A DNA stretch of 43,888 bases from an uncultured Flavobacteriaceae bacterium (GTDB lineage Bacteria; Bacteroidota; Bacteroidia; NS11-12g; UBA955): the NCBI GenBank assembly GCA_964431045.1, contig CAYSIK010000001.1:1-43888 (forward strand), given 5' to 3'. Of the stretch, positions 1 to 43,888 are shown one piece after another (positions within the stretch are counted from its first letter, which is position 1; the number at the start of each line of letters is the position of its first letter). The notes under the pieces are model-generated. The model saw only the letters and a list, made by a program, of their open reading frames with translations, did no database searches and was not told where the DNA came from. Both the position numbers and the translations under genes were made by a program.

Positions 1-417
1 CTGTTGTCGTTTCAAGAAGTCTACAGTGGTTTTGCTGGCCAGCAGGCTTTTGTCTTTGACCCGCACATACACCCACCACTTGCCATCTTCGTCTTTCGCA
101 TAGTAAGGCTTATCGCTCCCATCCGGCACTTTCACCTCCAGTAATGTTTTGCCTTCTGCCTCGTGCTCTATGATTTCGATTTCCAGCTCCGGACGACAGT
201 AAAAGTGAGCCGCCATATCAAGCATATATTTTTCGTCTTCGCTGCGCACACCACACAGTGTTCTGTTGTCGCGAACCCCCATCAGCAAAACCCCACCGCG
301 GGTATTGGCAAAACTGACCATCGTTTTGGCAATTTTGGCGGCACTGCTGACAGATTGCTTGAAGTCGAGGGTAGTCCCTTCGCCTTCCTTGAGGTATTTG
401 CGCAATGCGGGGTTCAT
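1..417 (-). CDS. AlbA_2 / Schlafen-like 'putative DNA-binding domain' protein, N-terminal 139 codons only (3' end lies beyond the left edge)
   Basis: Absent from the ORF track because it is open at the window edge. Hand translation from ATG 417..415 gives MNPALRKYLKEGEGTTLDFKQSVSSAAKIAKTMVSFANTRGGVLLMGVRDNRTLCGVRSEDEKYMLDMAAHFY... This fits the E-x-LxFK ... IAKTxxxFANTxGGxLxxGVxD pattern of AlbA_2 domains. Its ATG overlaps the TGA of the upstream M16 gene (ATGA). Confidence 0.6.
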   Translation of the reverse strand, partial: MNPALRKYLKEGEGTTLDFKQSVSSAAKIAKTMVSFANTRGGVLLMGVRDNRTLCGVRSEDEKYMLDMAAHFYCRPELEIEIIEHEAEGKTLLEVKVPDGSDKPYYAKDEDGKWWVYVRVKDKSLLASKTTVDFLKRQQ

Positions 418-1649
418 TCCGGGAGAAATGTGCGGTAACTAAACCGATCTTCCTGTAAAATTTCATTGGCCACATCCAGAATATCGGCAGCTGATATTTT
501 TTCGATTTTCCGAATAACCTCCTCCAGGGTTTCCGCCCGGCCATGCCTTAAAATGCCTTTGCCTATGTGCACGAGCAGGCTGCTTCGGTTTTCATCTGCC
601 ATCACAATCTGTCCCTGAAACTGATTCTTTGCAGCAGAGAGCTGGCGTATACCCAACTTTACTTCCCGCAGTTTTTTCAGTTCTTTTTGAATCAGTTCCG
701 TGCTTTTTTGCACATACCGCGCATCACAACTCAGGTAACAATGAAACAGTCCTGCGTCCTTGTAGGATTGATAACCGCTTTCGACGTGGTAGGTATAGCC
801 GTATTTTTCGCGTATGCCGAGGTTTAACCTGCTGTTCAGGCCCGGGCCACCCAACAGGTTGTTTAAAAGCAACAGGGGCCATCTTTTGGGGTGATTTTCG
901 GGGTATGCCGGTATACCCATAATGGTATAGGCACCGCTAAAATCGGTTTTTTCCGTCACGGCAGAAGATTTGTAATCAAGAGAAAAGGTTTGTTTATCCT
1001 GGGCGGTTCTGTTTTGAATGTCCGGCATAAAACGTTCGGCGAAATGAATGGCCTTTTCCGCAGAAATATTACCTACCACCACAAATACCATATTGTCCGG
1101 GGTATAGTGTTTTTCTGTGAAGTGAATTATGTCTTTGCGGTCAATATTCTTCAGTGAATCAATGCTGCCCAGAATGTTATGTGCCAGCGGATGCGATCCA
1201 AACACCTGCTCCTGAAACTCATCGTAGATGTTTTCATCCGGGGTATCCAGGTACATGCTGATCTCATCGGCTATGACCTTTTTTTCCTTGGTCAATTCGG
1301 CCTGGGGAATATGGCTGTTGAAGGTTACATCACAAAGTATATCTACCGCACGCGCATAATGACGCGCCTGCGCTGTTGCGTAGATGGCGGTCAGTTCTTT
1401 GGTGGTAAAGGCGTTCATTTCTCCGCCCACCACTTCCAGGCAATTGAGCACATGGATGGTTTTACGGCGGTGTGTTCCTTTAAAAAGCATGTGTTCCAGG
1501 CAGTGGGCAAGACCCGGCTGCTCTCCGTCATTTCGGCTACCCGCTCCAATAACAAAGCCGCAATGCACAAGGCGTGTACCGGCAACCCGTTTATGAGCCA
1601 GCCTCATTCCGGAGGAAAGCGTATGAAGGGCGTAATCGGGCTGTTTCAT
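414..1649 (-). CDS. M16 family (insulinase/pitrilysin-like) zinc peptidase
   Basis: 411-aa ORF with the inverted zinc motif HxxEH (LAHCLEHMLFKG) near the N-terminus. Length and layout are typical of an M16B subunit. Confidence 0.85.
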   Translation of the reverse strand: MKQPDYALHTLSSGMRLAHKRVAGTRLVHCGFVIGAGSRNDGEQPGLAHCLEHMLFKGTHRRKTIHVLNCLEVVGGEMNAFTTKELTAIYATAQARHYARAVDILCDVTFNSHIPQAELTKEKKVIADEISMYLDTPDENIYDEFQEQVFGSHPLAHNILGSIDSLKNIDRKDIIHFTEKHYTPDNMVFVVVGNISAEKAIHFAERFMPDIQNRTAQDKQTFSLDYKSSAVTEKTDFSGAYTIMGIPAYPENHPKRWPLLLLNNLLGGPGLNSRLNLGIREKYGYTYHVESGYQSYKDAGLFHCYLSCDARYVQKSTELIQKELKKLREVKLGIRQLSAAKNQFQGQIVMADENRSSLLVHIGKGILRHGRAETLEEVIRKIEKISAADILDVANEILQEDRFSYRTFLPE

Positions 1650-1653
1650 GTTA

Positions 1654-1661
1654 CAAAGGTA
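1654..1661 (-). promoter_or_regulatory. Bacteroidota -7 box (TACCTTTG on the minus strand) upstream of the M16 gene
   Basis: The plus strand reads caaaggta, which is TAnnTTTG on the minus strand, 4 nt upstream of ATG 1649. Such a short or absent leader is common in this phylum. Confidence 0.35.
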
Positions 1662-1674
1662 GGGCTATAAAACA

Positions 1675-1699
1675 GTCATGCCGGACAAGCCGGCATGAC
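1675..1699 (-). terminator. Intrinsic terminator hairpin downstream of the large T9SS surface protein gene
   Basis: Perfect 10-bp GC-rich stem gtcatgccgg / ccggcatgac with a 5-nt loop. On the minus strand a T-rich stretch (ctgtttta) follows. It lies 22 nt past the stop at 1721. Confidence 0.6.
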
Positions 1700-1720
1700 C
1701 ATTGAAAAACAGAAAACAAA

Positions 1721-4700
1721 CTATTTTACCATCAGCTTATCGCTGAAGCTGCCTTTGTGGGTTTGAATGGTAACACCATATACACCCACAGGAAGAATTA
1801 CATTCAGTTGAGCACGGTTTGCATTGGGAGTAAGCTGCATAACCTGCTTTCCATTTGCGGCATAAACCTCGATTCGCTGTATTACATCCGAAGATTTGAA
1901 ATACACTGCGCCTGAGGCCGGATTGGGGAACATACGAATATCTCCCAGCGCAAGACTGCGTGTAGCAGAAGCTTCATTATCCTTGATAACCAGCGTAAGC
2001 ACAGAGTCTTTGCCGGCTTCACCGGGACCGTTTACATTGCGTATTCCAAACTTTAGGGTTTGCTGACCATCAGACTCATTATCATCGCTGATGTTGGCTT
2101 TTCCGGAGAAGTAGCTGTTGTTTTTCAGCACATTGATGGTACGACCGGTGAAGTCATAATCGCGTGGTGAGGTTGCAGTTCCTCCGATGGCGGCCACTGT
2201 GAAGCTGAAATTTTCTTCTGTAGGCAGCACTTCCAGTTCAAAACGGAAACTGTCGGCCAGTTCTGTGATGGTATCGGCAGTTTTGATGAAGTTAATTTTA
2301 GGCAGGGTGGCTTTCACAATATCGCCCAGGTTTCTGGGTGTAAGCATGTAACGGGCTGTGAAAGGAGAAGTATTGTCAAACTGCTGCCCAACACCGGTAA
2401 TATTGAGGTAACCCTGTGGAGCAGGTGTCCCGTCCAGTTCGGTTTCTGCATCGATATTCAGGGAATCTACAGTACCATCGGTATACTGATAACGAACATA
2501 CTTAAATCCATTGGCGGCAAGAGCGGAAGTTGGCCATTCAGCGGGGTCCACCAGTTTTACCCTGCGCACCTGAACCATTTTGCTTTCCAGATTTTCAGTC
2601 ATGTCGTTTACTATGGAAGGAGCGGGTGTAGTGCGGTTTCCGGCGATAAGAATTATGGTGTCCAGCAAATCCATCTGCACGGTACCCCAAAACTGACGAA
2701 CGGTTCCCTGAACCATCACTGAATCACCGATTTTGGGTGAATATCCGAAATTGCGGTTTGAAGCAAACACTGCAATTCCACCGGTGTTGTCGTTCATCAC
2801 AAAATTCAGACCCGGCGTGTTTCTGAGGTTGCCTGTGAGCACGGTTCCCATCACACGGCATTTCACATTCAGTGAATCAGCAGTCTGATTGGCATTCTTC
2901 TGGGTGTTTACCGTACCGATTGGATACAAAGGCAGATCATCACTGGTAATGGTTACCACAAAGGTATCAGGCTTCAATATTTTGGCATTGGAAAGATTTT
3001 CTATGACAAAAAATACTTTTTCTGCCGGTTCAAAGTCGCTATCGTTTATGATGGGTACTTTGAAGGTAATGGTATCGGGAGTAAACTCATCGATGGTGGT
3101 AATTTTTGCTGAGCCGAAGGTGTAATCGCTACCATCCGTGGCCGTTGATATGGAAGACACATCGCGAAGCGTAAAGTCAGCCGACGCATCAGAGCGGGAT
3201 GCTACCACTACCTTCACCATAAACTCGGATGATTTTTCGGAAACAGCCTGGGCTGTTCCGGCAAACTTAATCTGCGCCGGACCATCATTATCAGTCATTA
3301 CCAGGGTAAACAGAGAATCTGCAAGGGTGGCAACACCTGTAAGTTGACGAACGCAGAGTGTTACTGTGTCGTTTGCATCAATTTTGAATTCGTCAGTGAT
3401 TTTGGCAAAAATGGTAACACTGTCAGGGCCTGTGGTTTTACCCAATGTGAATGTTGAATCAGTGGTACTTACACCCAATGAGAACTCCCCGGGAATAAGG
3501 GTACTGTCACCTTTGGATTTTACGAACAAACGAATTTTGCTGTTGGTGGTAACCGCTTTATCCAGTTTGATTTTAACCCCCACTTTCAGTGCATTTTCTT
3601 TCACTGTAATTTTGGTAGGGCCAAGTATCAGGTTGGGAATATCATCATCCTTCACATTAACGGTGTGGGCCACTTCGGTTCCAATCACACAGTTGGACGC
3701 CTGATCCAGTCTAAAAACAATGGTTTCGGTATTTTCGGAAGTATTGTCATTGATCAGGGTAATTTTGGTAGTATCGGAGGTCTGGGCGCCCGGGGTGAAT
3801 GTGATGGTTTTGGGCTCTGTTACGGTGTAGTCGGTGTTTTTTACCGCATCACCGCCTGCCAGATATATACGAACAGACTGATTGGCGTCGTTGCTGTATT
3901 TGCGGGTCACATACACCTGGGTGGTGCCTGCATTTTCGGTGGTTGTTGAATTTCTGGCCCAAAATTCCACCAGAGGAGACGTGAGGGCCGCATCATCCAG
4001 ACCCAGTCCTACCGGGGTAAGTCCTCCCTTTGGATTAACCGTATTTTTGGCCTTAGGCCCCCAAATACCATCTGCGTCGGTATTGGCATAGAGTTCAACG
4101 CCTGTTTTGAAATCATAACTCACCACGCGGCGAATGCCCTTGCTGTTGGTATTTGGCATCACAGCTCCCCAGTTTCCGGTTTTGGCATTCACACTGTCTG
4201 TGTAAAAGGTGGCGCTGCTGGCCACAGTTATTCCTTCAGATTCGGCATATGTGAGGGACAAAGGACGGTCCAACCCTATTACGTCGTCATAGGTAGCTAC
4301 GAAGTTGCGGGCTTTTGTCATGCTTTTACCCCAAAGTGCGGTACAGAAACTATCCCCCGAGTTTGAAGTATTGGAAAAACCCAGCACCCTTACCGAATCG
4401 TCGCAATACATACGATAGGTTGTGGGTGTGATTCCACCGCGGGCAGTTATGCCAAAATAAACATGTTTTCCGGGAACAAAACGGGTGGCGTTGGCCGTGT
4501 ACACAAAACCAAACCAGCCTTCATAAGCACCGGTTTTGTCTGTGTAGAAGGTATCAATAGCTGCACTGGTGGTCCAGGCAACGGAACCCGGTGAATTGTA
4601 TTTAAAACCATTTGTATCCACCAGCATAGCATTTCCGGCACCTGCAAAATCGGTTGAAAGCGCCAAGTCTGAGGCTATCATACCACGCGTTGTGTACTGA

Positions 4701-4876
4701 TATAAAGTGCTGGGATCCAAGCCTACAATCCGGAGTCTGCACATCACGGGCAGGCGTGTAGAACCTCCCGAACCCATATATTTGGGCACAATGATACCCT
4801 GCACTCTGGTGGATGAATACTGTGCCGACAACTGCAACATTGCAGTCAGCAGCATAAATAAAGTAAATTTTTTCAT
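1721..4876 (-). CDS. Large secreted Calx-beta-repeat cell-surface protein with a T9SS C-terminal sorting domain
   Basis: The ORF is trimmed to ATG 4876, which gives MKKFTLFMLLTAMLQLSAQ, a signal peptide. Repeated Calx-beta-like ends are present (VKDDDIP, MTDNDGP, ITSDDLP, VIKDNEA). The C-terminus FPNPASGAVYF...GVYGVTIQT...KLMVK is typical of a Por/T9SS CTD. Confidence 0.75.
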   Translation of the reverse strand: MKKFTLFMLLTAMLQLSAQYSSTRVQGIIVPKYMGSGGSTRLPVMCRLRIVGLDPSTLYQYTTRGMIASDLALSTDFAGAGNAMLVDTNGFKYNSPGSVAWTTSAAIDTFYTDKTGAYEGWFGFVYTANATRFVPGKHVYFGITARGGITPTTYRMYCDDSVRVLGFSNTSNSGDSFCTALWGKSMTKARNFVATYDDVIGLDRPLSLTYAESEGITVASSATFYTDSVNAKTGNWGAVMPNTNSKGIRRVVSYDFKTGVELYANTDADGIWGPKAKNTVNPKGGLTPVGLGLDDAALTSPLVEFWARNSTTTENAGTTQVYVTRKYSNDANQSVRIYLAGGDAVKNTDYTVTEPKTITFTPGAQTSDTTKITLINDNTSENTETIVFRLDQASNCVIGTEVAHTVNVKDDDIPNLILGPTKITVKENALKVGVKIKLDKAVTTNSKIRLFVKSKGDSTLIPGEFSLGVSTTDSTFTLGKTTGPDSVTIFAKITDEFKIDANDTVTLCVRQLTGVATLADSLFTLVMTDNDGPAQIKFAGTAQAVSEKSSEFMVKVVVASRSDASADFTLRDVSSISTATDGSDYTFGSAKITTIDEFTPDTITFKVPIINDSDFEPAEKVFFVIENLSNAKILKPDTFVVTITSDDLPLYPIGTVNTQKNANQTADSLNVKCRVMGTVLTGNLRNTPGLNFVMNDNTGGIAVFASNRNFGYSPKIGDSVMVQGTVRQFWGTVQMDLLDTIILIAGNRTTPAPSIVNDMTENLESKMVQVRRVKLVDPAEWPTSALAANGFKYVRYQYTDGTVDSLNIDAETELDGTPAPQGYLNITGVGQQFDNTSPFTARYMLTPRNLGDIVKATLPKINFIKTADTITELADSFRFELEVLPTEENFSFTVAAIGGTATSPRDYDFTGRTINVLKNNSYFSGKANISDDNESDGQQTLKFGIRNVNGPGEAGKDSVLTLVIKDNEASATRSLALGDIRMFPNPASGAVYFKSSDVIQRIEVYAANGKQVMQLTPNANRAQLNVILPVGVYGVTIQTHKGSFSDKLMVK

Positions 4877-4893
4877 GGTTAATGGAAGAGACG

Positions 4894-4901
4894 CAAAAAT
4901 A
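4894..4901 (-). promoter_or_regulatory. -7 box TATTTTTG (minus strand) for the T9SS surface protein gene
   Basis: The plus strand reads caaaaata, which is TATTTTTG on the minus strand, 17 nt upstream of ATG 4876. The same octamer recurs at 11310, 41481 and 43875. Confidence 0.45.
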
Positions 4902-4948
4902 CCTAAAAACACGTCAAATACCAATATTTAATGGGTGATAGTACGGTG

Positions 4949-5653
4949 TTATTCTCTTGCGTATGCAATGGTATGAACATCAACACGTTGTGCACCGGCA
5001 TTCAGCAGCGCTCTTACACAGGCTTCAAGGGTTGCACCGGTGGTAACCACATCATCCACCAGCATAATGCTTTTCCCTTTCACCATTTCCGTATTTTTTA
5101 CAATAAAAACTTCCTCTACGTTCTTCCAGCGCTCCCACCGTGATTTTCGCGTTTGGGTTTGGGTGTAGGTCTTTCGATGCAAGGACAGAACATTTACCGA
5201 AATTGACAGATACGCACTTATACCCTCGGCAAACGCCTCGCTCTGGTTGTAGCCGCGTTGTTTTTGCTTGCGCCTGTGCAAGGGCACAGGAATGATACAA
5301 TCGGCCGGAACCAAGCCTGACTGCCTGAGCTCCTGCGCATACATATTTCCCATCCAGACAGCAAGATCGCGGTTTTCCCTGTACTTAATTTCGTGCAAAA
5401 GCTGCCGTGTAATTCCACCGCTTCTAAACACCAAAAATGCCCCTGCCTGACCCACAGGTATGCGGCCGCGAAACACATTAAAAACAGGATTTTCGTGCGG
5501 GTTTATCAAGCGCGCCCGGGGCAGTTTTCGCAGGCAATGCACACACAGCAATTTTTCGGATTTTACCAGTGCCAGACGGCAAAGTACACAAACTTCAGGA
5601 TAGAAAAGCCGGTGGATACTACGCAGGAAATACCGTACCGAACCATACTTCAT
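4949..5653 (-). CDS. comF: ComF family protein (phosphoribosyltransferase-domain protein)
   Basis: N-terminal Cys pairs (CVLC...CVHC) form a zinc-finger-like region. The C-terminal PRPP-binding loop is IMLVDDVVTTGATLEA. Confidence 0.8.
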   Translation of the reverse strand: MKYGSVRYFLRSIHRLFYPEVCVLCRLALVKSEKLLCVHCLRKLPRARLINPHENPVFNVFRGRIPVGQAGAFLVFRSGGITRQLLHEIKYRENRDLAVWMGNMYAQELRQSGLVPADCIIPVPLHRRKQKQRGYNQSEAFAEGISAYLSISVNVLSLHRKTYTQTQTRKSRWERWKNVEEVFIVKNTEMVKGKSIMLVDDVVTTGATLEACVRALLNAGAQRVDVHTIAYARE

Positions 5654-5724
5654 TCAACGAATATAATCTATTTTAATGACATTTCCAAATTATCCGCAAT
5701 TAGATGAACTTTGCAGCATAGAAG

Positions 5725-7518
5725 ATGGAGCGCAGAGACATTCCCAAACAAAAAATCAGCAAGGATGCGATCCGCAAATCCTTGCGGCTATTTGGCCTTA
5801 TGCCGGCTTCGGACAGATGGCTGCTGGCCCTGGGAACGTTGTTTCTGGCGATGACAGCGGGAACTGCATTGCTTTTCCCGGATCTGCTGGGCCGAATGGT
5901 GGATGCCTACTCCGACGTAAATAAACTGCAGGAAACCGCCAAGGCTTTTCTTTATCTGTTTGTGGCACAGGCTTTATTTTCCTTTCTGCGAATCGGGTTG
6001 TACGTGCGTGTTGCCGAAAACCTGACGGCTGCACTGCGAAACAGGCTGTACAAATCTGTACTGCAGCAAAATATGGATTTCTTTCACCAAAACCGCACAG
6101 GGGATTTGCTGAGTCGTTTCACAGCGGATATCGGGCAAATTCAAGACACGTTTACCAGCAATTTGGCTATGTTTTTACGCCAGCTGATGGTCATTCTGGG
6201 CGGCATCGTATATCTGTTTTTTACCAGCAACACCCTGTCATTGTATATGCTTGGAACTATCCCTGTGGTGGTGGTGGTCTCTTTGTTTTTCGGACGTTTT
6301 ATCCGAAAAATCGGGAAGCAGGTTCAGGAGCTTACCGGTAAAAACAGCGTAATTGCTGAAGAGACCTTTACCGGAATACAGAATGTGAAGGCTTTTACAA
6401 ACGAGGCGTATGAGATTCAACGCTACGGGCAGGATGTGGAAGAGCTTCGCAAAAAGAGCATTTACCGCGGTCTGATGCGGGGTGCATTCAGCAGTTTTAT
6501 CATTGTCTGCTTGTTTGGCAGTATTGTATGGCTCATATTTCTCGGATTGGGTATGGTCAGATCGGGCGAAATGGCATTGGGCGAACTCATCAGTTTCATG
6601 TTCTTCACCGGTTTTATTGGCGGCAGTATTGGCGGTATGGCTGAGCAATTTGTGCAGATTCAGAAAACACTGGGTGCCGTGGAGCGGGTGCTGGACCTCA
6701 TCGAAAAGCCAACGGAGGCATTGCAGACCGAGACGGAAGCAACTTCGGTTCAAGGGACGGTAGCATTTGAAAATGTCTCCTTTTGTTATCCCGGCAGGCC
6801 TGATTTTAGGGTGCTGGACAATGTTTCCATACAGGTTCCGGAAGGAAAAACCCTGGCCATTGTTGGCCCCAGCGGTGCAGGCAAAAGCACCATTATAAAC
6901 CTGCTCTATCGTTTCTATGAACCGGATTCAGGCCGCATAACGCTTGGAGGCAAACCCATTGCAGATATGGGTTTGTACGAATGCAGAAAAAAGCTGGCGC
7001 TGGTTCCGCAGGAGATATTGCTTTTTGGAGGCAGTATTTATGACAATATTCTCTACGGCAACCCCGAAGCCGGACAGGATGCGGTTTACAAGGCAGCACA
7101 AATGGCCAATGCACACGATTTTATATCGGCATTTCCGGAAGGCTATGAAACCATTGTAGGCGACCGCGGCATAAAGCTTAGCGGTGGGCAGCGACAGCGT
7201 ATCGCCATTGCGCGGGCCATGCTGAGAAACCCACAGCTTCTTATTCTCGATGAGGCTACCAGCAGTCTGGATACAGAAAGTGAACAACAGGTGCAATCGG
7301 CCCTGAAAACCCTGATGAAAGGTCGCACCAGCATAGTAATTGCACACAGGCTAAGCACCATACGGCATGCTGACACCATAGTGGTACTGAAACAAGGTAA
7401 AATACTTGAACAAGGCAGCCACGATACCCTCATGGAAATGGATGGTGGTTATTACCGAAAAATGGTGGAACGGCAACAGGACCATACCGATTTTATCAAT
7501 CACCAGGAAAACCCGTAA
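5725..7518 (+). CDS. ABC transporter, fused permease/ATP-binding protein (MsbA-like exporter)
   Basis: Hydrophobic N-terminal half. Walker A GPSGAGKST, signature LSGGQRQR, Walker B LLILDEATS and H-loop AHRLST are all present. Confidence 0.9.
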   Translation: MERRDIPKQKISKDAIRKSLRLFGLMPASDRWLLALGTLFLAMTAGTALLFPDLLGRMVDAYSDVNKLQETAKAFLYLFVAQALFSFLRIGLYVRVAENLTAALRNRLYKSVLQQNMDFFHQNRTGDLLSRFTADIGQIQDTFTSNLAMFLRQLMVILGGIVYLFFTSNTLSLYMLGTIPVVVVVSLFFGRFIRKIGKQVQELTGKNSVIAEETFTGIQNVKAFTNEAYEIQRYGQDVEELRKKSIYRGLMRGAFSSFIIVCLFGSIVWLIFLGLGMVRSGEMALGELISFMFFTGFIGGSIGGMAEQFVQIQKTLGAVERVLDLIEKPTEALQTETEATSVQGTVAFENVSFCYPGRPDFRVLDNVSIQVPEGKTLAIVGPSGAGKSTIINLLYRFYEPDSGRITLGGKPIADMGLYECRKKLALVPQEILLFGGSIYDNILYGNPEAGQDAVYKAAQMANAHDFISAFPEGYETIVGDRGIKLSGGQRQRIAIARAMLRNPQLLILDEATSSLDTESEQQVQSALKTLMKGRTSIVIAHRLSTIRHADTIVVLKQGKILEQGSHDTLMEMDGGYYRKMVERQQDHTDFINHQENP

Positions 7519-7522
7519 TCCC

Positions 7523-8257
7523 GTGTGGAAAGCCCTGAAAAGATTTGCCTGGTTCTGGCTGAAAAGCCCACAGCGAAAACTGCTGGGTTACGGCACCATC
7601 ATAACAGACCTTAAGGGTGTGTGTGGGCTGGGATTTGGGCAGAAAAGCAGGGAAACCATCTGGGTGTGTGTGGGGCTGAAGGACCGCTCAGAAAACCTAA
7701 AAAGGCTGGTGACAAACCTCCAACAAATCAATAGGAACGGTGCTTTTGCCTTATCGATTTACGATCAGGGCAGTGCCGATGCCGAAAATTTGTTTGCATG
7801 GCTAAAGGAAAACTGGAAAAGCGAACTGATCTGGAATAGCCATCCTGCAGACTTTACGAGGGCCTCGGCTTTTAACAAGGCCATAGAGCAGGCAAAAGGA
7901 GACTTGGTTTTTGCTTGCGATGCAGACATGACGCTGCCTGAAAATCTGGAACAGCGCATTCGGCAGTATGTGAGGCCGGGCAGTGGCTGGTTTCCTGTTT
8001 GTCAAAGCCAGATTGGAGCTGAAAGCCCAGATTGGAAATGGCTGAGTGCAGGAACCGGATTGGTCGCCGGGCATAAAAAGTGGCATGCCAAGGCTTTGTT
8101 TTACGATGAAAAATTCCGAAGCTGGGGTGGAGAAGACTGGGATATGTTTTTTCGGTTTTACCGCAGCAGCCTTATGCCTTTGCGCACGCGCTGTGAAGGC
8201 CTTTACCACCACTGGCATCCGTCGCTGAGGCCGGAGGATTACGAGAACTTGTTTTAG
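7523..8257 (+). CDS. Glycosyltransferase (GT2 / beta-4-GalT-like C-terminal motif); start uncertain
   Basis: DxD motif in LVFACDADMTLPE and WGGEDWDMFFRF, a Glyco_transf_7C-like motif. The track start is TTG 7406, which overlaps the ABC gene by 113 nt. GTG 7523, just after the ABC stop, is a more plausible start. A further in-frame GTG near 7616 is also possible. Confidence 0.55.
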   Translation: MWKALKRFAWFWLKSPQRKLLGYGTIITDLKGVCGLGFGQKSRETIWVCVGLKDRSENLKRLVTNLQQINRNGAFALSIYDQGSADAENLFAWLKENWKSELIWNSHPADFTRASAFNKAIEQAKGDLVFACDADMTLPENLEQRIRQYVRPGSGWFPVCQSQIGAESPDWKWLSAGTGLVAGHKKWHAKALFYDEKFRSWGGEDWDMFFRFYRSSLMPLRTRCEGLYHHWHPSLRPEDYENLF

Positions 8258-8311
8258 TGTATGTTCAACACTTCAGTTAGAAGTGAGAAGTTATGAGTCA
8301 GGAGTTAGCTC

Positions 8312-8944
8312 CTAGCCGCGCCAGCCTTGCGGATTTTTTGCAAAATCAAGAACGGGCTGCAATTTTTCGGCGGGTAAAAATCCTTCATTTACGGCCACTT
8401 CGCACAAAGTTGGAAAATTGCTGATGGTATAGAAAGGAATATGGGCTTCCCTGAAACGTTGTTCAGCGTCCGGAAAACCATAGGTAAACAATGCCAGCAA
8501 GCCCACCACTTCACCACCGGCTTCCCGAACAGCATCGGCGGCCTGCAGGCTGCTTTTTCCGGTGCTGATAAGATCTTCGATCAACACCACCTTATCGCCC
8601 GGCTGCATTTTCCCTTCAATCTGGTTCTTCAGTCCGTGCTTTTTTGGCTCGGGGCGAACGTAGCAATAGGGCATATCCAGCACATCCGCTGCCAGCGCGC
8701 CGTGGGCAATGCCCGCCGTGGCGATTCCGGCAAGCAGACCGGCTTCAGGAAAATGCGTTTTGGTCATCGCGGCCAGTTCATTTTTTACTAGGTTTCTAAC
8801 CTCCGGAAATGACAATACCATGCGATTGTCGCAGTAAATGGGAGATTGGATTCCTGATGTCCACGTGAAGGGATGGTCAGGATTGAGTTTAACAGCGTGA
8901 ATTTCCAAAAGAAATTTTGCTAACTTTGCAGCTCTTTGGTCCAT
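8312..8944 (-). CDS. pyrE: Orotate phosphoribosyltransferase
   Basis: 210 aa. N-terminus FLLEIHAVKLNPDHPFTWTSGIQSPIYCDNR and PRPP loop VVLIEDLISTGKSS. Confidence 0.9.
   Translation of the reverse strand: MDQRAAKLAKFLLEIHAVKLNPDHPFTWTSGIQSPIYCDNRMVLSFPEVRNLVKNELAAMTKTHFPEAGLLAGIATAGIAHGALAADVLDMPYCYVRPEPKKHGLKNQIEGKMQPGDKVVLIEDLISTGKSSLQAADAVREAGGEVVGLLALFTYGFPDAEQRFREAHIPFYTISNFPTLCEVAVNEGFLPAEKLQPVLDFAKNPQGWRG
8921..8928 (+). promoter_or_regulatory. -7 box TAACTTTG for the NUDIX gene, lying inside the first codons of pyrE
   Basis: TAnnTTTG match 14 nt upstream of ATG 8943. Confidence 0.4.
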
Positions 8945-9590
8945 GGGCCTGCAAAGCTATAAAATATACTTCAACGATGGCGCAATTGTCATTGCCGATT
9001 CTCCTGCCGCGTTCAAGGGTCTGCCTAATTTGTTTTACATAGATGATGATGAAATTCACAAGAGTTTCAATATTCTAACCTCATCTGTAAGCACAGGCAA
9101 AGCACTGAATTACGGGCTTGTCAACCCTGAACCGGAACTCATTTTCCGCGATTTTCTGGATAATTACACAGTCATACAGGCCGCAGGCGGGCTGGTGCTG
9201 AACAAGGAAAATCAGCTGTTGACCATCAAGCGCAACGGTTTGTGGGATTTACCCAAGGGCAAAATTGAGCGCCATGAAGACCAGCGCGCCGCTGCGCTCA
9301 GGGAGGTTATGGAAGAAACCGGTCTTAACATGCTCAATATTAGTGACAAAATCGGGGAAACCTATCACGCCTATTTTGAAGACGAAGCCGTTTTGCTCAA
9401 AGAAACCCACTGGTATAAAATGAACAGCAGTGGCAAAGGAAAACTCAAACCGCAGGAAGAAGAGGGTATTTCAGACGTGAAATGGGCAGACCTTGAGTGG
9501 TTTAAAAGTGCCGAGTTCGACACCTACCACAGCGTGAAAGACATCATTAGCAAACTGCTGGCCCACGAAACCGCTGCTGCCGAAGAATAA
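8943..9590 (+). CDS. NUDIX hydrolase with an intact Nudix box
   Basis: GKIERHEDQRAAALREVMEETGL fits GX5EX7REUXEEXGU exactly. Confidence 0.8.
   Translation: MGLQSYKIYFNDGAIVIADSPAAFKGLPNLFYIDDDEIHKSFNILTSSVSTGKALNYGLVNPEPELIFRDFLDNYTVIQAAGGLVLNKENQLLTIKRNGLWDLPKGKIERHEDQRAAALREVMEETGLNMLNISDKIGETYHAYFEDEAVLLKETHWYKMNSSGKGKLKPQEEEGISDVKWADLEWFKSAEFDTYHSVKDIISKLLAHETAAAEE
8952..8959 (-). promoter_or_regulatory. -7 box TAGCTTTG (minus strand) for pyrE, lying inside the first codons of the NUDIX gene
   Basis: The plus strand reads caaagcta, 7 nt upstream of the pyrE ATG (8944). It mirrors the 8921 box across the CCATGG centre. Confidence 0.4.
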
Positions 9591-9592
9591 CA

Positions 9593-10054
9593 TCAGGCCC
9601 TAACCTGAGCCGGCACAAAACGGGTGTAATCTCCCTTGTAAATTATCAAATCCCGCACCAGGCTGCTTGAGATGTAACTCACTTCAGGAGATGTGATTAC
9701 AAACACTGTTTCAATCATTGGATTAAGTTCTTTGTTGAGCTGTGCAATGTGTGCTTCATAGTCATAATCGCTACCGTTGCGCAGACCCCTGAGGATATAT
9801 CCGGCGCCCACTTGTTTGCAAAAATCCACGGTGAGGCCACTGTAAGACGCTGCCGAAACTTTGGATTCCGCTGCAAATATTTCGCGAATCCATGTCAGGC
9901 GCTTTTCGGTATCAAACAGGGTTTGCTTCTTGGTGTTTTCGCCAATGGCGATAATGATTTTATCAAACAGGGGCAGGCTTCGAAGGATTACATCCACGTG
10001 CCCGTTGGTGATAGGGTCGAACGTGCCGGCAAAGACCGCAATTCGGGATTCCAT
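9593..10054 (-). CDS. coaD: Phosphopantetheine adenylyltransferase
   Basis: 153 aa with AVFAGTFDPITNGHVD (T/HxGH nucleotidyltransferase motif) and ISSSLVR near the C-terminus. Confidence 0.92.
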   Translation of the reverse strand: MESRIAVFAGTFDPITNGHVDVILRSLPLFDKIIIAIGENTKKQTLFDTEKRLTWIREIFAAESKVSAASYSGLTVDFCKQVGAGYILRGLRNGSDYDYEAHIAQLNKELNPMIETVFVITSPEVSYISSSLVRDLIIYKGDYTRFVPAQVRA

Positions 10055-10063
10055 GAAACAAAG

Positions 10064-10585
10064 TTAAGGGATAAAGATGCCAATTGCGGAACTGCCGTAT
10101 TTGCGAATTTCTGCCGGAGGGGTGGTAAAAACCATGCCGGGCCTGTGTTCAAGCACGAAAACACCACCCGGATTCAGGCGCTGAAGGGCCAGTTCGGGCA
10201 GTCTAACCAAAGACGGCAAATCGTAGGGTGGATCGGCAAAAATGATATCAAATTTAGGCTCATCCCCTTCCAGAAACTTAAAAACATCAACCCTGACTAC
10301 CTGCCAGGCGGCAAGTTTCTTTTCTTTCTGAATTTCTTGCTGGTACCGAATATTTTTCGTATCTTTATCCAACGATACCACTGCTCCTGCGCCACGGCTT
10401 AAAAATTCAAGTGCCATAATTCCGGATCCGGAAAACAAATCCAGTACATCAGCTCCGGGAATTTCATACCGGTGTGATAAATAATTCATCAATGCCTCTC
10501 GGACAAAATCGGTGGTAGGACGCACATGGGGCGCAAAGCCTCCTTTCAACATCTGCCCTTTTAAGGTTCCGCCGGTAATCCGCAT
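10064..10585 (-). CDS. rsmD: 16S rRNA (guanine966-N2)-methyltransferase
   Basis: 173 aa. RPTTDFVREALMN, the SAM-binding LDLFSGSG and the DPPY motif (IIFADPPYD). Adjacent to coaD, as in many bacteria. Confidence 0.85.
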   Translation of the reverse strand: MRITGGTLKGQMLKGGFAPHVRPTTDFVREALMNYLSHRYEIPGADVLDLFSGSGIMALEFLSRGAGAVVSLDKDTKNIRYQQEIQKEKKLAAWQVVRVDVFKFLEGDEPKFDIIFADPPYDLPSLVRLPELALQRLNPGGVFVLEHRPGMVFTTPPAEIRKYGSSAIGIFIP

Positions 10586-11292
10586 TGGGATAAAGTAAAT
10601 AACAACAACGAAATATCTGCATGGGGCGGGTATTGACCCACTTCATACGGAAGTGAAACGGGAAACGGTTTCACCTCTTCAAGAAAACGTCCGAAAAGCT
10701 GAAGCAACGGGGCTTGTGCTGCGGAGTCGGCAAGCACGGCCACCTCCACATCTGCCATGTCAATTCCGGCACGTTTGAATGGGCCAAGGGCAAAATACAA
10801 AGCTTCAGCTTCATTGCCCGCCGGAAATGTGTTTAACAGCAGGGGCTTTTGATCGGAAAATGCAGCCACCGTTACCCTTTTGCCGATTACATGTATGAGC
10901 ACATAGTGGTTCTTGCCTTTTGACTGCTCATACGCAACCGTATACAGCGGCAGTGCAGTGGGAATGGGATTACTGCCTTCAAACGCCACCGCATAGCTGC
11001 CATTAACCGAAACTTTACTCAGCGGACCGGAAAGACCGGGATGATCGGCGTGACGAAACACTTCAGGCAATAGCACATAAGGAACTTCCACACTCAAATC
11101 AACCCCTTGAAAGGCAGTATCTGCCGCAACGGATACTGGTGTTTCAGCAATGAGATGCAATACCATTTCTCCTTCTGCATTGAATGCCATTTCGTGTTGC
11201 AGTCCCGAATCCCGGTAGCGAAAACGCTGCACAGCGGTGCTTTCATCTTTTCTGTATTCCCAGCGCAGTTGCATTAGGGCAAATTTCAGCAT
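10561..11292 (-). CDS. Conserved hypothetical protein (DUF3822-like, judged from synteny with rsmD-coaD)
   Basis: 243-aa ORF with an ATG start that overlaps rsmD by 25 nt. The family assignment rests on recalled Bacteroidota synteny, not on a clear motif. Confidence 0.5.
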   Translation of the reverse strand: MLKFALMQLRWEYRKDESTAVQRFRYRDSGLQHEMAFNAEGEMVLHLIAETPVSVAADTAFQGVDLSVEVPYVLLPEVFRHADHPGLSGPLSKVSVNGSYAVAFEGSNPIPTALPLYTVAYEQSKGKNHYVLIHVIGKRVTVAAFSDQKPLLLNTFPAGNEAEALYFALGPFKRAGIDMADVEVAVLADSAAQAPLLQLFGRFLEEVKPFPVSLPYEVGQYPPHADISLLLFTLSQCGLPAEP

Positions 11293-11309
11293 TCCTTTGC
11301 TTTAAAACC

Positions 11310-11317
11310 TATTTTTG
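11310..11317 (+). promoter_or_regulatory. -7 box TATTTTTG for the M1 peptidase gene
   Basis: TAnnTTTG consensus 21 nt upstream of ATG 11339. Confidence 0.45.
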
Positions 11318-11338
11318 CCACAATATTTTCATTGCACC

Positions 11339-14300
11339 ATGCGCAAAACCATCTTCGCAACCGGCCTGATGCTGCTTTTTTCATCGCTTTCAGCACAGCT
11401 GCTTCCCTGGGCCAAAGGCAACACCTACCGCAGGGCCGACAACCCTATGTACTGGAAAAACAAGCAACCCTATGAAGGTTACTGGCAACAGGACGTTTAC
11501 TACCAAATCAAGGCAAATTTGGATGATGTGTCCGAAACCATAGACGGAGAGCTGCGCCTGGTGTATTACAACAACTCACCGCACACCCTAAATGAGGCCT
11601 ATTTCCATTTGTACCAGAACGCTGTTCAACCCGGAAGCCTGGTGGATGAACTATACAACAAAAACAAAACACCCCACACCTTTGGCCCCTATGAAAAAGA
11701 GAAAAAGGGAACCGAAATTTTATCCTTTCAGGTGAATGGCGTTTCGGTTGATTACAACATTGATTACACCGTGCTGAAATCTGCGCTGGATAAGCCCCTG
11801 GCTTCCGGAGACAGCTGTGTGTTTACCATTCGTTTCAAAACCTATTTCGACCGCGGAACCATCCGCCGCCGCATGAAAGTGTATGACCACCATGGCTATA
11901 AGCATTTCAACGGGGTGCACTGGTATCCCCGGATTTGTGTGTATGACCGCAAATTCACCTGGGAAACCGCCCAGCACATGGAACATGAATTTTACGGTGA
12001 TTTCGGCGCCTACGATGTAGAGCTGAACCTTCCCAATCACTATGTGAACGAAGCCACAGGCACCCTGCAAAACCCCGAAACCGTCTATCCCGGTGATTTA
12101 CGCCAGAAACTGGACATTAAAAACTTCTCCAACAAGCCTGTGGGTTCGCAGCCATCCGTGATTGTGGCACCCGACGGAACCCTAAAGTCGTGGCGCTCCC
12201 ATGCCCGACACGTGCATGATTTTGCGTGGACCGCCGACCCTACCTACCGCATTGGCGAAGCAAACTGGAATGGCGTGCAGTGTATAGCACTTGCCCAGGA
12301 AAACAACGCCGCAGGCTGGCAGCAAAGTGCGCAATTTACCGCCGATGTAATTGCTGTTTACAGCAAAGATTTTGGCATGTACGAATATCCCAAAATGGTG
12401 GCCGCAGATGCTGCTGATGGCATGGAATATCCCATGCTTACCCTGGATGGAGGCATGTATCCCAGCCACCAGGGACTGATAGCGCACGAAGTGGGCCACA
12501 ACTGGTTTTTTGGCATGCTCGGCAACAACGAAACCTACCGTGCCAGTTTGGACGAAGGTTTCACACAGTTTCTTACCTCATGGAGCATGAAGCAGCTTAG
12601 CAGCCGCAAAGGGATTGGTGTGGATTATGGCACCGTGTATGCCGGCTATATGTTTGATGCCCTTGACGGTGAAGATGCCATCCTAAATACCCACAGCGAT
12701 GATTTTGAAAACGCCATCGGCCACGGTGGCGGCTACCGCCATGTGTATTACAAAACCGCTACCATGCTGTATAACCTGCAGTATGTGCTGGGCGATGAGG
12801 TGTTTTTGAAAGCCATGAAAGATTATGTGAAACAGTGGAAAATCTGCCATCCGTATGTAGAAGATTTCCGCAACAGCGTTACCATGAGTGCCAAAACCGA
12901 CCTTAACTGGTTTTTCGACCAGTGGTTTGAAACCCGCAAGGCCGCCGATTATGCGCTGAAGGTGAAGAAGAAAAAAGATGTGTATTCCATCACCGTAAAG
13001 CGCAAGGGCGATATGGTTATGCCGGTGGATGTGACAATCATGGGGCAAGATGCCAATAAAGATGTCTACCTGCTCAATTACACCATTCCGGTGAGCCAGT
13101 ATCAAAAACCGGGGACTACCAACCTGAAACCCTGGATTGGCTGGGGCAAACTGCGTCCCACCTACACATTCGAAATAAAACCACCCGGAAAAGTGAGCTC
13201 GGCACATTTAGATCCGTCTCTGCGCCTGGCCGATATCAACCGCATGAATAATTACTGGCCGCGCAAAAACTCCTGGGAGTTTGACAAAGACAATGGCAAA
13301 GACAACAGCTTTCTGGGTGGCTACAAGATGCAGTGGAGGCCCGATTTGTGGTATAATACCGAAGACGGAATCAAACCGGGCTTCTTGTGGAACGGACAAT
13401 ATGCCATGCGCAGGCATGTGGCAGAACTGGGTGCCTGGTATGGCACGGGCGCAGGTGTTTATGAGGCCTTGCGACGCACCTCACCGCAGGACAAACTTTC
13501 CTACCTTTTCAATTATTCGCATGATTTAAGGGGTAAAGGCATATTGACGCTGCACAGTCGCTACCTGGCGGGTGTGGAAATGCACAAGGCCGGATGGAGC
13601 ATTGATGGTCATAAAGGTACCTGGTATGCAGGCTGGAAATACATGGAGCGTCACAGGTTTGAATACTTGTATCCATACGGCGATGTGAACCAGGGGGCCG
13701 GTTTTCTGCCACAGGCCGGATTCTGGAGCAATGGCATCAACAACACCATCACACTGGGGCGCAGACAAACCTACCGCACCTTTCACGGCAATGGCAGTAT
13801 AGATATGTCGCTGCGCAACGCGCTGACATGGGGCAATGCCCGTTTCAGCATGGCAAAGGTTACCTGGTTAAACGAGATCAGGGGCAACAAACTGGATTTG
13901 CGCACCCGCGTTTTTGCGGCGATTTCCAAAGGCGGGCGTCTGCCGGCCGAATCGGCCATTTATGCCTGGGGTGCGTCGCCGGAGGAATTGCAGGACAACA
14001 AATTCACCCGCGATCTGGGCAGCATTACGCTGTCCGATATGAATATGAATCAGTCAAACATCGGTACAGCGCTTACCATGGGAGGCGGACTCAATATTCG
14101 CGGCATGCAGGGTTATTTGTTGCCTACGGCAAAGCAGGACACCGTGGTGTCCATGTTCAGGGGCAACCGGGGCGCATCGGTAAATGCTGAACTGGATTTC
14201 AGCCGATTGTTTGCTTTTATGCCCAAAATCAGCATGCTTTCAGCCAACATTTATTTGTTTGGCGATGCAGGTGTAATGGGAATGCCTTTGAATGGAAAAC

Positions 14301-14512
14301 CTGTGTATTCAGGCCTGCTGGCCGATGCGGGAATCGGAACTATGTGGACCATTAAAAACTGGCAAAAGCTGAGTCCGAAGAAAAAACCCTGGTTCAGGGC
14401 TTCAGCTCCGCTAAACATTCGTGTGGACTTCCCCTTGTTTGTGAATGCGGTTTCGCAGGGAGATGACCACCTGAAATTCAGGTGGGTGCTGGGGGTGAAT
14501 AAAACGTTTTAA
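11339..14512 (+). CDS. M1 family zinc metallopeptidase fused to a C-terminal Omp85-like beta-barrel region
   Basis: Trimmed to ATG 11339, giving MRKTIFATGLMLLFSSLSAQ, a signal peptide. HEVGH-X18-E is the exact gluzincin/M1 spacing. The C-terminal ~400 aa carry GGGLNIRGM about 140 aa from the end, and the protein terminates in KFRWVLGVNKTF. Confidence 0.8.
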   Translation: MRKTIFATGLMLLFSSLSAQLLPWAKGNTYRRADNPMYWKNKQPYEGYWQQDVYYQIKANLDDVSETIDGELRLVYYNNSPHTLNEAYFHLYQNAVQPGSLVDELYNKNKTPHTFGPYEKEKKGTEILSFQVNGVSVDYNIDYTVLKSALDKPLASGDSCVFTIRFKTYFDRGTIRRRMKVYDHHGYKHFNGVHWYPRICVYDRKFTWETAQHMEHEFYGDFGAYDVELNLPNHYVNEATGTLQNPETVYPGDLRQKLDIKNFSNKPVGSQPSVIVAPDGTLKSWRSHARHVHDFAWTADPTYRIGEANWNGVQCIALAQENNAAGWQQSAQFTADVIAVYSKDFGMYEYPKMVAADAADGMEYPMLTLDGGMYPSHQGLIAHEVGHNWFFGMLGNNETYRASLDEGFTQFLTSWSMKQLSSRKGIGVDYGTVYAGYMFDALDGEDAILNTHSDDFENAIGHGGGYRHVYYKTATMLYNLQYVLGDEVFLKAMKDYVKQWKICHPYVEDFRNSVTMSAKTDLNWFFDQWFETRKAADYALKVKKKKDVYSITVKRKGDMVMPVDVTIMGQDANKDVYLLNYTIPVSQYQKPGTTNLKPWIGWGKLRPTYTFEIKPPGKVSSAHLDPSLRLADINRMNNYWPRKNSWEFDKDNGKDNSFLGGYKMQWRPDLWYNTEDGIKPGFLWNGQYAMRRHVAELGAWYGTGAGVYEALRRTSPQDKLSYLFNYSHDLRGKGILTLHSRYLAGVEMHKAGWSIDGHKGTWYAGWKYMERHRFEYLYPYGDVNQGAGFLPQAGFWSNGINNTITLGRRQTYRTFHGNGSIDMSLRNALTWGNARFSMAKVTWLNEIRGNKLDLRTRVFAAISKGGRLPAESAIYAWGASPEELQDNKFTRDLGSITLSDMNMNQSNIGTALTMGGGLNIRGMQGYLLPTAKQDTVVSMFRGNRGASVNAELDFSRLFAFMPKISMLSANIYLFGDAGVMGMPLNGKPVYSGLLADAGIGTMWTIKNWQKLSPKKKPWFRASAPLNIRVDFPLFVNAVSQGDDHLKFRWVLGVNKTF

Positions 14513-14515
14513 ACA

Positions 14516-14573
14516 GTTAACAGTGTAGAGTTGACAGTGCAGAGTTAATAGGCTTTATACTGTTAACCTTTTT
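14516..14573 (+). terminator. Possible terminator-like hairpin plus T5 after the M1 gene, enclosing a 14-bp tandem repeat
   Basis: 9-bp inverted repeat gttaacagt (14516-14524) / actgttaac (14559-14567) followed by c-ttttt. The 34-nt loop is long for an intrinsic terminator. Confidence 0.35.
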
Positions 14574-14605
14574 CAGGACGGGACAGACTAATAAACTATT
14601 TTCCA

Positions 14606-14715
14606 ATGGTTGGTCTTTGCGCAGCGAGACCGACCATGACGCCTACAGTCCGCAGATATAAACATGTCCAATAAGGGTTGGTCTCACTTCACTGCGTTAC
14701 GCAAAGACCAACCAT
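14606..14715. repeat. 110-bp nested palindromic element (two hairpin units bounded by a 16-bp perfect inverted repeat)
   Basis: atggttggtctttgcg (14606-14621) is the exact reverse complement of cgcaaagaccaaccat (14700-14715). Internal arms are agaccgaccat (14627-14637) and ggttggtct (14676-14684). These give two local hairpins or one long cruciform. Confidence 0.75.
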
Positions 14716-14751
14716 GGGAAAACAGATGGGCCGAAGACCGGCATGCAACAC

Positions 14752-14800
14752 CTAATAAACCATTAAACCAATAAACAATTAAACTATTAGCCACTAAACC
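14752..14800. repeat. 8-bp-period WWTAAACN array at the 3' end of the arginase-fold gene; related copy at 40130-40158
   Basis: The array reads ctaataaac/cattaaac/caataaac/aattaaac/tattagcc/actaaacc. Positions 14764-14786 match 40133-40155 at 22 of 23 positions. Confidence 0.65.
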
Positions 14801-14804
14801 CAAA

Positions 14805-15893
14805 TCACATCAACCGCTGATAAGCCCTCCACCAGCGGTCGGGCATTTCGTCGTTGCACACCGTTTCGTAATCGCGGTAGCTGCAACCGATAAAAAAGGT
14901 CTTCTTATCGTAGGGATGCGGAATTTCCATCCACCAGCGGTTGCTTTTGCGGCTTTTGTAAAAAATTATTTCATGGCCGGTGCTGCTCAACCGGTTGCGA
15001 TATATGAGAAAATCCTCGTGGTTGTGAACGGGGTGATCGTTGAATCTGGCACAGAAACCATCCAGAAAATACCAAATCATCTGCGAGAGCAGCACATGGT
15101 CTGCGGGCTGTGGATTTTCAGGGTTTAACCCATAAAAATATGCCGAACTGAGTGTATTGCTCACTCCGGCATAACGGGCCAGTTTGGCGGCCTCTTCTGC
15201 ATATAACCCATTGGGGCTTTGCAGCATCGTACCCGGAACATCCGCATAGCGGCAGGCGTTCATGTCAAACATCAGCAGGTGTGCGCTGCGCAAAATGGGT
15301 TCGGTTTCTTCCATGCTTGCCCGTATTTCTCCCAGGCGGTGGTTTTCGAAATACATTTTATCCAGCACCGCTGCTGTTTGGTTGTTGATGTAATAGCTCT
15401 GGGTGGCCAAAAAGTCAATGTTAAAAAGGTAGCTGGGCTTTTCCACCAGAATCTGCCTGAGCGGCGTGCCTTCGTCCAGGTCCACATCCGGACTCACCTT
15501 CACCACCTCAACGGGTTCTTTGGTTTGGCGGTAAGCTTTGTAATAACCATACAACAACAGCGGATCGTGGCCGATGATAAGCACCTTCATGCCTGCGGCC
15601 AGCAATTCTCCGATGGCTTCGCTCATGGCAAACTGCCTGCTGTTGGCGTCGCCGTTCAGTTTCAGGTTGCCCAAATCGGCAACACCTAAGCTATCGAAGC
15701 GCCAGCTAAGCGAATACAGCTTGCGCCTTACCTCATCGGCCGGATAGCCTGCACCCACAATGGCTACCTTGCAGTTTTTGAGTTTGGGAAAGGAATTTCC
15801 GTGTATATGGATTTTGCCGCCCAGCAGGGAATCGCTGTTGCGAAAAGGGGCCCACACCGATTTGTCTACCGGCTCGAAGAATGCATCCAACAT
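14805..15893 (-). CDS. Arginase/formiminoglutamase-fold family protein with a C-terminal extension
   Basis: Trimmed to ATG 15893 (MLDAFFEPVD...). The upstream 51 codons would run into the divergent GT2 gene. The layout KVAIVGAG...LIIGHDP...SPDVDLD...FDMNACRYADVPG resembles the ureohydrolase fold order. Confidence 0.6.
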   Translation of the reverse strand: MLDAFFEPVDKSVWAPFRNSDSLLGGKIHIHGNSFPKLKNCKVAIVGAGYPADEVRRKLYSLSWRFDSLGVADLGNLKLNGDANSRQFAMSEAIGELLAAGMKVLIIGHDPLLLYGYYKAYRQTKEPVEVVKVSPDVDLDEGTPLRQILVEKPSYLFNIDFLATQSYYINNQTAAVLDKMYFENHRLGEIRASMEETEPILRSAHLLMFDMNACRYADVPGTMLQSPNGLYAEEAAKLARYAGVSNTLSSAYFYGLNPENPQPADHVLLSQMIWYFLDGFCARFNDHPVHNHEDFLIYRNRLSSTGHEIIFYKSRKSNRWWMEIPHPYDKKTFFIGCSYRDYETVCNDEMPDRWWRAYQRLM

Positions 15894-15980
15894 GGTTGCA
15901 AGTTCGCACCATTGTGGGGTTCCGCACGTTGCGATTCTTGCACATGTACAAAAAACCACACGCAACCCCATCTTTGCAGC

Positions 15981-16970
15981 ATGCCGCGGGTATCTGTGCT
16001 GATCCCTATTAAAAACGCCGAACCGTTTCTGGATGCGTGCCTGCAAAGCATACAGCTACAGTCATTCACAGATTGGGAATGCTGCCTGCTGGATGACGGC
16101 AGCAGCGATGATTCCCCGGCCATCATCCGCACATTTGTGGCTTCGGATGCGCGTTTTCGCATAGTTTCTCCTGTCGGGCAAGGCCTGATTGCCGCAAACT
16201 GCACCTTGTTATCGGCAGCCAAAGGCGAATTGGTAACCCGCATGGACGCAGACGATATCATGCCGAAGGATAAACTGGAAAATCTGGTGCAAACCCTCGA
16301 ATCGGCCCCGCCCAAAACCATTGTCACAGGCAGGGTTCGGTTTTTCCCGGAAGAAAATTGCGGAACAGGAACCCGTTTTTATGAAAACTGGCTGAACGAA
16401 CGCTGCGATAACAACGACCACTGGCAACACATTTGGCGGGAATGCGTGATACCCAGCCCCTGCTGGATGATGCGGACAGACGAATTAAAAGATGCAGGCT
16501 GCTTTGACGATGCCGTGTATCCCGAAGACTATGATATGGCCTTACGTTTATTCGTAAAGGGGTTTTCAGTAAAATCCGCCCGGGGCATTTGCCATCACTG
16601 GCGACAACACGATAAACGTTATTCCGTTAATAGCGAAAACTACAGTGCTGCCGCTTTCATGCAAATGAAATGGAATTACTGGAAAAAGATGTTTGTGAAA
16701 AGCAATGCCCCGGTGATGATTCTCGGCACCCTGGACAAGGGCAAATTGCTCAAGAAAATGGTGGAAACCGATGGCTATGATGTGCACTGGCTGGCGCACA
16801 AAGCCCATATTGCAGGCAATGTGATTGACAATAAAATCATTTTACACCATCGCGATTATCCCTTTTCGGCGGGGGATGTTCTTATCTCCACATTGTCTTC
16901 CATTGACGACCACATTGAGATTTACGAACACCTGAAAAATCTTGGGGTACGGGTTTTTTGTTTTTGTTAG
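15981..16970 (+). CDS. Glycosyltransferase family 2
   Basis: Trimmed to ATG 15981. VSVLIPIKNAEPFLDACLQSIQLQSFTDWECCLLDDGSSDDS is the classic GT2 N-terminus, and DxD is present in RMDADDIM. Confidence 0.82.
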   Translation: MPRVSVLIPIKNAEPFLDACLQSIQLQSFTDWECCLLDDGSSDDSPAIIRTFVASDARFRIVSPVGQGLIAANCTLLSAAKGELVTRMDADDIMPKDKLENLVQTLESAPPKTIVTGRVRFFPEENCGTGTRFYENWLNERCDNNDHWQHIWRECVIPSPCWMMRTDELKDAGCFDDAVYPEDYDMALRLFVKGFSVKSARGICHHWRQHDKRYSVNSENYSAAAFMQMKWNYWKKMFVKSNAPVMILGTLDKGKLLKKMVETDGYDVHWLAHKAHIAGNVIDNKIILHHRDYPFSAGDVLISTLSSIDDHIEIYEHLKNLGVRVFCFC

Positions 16971-17047
16971 GTGGCCACATAACCCGTACACGAATGGGTC
17001 GCACAAAACCAAGATTTAAATAAAAAACAGGAATGCCATGCACAGAA

Positions 17048-17464
17048 TTAATATATTTCAGTTTCGTTATTAAAATCTCTATTAATCAGTCTTTTAATTC
17101 CAAATTTAAGTGACTCAACGTTGAAATTAATCAATAACCCATTTTCATACCTGCCAAATTTTAAATACGTCAGCACCTGCGCTGCGTGAACAGGTAAAAA
17201 CGAATCTGTAGCCTTTAGCTCTACAACAAGTTTATTTTCAACAAGTAAATCTATCCTATAACCTGCTTGAATATTAAAACCTTCATAAACAATCGGCACC
17301 GGCTTTTCCTCCTCTACTTCAAAACCATCCATCATTAATTGATGCGCCAAACATTTTCTGTAAGCACTTTCCAACATTCCGGGACCCAGAAAACTATGTA
17401 CTTTCATAGCAGCTCCCAATACAGCACCCGATAAACCAAAATCTTCTTTTAAATGAATTCCCAT
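17048..17464 (-). CDS. GxxExxY protein (PD-(D/E)XK-like fold family)
   Basis: LGPGMLESAYRKCLAHQL...PIVYEG...GYRIDLLVENKLVVELKA...HAAQVLTYLKFGRYENGLLINFN is the family hallmark. ATG 17464 is preferred over the TTG at 17488. The gene sits in a markedly AT-rich patch. Confidence 0.8.
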   Translation of the reverse strand: MGIHLKEDFGLSGAVLGAAMKVHSFLGPGMLESAYRKCLAHQLMMDGFEVEEEKPVPIVYEGFNIQAGYRIDLLVENKLVVELKATDSFLPVHAAQVLTYLKFGRYENGLLINFNVESLKFGIKRLINRDFNNETEIY

Positions 17465-17560
17465 AATAATTGATAATAATTTTAACAAAAGTTTTGCATC
17501 AATTTAAAATAAAACTGATTCATACACAATATTCTATTAATAAAAATTAAACAAGCAAGT

Positions 17561-17612
17561 TCAACTCCGCATCCCTCTGCTAAACTCCGCGTTCCTCCGC
17601 GAAACTCTGCGT
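17561..17612. repeat. Five tandem 10-bp units NNNNCTCYGC upstream of the GxxExxY gene
   Basis: The units read tcaactccgc/atccctctgc/taaactccgc/gttcctccgc/gaaactctgc, in exact 10-bp register. Confidence 0.65.
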
Positions 17613-17629
17613 ACCAAAAATCAATTATG

Positions 17630-18043
17630 CTAAATCTTCCTCACCACCCTTCGCCTTGGGGCTGCCGTGCCCTTTTCCAGGATTTCTCCCATAAGGTAAA
17701 ATATCCTTTCCGGGCCGGTATTGATGACAATCGCAAATTTCTCTACGGGTCCCGCGTGCAAATTGCGGGTATGCAAAGCCAGCACAACAGAATCTGTGGT
17801 GCCGGGAACCATGCTGTCTTTTGGGTACTGCGGAACCGTGCACTGACAACCGGGATGCACCTGCCGTATCATAAGTTTTTCTGTACCTTTTACGGTAAAG
17901 GTAAATACTGCTTCAATCGTATCGCCGGGGTTGCAGGTGCCAAAAAACAGGGTATCCCCTCCAACGGTTTGAATGTGTGTTTCCTGGGCTTTGGCAATCT
18001 TACCCAAAACCAATATTGACAGTATTAACAGGGTCTTTTTCAT
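17630..18043 (-). CDS. DUF1573 domain secreted protein (paralog 3 of 3, divergent)
   Basis: Signal peptide MKKTLLILSILVLGKIAKAQ. F-x-F-x-V-x-G plus the Cys motif PGCQCT, a variant of the family's CGCT. Confidence 0.7.
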   Translation of the reverse strand: MKKTLLILSILVLGKIAKAQETHIQTVGGDTLFFGTCNPGDTIEAVFTFTVKGTEKLMIRQVHPGCQCTVPQYPKDSMVPGTTDSVVLALHTRNLHAGPVEKFAIVINTGPERIFYLMGEILEKGTAAPRRRVVRKI

Positions 18044-18052
18044 GGGTAAGAA

Positions 18053-18075
18053 AAAGGCCGGATAAACCGGCCTTT
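18053..18075 (-). terminator. Intrinsic terminator after the middle DUF1573 gene
   Basis: aaaggccgg / ccggccttt form a 9-bp stem with a 5-nt loop. On the minus strand the hairpin runs into ttttt. Confidence 0.65.
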
Positions 18076-18081
18076 GAAATA

Positions 18082-18510
18082 TTAGTTTCCGATAATAACA
18101 GACTTGGGTTTTTCGGGCTCTTTTACCACAATACCGGTAATGGTAAGGGTTACATCGCCGCCGTTGCTGTACACAAAAATGTTTTTGGTAAAGTTGCCGG
18201 GGCGACCTGAGCTGTTATACTCTGCAGTCACCACAGCCGTTGCTCCGGGAGCGATGGCTTCGCGGGGCCACTTGGGAGAAGTGCAGCCACAGCTGGCCTG
18301 CACATTGCTCAATATCAGCGGATCGGTGCCCGTATTGGTGAATTTGAAATCATAGCGGGCAATCTGGCCTTCAATAACATTACCAAAGTTATGGGCAATG
18401 TTCTCAAATTTCACTTTGGCATTGCTTGCGGGCGTTGCTGCGGGCTGATCCTGCGCAACGGCACTGCCGAATGCTGCTACAACTAAGAGGGAGAAAAGGA
18501 GCTTTTTCAT
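18082..18510 (-). CDS. DUF1573 domain secreted protein (paralog 2 of 3)
   Basis: Signal peptide MKKLLFSLLVVAAFGSAVAQ, then FKFTNTGTDPLILSNVQASCGCTSP. Confidence 0.78.
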   Translation of the reverse strand: MKKLLFSLLVVAAFGSAVAQDQPAATPASNAKVKFENIAHNFGNVIEGQIARYDFKFTNTGTDPLILSNVQASCGCTSPKWPREAIAPGATAVVTAEYNSSGRPGNFTKNIFVYSNGGDVTLTITGIVVKEPEKPKSVIIGN

Positions 18511-18532
18511 AACGCTTCTATACCTTAAAGTA

Positions 18533-18946
18533 TTATTTCAGCTGGGTACCGTTGCCGGCAGGACTTTCGGTAGATACGGTTCCGGTGATGGTGAGGTCAG
18601 TGCTTGCGCCGTTGTCGAAAGATACTTTCACGGACTTCTGGAAGAAACCGGGACGACCTTCGGTACCATAGCTTGCCTTTACTTCACCGGTTTTGCCGGG
18701 CATTACGGGCGTTTTGGTGTAGGTTGGTGTAGTACATCCACAGCTGGGGGCAGCAGCGGTGATAACCACAGGTGCTTTTCCGTTGTTGGTGAAAGTGAAC
18801 GTTACTTCAGCAGGAGGACCCATTTTCACAGTGCCGAAATCATGGGTGGTTTTGTTCCACTTGATGGTTTCATTCTGCTTAATACCTGCTACCAGCATGG
18901 CAGTGACAGCCATGGCAGCGAATCCGAGAGTAAAAATCTTTTTCAT
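18533..18946 (-). CDS. DUF1573 domain secreted protein (paralog 1 of 3)
   Basis: Trimmed to ATG 18946 (MKKIFTLGFAAMAVTAMLVAG), then FTFTNNGKAPVVITAAAPSCGCTTP. Confidence 0.78.
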   Translation of the reverse strand: MKKIFTLGFAAMAVTAMLVAGIKQNETIKWNKTTHDFGTVKMGPPAEVTFTFTNNGKAPVVITAAAPSCGCTTPTYTKTPVMPGKTGEVKASYGTEGRPGFFQKSVKVSFDNGASTDLTITGTVSTESPAGNGTQLK

Positions 18947-19126
18947 GGTTTTGTTGTTTTGCAAAAAGAATATCAACAACTGTACCAAAAAAATAACTGC
19001 TTCCCAGCCTGAAGAAAAAATGTTGGTCAAAACCCCTATTTGAATTGCGATAATCAGAAGAAATTTTCCAAAATATTCTGTTCAATAAAAACCCTCAAAA
19101 GGCTTATCATTTTTGGAAATATTAAT

Positions 19127-19145
19127 TATTGTACTTTTTACAATA
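19127..19145. promoter_or_regulatory. Candidate operator TATTGT-N7-ACAATA on the promoter of the NrtR-like regulator operon
   Basis: tattgt-acttttt-acaata. The right arm overlaps the first two bases of the -7 box at 19144-19151. The same palindrome with the same spacing occurs at 31346 and 31369. Confidence 0.55.
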
Positions 19146-19151
19146 TATTTG
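19144..19151 (+). promoter_or_regulatory. -7 box TATATTTG for the glycan-utilisation operon
   Basis: TAnnTTTG match 10 nt upstream of ATG 19162. Confidence 0.45.
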
Positions 19152-19161
19152 CTTCTGTCCC

Positions 19162-19857
19162 ATGAAAAATCTCAAGAAAATTCTCAAGCAATACTTCAAC
19201 GTTGCCGTTTCGGTAGATAACGTGGTGTTTGGTTTTGACGCCGACGGACTTAAGGTTCTCCTCATTTCCCGTGGTTCCGAGCCTTTCACCGGCTCCTGGG
19301 CCCTTCCCGGTGACCTGATTTCACCCGAAATGGACCTCGAATATTCTGCAGAGAAGATCCTGAAACAGCTTACCGGGCTGGATCAGGTGTACATGGAACA
19401 GATACAAACCTTTGGTAGCGTGGACCGTCACCCGTTCGGACGTGTGTTCACCATTGCCTATTTCGCCCTTATTAAGGTAGAGAATTACCACCCACAGGCC
19501 GCTTCATGGGCCAAGGATGTGGCGTGGTTCAAGGTTACTGAAATCCCAAAATTGCCTTTTGATCACCGCGAAATACTGGAATACGCGCGCCGTCTGCTGA
19601 AAAACCGCATCCGCACTCAGACGCTGGTGTTTGAGCTTTTGCCTAAATATTTTACCCTCACCGAACTGCAGTTTATTCATGAAAGTATCCTCGAAGAAGA
19701 ATTTGATGTAAGAAACTTCAGAAAAAAGATATTGTCTTCGGGTATCATCGAAGAGACCGGTAAAATGCAAAAAAATGTAACGCACCGTCCGGCTATGTTA
19801 TACCGATACAATGCAGCAAAGGCCAAGCAGCTTGGTTTTGAAGGAGGTATTCTGTAG
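19162..19857 (+). CDS. NrtR/AraR-type transcriptional regulator (degenerate NUDIX domain plus C-terminal winged helix)
   Basis: Trimmed to ATG 19162. The Nudix box reads GDLISPEMDLEYSAEKILKQLTGL, so RE-x-x-EE is replaced by EK-x-x-KQ and the domain is probably non-catalytic. The C-terminal FTLTELQFIHESIL...FDVRNFRKKILSSGII...RPAMLYRYN resembles the NrtR winged-helix domain. Confidence 0.72.
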   Translation: MKNLKKILKQYFNVAVSVDNVVFGFDADGLKVLLISRGSEPFTGSWALPGDLISPEMDLEYSAEKILKQLTGLDQVYMEQIQTFGSVDRHPFGRVFTIAYFALIKVENYHPQAASWAKDVAWFKVTEIPKLPFDHREILEYARRLLKNRIRTQTLVFELLPKYFTLTELQFIHESILEEEFDVRNFRKKILSSGIIEETGKMQKNVTHRPAMLYRYNAAKAKQLGFEGGIL

Positions 19858-21225
19858 TGAGAGTTCTCGCGGTCATATTCGTTTTTATGGCAGCGCAATT
19901 GCCTGTTGCAGCCCAGCCTGCAAAGATTTCGCTTATCCAAAAAAACGGACAATGGCAGCTGCTCAAGAATGGACAGCCCTATTACATAAAAGGCGCCGGA
20001 GGAACGGTACAGCTCGACCTTTTGGTTGAGTGCGGCGGTAATACCATCCGCACCTGGGGAATAGATGATGCGCAGCGCATTTTGGACGATGCTGGGAATG
20101 TGGGTGCAACACGAACGTCACGGCTTCGATTATGATAACAACCTGGCGGTTCAGAAACAGATACAGCATTTCAAATCGGCAGTGGACCGCTACAAAAACC
20201 ATCCCGCCCTACTGATGTGGGGCATAGGCAATGAGGTGGATTTGTTTTACAGCAATACCAAAGTTTGGCACAGTATTCAGGCTATTGCCAAGTATGTTCA
20301 CGATACCGATCCCAACCATCCTACATGCACCGTTACGGCCGGACTGGATTCACTGGAAGTTCAGCACATCCGCGAAAAAGCCCCCGATATTGATATATAC
20401 GGCGTAAATACCTATGGGGATATTGCCGGTGTGCCGAAAAATATTGGACGGTTTGGCTGGACAGGTCCCTACATGATAACCGAATGGGGCCCCAATGGGC
20501 ATTGGGAATCGCCGGTTACACCCTGGAACGCGGCAATCGAGCAATCCAGCCGCGAAAAAGCCGATGTGTACTGGGAGCGATATGTAAAATATATCATGGC
20601 TGACAGCCAGCACTGCATTGGTTCCTATGTGTTTTTATGGGGACAAAAACAGGAATATACCCTCACCTGGTATGGCTTGTTTACCAAAGATAACAAGCAA
20701 ACCGAGGCCGTGGATATGCTTTATGAACTTTGGAACAGAAAGAAACCGCCAATACCAACACCCACCTTACATAGCCATGGCCTGCTGATTTATTTAGGGG
20801 TGGGAAATGCCCAAAAGACGCTGTTGGGTGCGGCGTCCGACAACATTTTCCTGACCGCAGGCTCCTTAAATACGGCCATTGTGAAACCCAGACTGCTTAG
20901 GGCTTCGCAAGAAGAAAGCAGCAATCCCCGCAGCTATCGCATTGAATGGAAGTTGCTTGCGGAAAGTGACGATAAAAAAGCCGGAGGCGATATGGAAAAT
21001 GAAGCTTCCGAAATTGGCGGTTTTATCAAAAAAGCCAAAGATTTTGAATTGCAGTTCAAGGCACCACGGCAGCCCGGTGCCTATCGTTTGTTTGTAACCA
21101 TCCATTACAAAAACAAGGTCGCCTATGCCAATGTGCCTTTTATGGTTAAGGATGCGGCTTCAGATGAAGGTAGTAAAGCACTCAGGTTTAAAAGATACGA
21201 CTTACAAAGTTTTGACCAGCCATGA
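19857..21225 (+). pseudogene. Secreted clan GH-A (TIM-barrel, GH2-C/GH5-like) glycoside hydrolase split by a frameshift near 20090-20103
   Basis: The 92-aa ORF at 19857..20135 has a GTG start overlapping the regulator's TAG. It carries the signal peptide MRVLAVIFVFMAAQLPVAAQ and ends ...NTIRTWGIDDAQRILDDAG. The sequence continues in the +1 frame (ORF 20065..21225) as WVQHERHGFDY...LMWGIGNEVD...YMITEWGP, with NE as acid/base and TEWG as nucleophile. The two ORFs overlap by 71 nt. Confidence 0.55.
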
Positions 21226-23075
21226 TGAAGAAATACGCACATATTGTATGGACGATATGGCTGGCGACGGCCGTTATGGCAGCATCAGCCCAGGATACTA
21301 TAAAGCTCAGCGAAACACCGGGTGTACATCCCAAAGCGCCTATGCCATCCCTGGAACGCTTCCAGGTGTCTGGCTATTACAGATTTATCACCAATGTGCG
21401 CCAACTGCAGGAAGGGTATTCCGACCAGATGAAAACCCCACTGAACATTTTCGTGGGCGATGACAGCCAGATTCCGCAATTATTACTGAACATGGGCGGC
21501 AGTATATCCCCCAACACCCGGTTTTATACTGACTTTTATCTGTGGACACCCATGATGGGCGGTGGAATGGTCGAAAATGTGAAAGGACTTAACCTCGGCG
21601 TAAGCCTTACCGGTACCCATGATTTTGAAAAAGGCACCCTGCAGGTACAGACAGGTGGTATCAACTGGTATTCCCTCACGCCTTTCACCTTCTTTTCCAA
21701 CCCCGGCTTTAACCGTTTTACGGTATTTGAGCGCAACCCCTGGGACCCAATGACCCGCAATGCTATGGATCGGTATCAGACCTTTTACCAGACCGGAGCC
21801 ATGAACCAGGATACACGCTGGGGCAGACAGGCTTTTCAGGGTTTGATTATGGACCTAAGTAACCTTCCCAATGGTTTTTCAGGGGTGCTGATGTACGGCA
21901 AAACCCAGCTGAACGGAGGTATGACCCCATTGCCCAACCACAGCCTGGGCGGTAAAATCAAAAACGGGAACGAAAACCGCTACATCAGTGTCAATACTTT
22001 CAACAACCAAACCTATTCCGACTCCCTGCTGAGCAGCACACTGGGTTTTAATGTTCATACTGCAGAATTTGTGTGGAAAAAACAAGGCTGGAAAATCTAC
22101 GGTGAAACCGGTGCCGGACGCTATTACAGTAATTCATACAATAAGGGCTGGGGTGAAGCCATATCGTTGAAACTGGATATCCCACAGCGCGTATTGCGTG
22201 TACCCCTGCAAATCCACTACTTCCGCATCAGCCCCAAAGTGATCAACAACAGCAGTGTATTCTGGAATTCTGCCATTCAGGAAGGCAACAATACCGGGGC
22301 GCAAAGCGAAGCCCAGCTTGTGCTGGCCCCTTTTTCGAGTGCCATGGTGCCGGTGGGCCAGCTCACCAATAACCGCACAGGTATTGAGCTGAACTCAGAA
22401 ACCAAAGCCGGCCGCTTCCGCATCAATGCGGGATACACCATTGCCAAAGAACTGGAGCGCATTGCCTCACAAATCACCTATTCGCACCCGGTTAATAACC
22501 TGGCTCTGTCGCGTTTCTGGCGATGGTCTTTCCCTGCGGGAGTGGGGCCCTATAAAAACCTGACCAAGGTGTACCGCGGGGTATATGAGTCGGTGGATTT
22601 GAGGGATGTGGATGCACAACAAGTGCCATTGAACGATAAATATTTCAATACTGCTGAACTTCAGATTAAATACAAAACCCAACTGGGCGGAAAAGAGCTG
22701 TTCATAAACTATCTGGGAACCTATGCATCGGTACAGTCTTTTGCCTCACCATTTACCGTGTTTACCGAAAAAGCCTATCTCCGCACGTATTACCACCAGT
22801 TGGAATCTTACCTAAAACTGGCCAGAAACCTTGTGTGGTGCAATTACGCAGGCGCCGAAAGAATCATCGCCAATTACGATACCCGAACAGATGCCATTAG
22901 CCGAAGGCCTAAAAATCAGGAGGGATATGGCATTGCTACCGGTTTTGACATAGAAATGAGCAAGGGCGCAGGCCTCTATATACGTCAGAGAAAAATGTAT
23001 TATACAGACCGCAGCTTCAGTAAAGACAGGTACCGCGGATGGGAAACCACCGTAGAATTAAAAATATTCTTTTGA
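21222..23075 (+). CDS. Predicted outer-membrane beta-barrel protein (OMP-A of a paralogous pair), unknown family, not TonB-dependent
   Basis: Signal peptide MMKKYAHIVWTIWLATAVMAASAQ. Amphipathic alternating-residue stretches run throughout. The C-terminus GWETTVELKIFF has an aromatic end typical of a beta-signal. No plug domain or TonB box is visible. The ATGATG start overlaps the upstream TGA. Confidence 0.6.
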   Translation: MMKKYAHIVWTIWLATAVMAASAQDTIKLSETPGVHPKAPMPSLERFQVSGYYRFITNVRQLQEGYSDQMKTPLNIFVGDDSQIPQLLLNMGGSISPNTRFYTDFYLWTPMMGGGMVENVKGLNLGVSLTGTHDFEKGTLQVQTGGINWYSLTPFTFFSNPGFNRFTVFERNPWDPMTRNAMDRYQTFYQTGAMNQDTRWGRQAFQGLIMDLSNLPNGFSGVLMYGKTQLNGGMTPLPNHSLGGKIKNGNENRYISVNTFNNQTYSDSLLSSTLGFNVHTAEFVWKKQGWKIYGETGAGRYYSNSYNKGWGEAISLKLDIPQRVLRVPLQIHYFRISPKVINNSSVFWNSAIQEGNNTGAQSEAQLVLAPFSSAMVPVGQLTNNRTGIELNSETKAGRFRINAGYTIAKELERIASQITYSHPVNNLALSRFWRWSFPAGVGPYKNLTKVYRGVYESVDLRDVDAQQVPLNDKYFNTAELQIKYKTQLGGKELFINYLGTYASVQSFASPFTVFTEKAYLRTYYHQLESYLKLARNLVWCNYAGAERIIANYDTRTDAISRRPKNQEGYGIATGFDIEMSKGAGLYIRQRKMYYTDRSFSKDRYRGWETTVELKIFF

Positions 23076-24802
23076 TGAAAAAACAAGTAAAACATAGCAT
23101 TAAGTTTTTAGGCCTTCTTACAGCAGCCACTCCGCTGTGGCTTTCAGCCCAAAACACCCCTAAATTCAGTATGAAAGGCGGAGCACGTTCGGTTTTGGCC
23201 AACTCAGAATTGCAGGTAAAAGACAGTGTTCCCGATAAGGTTACCGCTCCTAAAAACGCCGGAGGATATGCCCTCATAGACCTGGGTTTCAATATCCGTC
23301 CTAACAAGAACACCGAAATTTTGGGCATGATCCGCATCAACAACCGCTTTGGCGGTTTCTGGGGTGCAGGGGTAACCTTTGATGTGCGTCAGCTTTGGCT
23401 GAAAGGCGTGATTGCCGATAAAATCCGTTACCAGCTGGGCGATATTAACCTGAAACAGACCCCGTTTACTTTCTGGAACCACGATGAGGACCGGTGCATG
23501 CAACAGCCTGCTGTATTTGACCTTCAGCGGGATATTGTAAATTACGAATCTTTTTATGTGCCCGGAACATGGCGTCAACAGGGTGCGGAGGCAGATTTTG
23601 GATTGGAATCCGTAAAACTCAAATCTGACTGGAATTTTCATGGATACCTTACCCGATTGAACGCCACCAACTTTGGCAGCCAGCCCGAACGCCTGCACAC
23701 AGGAGCAACCGCCAACTGGGTTTGGAACAAAAAAGCTACCCTGGCCTACAATATCAGCCGAATTTTTGATGTTAAGGAGACCGCCACACAACCACTGTTG
23801 TTTCAGAATACGGTGCAAACCTTGTCGTGGGAATGGAAGCAGGCCTTCGGAAAACAGCAGTTCACCCTCGGAGGTGAAGCCGGCAATTCATCCTACCGCA
23901 TCGTACACGATACAGCATCACCCCATCTGCAAGACTTTTTTGCTCATGGTTTTGTAAAAGTTGCACCCAATGGCAAACGCTGGGAGGCTGAAGCAGGTTA
24001 TATCAATGTGGGTCCCGATTTCAGAAGCATAGCGGCGCAATCTAAACGCATTGATTACAATGCACAACCCTTATTGTATAATCGCTATACCCAAATGCAA
24101 ATAGACCGCCCCCTGCACCTGCTGGATTTTATTGGTAATGCCAATCTTTACCGAAATGGAATCAGTACAAAGCTGATGGCCTACAATCCTCTGGTAAACA
24201 ATGTACTTCCTTACGGAATCGCGACCTTTAACCGGCAAGGTTTTTATGCAAAAGCGAAGTATAATATTGTAAAAAATACAATAACATTGGATGCACAACA
24301 CTGGCGCTTGTCTGAAATTTTGGGTCAGGGAACACCCGAACTCAAAAAGATGGATATGACCCGGCTCGATGTAAACTGTGATGCAGGCAAGTTGCTCGGA
24401 ATAAAAAAACAGGCTAAACTGCATGTGTCGGCATGTAACCAGAATACCCGGCGCAAGAGTCCGCGTGCCTACGAAGAGCTGGATTTAAACTCTCTGCAAT
24501 GGTCGGCCGGCATGGAAATGGAGGTAATGAAGGACATTGATGTGCTGGGCGGCTACACCTCCCTGCAAGGAAAAGGAAATGATCAGACGGCCGTGCGCAA
24601 TGAATACACCGAAGTGATTGATTTTGCAGGCTTTTCAGCCAATCAGCGACACAGCACAGCTGCCGCCGGACTCAGGGTGCGTTTTGGCGGTAAAACCTAT
24701 CTGGCACTCATGTATCAGCGTATGCAGTACCAAAACAAGGCCCAGGCATTCCGGGATTACAGCATCGGACAAATGCAGGCCATTTATAACATGACATTCT
24801 GA
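23075..24802 (+). CDS. Predicted outer-membrane beta-barrel protein (OMP-B, distant paralog of OMP-A)
   Basis: Trimmed to ATG 23075 (TGATG overlap), giving MKKQVKHSIKFLGLLTAATPLWLSAQ. The C-terminus is GQMQAIYNMTF. It shares with OMP-A an ordered set of motifs: I-x-PN, G-x-IN-x3-4-TPFTF and W-x-x-Q. Confidence 0.6.
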   Translation: MKKQVKHSIKFLGLLTAATPLWLSAQNTPKFSMKGGARSVLANSELQVKDSVPDKVTAPKNAGGYALIDLGFNIRPNKNTEILGMIRINNRFGGFWGAGVTFDVRQLWLKGVIADKIRYQLGDINLKQTPFTFWNHDEDRCMQQPAVFDLQRDIVNYESFYVPGTWRQQGAEADFGLESVKLKSDWNFHGYLTRLNATNFGSQPERLHTGATANWVWNKKATLAYNISRIFDVKETATQPLLFQNTVQTLSWEWKQAFGKQQFTLGGEAGNSSYRIVHDTASPHLQDFFAHGFVKVAPNGKRWEAEAGYINVGPDFRSIAAQSKRIDYNAQPLLYNRYTQMQIDRPLHLLDFIGNANLYRNGISTKLMAYNPLVNNVLPYGIATFNRQGFYAKAKYNIVKNTITLDAQHWRLSEILGQGTPELKKMDMTRLDVNCDAGKLLGIKKQAKLHVSACNQNTRRKSPRAYEELDLNSLQWSAGMEMEVMKDIDVLGGYTSLQGKGNDQTAVRNEYTEVIDFAGFSANQRHSTAAAGLRVRFGGKTYLALMYQRMQYQNKAQAFRDYSIGQMQAIYNMTF

Positions 24803-25806
24803 TGAAAATGAAAAATATAATTCGCATATTGCCCCTGCTATTCCTCATTGCTTCCTGTAAGCGCGACAATAAGCAATTTGAAGGCCCCAGCCTGGAAGAT
24901 CTAAACGGTCCGTTTGCAATGGTAAAACCTTTCACCGCGAGCAAAACAGCCGCTGATTTTTCAAAAGGAGAAACCATCACATTTGGTGCTGAATTTACCA
25001 AACAGTGCGACTGGACCATCACCATCTACGGCGATTTGAGCAAAGCGCGGAAAATTATCAGCGGCAAATCCAGAACAGTAGACGCCGGAAATGCTACCTG
25101 GGAAGGAACAACCACGGTATTGCCCGCCTTCCGAACAGAACCTTGCAAGGCAGTATTGAAAATTGCCGGGGTTACAGACAGCTTTAGCCTAAATCTGGGT
25201 GTCAACGGGGTGCGTGTGCCCAAAGGTCTTGTTATTGCTGACTTTGAAAGCGGCCTGAATATCAAATGGAATACATTTATTCAGTCCGGAGCCAATATGG
25301 ATTTCAAAGTAAAAACCGATGCTTTTTCCGTTCAGGGAAAGAATTACCTGAATATGGCCGGTACGGTTTCATGGGACTGGCTTATCGGACTGATTGATTT
25401 TCCCGCTTCAGCCTACGGCTCGCCCACGCTGGCCTTGAGCACCGTTCCGGAAGATGTGTATTTCAATTGCCTTATTTATGGCGATGCAACACCCAATCCA
25501 AGCAGGGTATTGTTTCAGTTCAAAGAAGATGATAACAACAACAAAACCTTTGATCCCAGTGCCGATGACCAGTTTGACAAGGAAATCATTGTAAACTGGC
25601 AGGGTTGGAAACTCGTTTCATTCAAATACAGCGATCTGATCCACCTCAGCAATGGGCAACCCGCTCCCAACAACGGAAACAACCGCCACAACCCAAACAG
25701 CATCGTTACCCTCTCTATGCTGCACCTGGCGAACCCCTCCATGGGTGCAGCCGGCACCAAAATTGACTACCTGATATTTACCGATAAGTCACCCTTGCAA
25801 TTGTGA
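24802..25806 (+). CDS. Surface lipoprotein, putative glycan-binding beta-sandwich (CBM-like)
   Basis: Lipobox LFLIASC. A mid/C-terminal VIADFESG...WN...NYLNMAGT...WQGWKLVSFKYSDL pattern resembles galactose-binding-like/CBM folds, but this is weak. The TGATG start overlaps the upstream stop. Confidence 0.5.
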   Translation: MKMKNIIRILPLLFLIASCKRDNKQFEGPSLEDLNGPFAMVKPFTASKTAADFSKGETITFGAEFTKQCDWTITIYGDLSKARKIISGKSRTVDAGNATWEGTTTVLPAFRTEPCKAVLKIAGVTDSFSLNLGVNGVRVPKGLVIADFESGLNIKWNTFIQSGANMDFKVKTDAFSVQGKNYLNMAGTVSWDWLIGLIDFPASAYGSPTLALSTVPEDVYFNCLIYGDATPNPSRVLFQFKEDDNNNKTFDPSADDQFDKEIIVNWQGWKLVSFKYSDLIHLSNGQPAPNNGNNRHNPNSIVTLSMLHLANPSMGAAGTKIDYLIFTDKSPLQL

Positions 25807-26495
25807 TGAACAGGATTACAGCAACACTAACCGTATTGCTTTTGTGGGGCTCGGCATGGGCTCAGGATTCTGCTGTGCGCAACATAGATACTGTTCATAT
25901 CAAAAATAGCGTGTTGCGTATGAAAAACCTGGGGCTGTACGACCGTTCCGAAACTTCTCCAACCCCTGAAATAGGCGGCTTTGGTGCCTTGCAGCTATTT
26001 GATGAGAATATGGGTTCTGAAATCTGGGTTTCCAAAGAACAGGCCTGTGTAACCGTAAACAAAGACAAAACAAATCCCTACAGCGGAGAATACTGTATGC
26101 GCGCCAAGTGGGATAAAATTGCCGGCGGCTGCAAATGGATTGGAATGGGATTTGGCTGGGACAACTGGCAACCCAAAGACTTGTCCGGTATAGTGGATTC
26201 TGCCTGCATTCAAATGCAGATCCGTTCGCAAACCGATACCCTCAAATCATTGCCGCTGGCCCTGGCGCTCGAAGATTATACAGGGGCGCAATGTTTTATC
26301 GGGTTTTCACCCAAATACCTGAATGGCAAGCGAATCATGCCCGGCAGCTGGACCCCTGTTACTATTCCTCTCTCAGACTTTCCCTTTGAACGTTTTCAGA
26401 CACAATCCGATATGATCAAACAATTTATTATTCAGTTTGAGGCTGACGGGGATGTCTATATTGACAATATCAAACTGGTTAGAAAAAGCAGGTAA
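25806..26495 (+). CDS. Secreted protein, putative carbohydrate-binding module (CBM11/CIA30-like beta-sandwich)
   Basis: Signal peptide MNRITATLTVLLLWGSAWAQ. The C-terminal WTPVTIPLSDF...IKQFIIQFEADGDVYIDNIKLV is typical of CBM beta-sandwich ends. The function call is tentative. Confidence 0.45.
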   Translation: MNRITATLTVLLLWGSAWAQDSAVRNIDTVHIKNSVLRMKNLGLYDRSETSPTPEIGGFGALQLFDENMGSEIWVSKEQACVTVNKDKTNPYSGEYCMRAKWDKIAGGCKWIGMGFGWDNWQPKDLSGIVDSACIQMQIRSQTDTLKSLPLALALEDYTGAQCFIGFSPKYLNGKRIMPGSWTPVTIPLSDFPFERFQTQSDMIKQFIIQFEADGDVYIDNIKLVRKSR

Positions 26496-26500
26496 GCTAT

Positions 26501-28735
26501 ATGAAAAAAGGCTTTAAAATACTTTTATCGATTTGTGTTTTTGTGTTTTTTAATACAATAAGTGCACAGAATAGCCGTGATGCAGCGGTAGAAAACCGCA
26601 TAAAGGCAATGACTTTGGAAGAAAAAGTAGGCCAAATGTCGCAGATTGACCTGGGTGTGCTGGCCGTGGGAAAGATTTGTGAGGTCTCCGACCCGATACG
26701 ACTTGACACTGCCAAACTCCGCCTGGCTTTTCAGCGCTACAAAGTGGGTTCCGTGCTCAACTGTGGTTGCGGTTTTCATGCCCTCAGCCGCAAACGCTGG
26801 CTGGAACTCATTGACAGCATTCAGCAGGCAAACAGCCTTTACACAAAACACAGCATCCCTGTATTGTATGGCATAGATGCCATTCACGGTGCCAATTATA
26901 CCCTGGGCTCAACCCTGTTTCCCCAGCAAATTGGGCAGGCTGCGACATGGAATCCTGAACTGGTAAAAGCTGCAGCACAAATTACTGCCTACGAAACACG
27001 TGCCTCAGGCATACCCTGGAACTTTTCGCCGGTGCTGGATATTGGCCGGCAACCCCTGTGGTCAAGGTTTTTCGAGACCTATGGCGAAGATGTGTGTCTG
27101 GCCAAAAGGATGACGAATGCCTGTATTTCGGGTTATCAGGGCAACACCTTCGGAAATGAACAGGTGGCGGCATGTATGAAGCATTTCCTGGGCTACAGCT
27201 ATCCGCTGAGTGGCAAGGACCGCACCCCCGTTTGGATTGGTGAACGGGAACTGAGGGCCTATTTTCTGCCCACATTTCAGGAAGCCATCCGGCTGAAAGC
27301 CAAAACCCTGATGATTAACTCCGGAGAGCTAAATGGTGTGCCTGTTCATGCCAGCTATCCCATTCTCACAACCCTGCTTAGAGAAGAACTGGGCTTTGAA
27401 GGCGTGGCGGTTACCGATTGGGAAGATGTATACAAACTGCATACCACCCACAAAGTAGCCGAAACACTGAGAGATGCCGTGAAAATGGCCGTGATGGCGG
27501 GTATCGATATGAGCATGACTCCCAATGATTTTCAGTTTAATGAACTGTTAGTGGATCTGGTAAAATCGGGTGAAATTCCGGAAAGCCGCCTGGATATGTC
27601 GGTGCGGCGCATACTGAAACTGAAATCAGATTTAGGCCTTGAAGGAAATGTAAGCTTGCCTTCACTGGCCGATTATCCGTTGTTTGGCTCAGACAGCTTT
27701 GCCCATGTGGCCAATGATGCCGTTGCTGAATCGATAACCCTGCTGAAAAATGAGGGAGATGTATTGCCCCTGTCACCCGGATCCAAAGTATGGTTGATGG
27801 GAAATGCTGCCAACAACCTCAACTACCTGAATGGAGCCTGGTCACAAACCTGGCTGGGACAGGACACAAGGTTCAATGAATCGGGTAAATTGACCATTCT
27901 GCAGGCTTTGCAAGCCGGTTATGGCAAGGATCAAATTACGGAGGTAACGCCTCAATACGTGATGCAGAACCAACGTAAATCAAAACGCCTGCCCGGCGCG
28001 GTAGTTTATTGCCTTGGAGAAACGCCTGCCACGGAAATCCCCGGAAACATTAATGATTTGGCCATTACCATCCCGGATGAAGACCGCAAGGCGCTGGAAT
28101 TATTAAAGGCCCGAAAAGTACCTGTAGTGCTGGTATTGCTTTTGGCAAGGCCGCGCATCATAACCGATCTGGATAAACTGAGCCGAGCCGTGGTACATGC
28201 CTACATCCCCGGTCAGGAGGGAGCAAAGCCGCTGGCGGACTTATTGTATGGCAAAATCAATCCTTCAGGCCGTTTGCCCTTTACCTACCCGCGTTCTTCT
28301 GGAGATATTGTACACTATGACCGTAAACGCACTGAAGACAATGATATCAATTTCGGAAGCAGTGCCTACAATCCGCTGTATGATTTTGGCCACGGCCTTT
28401 CCTATACCCGTTTTGATTACTGGGGCATGAGCGTCAAGCCTGAGAATGACACATTTGTTATTCAGGTTCTTGTAAGAAATACAGGAAATCGCGAGGGCAA
28501 GGAAGTTGTGCAGGTATACTACCGCGATGAATACGCACCGATTACCCCCTCCCAGAAAAAACTATGCGCATTTAGCAAGGTAAATCTTAAGCCCGGGCAG
28601 GATGCTGCTGTTACCCTTAAAGTTCCCTTCTCCGATGTGGGAGACATTGGCGCTGATATGAAACCCTTTAAAGCATCCGGTACCATTGTTTTCCGTGCCG
28701 GACAACAAACCGTAACCCTTAACCACAAACCCTGA
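26501..28735 (+). CDS. Glycoside hydrolase family 3 beta-glucosidase (BglX-like), secreted
   Basis: 744 aa with a signal peptide. MTLEEKVGQM, GIDAIHGAN, KHFLGY and the nucleophile region GFEGVAVTDWED are present, with a C-terminal Fn3-like tail. Confidence 0.9.
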   Translation: MKKGFKILLSICVFVFFNTISAQNSRDAAVENRIKAMTLEEKVGQMSQIDLGVLAVGKICEVSDPIRLDTAKLRLAFQRYKVGSVLNCGCGFHALSRKRWLELIDSIQQANSLYTKHSIPVLYGIDAIHGANYTLGSTLFPQQIGQAATWNPELVKAAAQITAYETRASGIPWNFSPVLDIGRQPLWSRFFETYGEDVCLAKRMTNACISGYQGNTFGNEQVAACMKHFLGYSYPLSGKDRTPVWIGERELRAYFLPTFQEAIRLKAKTLMINSGELNGVPVHASYPILTTLLREELGFEGVAVTDWEDVYKLHTTHKVAETLRDAVKMAVMAGIDMSMTPNDFQFNELLVDLVKSGEIPESRLDMSVRRILKLKSDLGLEGNVSLPSLADYPLFGSDSFAHVANDAVAESITLLKNEGDVLPLSPGSKVWLMGNAANNLNYLNGAWSQTWLGQDTRFNESGKLTILQALQAGYGKDQITEVTPQYVMQNQRKSKRLPGAVVYCLGETPATEIPGNINDLAITIPDEDRKALELLKARKVPVVLVLLLARPRIITDLDKLSRAVVHAYIPGQEGAKPLADLLYGKINPSGRLPFTYPRSSGDIVHYDRKRTEDNDINFGSSAYNPLYDFGHGLSYTRFDYWGMSVKPENDTFVIQVLVRNTGNREGKEVVQVYYRDEYAPITPSQKKLCAFSKVNLKPGQDAAVTLKVPFSDVGDIGADMKPFKASGTIVFRAGQQTVTLNHKP

Positions 28736-29580
28736 TGACCAGAATATTTTACATCATTCCTGCATTGGCAGTGCTGTTGCTTTCGCCGATATACTCCTGT
28801 AAGCAATCCGATCCACCCGACAATAAGAACAGGGTAATCCGCGATTCAGGCGATCTGGTATTTTCCGGCTATGGCTGGAATATCAAATCCAGCACCGGTC
28901 CTGTCGGCCCCGGCCCCAACTACTTTAATGGCAGCGACAGCATGGTGTGGGTGGACAGTAAGGGATATCTGCACCTGCGCATTGCCAAAATTAACGGCAA
29001 GTGGCAAAGCAGTGAGGTTATCTGCACTGAGACTTCAGGCTACGGAACGTATGTGTTTTGCCTGGAAAGTGATGTCGCCACCTTTAATGAACGTGTGGTA
29101 CTGGGCTTGTTTACCTGGGATGACAATTCATTCAAAGAACAGGCCAATAGTGAAGTAGACATCGAGTTTTCCAAGTGGTTTAAGGCCGGCGACAGCTCCA
29201 CCCTTACCTATTCGGTTCAGCCGGTCATTTTCGACAATCCCATTGCCTACAGCGAACGTTCATTTAAGCCTGTGATGCAGGTGAGCAAACTGAAACAGCC
29301 AAGTACCCATTTGTTCAACTGGCGAGCTGACCAAATAACCTGGAACTCCTACACAGGTTCGGTGTATCCAGGTGGCAGTCCACTGGCATCCTGGAGTTTT
29401 AATTTAAACAACCCTGTAAGAACCAAGATAGAGGGGGGGAATTCTTCCAACCCCATTATAATCCCGGCGCCCGGCGCAACTACCCATGCACGCATGAATT
29501 TGTGGCTGCTAAACGGACTTCCTCCTACTGATGGAAAGCCCGTAGAGGTGGTAGTAAGGTCGTTTGAGTATATTCCCTAA
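28735..29580 (+). CDS. Glycoside hydrolase family 16 (lichenase/laminarinase-type) lipoprotein
   Basis: Lipobox SPIYSC. The catalytic strand SEVDIEF matches the ExDxE (EIDIEF) lichenase motif. The flanking SGYGTYVF, HLFNWRADQITW and HARMNLWLLNG parallel the order of Bacillus lichenase blocks. Confidence 0.75.
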   Translation: MTRIFYIIPALAVLLLSPIYSCKQSDPPDNKNRVIRDSGDLVFSGYGWNIKSSTGPVGPGPNYFNGSDSMVWVDSKGYLHLRIAKINGKWQSSEVICTETSGYGTYVFCLESDVATFNERVVLGLFTWDDNSFKEQANSEVDIEFSKWFKAGDSSTLTYSVQPVIFDNPIAYSERSFKPVMQVSKLKQPSTHLFNWRADQITWNSYTGSVYPGGSPLASWSFNLNNPVRTKIEGGNSSNPIIIPAPGATTHARMNLWLLNGLPPTDGKPVEVVVRSFEYIP

Positions 29581-29590
29581 AAACAAAAAA

Positions 29591-29607
29591 GGAGGCACAA
29601 GGCCTCC
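29591..29607. terminator. Bidirectional terminator hairpin between the convergent GH16 and T9SS genes
   Basis: ggaggc-acaag-gcctcc, flanked by an A-rich run upstream (aaacaaaaaa, 29581-29590) and ctcttt downstream. Confidence 0.55.
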
Positions 29608-29631
29608 CTCTTTGTATATCAAACCAAATGA

Positions 29632-31299
29632 TTATTTGCTGTTGATGAAGATGCGCTCCTGATAGCTGCCTTCTGTGGTATTGATAACCATCAGATACAT
29701 GCCGGATTTGGCGCTGTTAAGATTGATTTCGGTGTTGATGGCTTTGCCGGTGAAACCTCTGCTGTAAATCTTCTGTCCTACTACATCAAAAATTTCAATG
29801 TTTCCTGAGGTCAGATTGCTGAATGAAGCGGAAACGTTGAAGCGTCCGTTACCGGGATTTGGGAATACTTTCACACCATTGGCGGTAATGCCTGAATTGC
29901 CCAACGTAGCGCAGCTAACACATTTTTCCCAGCACACAGCAGGCAGGGTTGTATCTGCTTTCACAACACCCATGCGGTTGGTAAACTGACCGGTTGTTTT
30001 GGTGCAGCTTTCACCACCTGTGAATGTTTCCTTGGCAGTCCATCCGTCTACAGTAAAGAGATATTCGAATGTATCGGTAGCGTTCAGGGGCAAGGTGATT
30101 TCATAGACCTTGTCGTTATCCGCATCGGTCATGGGATTGCAGGCACCGCACCAGCCATTGAAGGATCCGTTGATGTTCACGGCAGTGTAAGAACCTGTGT
30201 ATTTGCTCATATCTACCTTGAAAGTAACGTTTGCTTTTTCTTTGGTGTTGGCACAGCTTACGCAAGATTCAAAGCACACAGCATCAAGAACGGTGTTGCC
30301 CGTAATTTTCATAAAACGGTTGGTGTAACCTGCGGTAGTTTTGGTGCAGGATGAACCTTCCTTCATCATTTCCTTTACTGTCCAGCCATCGAGGGTAAAC
30401 AGAAACTCAATAGAATCCTGGGGCAATGGTAATTTCACTTCCCAGATACCGTCTTTGTCGGCATCGGCCATTGGATTGCAGTTTCCGCACCAGCCGTTGA
30501 AGCTGCCGTTTACAAATACACCGGTAAATGCAGCGCCTTTGTATTTGGCCATGTCTACCTTGAAAGTAACATCGTTGGTACACTCGCTGCAGCTTGCCCA
30601 GCAAACATTTGCCAGCACTTTAGAACCTGAAACTTTCAGGAAACGGTTGGTGTAGCCGCCGGTAGTTTTGGTGCACGAACTGCCTGAAGTTAGTTTTTCA
30701 TCGTCCTTCCAGTTGTCTACCTGAAATTTGTATTCAATGGAATCCTGTGTGATGTCGAAGGTACCGCTGAAAATTTTGTCACCGTCTGCATCTGTAAGCT
30801 GATTGCTATTGCCGGACCAGCTGTTGAAGTTGCCGGAAACATATACGTTGGTGTAAGAACCGCTGTATTGCTTCATGTTTACGTTGAAAGTAACCGATTT
30901 TTTGGTTACGGAAGAACAAGCTGCACAGCTTTCGAAACAAACCTTGCTTAAGGTAGTGTTGCCGGTAAGCTTTACAAAACGGTTGGTGTAGCCTGAAGTG
31001 GTTTTTGTGCAGGAGCTTCCGGGTGTAAGGGCTTCCTGTTTTGACCAGTTGTCCATGGTGAACTTGTACTCAATAGAGTCATCATTGATGTCGAAGGTGC
31101 CTTCCCACACGCCGTCAGCGTTAGCATCAGACAGCGCATTTCCGTTGCCGGACCAGCTGTTGAAAGTACCACTCACGTATACGGTCGTGAATGAGCCACC
31201 GGCGTAGTTGTTCATGTCAACCTGAAAAGTAACTTTCTTTTGAGCCCACAGGCCTGTCAAGAAAGCGCTCAGGAATAAAGCGGTAATGATTTTTTTCAT
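29632..31299 (-). CDS. T9SS-secreted protein with four tandem Cys-rich CBM-like modules
   Basis: Signal peptide MKKIITALFLSAFLTGLWAQ. Four modules of ~110 aa read VTFxVDM..Y...V.VSGxFNxW.G..N...DADxD..(W/F)...(F/L)......EYKF..D.W...E.....SCTKTT.GYTNRF.......L..VC(F/W)..C..C. The C-terminus VFPNPGNGRFNV...GMYLMVINT...IFINSK is a Por CTD. Confidence 0.78.
   Translation of the reverse strand: MKKIITALFLSAFLTGLWAQKKVTFQVDMNNYAGGSFTTVYVSGTFNSWSGNGNALSDANADGVWEGTFDINDDSIEYKFTMDNWSKQEALTPGSSCTKTTSGYTNRFVKLTGNTTLSKVCFESCAACSSVTKKSVTFNVNMKQYSGSYTNVYVSGNFNSWSGNSNQLTDADGDKIFSGTFDITQDSIEYKFQVDNWKDDEKLTSGSSCTKTTGGYTNRFLKVSGSKVLANVCWASCSECTNDVTFKVDMAKYKGAAFTGVFVNGSFNGWCGNCNPMADADKDGIWEVKLPLPQDSIEFLFTLDGWTVKEMMKEGSSCTKTTAGYTNRFMKITGNTVLDAVCFESCVSCANTKEKANVTFKVDMSKYTGSYTAVNINGSFNGWCGACNPMTDADNDKVYEITLPLNATDTFEYLFTVDGWTAKETFTGGESCTKTTGQFTNRMGVVKADTTLPAVCWEKCVSCATLGNSGITANGVKVFPNPGNGRFNVSASFSNLTSGNIEIFDVVGQKIYSRGFTGKAINTEINLNSAKSGMYLMVINTTEGSYQERIFINSK
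29905..31233 (-). repeat. Four in-frame tandem repeats (324-342 bp each) encoding the CBM-like modules
   Basis: Module boundaries are aa 23-135, 136-243, 244-357 and 358-465. DNA-level similarity is visible, e.g. ggtgtagcctgaagtggtttttgtgcagga, ggtgtagccgccggtagttttggtgcacga and ggtgtaacctgcggtagttttggtgcagga. Confidence 0.8.
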
Positions 31300-31323
31300 G
31301 TTCGTTAAAGTTTAATTCACAAA

Positions 31324-31331
31324 CAAAGGTA
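31324..31331 (-). promoter_or_regulatory. -7 box TACCTTTG (minus strand) for the T9SS CBM-repeat gene
   Basis: The plus strand reads caaaggta, 24 nt upstream of ATG 31299. Confidence 0.45.
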
Positions 31332-31345
31332 GAAAAAACCAATCA

Positions 31346-31364
31346 TATTGTAAAAAAAACAATA
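31346..31364. promoter_or_regulatory. Candidate operator TATTGT-N7-ACAATA (copy 1 upstream of the T9SS CBM-repeat gene)
   Basis: tattgt-aaaaaaa-acaata, 14 nt upstream of the -7 box, which places it in the -33 region. Confidence 0.55.
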
Positions 31365-31368
31365 AGAT

Positions 31369-31387
31369 TATTGTTAAAAGTACAATA
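31369..31387. promoter_or_regulatory. Candidate operator TATTGT-N7-ACAATA (copy 2 upstream of the T9SS CBM-repeat gene)
   Basis: tattgt-taaaagt-acaata, 23 bp start-to-start from copy 1. Confidence 0.55.
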
Positions 31388-31533
31388 AGTGAGCTTTTAA
31401 AAATGCTATTTCATTTTTTATATCATTGATTTTCAAATACTTAATAATTTTAATCTATAATTTTAGCTGAAAGTAAAAAGTCGGGAAAACCTCCTTGTGG
31501 AAGTTATTTTTAACATAATTCATACAAAAAGAA

Positions 31534-32439
31534 TTACCGTTTGAGAGTTACCCTCCGGTAATCTTCTGTGTAGGCCCCTACCACTCCATAAGCCCCCGGA
31601 ACATTCCCTTTTATTTTTCCCGGCAGCTGGCTAATACTTTGCTGCTGCCAAATATGGGCATTTCGGGTGTTGTAAAAATCATACAGGGATTTGTCGATGT
31701 TCTCCAGATGAAACTCAATACCCGTAGGCCTTTCGAAGGTTGTTTTTACCAGTAGATCAGAAGTGTAAAATACCATGTATTTATATACCCCGTTGAATGT
31801 TGCGTCTGAAAAAACCACTTCACGCGATGTGTAATTGTTGTAATCGTTTTCCGCCGCTGCCAGGTCATCTGAAAACAAGGCTATGATTTCTTTTTTCAGA
31901 AAACTGTCAATGAGTTTACCCGATTTGTCATACTCATATTTGTAGGTGTTTTTATACAGATAGCAGCGATAATAATTGTCTTTTGCAGCATCATCATTGA
32001 ACCGGATGGCAACTGAAAATGCACGGCCAATACCGGGAACAAGTTGCCTTGTAGTGTCAAGTATATTAATGGGAGTATAACCGGGAATGACCATTGGAAT
32101 TATATAGGAAGACATTCCTGACACATCACCCTTAAATAGAAGGGAATCACCGGCCTTGGCGGCATTGGAACCAAAGCGGTGAACACCATTTCCGACATAA
32201 AGACTGGTATCTTTCCGTTGACCGGACTTCCAGATTTCAAACCGTACATTGGCCAGTGGCATATCTTTACTTCCGAAGGGTGCAGTCAGTCTGGAATCTG
32301 CTGTCAAAACACTGTCTGGAGTAATAAAGCAATGAATTGCAGGCAAGGGTGTTATCTGCGAATTTGGATTGTACGGAATTTCTTTTATGCATCCGCTTAA
32401 AATTATAACCGTTACAATATGTAAGACGCCAATTCTCAA
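31534..32439 (-). CDS. DUF4249 family lipoprotein (usual partner of CarboxypepD_reg-type TonB-dependent receptors)
   Basis: Lipobox IILSGC. The TTG start overlaps the TGA of the upstream receptor (TTGA). Size and position directly after the TBDR fit the DUF4249 pattern. Confidence 0.6.
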   Translation of the reverse strand: MRIGVLHIVTVIILSGCIKEIPYNPNSQITPLPAIHCFITPDSVLTADSRLTAPFGSKDMPLANVRFEIWKSGQRKDTSLYVGNGVHRFGSNAAKAGDSLLFKGDVSGMSSYIIPMVIPGYTPINILDTTRQLVPGIGRAFSVAIRFNDDAAKDNYYRCYLYKNTYKYEYDKSGKLIDSFLKKEIIALFSDDLAAAENDYNNYTSREVVFSDATFNGVYKYMVFYTSDLLVKTTFERPTGIEFHLENIDKSLYDFYNTRNAHIWQQQSISQLPGKIKGNVPGAYGVVGAYTEDYRRVTLKR

Positions 32440-35075
32440 AAGGTAATTTTATAACTGATATTGGGTAATAAAGGTAACATACTTACCTGGTAAAGTTTAC
32501 GGTTGCCTAACTTGTCGAATCCCGGATTAATGTAAAAAGGATTGAAACGGTTGTAAACATTAAAAACGCCCAGTGTCCAGTGCCGGCTATATCCTTTATG
32601 CTGTTTCTGCAGGGTAACACTAATGTCGAGACGGTGGTTATCTGCAGCACGGGCATTGTTACGGCTTTCATAGATAAAGATATCCCGGTAGGGATCGTTG
32701 GGTGTAGGCGAGCTGTATACAGCCACCGGTAAGGTATACGCAAAGCCACTGTTGAAAGTCCAGGCCGCATTGATATCGATGCCGGGTTTCCAGTGATAAA
32801 CGCCGGCCAGGTATACATTATGCCTTCTGTCGTAGCGGGAAGGAAACGAATGACCGTTATTTAAATCTGCAAACCAGCGGTTGTTCCACATCAGGGTGTA
32901 GGCCACCCATCCATTCAGTTTTCCGGATGTTTTCTCGGCCAGCAGTTCAATCCCATAGGCTTCTCCGTTTCCCGAAGTTACGGCATCCTCCCAGTTTGTT
33001 CCTGAAGTAACATATCCGGCGTTGTCTTTATACTCCAGAATATGGCTAAAACTGCGGTAAAACACATCCGAACTGAAAGACCATGCGGATTTACTTTGGG
33101 CATAACCCATGCTAATCTGGTCTGCCCTGCCGGGTTGAAACTGCCGGTTGCTGGGAACCCAAACATCCCCGGGAAGACCAAGTGTTAAATTGGTTAACAG
33201 ATGAAAAAACTGTCGGTTTCGGGTAGCCGAAGCATGCATGAAGCGGTTGTTGCCCAATCTGTATTTGATATTCAAACGGGGTTCGGGCATCACGAAGTAA
33301 TATGGATCCGGAAGTTTGAAGCTGCCCAGTCGCAGGCCGGCTGAGCCTATCCAGCGGCTTTTGCCATTATATTGGAGTTCCGAGTAGGTAAAATATTCGG
33401 GCACATTCAGTCGTGCGTCATTAAATATCAGTTCGCTTTCGGTATTGCTGATGCGGCTGTATTGTTTTCGGTTACCGGGTATAAAACGGTGGTTTGCGAT
33501 ACCTATTCCCTGCTCCCAAATCCATCCGGGCTGAATGCGCAGGCGCATTTCCCAGGCTGCTTCCATGTCCTGAATACCGTTTTCAAGCTCATATCGGGTA
33601 TAATCATCCACATTGGTCTGTGGGTTTAATTTGCTTTCCCTGCGAAACGAAAATTCACGGCTATATTCATAGCTGTAACGGGTAATATGGGCTCTGACAA
33701 GCCACTCAAGCCCGGTTCTGGCCTGGTAATTCCATTTAATGCCGGCCACATGGTTTCCCCATCCTGTCAGCTGTTTTTTGCGCTCCTGGGTGCTGATTTC
33801 AGGCTGGTCAGAAATGGAAGATTCATTCAGACCTCCAATATCCTGGCCCCTGTAAACCCCAGCAGTGATGCGGCTTTTGCTATTAAAGCGATGGGTAACC
33901 CGGGCATTGATATCCCAAAAATAATAAATGTTGTTGGGATTGATGCTGTCGCTGAGTTTCAGAAATGAGGCAGCCTGTGCAGCCAAAAGATCGATATAGC
34001 TGCGGCGCATGGAGAGGGTAAAGGTAGTACGGTCTTTCCAGATGGGACCCTCCAGAAAAATACGGCCGGAAAGCAGACCCACATTGGCAATCCCATGAAA
34101 TTGCCTTCTGTCACCTTCCTTGCTTTGCACCGAAATCACACTGCTCAAACGCCCGCCATACCGCGCGGGGAAACTGCCCTTCAGCAACCGCGCAGAGCGC
34201 AACGCATCGTCATTGAAAACAGAAAATACCCCAAACAGATGGTAACTGTTAAAGACTGGCACGTCATCCAGCAATACCAGATTCTGGTCTGCGGCACCAC
34301 CGCGCACATACATCCCCAGCATGCCTTCACTTCCCCCAACAACGCCGGGCAGCATGCTCAGGGTGCGCACCACATCAGGCTCTCCGAGCAGCTGTGGCAT
34401 CCAGCCAAGCCGTATACGGTTCATCTCGTGCTGGTCGGTCTGCCCCAGAACAAGAGACTGTAAACCCCGTCCTTTTAGCGCTTGTATTTGCACAGCATCC
34501 AGGGTTGTACTTTGCTTCAGCATTTCATACTGCAGGTTGTAATCACGGTCAATGTTCAGGGTATCAAAAATGGGGAAATACCCCGGATAGGTGATTTGCA
34601 GTATATGAATTCCCGCCGGAAGCCTCAGACTGAAAAATCCGGCGTCTGAGGTAGTTGTCATGTGGGGTTTTTGCGGGGTTCCCACCACGGCAGCACCGAT
34701 AAATTCACCATTACCGGCAGATAAAATCTTGCCCGAAATACGAAAACCATTTTCGGTATTGGATGGTAGTCGCTTCTTCAGGAAAATCTGGCTATTAGAT
34801 ACTTCATAGCGCAATCCGGCCGATGCCAGAAAGTCATGCAGGGCCTGAGAGGCACGCACATTTTGGTAGCGGAAGCTAAATTTTTTATCACTTGCAGGAG
34901 CAAGGGCAGCGTCGTATTGAAACGGCATACCTATTCGCTGTTCGAATCCCGAAATGGCTGTTGAAAATGAAACGTAATCGGCAGTGTAGTTTATGATTTG
35001 CGAAAGACCCTTGTCTTGTGCAAACAGCGCGTTAACTGCGAGCAAACAAGCATACAGGAAGGATAAGCCTCTCAC
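32436..35075 (-). CDS. TonB-dependent receptor with N-terminal STN-like and carboxypeptidase-regulatory-like domains
   Basis: GTG start and signal peptide MRGLSFLYACLLAVNALFAQ. STN-like segment ...RYQNVRASQALHDFLASAGLRYEVSNSQIFL. ISGKILSAGNGEFIGAAVV is CarboxypepD_reg-like. Plug region: PGVVGGSEG...YVRGG...DDVPV. The C-terminus is PNISYKITF. Confidence 0.85.
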   Translation of the reverse strand: MRGLSFLYACLLAVNALFAQDKGLSQIINYTADYVSFSTAISGFEQRIGMPFQYDAALAPASDKKFSFRYQNVRASQALHDFLASAGLRYEVSNSQIFLKKRLPSNTENGFRISGKILSAGNGEFIGAAVVGTPQKPHMTTTSDAGFFSLRLPAGIHILQITYPGYFPIFDTLNIDRDYNLQYEMLKQSTTLDAVQIQALKGRGLQSLVLGQTDQHEMNRIRLGWMPQLLGEPDVVRTLSMLPGVVGGSEGMLGMYVRGGAADQNLVLLDDVPVFNSYHLFGVFSVFNDDALRSARLLKGSFPARYGGRLSSVISVQSKEGDRRQFHGIANVGLLSGRIFLEGPIWKDRTTFTLSMRRSYIDLLAAQAASFLKLSDSINPNNIYYFWDINARVTHRFNSKSRITAGVYRGQDIGGLNESSISDQPEISTQERKKQLTGWGNHVAGIKWNYQARTGLEWLVRAHITRYSYEYSREFSFRRESKLNPQTNVDDYTRYELENGIQDMEAAWEMRLRIQPGWIWEQGIGIANHRFIPGNRKQYSRISNTESELIFNDARLNVPEYFTYSELQYNGKSRWIGSAGLRLGSFKLPDPYYFVMPEPRLNIKYRLGNNRFMHASATRNRQFFHLLTNLTLGLPGDVWVPSNRQFQPGRADQISMGYAQSKSAWSFSSDVFYRSFSHILEYKDNAGYVTSGTNWEDAVTSGNGEAYGIELLAEKTSGKLNGWVAYTLMWNNRWFADLNNGHSFPSRYDRRHNVYLAGVYHWKPGIDINAAWTFNSGFAYTLPVAVYSSPTPNDPYRDIFIYESRNNARAADNHRLDISVTLQKQHKGYSRHWTLGVFNVYNRFNPFYINPGFDKLGNRKLYQVSMLPLLPNISYKITF

Positions 35076-35121
35076 GAGGTAAAATTAAAACAAAAAGGGG
35101 ATTGCCTGAACAGTCAGTAGC

Positions 35122-35889
35122 TTACTTTTTTTGGCTGTCTGCGTAATTAAAAACTTTTTTAAGCAGTGCCGTACCTCTCTCCACAGGATTGGCGCGTATG
35201 GCGTTTTCCTGCTGCTCTATTTCCTGAAACAACGCCACAGTGGCTATTTCGGTCACATAAGCATTAAGATCTGGGTTGATATCCTGTTTGATACCCAGCA
35301 GGGTTTTGTTGAGCGGCTTATTGATTTCACGGATCACAGGGTTCCAGTATTCCGTAATTTTCACCTCATTCAGTGCTTGCTGAATAGTGGGTTTGAAAGC
35401 TTGCTGCAATGCCGACGATGTGGTGTTTCTCAGATACTGCGTGGCTGCACCATTTCCACCGCGAAGGATACCCATTGCATCGGAGAATGACATGTTCATA
35501 ACGGCATCTTTAAAGATGGGCATGGCCTTACCCATGGCGTTTTCTGCACCCTCATTCATGGCTTTTACCGCTTTATCCAGTTGTCCGCCAATAGCGGCAT
35601 TCAGTACTGCATTGTTGCGAATTTTGCTTTCAAGATTGCGAACTTCCGGCGGCAACAGAATTTTTAGTGCCGCATTTTGAAAAAACGCACCGGGCTTGTT
35701 CAGTGAAGAAGTGCCTTTGCCAACACCGTTTACGAGCGCCTCTTTCAGCCCTGAGGCAACCTCCGTCTGTGTGGGTATTGTATTTTCCGCGGTTGGCAAA
35801 TTGATTTGAACCGGCAATTGATTAAGGGTATCACAACCGGGCATCAGCGCGATTGCGGCAATAGCTGGTATAAGGATATGAATTTTCAT
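35122..35889 (-). CDS. DUF4197 domain lipoprotein
   Basis: Lipobox LMPGC. ASGLKEAL...ALKILLPPE...AMPIFKDAVMNMSFSDAMGILRGGNGAATQYLRNTTSSAL matches my recollection of the DUF4197 consensus. Confidence 0.7.
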   Translation of the reverse strand: MKIHILIPAIAAIALMPGCDTLNQLPVQINLPTAENTIPTQTEVASGLKEALVNGVGKGTSSLNKPGAFFQNAALKILLPPEVRNLESKIRNNAVLNAAIGGQLDKAVKAMNEGAENAMGKAMPIFKDAVMNMSFSDAMGILRGGNGAATQYLRNTTSSALQQAFKPTIQQALNEVKITEYWNPVIREINKPLNKTLLGIKQDINPDLNAYVTEIATVALFQEIEQQENAIRANPVERGTALLKKVFNYADSQKK

Positions 35890-35903
35890 TGTGAATGTTA
35901 AAT

Positions 35904-35911
35904 CAAATTTA
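35904..35911 (-). promoter_or_regulatory. -7 box TAAATTTG (minus strand) for the DUF4197-TBDR-DUF4249 gene string
   Basis: The plus strand reads caaattta, 14 nt upstream of ATG 35889. Confidence 0.4.
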
Positions 35912-35919
35912 GTACCACG

Positions 35920-35938
35920 ATAACAACAGGTTTGTTAT
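35920..35938. promoter_or_regulatory. Palindrome ATAACAA-N5-TTGTTAT between the GtrA stop and the DUF4197 promoter (operator or weak terminator)
   Basis: Perfect 7-bp arms. It lies 8 nt upstream of the -7 box and 1 nt after the GtrA stop codon. Confidence 0.35.
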
Positions 35939-35939
35939 C

Positions 35940-36437
35940 TCAGTAAATTTTACCCTCGTCCTCCGGGAATATTATGTCAGCAGGCTCTTTGAAAACCCAC
36001 CATTTCTGGCCGATAAAATTAACCACCATACCCACAACCGTAGCCCCGATCACTGCCAGAAATTTATCCAGTTTAATGGTGAAGAATGGCTTTTGAATCG
36101 CCTGCTCCGTATGCACTATCAGCATTTGAAATTCGTTGTCGGGAAGCCATTGCAGAAACAGTTCATTGGACAACACATTCAGCAATCCGCTAACGCTGTA
36201 AAGTGCTATGTAACGGGTAAAGCGCTTTGCATCTCGGTTGTTTTGGCCCCAGGTCCAGGTCTTGTTGAGGTAGTAATTAAACAGCGTGGACGACACCACA
36301 CTCAGGGATTTAGCCACAAATGTGGGCATCCAGGGCAGCATGGTAAGTCCGTAGTAAATGCTGAGATCCATTCCAAAACACATGGCACCCACAATACCAA
36401 ATTTGGTGAGTTCTATATAGGTTTCGCGGGAAATCAT
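35940..36437 (-). CDS. GtrA family membrane protein
   Basis: 165 aa with four hydrophobic segments. FGIVGAMCFGMDLSIYYGL and YLNKTWTWG are typical GtrA-like signatures. Confidence 0.72.
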   Translation of the reverse strand: MISRETYIELTKFGIVGAMCFGMDLSIYYGLTMLPWMPTFVAKSLSVVSSTLFNYYLNKTWTWGQNNRDAKRFTRYIALYSVSGLLNVLSNELFLQWLPDNEFQMLIVHTEQAIQKPFFTIKLDKFLAVIGATVVGMVVNFIGQKWWVFKEPADIIFPEDEGKIY

Positions 36438-36441
36438 GATT

Positions 36442-37338
36442 TTACAGCTGCTGGGTCAGTTTTCCGTTTTCAAAAGTACAGTCGGCACCCATGAAGAAAC
36501 AAGCATTTTTTGGGGTATGCCCTGCGGGAAAATAAAAAACGGCAGGAACTCCTGTATTTTTCATATGATGCCGGATGATTTCTTCTGCGGTATGCCCAAA
36601 TGGAATGGTGTTGTCTTTCATATCTGTCATGCCGCCTACAACCAATCCTGCAAGGTTTTTAAGCAATCCAGCCCTCTTTAGTGCCATCATCATGCGGTCT
36701 ATGTGATAGAGATATTCATCAAGATCTTCCAAAAATAATACAGCATTTGTGGTATCCGGCTGTTCGGGGGTTCCGAGTGCCGCATACACCAGACTGAGGT
36801 TTCCTCCCATGATTTTTCCTGAAAATCTCAATGGATGTTCTTTGGTTGAATCTGAAAAATCTATTTCAACTTGTAGCTTAAATAAGGCTTCCTCTACCTG
36901 CAGAATATTTTCTCGGGTATACTCATTCTCTATACCCCAGTGTATAGCCATTGGACCGTGCAGGGTAGGTATTCCCAATTTGTTGAGATGCAGGTGCAGG
37001 GTGGTTATATCGCTGAAACCAATCAGCCATTTGGACCCGGATTTCCAGTCAACATCCTCAAGTAATTCCAGCATTTGCACACAGCCATAACCACCGCGGG
37101 CACAAAAAATGGCTTTTATCTCCGGGTTTTGCCATGAATCACGGAGGTCAGCAGCGCGCTCCTCAGCAGTTCCTGAAAACTGATGGTGGCGGCCATAAAG
37201 GTGTTTTCCCTCCTCAAGAATCAGGTTTTTTTCCTCGCACCAGACTGCGAAAGCCAACATTTCCTCTTTGCTTACGGCTCTGGCGGGCGCAATAAGGGCA
37301 ACATGGTCTCCGGGTTTTAAAGCGGTTAGGCTTCCCAA
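36442..37338 (-). CDS. LD-carboxypeptidase (peptidase S66, LdcA-like)
   Basis: LKPGDHVALIAPA..., GFSDITTLH (nucleophile Ser) and a C-terminal GH motif. TTG start, and overlap with the xseB stop by 13 nt. Confidence 0.78.
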   Translation of the reverse strand: MGSLTALKPGDHVALIAPARAVSKEEMLAFAVWCEEKNLILEEGKHLYGRHHQFSGTAEERAADLRDSWQNPEIKAIFCARGGYGCVQMLELLEDVDWKSGSKWLIGFSDITTLHLHLNKLGIPTLHGPMAIHWGIENEYTRENILQVEEALFKLQVEIDFSDSTKEHPLRFSGKIMGGNLSLVYAALGTPEQPDTTNAVLFLEDLDEYLYHIDRMMMALKRAGLLKNLAGLVVGGMTDMKDNTIPFGHTAEEIIRHHMKNTGVPAVFYFPAGHTPKNACFFMGADCTFENGKLTQQL

Positions 37339-37517
37339 TTTTTAATGATTTTTTCGGTTTCTGTAAGTTTTTTCAGCGAATTTTGAATCAGTTCCTTGGC
37401 TTCCTGCAGGGTGGATTCCAGCTCATCAATGCCAATTTTACCGCTTTCAAGATCCTTCATAATGTTGTCCAGCCGTTTTTTGGCGGCTTCATAAGAGAAT
37501 GTATCTTTAGTTGTCAT
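37326..37517 (-). CDS. xseB: Exodeoxyribonuclease VII small subunit
   Basis: 63 aa. FSYEAAKKRLDNIMKDLESGKIGIDELESTLQEAKELIQ. It overlaps the end of xseA. Confidence 0.85.
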   Translation of the reverse strand: MTTKDTFSYEAAKKRLDNIMKDLESGKIGIDELESTLQEAKELIQNSLKKLTETEKIIKNWEA

Positions 37518-38712
37518 TTTTCGTAATCAAGGCCTGCGAATATCCGTCTGAAAAGCGAATTTCCACATTGTCATTTTCAGAAACTTGCTGACGTGAAGTT
37601 ACAATGCGGCCATTTTTGGAAATCAGTGTAAATCCCATTTCCAAAGTTTTGCCAGGATGCAGCATATCTACGTGTTTTTCGGCCTGTAATAATTTATTTT
37701 TTTCTGATTCGAGTAGCCACGATGCGGCTGTTTTCAATCTTCTGGCAGCATCGTTTGCCTGTTGTTTGCCGGCCTCCAGAAAACGGGCAGCCGCGTTTCC
37801 GATGCGGGTTTGCCCGTCCTGCAGCCAGCTCAGAAAAGCCAGATTGTGCTCTGTAATGGCGGCAGCACAACGCGTGGGGGTTTTTAGCATGGTATGTCCC
37901 ACTACATCGGCCACGCTGATATTTCGGTCGTGACCAATGCCGGTGAGAACGGGCCTGGGGCAATCTGCAATGGTTTTGGCCAGTTCGTAATCGTCAAATG
38001 CCGTAAGGTCTGTATTGCTGCCACCACCTCTAACCATGGCAATCACGTCAAATTCAGCTGCCCTGGCAACGATGTTGTTAAGTTGCTTTAACAGTTCTCT
38101 CGCCGCATTCTGACCCTGAACCGATGCGGGGAACTCTTCCACTTCATAAGCAATGTTCCAGGTATTTTCCTGCAGTTCTTTCAAAAAATCGCGGCGCCCG
38201 TCGCTGCCGGGGGCAGCAATCAGTGCCACCCGTTGCATTACCATGGCTTTGTTCAGCAATTGATTGGCAGAAACATAATCACCGTCTTCCAGCCACACCA
38301 GGTGTGGCACATCATAGGCCAGTTTGCGCAATACCTTTTCGCGCTCCTGCTCCATTTTGCCCAGGGTGTAGGCGGTGTCAATATCAACGATATTCAGCCG
38401 GAGTCCGTAGCGTTCGTGAAACTGAATTTCTACTTCCAGCACTACCTGCAGGTTTTGTTCGAAGGTAATTCCTGTTACATTTTCAAATTCTTTGATAAGG
38501 TTAAAATGATCCCGCCAGATGACCGCACCGGCTGCAGCGGCAATCTCGCTGCCCTGCTTTTCTACCAGGTTAAGAAATGCATATTGCCGGTTGTGGTAAA
38601 TTTTTACATCCGTGGTTTCGGCAATGATACGGAATGTATGCCCCGTAAAGCCTGCTTCCAGCGCCCTGCGTACACCGCCCATCAGATCGGAAAGGTTCAT
38701 CCAGGGTTTCAT
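37507..38712 (-). CDS. xseA: Exodeoxyribonuclease VII large subunit
   Basis: 401 aa with an OB-fold N-terminus, IALIAAPGSDGRRDF, RGGGS and GIGHDRN blocks, and a coiled C-terminus. Confidence 0.9.
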   Translation of the reverse strand: MKPWMNLSDLMGGVRRALEAGFTGHTFRIIAETTDVKIYHNRQYAFLNLVEKQGSEIAAAAGAVIWRDHFNLIKEFENVTGITFEQNLQVVLEVEIQFHERYGLRLNIVDIDTAYTLGKMEQEREKVLRKLAYDVPHLVWLEDGDYVSANQLLNKAMVMQRVALIAAPGSDGRRDFLKELQENTWNIAYEVEEFPASVQGQNAARELLKQLNNIVARAAEFDVIAMVRGGGSNTDLTAFDDYELAKTIADCPRPVLTGIGHDRNISVADVVGHTMLKTPTRCAAAITEHNLAFLSWLQDGQTRIGNAAARFLEAGKQQANDAARRLKTAASWLLESEKNKLLQAEKHVDMLHPGKTLEMGFTLISKNGRIVTSRQQVSENDNVEIRFSDGYSQALITKNDN

Positions 38713-38756
38713 AGTGTCACATTTAGCGGTTTAAACAATTTACAGGAATTATACAT

Positions 38757-39386
38757 TCATTGCCCGATGGTATAATAAAACGTGGCCTTGCTAATTACAC
38801 TGGTCATCTCGTCATTGCGGGTTTCGCTGTATTTTTCAATGATGGGAAAACCTACTTTCTGTCGGAGTTTATCAAAAGGCGCTTTTAGGATATTCTGATG
38901 CAGGGACAGCGATTTCCCTGGTTCTGATGCGCACTGGTGGCGGAGGTAACTTCCGTCTGTAATGGTAAAAGCACTAAACCCGTTTGCAGTTATTGGTTTT
39001 TGAACCGGAATTCCGATAAAAACAATTGTTGGTACTGTTGCAGAAGGGGCTTCTTTTAATACGATGTGATAACCACCCGTAATAACAGCCTTGTTGTCAC
39101 TGACAGCCTTCATCATACCCGGCAATTGCTGTTTTAGCTGTTCCGGAATGTCTGCATAGCGGCAACTTACTTCTTTTCCCAGCAGATATATTTTCTGTAA
39201 TTCTATTTTATCGGTGATGTGGTGTTCCCCGGCTTCAATCACATCCGGTTGTACAGTATGCACCTTGGCAGTATCAGCGGAGGATTGCCTTACCGAAGAA
39301 TCCGCCTTGGTGGTTTTATCCGTGTTTACGGGGTTACAGGCGCAAGCAAACAGCGCGAGGAAGGTTGCCGGAATAACAATTCGCAT
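38757..39386 (-). CDS. Hypothetical lipoprotein
   Basis: Lipobox-like signal MRIVIPATFLALFACAC. No motif recognised. Confidence 0.5.
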   Translation of the reverse strand: MRIVIPATFLALFACACNPVNTDKTTKADSSVRQSSADTAKVHTVQPDVIEAGEHHITDKIELQKIYLLGKEVSCRYADIPEQLKQQLPGMMKAVSDNKAVITGGYHIVLKEAPSATVPTIVFIGIPVQKPITANGFSAFTITDGSYLRHQCASEPGKSLSLHQNILKAPFDKLRQKVGFPIIEKYSETRNDEMTSVISKATFYYTIGQ

Positions 39387-39484
39387 CAGACTTCAAAATA
39401 AGTACGAAGAACGTACACAACAAAGTCATTTTTCAATGTGCAGATTCTGTGTAAAAGGCAGATTCGGGTTTGCCTAAATATGGG

Positions 39485-39492
39485 TAACTTTG
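39485..39492 (+). promoter_or_regulatory. -7 box TAACTTTG upstream of purS
   Basis: TAnnTTTG match only 4 nt before GTG 39497. This implies a leaderless or near-leaderless transcript, or use of another promoter. Confidence 0.3.
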
Positions 39493-39496
39493 CCTT

Positions 39497-39748
39497 GTGA
39501 AATTTTTCGCAGAAATTGAAATCATGCCCAAAAAAGGGTTGCTGGACCCCCAGGGTAAGGCAGTTACGCACAGCATGTCTTCCATAGGACTGCCGCAGGT
39601 AAGCGAAGTACGCGTTGGTAAATTCATCACGATGGAAATGGAAGCAGCAGATGAGGCGGCGGCTTTCGCCGCAGCCGAAACTGCCTGTAAAAAGCTCCTT
39701 GCCAACCTCATCATGGAAAGCTACCACATCCGCGTAAAAGCGCTGTAA
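39497..39748 (+). CDS. purS: Phosphoribosylformylglycinamidine synthase subunit PurS
   Basis: 83 aa from a GTG start. KFFAEIEIMPKKGLLDPQGKAVTHSMSSIGL...VRVGKFITMEMEA is the PurS fold signature. Confidence 0.85.
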   Translation: MKFFAEIEIMPKKGLLDPQGKAVTHSMSSIGLPQVSEVRVGKFITMEMEAADEAAAFAAAETACKKLLANLIMESYHIRVKAL

Positions 39749-40056
39749 TGGTTGTCTACAACGTCACCTGTCACATTTCATCCGATATGGAAGCCGAGTG
39801 GCTAAGTTGGATGCGTGGTGAGCATTTGCCGGAGGTCATGTCCACCGGTTGTTTTCTGGAAGTGAAAATGATGCGCCTGCTTACCCAGGCCGATGATGAC
39901 GAAGGGGTTAACATCGCCGTTCAATATACAGCTCAAAGCATGGTTGATTATGAGCGCTACCGCGACAATTTTGCTCCCGCCCTACAGGCCAAAACCCGCG
40001 AAAAATATGGCGATAGAGTACTTGCCTACCGAAGTTTGCTTGAGGTGATTGGATAG
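39748..40056 (+). CDS. DUF4286 family protein
   Basis: MVVYNVTCHISSDMEAEWLSWMRGEHLPEVMSTGCF... matches my recollection of the DUF4286 N-terminus. TAATG overlap with purS. Confidence 0.7.
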   Translation: MVVYNVTCHISSDMEAEWLSWMRGEHLPEVMSTGCFLEVKMMRLLTQADDDEGVNIAVQYTAQSMVDYERYRDNFAPALQAKTREKYGDRVLAYRSLLEVIG

Positions 40057-40129
40057 AACCAAACCCTTCACAACTCCCTTTTTGGTCTCATTTTAAAAAG
40101 ATTGTCAGCCTTGTCAGGACGGGACCCAC

Positions 40130-40158
40130 TACTAAACCAATAAACAAGTAAACTACAA
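40130..40158. repeat. 8-bp-period WWTAAACN array at the 3' end of the cyclophilin gene (related to 14752-14800)
   Basis: tactaaac/caataaac/aagtaaac/tacaatt. It is preceded by caggacgggac (40115-40125), which also occurs at 14574-14584. Confidence 0.6.
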
Positions 40159-41046
40159 TTACGGCAAAACCTTCACCGACAATATCCGAATGTCCTTTAC
40201 CGGCCTGTCTCCCTCTCCGGTCTCTGCTGTTTGCAATGCATCCAGTACCGCATAGCCTTTCGTAACAAACCCGAAAACCGTATAATCCTGATCCAGAAAT
40301 GGGGAACCTCCCCAGGTTGCATATATTTGTTTTACCCGCTGGGGCATGCTCTGGTAGGCTTTTTCAACCATAGGACCCACTTTCTTCTCGAGTTCACTCT
40401 GTAATTCCTGGAGTGCTGCACCATCCTGGCGTTGCGAAGCTACCTGATAGCGCATCTGGTATGAAATGTTTTCGGGATCCTGCATGAATTTCATAAAGGC
40501 CTTCTGCCGCAGAACATCTTTCATTTCTGCAGTATTGACAGATTTGCCGCTAACGATGTAAAACTGACTGCCTGAGCTTTTGCGCTCCGGGTTTACCTCA
40601 TCGCCCTGTCTGGCGGCTGCCAGCGCACCTTTGAAATGATAGAGCGTGTCGCAGATTTCGGCATCAAGTGTGTAGCCCGGACCTCCCTGTCCCAGCATAG
40701 CCCCCGGTTTGGCGCCCTTGCTTTCAGGATCACCTCCCTGCACCATAAATTCTTTAATTATGCGGTGAAAAAGGGTTCCCTCGTAATAGCGGCTTTTTAC
40801 CAGTTTCAGGAAATTGTCGCGGTGTTTGGGTGTGGCATTAAACAGGGCGAGTTCAATTTTTCCGAGGTCTGTAACCATTTCCACCTTTGTATATTGGGCC
40901 ATGGCTGCTGTATCGGGGGCCAGCGGTTTAAAGTTTTCCTCAAGGGCTTTTCGTGTACTGTCCACCTGGTCTGTTTTGCTGTTTTTAGGCTGACAGGATG
41001 AAACGGCAACAAGCAATACTGCCGCAATAAATGGATATAGTTTCAT
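40159..41046 (-). CDS. Peptidylprolyl isomerase, cyclophilin type, lipoprotein with an inserted helical segment
   Basis: Lipobox VAVSSC. FHRIIKEFMVQGGDP, GSQFYIV and TVFGFV are cyclophilin blocks. Confidence 0.85.
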   Translation of the reverse strand: MKLYPFIAAVLLVAVSSCQPKNSKTDQVDSTRKALEENFKPLAPDTAAMAQYTKVEMVTDLGKIELALFNATPKHRDNFLKLVKSRYYEGTLFHRIIKEFMVQGGDPESKGAKPGAMLGQGGPGYTLDAEICDTLYHFKGALAAARQGDEVNPERKSSGSQFYIVSGKSVNTAEMKDVLRQKAFMKFMQDPENISYQMRYQVASQRQDGAALQELQSELEKKVGPMVEKAYQSMPQRVKQIYATWGGSPFLDQDYTVFGFVTKGYAVLDALQTAETGEGDRPVKDIRILSVKVLP

Positions 41047-41417
41047 AGGGTGAATGTGATTATTTCTTCCTTCTCAAAATATTCAATAACATGCTGTCTA
41101 AGCACATGTTCCTGCTCTATCAGGGTAAGGTTAGGCAAGGGCTTCAGGTTTTCCCATACAGGCCATCCCTTTTTATCGTGTCCATTCATTCGATAGTAAC
41201 CCGAATAGCTGAAAAGCTTGCAGTTGGCCATATGCATGAGGTATGTTTTTTCTTCCTTGGTAAACTTTTTTTCGGGCAGTTCGCCCAATTCGCGGATACC
41301 GATGAGAAACAAAATGGCATTTAAATCCGGTTTTTTATCAAATTGATTTTCGAAAAAAACCATTACCTGAGACCATTTCAGGCGTATTTCATCGTTGAGG
41401 GACAGTCCGCTTTCCAC
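41043..41417 (-). CDS. Conserved hypothetical protein
   Basis: 124-aa ORF with a GTG start and a 4-nt overlap with the cyclophilin start. No motif recognised. Confidence 0.45.
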   Translation of the reverse strand: MESGLSLNDEIRLKWSQVMVFFENQFDKKPDLNAILFLIGIRELGELPEKKFTKEEKTYLMHMANCKLFSYSGYYRMNGHDKKGWPVWENLKPLPNLTLIEQEHVLRQHVIEYFEKEEIITFTL

Positions 41418-41480
41418 ACGGCAAATTTCGGGTATTTATGACGTATTGGCGCATTTAATACAGATGCTTTTACAAATTCG

Positions 41481-41488
41481 TATTTTTG
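41481..41488 (+). promoter_or_regulatory. -7 box TATTTTTG for the GH3-family ligase gene
   Basis: TAnnTTTG match 8 nt upstream of ATG 41497. Confidence 0.45.
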
Positions 41489-41496
41489 CCACAACA

Positions 41497-43047
41497 ATGA
41501 ACGGACGTGATTTCTTATCTCAATTGATGAACCGGGGTCGCAAGATTACGGATATCTTCAATTTTAACCGCAACAAAGCGATTAAATGGCAGGAGATTAC
41601 CCTGAAAAAAATGCTGTTCAAAGCCCGTAATACCGAATATGGACTGAAATACGGCTTCGATGATATTTTAATTTCCAAGAATCCGTTGGAAGAATACAGA
41701 AAGCGCGTACCTCTTGTTACGTATAGTCAAATGCACGATCTGTGGATTCGTCAGTATAACGGTGAAGCGGATATTACCTGGCCGGGGCGTTGTACCCATT
41801 TTGCCCTGAGTTCAGGGACTACAGAAGGTGCGAGTAAATACATCCCGGTTACTGATGACCAACTAAAAGCCATGATCAGGGCTTCGCGCCGCCAGTTGCT
41901 GGCCATGGCGCTTACCGATGTTCCCAAGGATTTTCTAACCAAAGACTACCTTATGCTGGGCGGTTGCACCGATCTCAACTACAATGGAGTGAGTTACAGC
42001 GGTGACCTAAGCGGAATTACCACCTCCAACATCCCCAACTGGTTTGAGCGTTTTAGCCGGCCCGGACCTGAAATTACCGCCATCAAGGACTGGGAAGAAA
42101 AGGTTAACCGTATAGTGGAAGAAGCGCCCAAATGGGACATTGTAATGCTGGCAGGGGCGCCTTCCTGGATGCGTTTGCTGATTGAACGCATCATCAAGCG
42201 CTATAACGTGAACAACATTCACGAAATATGGCCCAACCTGAGCATTTACTGCTGGGGAGCTGTGGCACTGGCACCCTACAAGCAGTCATTGGATTCGATG
42301 ATGGGCAGGCCCATTACCTACATGGAATCGTATCTGGCCAGTGAGGCCTATGTTGCCAGCCAAACAAAGCCCAATGCTTCCGGTATGCGGCTGGTGTTCA
42401 GAAACAACACTTACTTTGAATTTGTACCGTTCAATTCGGATAATTTTGATGAAGACAGCAACCTGAAACCCACGGCCACCGCAATTGGCCTTGAAGATGT
42501 GACAACAGACACCGACTATGCCATTATTCTGACTACATCGGCCGGCGCCTGGCGTTACATGATTGGAGATACCATCAGGTTCACAAATCCGGATACCTGC
42601 GAAATTAAAATTACGGGCAGAACCAAGCAGTTCCTCAGTATTACCGGCGAACATCTCAGTGTTGACAACATGATGGAAGGACTGCGCAGAACAGCGGAAG
42701 ACTTTCAGACCGATTTTACCGAATTCACCGTAAAAGGATTTAAAGAAGACAGTTCATTTGCGCATCACTGGTACCTGGCCAATCACAATTCCGGCCTGGA
42801 CCCCGAAGCGGTGAGAAGTAAACTGGATCAGCACCTGCGGGACCTTAATGATGATTACCATACAGAACGCAACCACGTTTTGACAGGCATGTACCTGCAG
42901 GTATTGCCCGAAGCGGTTTTTCTGGATTTTCTTGAAAAACACCTCAAACTGGGTGGACAAAGCAAGTTTCCGCGGGTGTTGTCAGACAACCTGTATGCAC
43001 TCTGGGTAGATCACGTTAAGAATTACCAAAATCAGGCAATTTCATGA
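41497..43047 (+). CDS. GH3 auxin-responsive-promoter family protein (bacterial acyl-acid amido synthetase-like adenylating enzyme)
   Basis: Trimmed to ATG 41497. FALSSGTTEGASKYIPVT is the P-loop-like SSGTT motif of GH3/ANL enzymes. YASSE-like LASEAYV and WRYMIGDTIRF are also present. Confidence 0.78.
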   Translation: MNGRDFLSQLMNRGRKITDIFNFNRNKAIKWQEITLKKMLFKARNTEYGLKYGFDDILISKNPLEEYRKRVPLVTYSQMHDLWIRQYNGEADITWPGRCTHFALSSGTTEGASKYIPVTDDQLKAMIRASRRQLLAMALTDVPKDFLTKDYLMLGGCTDLNYNGVSYSGDLSGITTSNIPNWFERFSRPGPEITAIKDWEEKVNRIVEEAPKWDIVMLAGAPSWMRLLIERIIKRYNVNNIHEIWPNLSIYCWGAVALAPYKQSLDSMMGRPITYMESYLASEAYVASQTKPNASGMRLVFRNNTYFEFVPFNSDNFDEDSNLKPTATAIGLEDVTTDTDYAIILTTSAGAWRYMIGDTIRFTNPDTCEIKITGRTKQFLSITGEHLSVDNMMEGLRRTAEDFQTDFTEFTVKGFKEDSSFAHHWYLANHNSGLDPEAVRSKLDQHLRDLNDDYHTERNHVLTGMYLQVLPEAVFLDFLEKHLKLGGQSKFPRVLSDNLYALWVDHVKNYQNQAIS

Positions 43048-43847
43048 ATGTAACGGAACAGGATTCACACCACCAAAACCTGCATGAGCTTTCCTTTTCT
43101 GAGCTTTTACAGGGAATAAATACTGAGGATATGGGTGTTGCCCTTTCCGTTCAGGAAAAACTACCCCAGATAACAGCATTGTGCGAGCGGGTTTATGACT
43201 GTATGAGCCGCGGTGGCAGGCTGTTTTACATGGGTGCCGGCACCAGTGGTCGCCTTGGTATTGTGGATGCCAGTGAGTGCCCCCCCACCTATGGCGTGGA
43301 ACATGGCCGTGTGGTGGGCATCATTGCCGGCGGCGATACTGCCATTCGCAAGGCAGTAGAGTTTGCTGAAGACGATACACAACAGGGATTTCGGGATTTG
43401 CAGGAATATGCTGTCAACGAAAAAGACATTGTGGTGGGAATTTCTGCCAGCGGCCGCACACCTTATGTGCTGGGTGCGCTGAATGCCTGCCGTGAGAAAG
43501 GCATTGCGACCGGCTGCATTGTTTGCAACCCGGATTCTGTAATCGCCGCTGCCTGTGATGCACCGGTGGAAGTAATTACCGGACCTGAATTTGTGACCGG
43601 AAGCACCCGCATGAAGGCAGGAACAGCTACCAAAATGGTGCTGAATATGATTACCACATCGGTGATGATACGACTGGGGCATGTGGTGGGAAACAAAATG
43701 GTGGATATGCAGCTGAGCAATGACAAGCTCATTGACCGTGGAACCCGCATGGTCATGCAGGTCACAGGGTTATCCGAAGACGAAGCCCGAAACCTGTTGC
43801 TGAAATACGGCAGCGTGCGAAAAGCGGTAGAAGCCGCCACAGCCTGA
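43044..43847 (+). CDS. murQ: N-acetylmuramic acid 6-phosphate etherase
   Basis: 267 aa. SIS-domain GRLFYMGAGTSGRLGIVDASECPPT, GISASGRTPYV and TGSTRMKAGTATKMVLN. ATGA overlap with the upstream gene. Confidence 0.9.
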   Translation: MNVTEQDSHHQNLHELSFSELLQGINTEDMGVALSVQEKLPQITALCERVYDCMSRGGRLFYMGAGTSGRLGIVDASECPPTYGVEHGRVVGIIAGGDTAIRKAVEFAEDDTQQGFRDLQEYAVNEKDIVVGISASGRTPYVLGALNACREKGIATGCIVCNPDSVIAAACDAPVEVITGPEFVTGSTRMKAGTATKMVLNMITTSVMIRLGHVVGNKMVDMQLSNDKLIDRGTRMVMQVTGLSEDEARNLLLKYGSVRKAVEAATA

Positions 43848-43874
43848 CAATACCCAAATCCGGGCAGAAATCGT

Positions 43875-43882
43875 TATTTTTG
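43875..43882 (+). promoter_or_regulatory. -7 box TATTTTTG for a gene beyond the right edge
   Basis: Consensus octamer 28 nt after the murQ stop. The target gene is not visible. Confidence 0.3.
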
Positions 43883-43888
43883 CACCTT

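What the first reader, a model, noticed from the sequence alone, without database searches (positions are those of the whole stretch)
19127..31387. SusC/SusD-less beta-glucan utilisation locus led by an NrtR/AraR-type regulator
Eight plus-strand genes run without a gap larger than 5 nt. In order they are: a NUDIX-like regulator, a clan GH-A hydrolase, two non-TonB beta-barrel OMPs, a CBM-like lipoprotein, a CBM-like secreted protein, GH3 and GH16. Every product except the regulator has a signal peptide or lipobox. A convergent T9SS gene with four CBM-like modules carries the same candidate operator as the operon promoter. Canonical Bacteroidota polysaccharide utilisation loci are defined by a SusC (TonB-dependent) and SusD pair. 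Here the positions normally held by SusC/D are taken by two related barrels of about 600 aa with no plug or TonB box. The GH3 plus lichenase-type GH16 content points to beta-1,3 or beta-1,3-1,4 glucan. If the barrels are the import route, this would be a passive-porin architecture rather than the known Sus paradigm. Regulation by a NUDIX-fold repressor is so far established in this phylum only for pentose utilisation (Bacteroides thetaiotaomicron AraR).
Basis: partly seen in the sequence, partly recalled or inferred. Interest (0 to 1): 0.78.

Follow-up and report, generated by a model that had tools for sequence, protein, structure and literature searches.

The report
Laminarin locus with Cytophaga-type barrel pair
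This freshwater Bacteroidota gene cluster for digesting beta-1,3-glucan (algal laminarin) lacks the usual SusC/SusD importer and instead carries a two-barrel-plus-lipoprotein outer-membrane module that is homologous to the one needed for cellulose use in Cytophaga hutchinsonii, which suggests that module is a widespread, substrate-swappable alternative to SusC/D.

Summary
The observation largely holds. An AraR/NrtR-type regulator gene is followed by seven tightly packed genes for exported proteins, and a 21-bp palindrome (TTATTGTA-N5-TACAATAA) is shared with the convergent T9SS gene.

Three corrections:
- The "clan GH-A hydrolase" is a GH158 beta-1,3-glucanase. In this window it is broken by a 26-bp frameshifting deletion.
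- The "GH16" is only a distant GH16-like protein. It has an invariant ExDxE motif but no Pfam hit.
- The two barrels are not detectably related to each other.

The architecture is not unprecedented. [quoted passage not shown] These belong to the chu_1276-1280 "atypical PUL", which genetics shows is required for cellulose use.

What appears new is the scope. The laminarin version is invariant in gene order across 80 freshwater MAG loci (197 species genomes hit). More distant copies of the same module sit in front of GH9, GH3, or GH97/GH13/GH31 with a SusR-like regulator. Control by an AraR-type regulator is also new for this module.

Import through the barrels is still an inference. I rate this a new variant of a known kind, of moderate to high interest.

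The parts
19126..19146 (.). 21-bp palindromic operator O1 (TTATTGTACTTTTTACAATAT). It overlaps a TAnnTTTG-like -7 box just upstream of the regulator's ATG.
   Evidence: The same site is conserved upstream of nrtR in L005-L020 and L066.
19162..19857 (+). [quoted passage not shown] The ORF opens at TTG 19129, but the likely start is ATG 19162.
   Evidence: Pfam NrtR_WHD 3e-25, AraR_C 4e-12, NUDIX 1e-7. PDB BtAraR 5bs6 E = 6e-49. The Nudix box is degenerate by inspection.
19857..21225 (+). GH158 beta-1,3-glucanase gene with a signal peptide. It is disrupted by a 26-bp deletion between 20086 and 20087, leaving fragments 19857-20135 and 20065-21225 in different frames.
   Evidence: The intact ortholog in L005 matches PDB 9oro GH158(Pro) at E = 4.7e-96 and 6pal at 2.5e-67.
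21222..23075 (+). OMP-A, a 617-aa plug-less beta-barrel homologous to C. hutchinsonii CHU_1276.
   Evidence: AF2 pLDDT 78, pTM 0.77. Foldseek gives only generic barrels with TM <= 0.40. BLASTP to CHU_1276 E = 1e-56. No Pfam hit.
23075..24802 (+). OMP-B, a 575-aa plug-less beta-barrel of about 22 strands, homologous to CHU_1277.
   Evidence: AF2 pLDDT 84. Foldseek generic only. hhalign to CHU_1277 prob 100, E = 5e-72. tblastn E = 6e-61.
24264..24284 (.). Operator-like palindrome inside the OMP-B coding sequence. Its function is unknown.
   Evidence: Conserved with 1-2 mismatches in L005, L006 and L007.
24802..25806 (+). Lipoprotein of 334 aa with an invariant lipobox Cys. It is homologous to CHU_1278, which is reported to have a bimodular beta-sandwich (SGBP-like) fold.
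   Evidence: Alignment A5. hhalign to CHU_1278 prob 99.6, E = 6e-24. No PDB sequence hit.
25803..26495 (+). Secreted CBM30/SGBP-B-like beta-sandwich protein of 230 aa with an SPI signal and two invariant Cys.
   Evidence: Pfam SGBP_B_XBD 2.5e-6. Its profile hits CBM30 structures 2c24 and 1wmx at E = 0.016. No significant match to CHU_1279.
26501..28735 (+). GH3 exo-beta-glucosidase with a signal peptide.
   Evidence: Pfam Glyco_hydro_3 2e-66, Glyco_hydro_3_C 2e-33, Fn3-like. The best NCBIfam match is exo-beta-1,3/1,6-glucosidase at 3e-113, below the curated cut-off.
28735..29580 (+). Distant GH16-like lipoprotein with an invariant E140-x-D142-x-E144 motif.
   Evidence: Alignment A4. Its profile matches Bacillus 1,3-1,4-beta-glucanase 1byh/1mac at E = 5e-4, aligning EVDIEF to EIDIEF. 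No Pfam hit.
29632..31299 (-). T9SS-secreted protein with four CBM48-like modules and a Por_Secre_tail domain. It belongs to the same regulon.
   Evidence: A relative is adjacent in 33 of 52 related loci.
31345..31388 (.). Two tandem 21-bp operators (31345-31365 and 31368-31388), 2 bp apart, upstream of the T9SS gene.
   Evidence: BtAraR operators show the same tandem layout, 3 bp apart (PMC4666351).

Best explanation
This is a beta-1,3-glucan (laminarin or chrysolaminarin) utilisation operon. Its outer-membrane part is a homolog of the Cytophaga hutchinsonii CHU_1276/CHU_1277/CHU_1278 module rather than SusC/SusD.

Proposed working (inferred unless marked otherwise):
1. The T9SS-anchored multi-CBM protein and the lipoproteins (the CHU_1278-like protein and the GH16-like endoglucanase) capture and nick the glucan at the cell surface.
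2. Oligosaccharides cross the outer membrane through a complex built from the two plug-less barrels OMP-A and OMP-B, with no TonB coupling.
3. In the periplasm, GH158 and GH3 reduce them to laminaribiose and glucose. Both carry SPI signals. The closest characterised GH158 is endo-processive and releases laminaribiose.
4. An MFS transporter encoded elsewhere takes the sugars into the cytoplasm.

Transcription is repressed by an AraR-type Nudix-fold regulator. It binds 21-bp palindromes that overlap the promoters of the operon and of the T9SS gene, and an unknown sugar releases it.

Shown here: the homologies, the strict synteny, the operator conservation, and the absence of a plug and of SusC/D.
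Shown elsewhere by genetics: the Cytophaga homologs are required for glycan use.
Inferred: that the barrels are the channel, the protein localisations, and the effector.

In this particular genome the GH158 gene carries a frameshifting deletion.
For: Homology to the Cytophaga module:
- OMP-A vs CHU_1276: E = 1e-56, 27% identity over nearly full length.
- OMP-B profile vs CHU_1277: prob 100, E = 5e-72.
- Lipoprotein profile vs CHU_1278: prob 99.6, E = 6e-24.
- tblastn confirms all three.
- The C. hutchinsonii locus L085 reads 743/606/380/375 aa followed by GH9. This is chu_1276-1280; the 375-aa CHU_1279 matches the length given in PMC12016534.

Published genetics: chu_1276, chu_1277, chu_1279 and chu_1280 are needed for cellulose use, and chu_1276 and chu_1279 mutants are impaired on low glucose (PMC12016534; PMC5891637).

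Synteny across related loci:
- GH158 lies directly upstream in 65 of 65 loci with enough flank.
- OMP-B, the lipoprotein and the CBM protein follow in 52 of 52.
- GH16-like is present in 50 of 52 and GH3 in 44 of 52.
- OMP-A identity across these loci ranges from 47 to 93%.

Module swapping: the same three-gene core precedes GH9 (L085, L091), GH3 (L086, L087, L090), or GH97+GH13 (L088, L092, L093), with GH31 in L092 and L093 and a SusR-like regulator in L092. It therefore occupies the SusC/D slot of otherwise Sus-like loci.

Enzymes: GH158 (activity from PMC13195107), GH3, GH16-like.

Barrels: AF2 models, no plug, C-terminal Phe.

Regulator and operator.

An MFS transporter gene is adjacent in 21 related loci.
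Against: - There is no transport, localisation or expression data for any member of the laminarin version.
- The Cytophaga genetics shows requirement, not channel function. The mutants there also show altered surface enzyme activity or gene expression, which a scaffold or signalling role would equally explain.
- A barrel of about 22 strands without a plug would need an occluding element. I could not model the complex.
- The CBM-like protein has no significant similarity to CHU_1279.
- The GH16 assignment is weak.
- The CBM48-like modules usually bind alpha-glucans.
- GH158 is disrupted in this window, so this copy may be impaired, or the sequence may carry an assembly error.
- No inner-membrane transporter lies in the window.
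- A TonB-dependent receptor sits 250 bp beyond the T9SS gene. However, it has no operator and is syntenic only in close relatives.
Confidence: 0.68

Rival explanations
1. The two barrels and the lipoprotein are not the import route. They are an outer-membrane scaffold, assembly factor or sensor that positions or stabilises the surface enzymes and binding proteins. Uptake itself goes through general porins or an unlinked TonB-dependent transporter.
For: [quoted passage not shown] Many conserved residues in OMP-A lie outside the predicted strands, some in segments modelled with low confidence (residues 109-125, and 151-207 at moderate to low confidence). That pattern is compatible with protein-protein interfaces. 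A TBDT gene lies nearby in the window.
Against: The module takes the position of SusC/D in loci that otherwise look like Sus, with GH97, GH13-CTD, GH31 and SusR. No SusC-like gene was found within 10 kb in distant loci. Mutants of chu_1276 are reported as impaired in use of low glucose. The nearby TBDT has no operator and is not conserved with the cassette.
Confidence: 0.22
2. One reading: a previously unknown passive-porin PUL architecture made of two paralogous porins.
For: No plug, no TonB box, no SusC/D. Foldseek hits include chitoporins, ScrY and AlgE.
Against: The architecture is already described as the chu_1276-1280 atypical PUL (PMC12016534), and homology to it is strong. The two barrels are not demonstrably paralogs. 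TM-scores to specific porins are at most 0.47 even when normalised to the smaller target. The predicted strand number is well above the 14-18 strands of known sugar porins.
Confidence: 0.08
3. In this genome the locus is a decaying remnant, because its first enzyme gene is a pseudogene.
For: A 26-bp out-of-frame deletion separates the signal peptide from the catalytic domain of GH158. The CBM ortholog in L013 also carries an in-frame stop.
Against: All other seven genes and all operators are intact. Relatives at 90% identity have an intact GH158. The GH16-like and GH3 enzymes could still process laminarin. A single indel in a metagenome assembly may be an error or a minor variant.
Confidence: 0.15
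4. The cassette exports a polysaccharide, with the barrels acting like AlgE or BcsC, rather than importing one.
For: AlgE appears among the Foldseek hits for OMP-B.
Against: TM-scores are at most 0.34 when normalised to the query. There is no glycosyltransferase, polymerase or Wzx/Wzy gene in the cassette in any of the 80 loci. Every partner is a hydrolase or a binding protein. The Cytophaga homologs are needed for catabolism.
Confidence: 0.02

Closest known systems
Cytophaga hutchinsonii chu_1276-chu_1280 "atypical PUL" (Zhou 2016; Ji 2014; Wang 2019; Zhang 2025, PMC12016534)
   Same: The gene order is the same: CHU_1276-like barrel, CHU_1277-like barrel, CHU_1278-like lipoprotein, a further beta-sandwich binding protein, then glycoside hydrolase(s). 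Homology of the first three is significant. Neither locus has SusC/D. Some related laminarin loci even have an ECF sigma gene directly upstream, echoing the ECF control reported in Cytophaga.
   Different: The enzymes are GH158, GH3 and GH16-like (soluble beta-1,3-glucan) rather than GH9 (crystalline cellulose). The fourth protein is a single CBM30-like domain with no detectable similarity to CHU_1279. OMP-A is about 125 aa shorter than CHU_1276. Regulation is by an AraR/NrtR-type repressor with a conserved palindrome. The carriers are planktonic freshwater MAG lineages rather than soil cellulolytic gliders. The published work reports the cluster only in C. aurantiaca and Sporocytophaga.
Bacteroides beta(1,3)-glucan utilisation loci (GH158, GH16, GH3, SusC/D, SGBP-B; Dejean et al. 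2020, PMC7157763)
   Same: The CAZyme families are the same (GH158, GH16-type, GH3), SGBP-B-like binding proteins are present, and the inferred substrate is the same.
   Different: There is no SusC/SusD pair. GH158 has an SPI signal here, whereas from memory BuGH158 is a surface lipoprotein. The GH16 is very divergent. The regulator is AraR-type, whereas from memory the Bacteroides 1,3GULs use a hybrid two-component sensor.
BtAraR/BtXylR branch of the NrtR family (Chang et al. 2015, PMC4666351)
   Same: Degenerate Nudix domain plus a winged-helix domain (E = 6e-49 to 5bs6). Operators are 21-bp (semi)palindromes, including a tandem pair 2-3 bp apart. The regulator gene is linked to a sugar-utilisation operon.
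   Different: The controlled genes are for a beta-glucan (hexose polymer), not for pentoses. The operator sequence and the effector are unknown or different.
Sugar-specific porins (LamB, ScrY, chitoporin ChiP, CymA) and TonB-dependent transporters
   Same: Outer-membrane beta-barrels linked to glycan catabolism. The barrel size is close to the 22 strands of TBDTs. The best Foldseek TMq is 0.40, to ZnuD.
   Different: No sequence or specific structural membership (TM <= 0.47). There are no plug domain and no TonB box, so they are not TBDTs. They are much larger than the 14-18-strand sugar porins. Two different barrels always occur together with a lipoprotein.

Membership tests
CHU_1276-1280-type atypical PUL | CHU_1276-like outer-membrane barrel | tested here: met
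   BLASTP of OMP-A vs P0521 (C. hutchinsonii) gives E = 1e-56 over residues 83-617. tblastn gives E = 2e-53.
CHU_1276-1280-type atypical PUL | CHU_1277-like barrel encoded immediately downstream | tested here: met
   hhalign prob 100, E = 5e-72 over 542 columns. The genes are adjacent in the window and in L085-L093.
CHU_1276-1280-type atypical PUL | CHU_1278-like beta-sandwich protein as the third gene | tested here: met
   hhalign prob 99.6, E = 6e-24 over 324 columns.
CHU_1276-1280-type atypical PUL | CHU_1279-like SGBP-B-like protein as the fourth gene | tested here: inconclusive
   No significant similarity (hhalign E = 0.017; no tblastn hit). However, the window protein hits Pfam SGBP_B_XBD (2.5e-6, 28.2 bits against a cut-off of 26.4) and, weakly, CBM30.
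CHU_1276-1280-type atypical PUL | Co-directional glycoside hydrolase gene(s) and no SusC/SusD in the locus | tested here: met
   GH158, GH3 and GH16-like are present. No SusC or SusD family was found among the window ORFs.
CHU_1276-1280-type atypical PUL | Genes required for, and induced by, the cognate glycan | not testable with these tools
   This needs genetics or expression data in a carrier organism.
Canonical Sus-like PUL | Adjacent SusC-like TonB-dependent transporter and SusD-like lipoprotein | tested here: not met
   Neither barrel has a Plug or TonB_dep_Rec hit, and no SusD hit is found anywhere in the window. The neighbouring TBDT is paired with DUF4249, lacks the operator, and is not conserved with the cassette.
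NrtR/AraR family regulator | Nudix-like N-terminal domain with an impaired Nudix box, plus a C-terminal NrtR winged helix | tested here: met
   Pfam NUDIX 1e-7, NrtR_WHD 3e-25, AraR_C 4e-12. BtAraR E = 6e-49. The Nudix box reads GDLISPE-x7-EKILKQLTG by inspection, so the catalytic Glu residues are lost.
NrtR/AraR family regulator | A 21-bp palindromic operator in front of the target genes, conserved across genomes | tested here: met
   Four sites against 0.09 expected. The site is conserved upstream of nrtR, GH158 or the T9SS gene in more than 30 loci, including loci without nrtR in the flank. Physical binding was not tested.
GH158 | Full-length similarity to characterised GH158 enzymes with both catalytic Glu motifs | tested here: met
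   The L005 ortholog matches 9oro at E = 4.7e-96 and 6pal at 2.5e-67. The GNEVD and ITEWG motifs are present in the window's second fragment by inspection. The window copy is frameshifted.
GH16 | Match to GH16 models, and the ExDxE catalytic motif on a beta-jelly roll | tested here: inconclusive
   No Pfam GH16 hit at E <= 0.01. A profile of 33 orthologs hits lichenases 1byh and 1mac at E = 5e-4 with the catalytic motifs aligned, and E140, D142 and E144 are invariant. The fold was not modelled.
Sugar-specific porins (LamB/ScrY/ChiP) | Sequence or close structural similarity to a 14-18-strand specific channel | tested here: not met
   No PDB sequence hits. Foldseek TM <= 0.47, and the matches are generic barrels.

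The most novel reading that the evidence does not exclude
The CHU_1276/CHU_1277/CHU_1278 module would be a second general, TonB-independent outer-membrane glycan-uptake machine of Bacteroidota. It would be interchangeable with SusC/D and combined by evolution with enzyme sets for cellulose, beta-1,3-glucan, alpha-glucan and other glycans. It would also be the main laminarin uptake route in abundant freshwater lineages. The family has 311 clusters at 50% identity, and 197 species genomes carry the laminarin type alone.
Probability: 0.45. Interest if true: 0.85.

Novelty: new variant of a known kind. Interest (0 to 1): 0.62.

Why it matters
PUL prediction in Bacteroidota is anchored on SusC/SusD pairs, so loci like this one are invisible to it. 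The Cytophaga cluster has been treated as a peculiarity of a few cellulolytic gliders.

This work shows three things:
- The same three-protein outer-membrane core is conserved in strict synteny with laminarin enzymes in about 200 freshwater species genomes.
- More distant copies of the core sit in front of GH9, GH3, or a SusR/GH13/GH97/GH31 starch-type set.
- Together these make a general, testable hypothesis of a SusC/D-independent uptake system.

This has practical consequences. Algal-glucan turnover in lakes could be re-annotated. The long-unresolved Cytophaga mechanism gains many natural variants and soluble substrates to work with. The known range of AraR-type Nudix regulators would extend from pentoses to a beta-glucan regulon.

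Tried and rejected
- Pfam and NCBIfam scans of both barrels, singly and for all alignment members, gave only sub-threshold generic barrel hits such as OMP_b-brl, OmpA_membrane and DUF2490.
- PDB sequence searches for the barrels and the lipoprotein found nothing.
- Foldseek of both AF2 models against the PDB returned only generic barrels with TM <= 0.47, so they belong to no characterised structural family.
- BLASTP and hhalign, including relaxed settings, did not show that OMP-A and OMP-B are paralogs. They found only three weak collinear segments, with E between 0.025 and 0.3.
- The lipoprotein and CBM profiles are not related to each other.
- The listing of cluster members on distant representatives returned no organism names. 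The Cytophaga link came instead from a profile of distant representatives.
- The original CHU_1276, CHU_1277 and ECF papers (PMC4784033, PMC4148786, PMC6384103) are not held. Their content is therefore cited only as reported in PMC12016534.
- The neighbouring TBDT+DUF4249 pair was considered as a hidden importer and rejected: it has no operator and is syntenic only in close relatives.
- Polysaccharide export was considered and rejected because no synthase genes are present.
- I could not model the multi-protein complex, obtain coordinates for pore analysis, or scan whole genomes for SusC/D genes carrying the operator.

Full report
**1. What is in the sequence**

Between 19129 and 29580 the + strand carries eight back-to-back reading frames. 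Their junctions overlap by 1-4 nt or are 5 nt apart. A convergent gene lies at 29632-31299.

Pfam confirms the following:
- The regulator has NrtR_WHD (3e-25), AraR_C and NUDIX domains.
- The GH3 is strong (2e-66, 2e-33, plus an Fn3-like domain).
- The convergent protein has four CBM48-like modules and a Por_Secre_tail domain.

By inspection of the translations, all seven non-regulator products and the T9SS protein begin with a signal peptide or a lipobox (LIASC in the 334-aa protein, IYSC in the 281-aa protein).

The second gene is not intact. The frame that starts with a signal peptide at 19857 ends at 20135, and the catalytic part is read from 20065 in another frame. Alignment with three relatives of about 90% identity shows a 26-bp deletion in the window between 20086 and 20087. 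This is either a pseudogene or an assembly error.

**2. The enzymes**

- The "clan GH-A hydrolase" is GH158. The intact ortholog from L005 matches PDB 9oro, "GH158(Pro)", at E = 4.7e-96, and BuGH158 (6pal) at 2.5e-67. GH158(Pro) is an endo-processive beta-1,3(/1,4)-glucanase that releases mainly laminaribiose (PMC13195107).
- The last gene has no Pfam or NCBIfam hit. A profile of 33 orthologs reaches Bacillus 1,3-1,4-beta-glucanases at E = 5e-4 and aligns EVDIEF with EIDIEF. E140, D142, E144 and the lipobox Cys are invariant. I call it GH16-like, not GH16.
- GH158, GH3 and a GH16-type enzyme form the same family set as in the Bacteroides beta(1,3)-glucan loci (PMC7157763, listed). The substrate assignment to beta-1,3-glucan is therefore well supported.

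**3. The regulator and its operator**

The regulator's closest solved relative is B. thetaiotaomicron AraR (5bs6, E = 6e-49). Its Nudix box is degenerate by inspection.

The pattern TTATTGTN7ACAATA, allowing one mismatch, occurs 9 times counting both strands, against 0.09 expected. These matches correspond to four palindromes:
- 19126-19146, overlapping a TAnnTTTG-like -7 element 16 nt before the regulator's ATG.
- A tandem pair at 31345-31365 and 31368-31388, upstream of the T9SS gene.
- One inside OMP-B at 24264-24284.

BtAraR sites are also 21-bp semipalindromes, with a tandem pair 3 bp apart before araMPRDAB (PMC4666351).

Across the related loci the motif recurs at the equivalent promoters: upstream of nrtR, between nrtR and GH158, upstream of GH158, and upstream of the T9SS gene. 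This includes loci whose flanks hold no nrtR (L021-L025). That is good comparative evidence for a regulon. Binding and the effector remain untested.

**4. The two barrels**

Neither protein has a Pfam, NCBIfam or PDB sequence match. Scanning all 61 and 58 alignment members found only sub-threshold generic barrel families.

AF2 models built from these alignments are confident: pLDDT 78 and pTM 0.77 for OMP-A, pLDDT 84 and pTM 0.79 for OMP-B. Both show large barrels, about 22 strands in OMP-B and 22-26 in OMP-A. The first strand begins roughly 20 residues after the signal peptide, so there is no plug domain. Both end in Phe.

Foldseek against the PDB returns only generic barrels (TBDT barrels, chitoporins, MOMP, AlgE, ushers, LptD) with TM <= 0.47.

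The two proteins are not demonstrably related to each other. BLASTP gives E >= 0.07, and profile-profile comparison gives E = 0.095. Three weak collinear segments are all that appears.

**5. Conservation**

OMP-A has 472 relatives in the 90%-clustered collection, and OMP-B has 695. None carries an annotation.

A scan of species-representative genomes found 197 genomes with a relative of OMP-A. The 80 loci kept are all MAGs, almost all labelled as Bacteroidota; judging by their record titles they come from lakes, reservoirs and rivers.

| Flank condition | Gene | Loci with gene |
|---|---|---|
| >= 2.6 kb upstream | GH158 directly upstream | 65 of 65 |
| >= 2.6 kb upstream | nrtR homolog anywhere in the locus | 32 of 65 (25 upstream on the same strand) |
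| >= 7 kb downstream | OMP-B, lipoprotein, CBM protein, in that order | 52 of 52 |
| >= 7 kb downstream | GH16-like | 50 of 52 |
| >= 7 kb downstream | GH3 | 44 of 52 |
| >= 7 kb downstream | T9SS CBM48-like protein | 33 of 52 |

OMP-A identity across these loci ranges from 47 to 93%. An MFS transporter gene is adjacent in 21 loci, and an ECF sigma gene lies directly upstream of GH158 in 6.

The TBDT+DUF4249 pair next to the window's cassette is syntenic only in the closest relatives and has no operator.

**6. The key comparison**

A literature search led to the C. hutchinsonii chu_1276-chu_1280 "atypical PUL". It comprises two outer-membrane proteins (CHU_1276, CHU_1277), two beta-sandwich SGBP-like proteins (CHU_1278, CHU_1279) and a GH9 endoglucanase. 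An ECF sigma factor controls the expression of chu_1276. The cluster is required for cellulose use, whereas the organism's SusC/D homologs are not required (PMC12016534; PMC5891637).

To test homology I took three steps:
1. I searched 1.84 billion representatives with the OMP-A profile. This found 311 clusters at E <= 1e-3 and 125 at E <= 1e-30.
2. I built a profile from the distant full-length members.
3. I searched the annotated collection with that profile. It retrieved a 743-aa protein of C. hutchinsonii ATCC 33406.

The locus of that protein reads 743, 606, 380 and 375 aa followed by GH9. This is chu_1276-1280.

| Window protein | Cytophaga protein | Result |
|---|---|---|
| OMP-A | CHU_1276 | E = 1e-56 |
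| OMP-B (profile) | CHU_1277 | prob 100, E = 5e-72 |
| Lipoprotein (profile) | CHU_1278 | prob 99.6, E = 6e-24 |
| CBM-like protein (profile) | CHU_1279 | not significant, E = 0.017 |

tblastn confirms the first three and finds no hit for the fourth. The window's outer-membrane module is therefore a diverged homolog of the Cytophaga one.

**7. The module is combined with different enzyme sets**

Eight further loci carry distant family members. All show the same four-gene layout. tblastn confirmed homology of the first three genes in the five of them it covered (L086-L090); L091-L093 rest on gene order and sizes. The downstream genes differ:

| Loci | Downstream genes |
|---|---|
| L091 | GH9, with an ECF sigma gene upstream |
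| L086 (Cytophagaceae bacterium ABcell3), L087, L090 | GH3 |
| L088, L092, L093 | GH97 + T9SS-tagged GH13 alpha-amylase (GH31 in L092 and L093; a SusR-like regulator in L092) |
| L089 | no glycoside hydrolase |

The alpha-glucan versions look like a Sus locus in which SusC/D has been replaced by this module. That is the strongest contextual argument that the module does the job of SusC/D.

Only five papers in the searchable library mention CHU_1276, and all concern C. hutchinsonii. The 2025 paper reports the cluster only in two close relatives. The wide distribution and the laminarin and starch versions therefore appear undescribed, within the limits of that library.

**8. Mechanism**

- Shown: the homologies, the synteny, the lack of a plug and of SusC/D, and the conserved operator.
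- Known from Cytophaga genetics: the module is required for glycan use, and chu_1276 and chu_1279 mutants grow poorly on low glucose.
- Inferred: glucan is captured and nicked at the surface, oligosaccharides pass through an OMP-A/OMP-B/lipoprotein complex without TonB, GH158 and GH3 trim them in the periplasm, an MFS transporter imports the products, and an AraR-type repressor is released by a sugar.

The main rival is a scaffold or assembly role for the barrels. A plug-less barrel of about 22 strands must be occluded somehow. Conserved non-strand segments (OMP-A 109-125, 151-207 and 337-384; OMP-B 124-168 and 313-386) or a partner protein could do this, but I could not model the complex.

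**9. Verdict**

The locus is indeed SusC/D-less, acts on beta-glucan, and is controlled by an AraR-type regulator. However, the architecture belongs to a known, poorly understood kind. I classify it as a new variant of a known kind. Its value lies in generalising that kind.

Noticed in passing
window 20086-20087 (gene 19857-21225): A 26-bp deletion relative to L005, L006 and L007 frameshifts the GH158 gene. It separates the signal peptide from the catalytic domain. This is either a pseudogene or an assembly error.
   Followed up: yes
window 24264-24284; L005 13043; L009 9197; L010 8908: Operator-like palindromes lie inside coding sequence. In the window and its closest relatives the site is within OMP-B. 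In L009 and L010 a perfect site lies at the very start of GH3. These could be internal operators or promoters, or chance.
   Followed up: partly
window 31534-35075 (-): A TonB-dependent receptor (879 aa, CarbopepD_reg_2 + Plug) is paired with a DUF4249 protein directly beyond the T9SS gene. It has no operator and is syntenic only in the closest relatives, so it is probably unrelated to the cassette.
   Followed up: yes
L003 7644, L039 7554, L082 4604 (ECF sigma genes at L003 7764-8507 and L082 4734-5444): In some related loci an ECF-type sigma factor gene sits directly upstream of GH158 and is itself preceded by the AraR-type palindrome. This suggests a repressor-to-sigma cascade and echoes the ECF control of chu_1276 in Cytophaga.
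   Followed up: partly
L088, L092, L093 (genes at 9001 to about 14700 and flanks): Distant copies of the barrel-barrel-lipoprotein module are embedded in alpha-glucan loci with GH97 and T9SS-tagged GH13 (GH31 in L092 and L093, and a SusR-like regulator in L092). This is effectively a starch utilisation locus without SusC/D.
   Followed up: partly
L021-L025, L034, L051: A subclade of the laminarin cassette lacks GH3. In L021-L025 there is no nrtR in the flank, yet a perfect operator is kept about 130 bp upstream of GH158, which implies regulation in trans.
   Followed up: partly
window 29632-31299 (-): The co-regulated T9SS protein consists of four modules that score as CBM48/AMPK glycogen-binding/CBM53. 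Those families usually bind alpha-glucans, which is odd for a beta-glucan regulon. The ligand specificity is unknown.
   Followed up: no
L013 8470-9105: The ortholog of the CBM-like protein contains an in-frame stop codon. This is another possibly damaged or mis-assembled copy of a cassette gene.
   Followed up: no
window 18082-19030 (-): Two tandem paralogous DUF1573 (Ig-like) secreted proteins are divergent from the regulator gene. At least the copy at 18533-19030 is syntenic in the close relatives L005-L012; the other was not tested.
   Followed up: no
window 41395-43047 (+): A protein matches Pfam "GH3 family" (PF03321, auxin-responsive GH3-like adenylating enzymes). This is not a glycoside hydrolase, so the name is a trap for automated CAZyme calls. 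It is followed by a SIS-domain, glucokinase-regulator-like protein.
   Followed up: no

Follow-up and report, generated by a model that had tools for sequence, protein, structure and literature searches.

Three copies of the palindrome TATTGT-N7-ACAATA, one at the promoter of a NrtR-like regulator gene and two upstream of a convergent gene for a T9SS-secreted protein with CBM modules, raise the question of whether this element is an operator and, if so, which protein reads it. The copies had been noticed in a sequence-only reading of the 43,888-nt stretch of DNA analysed here (the window), which proposed that they belong to an autoregulated regulon. A motif search of the whole window recovered all three at the coordinates claimed (Table 1). 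However, it also uncovered a further exact copy, so that the four start at 19127, 24265, 31346 and 31369. The copy at 24265 lies within the CDS of the 575-aa outer-membrane protein gene and overturns the previous statement that no further copies exist in the window. Likewise, the claim that the copies are confined to the two promoter regions of the locus applies to the three known before, but not to this intragenic one. Four exact copies compare with 0.01 expected by chance per window, and none of 100 dinucleotide shuffles of the window contained four copies. Scanning of the 43.9 kb with a symmetrised position weight matrix trained on promoter-associated sites scored the four exact copies at 24–28 bits and returned a single weak match at 22125 (12.6 bits) and nothing else; simulated sequence yielded a mean of 0.15 matches of at least 10 bits. 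When up to two mismatches were allowed, the further near-matches in the window were all compositionally different or coding-constrained. With its flanks, the full site comprises 21 bp, that is wTATTGTw-N5-wACAATAw, with symmetric A/T flanks at all four sites.

Table 1. Positions of the predicted operators, promoter elements and genes of the locus within the window.
Feature	Position	Strand	Remarks
Predicted operator O1	19127..19145		TATTGTACTTTTTACAATA; exact; overlaps first two bases of the regulator/operon -7 box; ~-29 to -11 from deduced TSS
-7 box TATATTTG	19144..19151	+	TAnnTTTG type; operon promoter; invariant in alignment
NrtR/AraR-family regulator, 231 aa	19162..19857	+	Nudix-like effector domain and winged helix
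GH158 endo-beta-1,3-glucanase gene	19857..21225	+	GTG start overlaps regulator stop codon
OMP3, predicted outer-membrane protein, 617 aa	21222..23075	+	Signal peptide, C-terminal F; syntenic in all loci
Near-site TACAGTAATTCATACAATA	22125..22143		Inside OMP3; 2 mismatches, 12.6 bits
OMP4, outer-membrane beta-barrel protein, 575 aa	23075..24802	+	Signal peptide, C-terminal F; homologs all 'hypothetical'
Candidate auxiliary operator Oi	24265..24283		TATTGTAAAAAATACAATA; exact; in OMP4 codons N397-I403 (NIVKNTI)
Lipoprotein, 334 aa	24802..25806	+	Family without match
Protein with SGBP-B-like glycan-binding domain, 230 aa	25803..26495	+	PF18329, 2.5e-6
GH3 beta-glucosidase	26501..28735	+	Closest model is an exo-beta-1,3/1,6-glucosidase
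Lipoprotein, 281 aa	28735..29580	+	Last operon gene; co-occurs with GH3 in L020
Terminator-like GC hairpin	29591..29607	+	Past operon end, between convergent genes
T9SS-secreted protein	29632..31299	-	Repeated CBM48/CBM20-like modules and Por_Secre_tail; convergent to operon
-7 box TACCTTTG	31324..31331	-	CBM gene promoter; TAyCTTTG conserved
Predicted operator O2, proximal	31346..31364		TATTGTAAAAAAAACAATA; exact; ~-27 to -45
Predicted operator O3, distal	31369..31387		TATTGTTAAAAGTACAATA; exact; ~-50 to -68; O2-O3 23 bp centre-to-centre

The weak match at 22125 and a near-site at 24853, located in the signal-peptide codons of the lipoprotein gene, were considered as additional operators and rejected: both fall on codons that are conserved in the orthologous loci, and protein conservation therefore probably explains them. 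For the near-site in OMP3, versions with one mismatch are present at the same codons in five relatives (L002, L004, L005, L007, L008), and it is probably a by-product of the codons for the conserved peptide YYSNSYNKG. Elsewhere in the window, TAGTGTATGTTCAACACTT at 8255–8273 is one mismatch away from TAGTGT-N7-ACACTA, a related motif described below; it lies in a convergent spacer and shares bases with the stop codon of a gene for a GT2 glycosyltransferase. This occurrence is probably due to chance; alternatively, a paralog of the regulator that is encoded at another place could bind here.

Promoters of Bacteroidetes are characterised by the consensus elements -33 TTTG and -7 TAnnTTTG. Promoter elements were assigned as matches to this consensus, and the TSS positions were deduced from them. 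The -7 box of the regulator operon is the sole exact TAnnTTTG on the + strand within 19000–29600, and it shares its first two bases with the end of O1, which confirms that the first copy sits on this box. The description of the other two copies as a tandem pair, spaced by 23 bp and located at the -33 region of the CBM gene, was also borne out: O2 begins 14 nt upstream of the -7 box TACCTTTG, thereby covering the -33 region, and O3 follows 23 bp further upstream. The distance from TATATTTG to the ATG of the regulator gene (19151–19162) is ~10 nt, which implies a 5' UTR of ~6 nt and thus a nearly leaderless transcript; one of the relatives (L015) has a 16-nt insertion between -7 box and regulator start. 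The spacer upstream of the regulator gene contains a second invariant island, ATATCAACAACTGTACC (~18972–18993), which adjoins the start of a divergent DUF1573 gene (18533–18946) that has a paralog at 18082–18510. This island is probably the promoter of the DUF1573 gene or a site for another factor.

The gene downstream of O1 encodes a protein in which a Nudix-like domain at the N-terminus is followed by an NrtR winged-helix domain at the C-terminus (Pfam NrtR_WHD PF21906, 2.9e-25; AraR_C PF19368, 3.5e-12; NUDIX PF00293, 8.9e-8). Its closest solved structure is that of BtAraR (PDB 5bs6, E=6e-49), which corresponds to BT0354 of Bacteroides thetaiotaomicron and is also available as PDB 5dd4, 5ddg and 5deq. 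BtAraR is a repressor that is freed from DNA by arabinose; the dimer binds GTGT-N7-ACAC (AAAGTGTTACTTTTACACCC), covering 25 bp, whereby Lys179 forms a hydrogen bond with the first G of GTGT (G7), and R180, N181, K184, K204 and R205 provide the other DNA contacts (Chang et al. 2015, PMC4666351). All six residues are absolutely conserved in AraR orthologs, whose arabinose pocket comprises R34, R86 and H131 as well as F36, G47, G48, F49, V92 and F129 (PMC4666351). In the regulator encoded in the window, R180, N181, K184 and R205 (BtAraR numbering) are kept, whereas Lys179 is replaced by Val and Lys204 by His. The sugar-bonding triad R34, R86 and H131 is conserved together with V92 and F129, whereas the pocket differs from that of BtAraR by the replacements F36 to S, G48 to D, F49 to L and G89 to F; residues D51 and L52 are almost invariant across the subfamily. 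The Nudix box, which reads AEKILKQ, lacks the catalytic REx2EE glutamates. In addition, the protein scores 158.7 bits with the NCBIfam NrtR equivalog NF050029, which has a cut-off of 400, and no NAD genes are present at the sites. The combination of contact residues, GTGT-N7-ACAC operator and arabinose regulon and pocket that characterises AraR orthologs was not found either. Hence, the designation as NrtR-like is appropriate with regard to the NrtR_WHD and NUDIX domains, but the protein is neither an ADP-ribose/NAD-type NrtR nor an AraR ortholog. In relatives, the neighbours of the regulator gene include GH3, GH16, GH158, GH65, an SSF symporter and Entner-Doudoroff genes. From the gene content and the pocket substitutions we infer that the effector may be a gluco-sugar, that is glucose or a short beta-gluco-oligosaccharide. 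The window also encodes a stand-alone NUDIX protein (8943–9590; 215 aa, PF00293 2.7e-19, no winged helix), which lies 10 kb upstream beside a phosphoribosyltransferase gene and bears no relation to the regulator.

What does this regulator control? The genes of the operon are tightly packed or overlapping, and the presence of GH158 and GH3 enzymes indicates that the locus targets beta-1,3-glucan. The previous description as a glycan locus is to be corrected to a beta-1,3-glucan locus. The intact GH158 ortholog of the related locus L001 matches the GH158 structures 9oro (5e-96) and 6pal (3e-67). The gene in the window has a 26-nt deletion near 20089/20090 as compared to L001, L005 and L007, leading to a frameshift; the deleted segment of the relatives ends with GA, and GA is also found directly before the junction in the window. 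Either the gene has become a pseudogene in this genome, or the deletion is an assembly error. OMP3, OMP4 and the 334-aa and 281-aa proteins could not be assigned to a family by Pfam, NCBIfam or PDB sequence searches. An AF2 model of OMP4 (pLDDT 67) features a large beta-barrel formed by residues 170–575 and leaves the N-terminal 170 residues unmodelled; its comparison with known structures gave generic barrel matches only (TM 0.3–0.38). The operon encodes no SusC/SusD domains; the two barrels without Pfam family stand there instead, and the locus therefore does not qualify as a canonical SusC/SusD polysaccharide utilisation locus (PUL). A TonB-dependent receptor gene at 32436–35075 pairs with DUF4249 rather than with SusD. 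The OMP3/OMP4-type pair (21222–24802) recurs in three further loci (L020 12102–15779, L022 12483–16042, L025 5432–9048), in the place of SusC/D; these loci, too, have an NrtR-like regulator and encode the same lipoprotein, GH3 and SGBP-like protein. The CBM gene contains internal repeats of ~335 nt.

If the palindromes are operators, they should be retained where the regulator is retained. When species-representative genomes were searched with OMP4 as query, nine syntenic loci with OMP4 identities of 66–91% were obtained, which stem from freshwater Flavobacteriales and Bacteroidota MAGs. All loci that include the region upstream of the regulator gene possess an exact site fused to TATATTTG, and all loci that include the region upstream of the CBM gene possess the tandem pair. 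In the alignments, O1 is invariant between diverged flanks in seven loci (L001, L002, L003, L005, L007, L008, L015), and O2 and O3 are conserved in five (L001, L003, L006, L007, L008); in both spacers, operators and -7 boxes are the only invariant islands assigned to the operon and CBM promoters, and the rest has diverged. Moreover, the genes of regulators with 48–66% identity, which are found in other genera and next to other genes, are immediately preceded by a site that is exact or has one mismatch (L010, L013, L015, L017, L023, L025). The neighbours of these distant regulators belong to a GH16/SusCD laminarin-type PUL or a PF10091/GH3 PUL, encode GH65 or have no link to glycans. In three more lineages (L019, L020, L022), sites are also located in front of genes for T9SS-sorted proteins. 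Thus, the footprinting in relatives that had been called for supports the sites both in the orthologous loci and upstream of considerably diverged regulators.

Further information on the identity of the binding protein comes from the residue at the position of BtAraR Lys179. We added 80 further loci of relatives from metagenomes and classed the resulting ~90 loci according to this residue. The Val/Thr/Ile class (15 loci, 262 kb) contains 32 exact TATTGT-N7-ACAATA and no TAGTGT-N7-ACACTA sites, the Lys class (62 loci, 441 kb) contains one and 23, respectively, and the Arg class (14 loci, 134 kb) none of either, although there are fewer independent events than sites, as many of the loci are phylogenetically related. 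That is, the exact motif occurs once in 575 kb of Lys- and Arg-type loci, which include DNA of 28–40% GC, as compared to 32 times in 262 kb of Val/Thr/Ile-type loci. This rules out that the motif is simply common in AT-rich DNA, which had been named at the outset as a refuting outcome, and ties it to this regulator. The TAGTGT-N7-ACACTA sites of Lys-type loci are often arranged in tandem, 22–26 bp apart, immediately upstream of the regulator gene. The base by which the half-site TTGT observed here differs from the GTGT of AraR is the very base that is contacted by Lys179. Locus L017 encodes a Val-type and a Lys-type paralog, each beside its own type of motif: the Lys-type NrtR-like gene (5203–6100) is divergent from a HAD and GH65 operon with AAGTGTTAGATTGACACTA in the shared spacer, and the Val-type paralog, 4 kb away, has TATTGTTTAAAATACAATT. 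Judged from these motifs, L017 is a natural example of two paralogs predicted not to cross-react. An exception is provided by L020/L021, where a Lys-type regulator of the same type of operon has hybrid and T-type sites (9907–10003, 12040–12105). Its own promoter carries TATTGT-N7-ACACGA, the region upstream of OMP3 carries TAGTGT-N7-ACATTA followed by TATATTTG, and exact TATTGT-N7-ACAATA precedes two nearby T9SS genes. A strict one-to-one rule equating Lys with G and Val with T was discarded in view of this exception and since single-linkage clustering mixes the types. What remains is an asymmetric tendency, according to which Val/Thr/Ile types always occur with T, and Lys types mostly with G.

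How do these features relate to characterised systems? Most NrtR motifs exhibit 21-bp palindromic symmetry with a conserved GT-N7-AC core, and members of the NrtR family in Bacteroidetes control pentose utilisation (Rodionov et al. 2008, PMC2330246). As in BtAraR, we find the same domain architecture, a 21-bp palindrome with GT-N7-AC core and a regulator gene that is part of its own operon. The spacer is T-rich in both cases (GTGT-TACTTTT-ACAC for BtAraR, TTGT-ACTTTTT-ACAA here). Tandem BtAraR sites 3 bp apart precede araM (PMC4666351), and the distance between tandem sites is ~23–24 bp in either system. In contrast to BtAraR, all four half-site pairs in the window are of the TTGT rather than the GTGT type, exact sites also occur inside genes, and the regulon would consist of the GH158/GH3 beta-1,3-glucan genes and the gene for the T9SS CBM protein instead of arabinose catabolism. 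The family fold and the GT-N7-AC core are shared with canonical NrtR proteins such as SoNrtR (PDB 3gz5), and palindrome recognition by a dimer and autoregulation are predicted to be so as well, whereas the absence of NAD genes from the regulon, the low equivalog score and the missing catalytic glutamates set the protein apart. Taken together, four traits of a regulator/operator pair of the NrtR family were found, that is the domains, a 21-bp GT-N7-AC palindrome, conserved promoter sites and, L020/L021 excepted, covariation with a DNA-contact residue. We therefore consider TATTGT-N7-ACAATA as the predicted operator of the adjacent NrtR/AraR-family regulator, with a probability of roughly 85%. 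The autoregulated NrtR-family regulon envisaged at the outset is thus supported by domain content, the geometry typical of the family, conservation and a motif that is not generic.

According to the mechanism that we propose, the regulator would most likely bind as a dimer, each winged helix-turn-helix reading one TTGT half-site. O1 is placed between the -33 and -7 elements of the single promoter predicted to drive the regulator gene and the downstream operon. In this position and on the -7 box itself, bound protein would exclude RNA polymerase and would also autoregulate. Two dimers on O2 and O3 would cover the -33 region of the convergent CBM gene. By analogy to L-arabinose and BtAraR, a sugar derived from beta-1,3-glucan may bind to the catalytically dead Nudix-like domain, a degenerate Nudix domain that serves as sugar sensor in BtAraR and is likewise proposed to do so here, and trigger release from DNA. 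Finally, Oi would probably act as an auxiliary operator, either by looping or as a roadblock, which would allow basal expression of the regulator to be uncoupled from that of the distal genes.

The role of Oi is the part of this model that faces the strongest competitor. It is conceivable that the promoter sites are genuine, while the copy at 24265 and the intragenic copies of the relatives are neutral and devoid of any regulatory role. Indeed, the peptide specified by Oi, NIVKNTI, is an ordinary one and falls on a beta-turn in the AF2 model of the OMP4 barrel, the site is lost through single substitutions in L007 and L009, no consensus -7 box is found nearby, and a distance of 5.1 kb from O1 is far for looping. 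Accordingly, an internal promoter at Oi was dismissed, as the operon contains no exact TAnnTTTG on the + strand and TAACATTG, a near match following the site, is not conserved. However, neutrality would have to account for the number and the distribution of such sites. Exact sites are present at three independent positions among the orthologous operons. In clade A (window, L001, L005, L006), the site is in the middle of OMP4, with one mismatch in L007 and L009. In clade B, it is located in the signal-peptide codons of OMP4 (exact in L002 and L008, two mismatches in L003) and in the signal-peptide codons of GH3 (exact in L003 and L008). These positions are non-homologous, and each complete operon has one or two exact sites, whereas synonymous-codon shuffling within genes predicts ~0.01 per operon (0.012 for the window). 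The single site of the window operon was reached in 36 of 3000 shuffles, and the two sites of L008 in none of 3000; L001 and L003 have one each. In distant relatives, intra-operon spacers harbour secondary sites that are each accompanied by a -7 box (L020 12068; L022 10740), and in L020 the site is followed by TATATTTG directly upstream of OMP3. We treat the neutral reading as a serious but less likely possibility, and conclude that selection has probably favoured a secondary operator downstream of the regulator gene. At the place of the clade B sites in GH3 (L003 8909, L008 9198), the window has a right half-site, TACAATAAG (~26546–26563), which may be a relic or a precursor of an operator. 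Auxiliary operators within genes are known from the lac and gal operons, where O2 resides in lacZ and OI in galE. Oi resembles them as a full-strength operator copy inside a structural gene of the regulated operon, but differs in being located 5.1 kb downstream, well past classical looping distances.

A second point concerns the direction of control. O2 and O3 span ~-27 to -68 upstream of the core promoter, positions that are also used by activators, and the regulator could accordingly activate rather than repress the CBM gene. We deem this improbable: the characterised family members SoNrtR and BtAraR are repressors released by their ligands, O2 covers the -33 element and O1 overlaps the -7 box. 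More improbable still is that a different transcription factor, e.g. a global Crp-like sugar regulator, recognises the palindromes and that their adjacency to the NrtR-like gene is coincidental. In sugar operons of Bacteroides, an extra Crp-like palindrome is present beside AraR and XylR sites (PMC3878776), which offers a precedent for such co-sites. Moreover, in L020/L021 exact T-type sites are found next to a regulator that is of the Lys type and has hybrid sites at its own promoter, and a second protein could act there. However, the Crp-like motif TATGTT-N4-AACATA has another half-site and another spacing and is absent from the window, where no co-site of this kind was detected. The geometry of the palindromes is that of the NrtR family, the motif accompanies the regulator gene into unrelated neighbourhoods (L013, L015, L017), and it covaries with the DNA-contact residue. 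Finally, an origin of the palindromes by chance or composition, as RNA hairpins or as ends of small mobile elements is suggested at most by the AT-rich spacers and the ability of palindromes to fold, and can be dismissed in view of the shuffles and the single exact copy in 575 kb of control loci, hairpin energies of merely -2.8 to -3.8 kcal/mol without Rfam or tRNA match, and copies that share no extended flanks, their similarity ending ~21–28 nt from the centre.

Another system close to that of the NrtR/AraR-family regulator is BguR. This one-component regulator spans the membrane and controls laminarin PULs in marine Bacteroidota (bioRxiv 10.64898/2026.01.10.698779). Both are associated with beta-glucan loci of Bacteroidota, which in the case of BguR contain GH3, GH16, GH17, GH158 and GH144. 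However, BguR is an unrelated, membrane-embedded protein of the LuxR type and is encoded beside SusC/D. The BguR preprint makes no mention of NrtR/Nudix regulators, our full-text searches retrieved no literature linking such regulators to beta-glucan loci, and BguR (2026 preprint) was the only regulator of beta-glucan loci found in the literature searched.

The class of mechanism to which this system belongs is known, that is a sugar-responsive repressor of the NrtR/AraR type with a 21-bp palindromic operator, tandem sites and autoregulation. A specificity switch through a single residue and recurrent intragenic operators are possibly new features. More tentatively, and as a whole rather unlikely to hold in every part, a distinct NrtR/AraR-like clade may represent the dedicated regulator of SusC/D-independent uptake of beta-1,3-glucan, comprising GH158, GH3 and the OMP pair, and of T9SS glycan-binding proteins in abundant freshwater Flavobacteriales. 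In this scenario, specificity would have been recoded by one change in the recognition helix (Lys to Val/Thr/Ile, with G to T in the operator), so that paralogs coexist without cross-talk, and intragenic operators would have been selected repeatedly as roadblocks uncoupling the repressor, encoded by the first gene, from the distal genes. Little is known about how environmental Bacteroidota regulate glycan utilisation. For an abundant lineage of freshwater Flavobacteriales, the present work names a predicted soluble repressor of the NrtR/AraR type together with an operator and a regulon that are concrete enough to be tested, and links this repressor to a locus without SusC/D. It also offers a rule relating one residue to one base that is open to mutagenesis, and marks a T9SS CBM protein and two uncharacterised outer-membrane proteins as parts of what would be one co-regulated system for glucan capture.

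What the first reader, a model, noticed from the sequence alone, without database searches (positions are those of the whole stretch)
21222..24802. Tandem pair of distantly paralogous ~600-aa beta-barrel OMPs of unrecognised family
Both proteins have cleavable signal peptides and aromatic C-terminal ends (ELKIFF and IYNMTF). They share an ordered motif set. OMP-A has LNMGGSISPNTRF ... GGINWYSLTPFTFFSNP ... TRWGRQAFQG. OMP-B has IDLGFNIRPNKNTEI ... GDINLKQTPFTFWNHD ... GTWRQQGAEADF. I cannot place them in SusC/TBDR, OmpA, OprB, maltoporin or Omp85 families by eye. A duplicated barrel pair joined by a TGATG overlap suggests a heteromeric or two-step channel.
Basis: partly seen in the sequence, partly recalled or inferred. 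Interest (0 to 1): 0.65.

Follow-up and report, generated by a model that had tools for sequence, protein, structure and literature searches.

The report
SusC/D-free beta-glucan uptake barrel pair
Two adjacent, anciently duplicated outer-membrane barrel proteins sit where the usual SusC/SusD transporter would be in a beta-1,3-glucan (laminarin) degradation operon of an uncultured freshwater Bacteroidota bacterium; they are homologues of two Cytophaga hutchinsonii proteins known to be essential for cellulose use, which suggests that this little-studied system is a widespread alternative sugar-uptake machine.

Summary
ORFs 21222-23075 (OMP-A, 617 aa) and 23075-24802 (OMP-B, 575 aa) have signal peptides, aromatic C-termini and a TGATG junction. 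Both model as large beta-barrels without a plug. Neither matches Pfam, NCBIfam or PDB sequences.

They are true distant paralogues. Narrow family profiles did not show this (score within shuffle noise).

The family is not wholly unknown. OMP-A, OMP-B and the next gene, a lipoprotein, are homologues of Cytophaga hutchinsonii CHU_1276, CHU_1277 and CHU_1278 (E 2.5e-80, 1.4e-113, 1e-35). These belong to the "atypical PUL" chu_1276-1280, which is needed for cellulose use.

Here the module lies in a tight operon: NrtR-like regulator, GH158, OMP-A, OMP-B, CBM11-like lipoprotein, SGBP-B/CBM30-like protein, GH3, GH16-like lipoprotein. The core order is conserved in 81 loci. The trio OMP-A, OMP-B, lipoprotein also occurs beside other enzymes, including GT2 synthases.

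Most likely role: the outer-membrane capture and uptake unit, probably TonB-independent, of a SusC/D-free beta-1,3-glucan locus. Heteromer formation is plausible but untested.

The parts
19129..19857 (+). NrtR/AraR-type NUDIX plus winged-helix transcriptional regulator, the first gene of the packed gene string
   Evidence: Pfam NrtR_WHD 3e-25, AraR_C 4e-12, NUDIX 1e-7. Present upstream in 29 of 64 related loci with room.
19857..21225 (+). GH158 endo-beta-1,3-glucanase gene. In this window it is split into two ORFs (19857-20135 and 20065-21225) by a 26-bp deletion near 20086. It has a signal peptide but no lipobox.
   Evidence: The intact homologue L001:8542-9996 matches PDB GH158 9oro at 3.9e-86 and 6pal at 1.5e-72. 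The deletion is seen against L003 and L004. GH158 is upstream of OMP-A in 75 of 75 loci. Only 6 of 73 homologues have a lipobox-like N-terminus.
21222..23075 (+). OMP-A: 617-aa outer-membrane beta-barrel without a plug (about 22 strands by my count), a homologue of C. hutchinsonii CHU_1276
   Evidence: AF2 model; Foldseek generic barrels; no Pfam, NCBIfam or PDB match. The window-type OMP-A HMM hits CHU_1276 at E 2.5e-80. 308 family representatives at 50% identity.
23075..24802 (+). OMP-B: 575-aa outer-membrane beta-barrel, an ancient paralogue of OMP-A and a homologue of C. hutchinsonii CHU_1277. Its start codon overlaps the OMP-A stop codon (TGATG).
   Evidence: AF2 model; hhalign A3 vs A2 E 1.8e-11 with controls. 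The OMP-B HMM hits CHU_1277 at E 1.4e-113. OMP-B follows OMP-A in 74 of 74 loci. Junction sequence.
24802..25806 (+). 334-aa lipoprotein (LIASC lipobox) with a CBM11-like C-terminal domain, a homologue of CHU_1278. Presumed surface glycan-binding protein.
   Evidence: Family HMM hits CHU_1278 at E 1e-35. Pfam CBM_11 gives weak hits in 12 of 20 members. PDB CBM11 1v0a/6r3m at E 0.08. Lipobox in 69 of 69 homologues. Follows OMP-B in 67 of 67 loci.
25803..26495 (+). 230-aa secreted CBM-like protein (SGBP-B xyloglucan-binding-domain/CBM30-like). It occupies the position of CHU_1279.
   Evidence: Pfam SGBP_B_XBD 2.5e-6, above the family's curated cut-off, and CBM30 0.003. Present in 61 of 63 loci. 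Not detectably similar to CHU_1279 (E 0.01).
26501..28735 (+). GH3 beta-glucosidase with a signal peptide and no lipobox, predicted periplasmic
   Evidence: Pfam Glyco_hydro_3 2e-66, Glyco_hydro_3_C 2e-33, Fn3-like. Present in 47 of 53 loci. Lipobox in 2 of 55 homologues.
28735..29580 (+). 281-aa lipoprotein, a divergent GH16-like beta-glucanase with an invariant E140-x-D142-x-E144 motif
   Evidence: Family profile hits GH16 lichenases 1byh and 1mac at about 4e-4. Pfam Glyco_hydro_16 is weak in 3 of 18 members. Invariant columns. Lipobox in 53 of 54 homologues. Present in 52 of 53 loci.
29591..29607 (+). Terminator-like GC-rich hairpin followed by a T-rich tail, just after the last gene of the string
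   Evidence: This is a consensus scan only, and the number of sites found is not above shuffle expectation.

Best explanation
OMP-A and OMP-B are two anciently duplicated outer-membrane beta-barrels without a plug domain. With the CBM11-like lipoprotein encoded next, and a further CBM-like protein, they form the outer-membrane module of a SusC/SusD-free polysaccharide utilisation locus. This is the same module as CHU_1276/CHU_1277/CHU_1278 of the Cytophaga hutchinsonii cellulose locus.

In this window the module sits in a beta-1,3-glucan (laminarin) operon.

Proposed sequence of events (inferred, not shown):
1. The surface lipoprotein and the CBM-like protein capture the glucan.
2. The GH16-like lipoprotein may nick it at the cell surface.
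3. Chains or large oligosaccharides cross the outer membrane through the OMP-A/OMP-B barrels, probably without TonB energy, since there is no plug domain and no conserved N-terminal box.
4. In the periplasm the non-lipoprotein endo-glucanase GH158 and the exo-acting GH3 reduce them to glucose.

Shown here: the homologies, the paralogy, the conserved gene order, the barrel models and the enzyme families.

Taken from the literature: the Cytophaga homologues are outer-membrane proteins, each individually needed for cellulose use, and CHU_1276 is implicated in glucose uptake.

Inferred: the direction of transport, TonB independence, and that the two barrels act as one complex.
For: 1. Barrels of no curated family.
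2. Paralogy: hhalign E 1.8e-11, score 99 against shuffles of at most 31. The OMP-A superfamily HMM also hits Cytophagaceae OMP-B proteins at 1.5e-7 and 2.7e-6.
3. Homology with the Cytophaga locus. P0500 is named [Cytophaga hutchinsonii ATCC 33406]. Its locus L087 encodes 743, 606, 380 and 375 aa proteins followed by a GH9. This matches the published description, in which CHU_1279 is 375 aa and CHU_1280 is an endoglucanase. HMM E-values are 2.5e-80, 1.4e-113 and 1e-35.
4. Literature (PMC12016534). CHU_1276 and CHU_1277 are outer-membrane proteins and each is required for cellulose use. A chu_1276 mutant has a growth defect on low glucose. [quoted passage not shown] Reference 27 reports periplasmic endoglucanases.
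5. Catabolic setting: GH158, GH3, a GH16-like protein, CBM11-like and SGBP_B_XBD-like binders, and an NrtR/AraR-type regulator. All eight genes overlap or are 5 nt apart at most.
6. The order GH158, OMP-A, OMP-B, lipoprotein, CBM is conserved in 81 loci from different species-level genomes.
7. The trio also lies next to a hybrid two-component regulator, sulfatases with a 7TMR-DISM sensor, DUF4832 enzymes, and GH3. These are typical surroundings of polysaccharide utilisation loci.
8. GH158 and GH3 lack lipoboxes, whereas the binders and the GH16-like protein are lipoproteins.
Against: - No experiment or complex model here shows that either barrel conducts sugars or that the two associate.
- The AF2 models are of moderate confidence. 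The most conserved segments (OMP-A 152-201, 337-384 and 427-452; OMP-B 23-136) are the least confident, so whether the pore is open or occluded is unknown.
- About one fifth of the family's full-length representatives (cluster 2, 14 of 76) may sit in a different setting. Both members sampled lie directly after a GT2 synthase fused to GH domains plus an acyltransferase. That is a biosynthesis or export context, so the family's direction of transport is not uniform or not established.
- The published CHU_1277 phenotype concerns cellooligosaccharide degradation (title of reference 26). From my memory of that paper's abstract, which I could not fetch, CHU_1277 was described as supporting cell-surface beta-glucosidase activity, so OMP-B may be a scaffold rather than a pore.
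- The GH158 gene in this window is disrupted, so this copy of the operon may not be fully functional, or the assembly may be wrong.
Confidence: 0.68

Rival explanations
1. Scaffold model. One or both barrels, especially OMP-B/CHU_1277, are not sugar channels. They act as membrane platforms that hold and position the surface lipoproteins, glycan binders and glycosidases. The sugars would cross through other porins or TonB-dependent transporters.
For: - The barrels are always co-encoded with a lipoprotein and a CBM-like protein.
- Reference 26 ties CHU_1277 to cellulose and cellooligosaccharide degradation rather than to transport.
- The PMC12016534 discussion proposes that CHU_1279 stabilises a larger complex with CHU_1276 or CHU_1277.
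- The window also encodes a TonB-dependent receptor elsewhere (32436-35075).
Against: - CHU_1276 loss impairs growth on low glucose, and reference 23 attributes glucose uptake to it.
- Two barrels of roughly 22 strands are a costly anchor.
- The endo-glucanase and GH3 are predicted to be periplasmic, so oligosaccharides must enter somehow. No other transporter is conserved in the locus.
Confidence: 0.15
2. Export model. The barrel pair is the outer-membrane exit of a synthase-dependent polysaccharide secretion system, and the glycosidases in the locus trim or recycle the product.
For: Two sampled members of one subfamily lie directly downstream of a 1262-1282 aa GT2 synthase fused to GH26-like and GH2_C-like domains, plus an Acyl_transf_3 protein.
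Against: - In the window and in 81 related loci there is no synthase in the gene string.
- The string instead holds three glycoside hydrolases, two glycan binders and a catabolic-type regulator.
- The Cytophaga homologues are needed for cellulose consumption.
- There is no match to Wzi, Wza, AlgE-type or BcsC-type families. AlgE appears only as a generic barrel hit with TM about 0.26-0.30.
Confidence: 0.06
3. Redundant porins. OMP-A and OMP-B are two independent substrate-specific porins kept side by side after duplication. Each works alone, with no complex between them.
For: They are paralogues. Tandem porin duplicates are common (general knowledge).
Against: - The duplication predates all sampled contexts. 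Both copies are retained in fixed order in every locus with room (74 of 74; also L083-L089).
- The copies have diverged so far that single-family profiles no longer detect each other.
- Each Cytophaga gene is individually required for cellulose use.
All three points argue for distinct, non-redundant roles.
Confidence: 0.08

Closest known systems
Cytophaga hutchinsonii chu_1276-chu_1280 'atypical PUL' (CHU_1276 and CHU_1277 outer-membrane proteins, CHU_1278 and CHU_1279 SGBP-like proteins, CHU_1280 GH9 endoglucanase; PMC12016534 and its references 23, 26, 27, 28)
   Same: - OMP-A, OMP-B and the lipoprotein are sequence homologues of CHU_1276, CHU_1277 and CHU_1278, in the same gene order.
- A CBM-like protein follows the lipoprotein in both loci.
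- A glycoside hydrolase for the target glucan is in the cluster, and no SusC/SusD pair is.
- An ECF sigma factor lies upstream in some relatives (L001), as reported for Cytophaga.
   Different: - The substrate and enzymes differ: GH158, GH3 and a GH16-like protein (beta-1,3-glucan) instead of GH9 (cellulose).
- The regulator here is NrtR-type.
- The fourth protein is SGBP_B_XBD/CBM30-like and is not detectably related to CHU_1279.
- The hosts are uncultured freshwater planktonic Bacteroidota rather than soil cellulolytic gliders.
- The paper reports the cluster only in two close relatives of C. hutchinsonii and does not mention that the two barrels are paralogues.
SusC/SusD-type polysaccharide utilisation loci, for example the Bacteroides uniformis beta-1,3-glucan PUL with GH16, GH158 and GH3 (PMC7157763)
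   Same: The enzyme logic (GH158, GH3, GH16-type) and the presence of surface glycan-binding proteins are the same. The locus is a compact, co-oriented gene string. The barrel models resemble 22-stranded TonB-dependent transporter barrels at fold level.
   Different: There is no plug domain, no TonB_dep_Rec or Plug Pfam match and no SusD-like partner. Two paralogous barrels stand in place of one transporter. Transport is therefore probably not energised by TonB.
Substrate-specific sugar porins (maltoporin LamB, ScrY, chitoporin ChiP, OprB)
   Same: The proposed role is the same: passive, substrate-selective passage of oligosaccharides across the outer membrane. They appear among the generic Foldseek hits.
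   Different: Those porins are barrels of 16-18 strands and about 350-450 aa (general knowledge). Here the proteins are about 600 aa with about 22 strands, occur as a fixed heterologous pair, and are encoded with dedicated lipoproteins. There is no sequence or family match.
Barrel-plus-lipoprotein machines such as LptD/LptE and MtrB/MtrA
   Same: A very large barrel is encoded with a partner protein that could sit in or on it. LptD and MtrB are among the Foldseek hits.
   Different: TM-scores are low (0.16-0.34). There is no sequence relationship. The cargo differs, and no evidence here shows that the lipoprotein inserts into a barrel.

Membership tests
CHU_1276/CHU_1277-type atypical PUL (Cytophaga hutchinsonii chu_1276-1280) | First barrel homologous to CHU_1276 | tested here: met
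   HMM of the window-type OMP-A family vs CHU_1276 (L087:10001-12232): E 2.5e-80, near full length. Superfamily HMM: 4e-204. P0500 is named C. hutchinsonii ATCC 33406.
CHU_1276/CHU_1277-type atypical PUL (Cytophaga hutchinsonii chu_1276-1280) | Second barrel, immediately downstream, homologous to CHU_1277 | tested here: met
   OMP-B family HMM vs CHU_1277 (L087:12248-14068): E 1.4e-113, HMM positions 44-572.
CHU_1276/CHU_1277-type atypical PUL (Cytophaga hutchinsonii chu_1276-1280) | SGBP-like lipoprotein (CHU_1278) following the barrels | tested here: met
   Lipoprotein family HMM vs CHU_1278: E 1e-35, full length. BLASTP of the window lipoprotein vs CHU_1278: 7e-17.
CHU_1276/CHU_1277-type atypical PUL (Cytophaga hutchinsonii chu_1276-1280) | CHU_1279-type tandem-CBM protein | tested here: inconclusive
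   The window's 230-aa protein is in the same position and hits Pfam SGBP_B_XBD. It shows no significant similarity to CHU_1279 (E 0.01). CHU_1279-type modules are present in L086, L088 and L089.
CHU_1276/CHU_1277-type atypical PUL (Cytophaga hutchinsonii chu_1276-1280) | Genes required for, and induced by, the target polysaccharide | not testable with these tools
   Needs genetics and transcriptomics in a carrier organism. Only the Cytophaga data exist.
SusC-like TonB-dependent transporter with SusD | N-terminal plug domain and TonB box inside a 22-strand barrel | tested here: not met
   No Plug or TonB_dep_Rec match at E up to 1 for either protein, nor at E up to 0.1 in 33 OMP-A and 36 OMP-B family members. 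The modelled barrel starts about 20 residues after the signal peptide. The N-terminus is not conserved.
SusC-like TonB-dependent transporter with SusD | Adjacent SusD-like lipoprotein | tested here: not met
   No SusD family hit among the operon proteins. The lipoprotein is CBM11-like.
Classical sugar porins (LamB/ScrY, OprB, ChiP) | Sequence or family match and a barrel of 16-18 strands | tested here: not met
   No Pfam or PDB sequence hit. Foldseek TM normalised to the query is 0.26-0.33. About 22 strands by DSSP on the model.
Polysaccharide export outer-membrane proteins (Wzi, Wza, AlgE, BcsC/PgaA barrels) | Family match and co-location with synthesis or export genes | tested here: not met
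   No Pfam match. AlgE appears only as a generic barrel hit with TM 0.26-0.30. There is no synthase in the window operon or in 81 related loci. One divergent subfamily is next to GT2 synthases.
Omp85/BamA, LptD, fimbrial ushers | POTRA, LptD N-terminal or usher plug domains, and a family match | tested here: not met
   No Pfam match. Foldseek TM is 0.16-0.37.

The most novel reading that the evidence does not exclude
The OMP-A/OMP-B/lipoprotein trio may be a third, general glycan translocon of Bacteroidota, alongside SusC/D and classical porins. It would be a heteromeric, TonB-independent pair of wide barrels that threads whole glycan chains. It would work inward in catabolic loci (laminarin here, cellulose in Cytophaga, and other substrates next to sulfatases, DUF4832 enzymes and hybrid two-component regulators). 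It would work outward in loci where it follows a GT2 synthase and an acyltransferase. If so, this would give a physical candidate for the proposed but unexplained passage of cellulose chains into the Cytophaga periplasm. It would also account for the transport step in at least some CAZyme clusters that lack SusC/D.
Probability: 0.25. Interest if true: 0.85.

Novelty: new variant of a known kind. Interest (0 to 1): 0.6.

Why it matters
SusC/SusD pairs are used as the hallmark for finding polysaccharide utilisation loci in Bacteroidota (review PMC13543919). This locus has the full enzyme and binding-protein logic of a laminarin PUL, but a pair of paralogous plug-less barrels stands where SusC/D would be.

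Those barrels are homologous to CHU_1276 and CHU_1277. That link does three things:
- It ties a poorly understood cellulose system of one soil bacterium to a family with 308 representatives at 50% identity and close relatives in at least 255 species-level genomes, most of them freshwater Bacteroidota from metagenomes.
- It shows that the module is combined with different enzyme sets.
- It offers soluble-substrate versions (laminarin), which should be easier to study than crystalline cellulose.

It also means that SusC/D-based PUL prediction misses these loci. Laminarin turnover by the freshwater Bacteroidota that carry them could therefore be missed by such predictions.

Tried and rejected
- BLASTP of OMP-A vs OMP-B and hhalign of the two narrow family profiles gave only marginal scores. 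My shuffle controls showed these were within noise: 5 of 60 and 16 of 60 shuffles reached the full-length score, and 38 of 150 reached the N-terminal score. I would have rejected paralogy had I stopped there.
- The OMP-B HMM against 150 OMP-A representatives gave nothing significant, apart from one fused gene call, P0369.
- PDB sequence searches with three profiles found nothing.
- Foldseek gave only generic barrels.
- The lipoprotein, CBM and GH16-like families are not related to each other by hhalign.
- I could not fetch references 23, 26 and 28 on CHU_1276 and CHU_1277. The mSystems proteomics paper does not mention these genes.
- Looking up cluster names for ten representatives gave no organism names.
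- The promoter scan was uninformative, with fewer sites than in shuffles.
- I considered a TonB box in OMP-A's DTIKLSE stretch. I rejected it because the N-terminus is not conserved in the family.
- I could not superimpose the two models on each other or build a complex model.


Full report
**1. The observation**

The ORF list shows OMP-A at 21222-23075 (617 aa). OMP-B lies in an ORF that opens at 23039, but its likely start is the ATG at 23075. That start gives 575 aa, exactly the length of its 25 closest homologues.

The junction reads ...TTT TGA TGA AAA.... The TGA stop is at 23073-75 and the ATG at 23075-77, so the TGATG overlap is real. Both proteins start with typical signal peptides ending ASAQ and LSAQ. 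They end in ELKIFF and IYNMTF.

**2. Fold and family**

Neither protein matches any Pfam-A or NCBIfam model. The only exception is a sub-threshold OMP_b-brl hit for OMP-B, seen in 12 of 36 family members. PDB sequence searches with family profiles return nothing.

AlphaFold2 with family alignments gives beta-barrels for both:
- OMP-A: pLDDT 73.5, pTM 0.73.
- OMP-B: pLDDT 71.4, pTM 0.72, with residues 23-136 poorly defined.

Counting the long strands in the DSSP string of OMP-A gives about 22 transmembrane strands. The first strand starts about 20 residues after the signal peptide, so there is no room for a plug domain. This strand count is my reading of the DSSP string, not a measured property.

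Three long non-strand segments (152-201, 337-384, 411-473) are of low confidence. They nevertheless carry many of the most conserved residues of the superfamily: P173, W174, Y185, N349, N384, R385, G387, H422, N425 and G442. By strand parity they would be extracellular loops that could fold into the lumen. This is inference only.

Foldseek against the PDB gives only generic barrel matches, with TM-scores of at most 0.43. These include TonB-dependent receptor barrels such as ZnuD and PfeA, as well as MtrB, LptD, ushers and porins.

**3. Are OMP-A and OMP-B paralogues?**

- hhalign of the two families built from close homologues (A1, A2; Neff about 2.5) gives E 0.086.
- My shuffle controls show that score is noise. 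The full-length score is 23.4, against 19.2 +/- 3.2 for column shuffles (5 of 60 reach it) and 21.2 +/- 3.2 for block shuffles (16 of 60 reach it). For the N-terminal part, 38 of 150 shuffles reach the real score.

An exhaustive HMMER search with A1 then found 308 family representatives at 50% identity, many of them highly divergent. I built a broadened alignment, A3, from 33 sequences of all sub-clusters (Neff 5.3). Against the OMP-B family it gives probability 97.3%, E 1.8e-11 and score 99.1 over 480 columns. OMP-A residues 49-616 align with OMP-B residues 25-563.

Controls with the same profile were much lower:
- reversed OMP-B: 35.6
- column shuffles: 17.2 +/- 1.8 (maximum 20.8)
- block shuffles: 23.6 +/- 3.5 (maximum 31.1)

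In that alignment the following pairs are in register:

| OMP-A | OMP-B |
|---|---|
| LLLNMGGSISPNT | LIDLGFNIRPNKNTE |
| GGINWYSLTPFTF | GDINLKQTPFTF |
| RYQTFY | NYESFY |
| NNRTG | FNRQG |

The plain A3 HMM also hits OMP-B-type proteins of two Cytophagaceae genomes, at 1.5e-7 and 2.7e-6 in a set of 15 sequences. The paralogy is therefore real, full-length and ancient.

**4. Genomic setting in the window**

The pair lies in a string of eight co-oriented genes that overlap or are at most 5 nt apart:

| Coordinates | Gene product | Evidence |
|---|---|---|
| 19129-19857 | NrtR/AraR-type regulator | |
| 19857-21225 | GH158 endo-beta-1,3-glucanase | intact homologue vs PDB 9oro 3.9e-86, 6pal 1.5e-72 |
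| 21222-23075 | OMP-A | see above |
| 23075-24802 | OMP-B | see above |
| 24802-25806 | 334-aa lipoprotein, CBM11-like C-terminal domain | Pfam CBM_11 weak in 12 of 20 members; PDB CBM11 E 0.08 |
| 25803-26495 | 230-aa secreted protein | SGBP_B_XBD 2.5e-6, CBM30 |
| 26501-28735 | GH3 beta-glucosidase | |
| 28735-29580 | 281-aa lipoprotein, GH16-like | invariant ExDxE motif; family profile hits GH16 lichenases at about 4e-4 |

A terminator-like hairpin follows at 29591-29607.

This is the enzyme and binding-protein content of a laminarin utilisation locus. The Bacteroides beta-1,3-glucan PULs contain GH16, GH158, GH3 and SGBPs (PMC7157763, listed; the gene content is from my knowledge of that paper). 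The difference is that this locus has no SusC/SusD.

**5. Conservation of the locus**

A scan of one genome per GTDB species found relatives in 255 genomes, and the best 80 loci were fetched. Almost all are freshwater-lake or river Bacteroidota assembled from metagenomes. A few records carry implausible names such as 'uncultured Rhizobium sp.'.

With HMMs for each operon protein, the counts among loci with enough flanking sequence were:

| Feature | Loci with it / loci with room |
|---|---|
| OMP-B directly after OMP-A | 74 / 74 |
| Lipoprotein after OMP-B | 67 / 67 |
| CBM protein | 61 / 63 |
| GH158 upstream | 75 / 75 |
| GH16-like lipoprotein | 52 / 53 |
| GH3 | 47 / 53 |
| NrtR-type regulator | 29 / 64 |

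An N-terminal census predicts where the proteins go:
- The binding lipoprotein (69 of 69) and the GH16-like protein (53 of 54) are lipoproteins.
- GH158 (6 of 73) and GH3 (2 of 55) are not, and they carry no T9SS C-terminal domain. They are therefore probably periplasmic.

**6. The module in other contexts**

The contexts of divergent OMP-A-family representatives each show the same arrangement. An OMP-A-type gene is followed by a genuine OMP-B-type gene (E 1e-96 to 1e-130). In most cases a homologue of the lipoprotein comes next (E 1e-15 to 1e-43).

The surroundings vary:
- DUF4874/DUF4832 enzymes with T9SS tails (L083)
- sulfatases and a 7TMR-DISM sensor (L085)
- an OMP-A protein with an N-terminal CBM4_9, near a GH5, a ROK kinase and a mannose-6-phosphate isomerase (L086)
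- a hybrid two-component regulator (the P0305 context)
- GH3 (L088 and L089, both on multi-megabase contigs: 5.1 Mb and 4.5 Mb)

In two members of one sub-cluster the setting is different. The pair follows a 1262-1282 aa fusion of a GT2 synthase with GH26-like and GH2_C-like domains, plus an Acyl_transf_3 protein (the P0296 context and L084). That sub-cluster holds 14 of the 76 full-length representatives.

The duplication into OMP-A and OMP-B therefore predates the spread of the module into these contexts.

**7. Link to a studied system**

A literature search led to the C. hutchinsonii chu_1276-chu_1280 'atypical PUL' (PMC12016534). As described there:
- CHU_1276 and CHU_1277 are outer-membrane proteins, and each is needed for cellulose use.
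- The CHU_1276 model is a beta-barrel that retrieves TonB-dependent transporters.
- A chu_1276 mutant grows poorly on low glucose.
- CHU_1278 is predicted to be an SGBP-like bimodular beta-sandwich.
- CHU_1279 (375 aa) is an SGBP-B-like cellulose binder whose C-terminal domain resembles CBM11 (PDB 6R3M).
- CHU_1280 is an endoglucanase.
- An ECF sigma factor controls chu_1276.

Reference titles add two points. One attributes glucose uptake to the CHU_1276 protein (reference 23). Another reports periplasmic endoglucanases (reference 27).

To test homology I searched with a profile of 49 divergent OMP-A representatives (A6). The hits include P0500, 'hypothetical protein [Cytophaga hutchinsonii ATCC 33406]' (743 aa, 720 bits), along with Sporocytophaga and many Cytophagaceae entries. 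The P0500 locus, L087, encodes proteins of 743, 606, 380 and 375 aa followed by a GH9 of 589 aa. This matches the published cluster.

HMM searches gave:

| HMM | Target | E-value |
|---|---|---|
| window-type OMP-A | CHU_1276 | 2.5e-80 |
| OMP-B | CHU_1277 | 1.4e-113 |
| lipoprotein | CHU_1278 | 1e-35 |
| CBM protein | CHU_1279 | 0.01 (not significant) |

CHU_1279-type modules do recur, in one to three copies, after the lipoprotein in L086, L088 and L089.

The paper does not mention that the two barrels are paralogues. It reports the cluster only in C. aurantiaca and S. myxococcoides. A 2026 review of bacterial glycoside transporters treats SusC/D as the Bacteroidota outer-membrane system and describes no such barrel pair in the passages I retrieved.

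**8. Mechanism**

The best-supported reading is that OMP-A and OMP-B, with the lipoprotein and the CBM protein, form the outer-membrane capture and uptake unit of a SusC/D-free beta-1,3-glucan locus.

The absence of a plug domain and of a conserved N-terminal box argues for TonB-independent passage. The endo-glucanase is predicted to be periplasmic (GH158 here; the GH9 in Cytophaga, going by the title of reference 27). This suggests that fairly long chains enter the periplasm. Laminarin is small and soluble (general knowledge), which would make that feasible.

Strict co-occurrence, deep divergence of the two copies and the individually essential Cytophaga genes argue that the two barrels have distinct, cooperating roles. 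Whether they form one heteromeric pore, two pores in series or in parallel, or a pore plus a scaffold is not resolved.

The GT2-linked subfamily shows that the family may also work in export. For this window, the three hydrolases, two binders and catabolic-type regulator make export unlikely.

**9. Novelty and verdict**

It is not a wholly unknown kind of system. It is a beta-1,3-glucan variant of the CHU_1276/1277 atypical PUL.

As far as the literature I could search shows, three things are new:
- the demonstration that the two barrels are paralogues;
- the breadth of the family (308 representatives at 50% identity, and close relatives in at least 255 species genomes);
- its combination with different enzyme sets, including synthases.

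I rate interest at 0.6. The more ambitious reading, a general and possibly bidirectional TonB-independent glycan translocon of Bacteroidota, has a probability of about 0.25 and would deserve about 0.85.

Noticed in passing
window 19857-21225 (deletion near 20086): The GH158 gene is split into two ORFs by a 26-bp deletion relative to the close homologues L003 and L004. This is either a pseudogene in this genome or an assembly error. The rest of the operon is intact.
   Followed up: partly
window 31534-35075 (- strand): A TonB-dependent receptor-like protein (CarbopepD_reg_2 plus Plug, 879 aa) is followed by a DUF4249 protein. The organism therefore has TonB-dependent transporters elsewhere, but not in the glucan operon.
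   Followed up: no
window 29632-31299 (- strand): A 555-aa protein with repeated CBM48/CBM53-type (glycogen/starch-binding) modules and a T9SS C-terminal sorting domain, convergent with the end of the operon.
   Followed up: no
L086:10001-12382 (protein P0290): A CBM4_9 module is fused to the N-terminus of an OMP-A-type barrel. The N-terminus of outer-membrane barrels is normally periplasmic. This implies either an unusual topology or a glycan-binding domain on the periplasmic or lumenal side.
   Followed up: partly
L084:2-5024, and the contig of P0296: A 1262-1282 aa fusion of a processive-type GT2 with GH26-like and GH2_C/GH72-like domains, plus an Acyl_transf_3 protein, lies directly upstream of an OMP-A/OMP-B pair. 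This is a biosynthesis or export context for the same barrel module.
   Followed up: partly
protein P0369 (361 aa, from the representative search): It matches OMP-A positions 380-561 and also the OMP-B HMM (E 8e-21). It is probably a fused or chimeric gene call on a fragment.
   Followed up: no
L086:15130-15735, L088:15021-16975, L089:14985-17162, L087:15249-16376: The CHU_1279-type CBM-like module of about 150 aa occurs in one, two or three copies in the proteins that follow the lipoprotein in Cytophagaceae-type loci. The window's 230-aa protein in the same position is not detectably related.
   Followed up: partly
L001:7764-8507: In some relatives an ECF sigma factor, rather than the NrtR-type regulator, lies just upstream of GH158. 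This recalls the ECF control reported for chu_1276.
   Followed up: no
window 41395-43047: A member of the 'GH3' acyl-acid amido synthetase family (Pfam PF03321, which is not a glycoside hydrolase) is followed by a SIS-domain protein that matches the glucokinase-regulatory-protein (GKRP) SIS-domain families.
   Followed up: no
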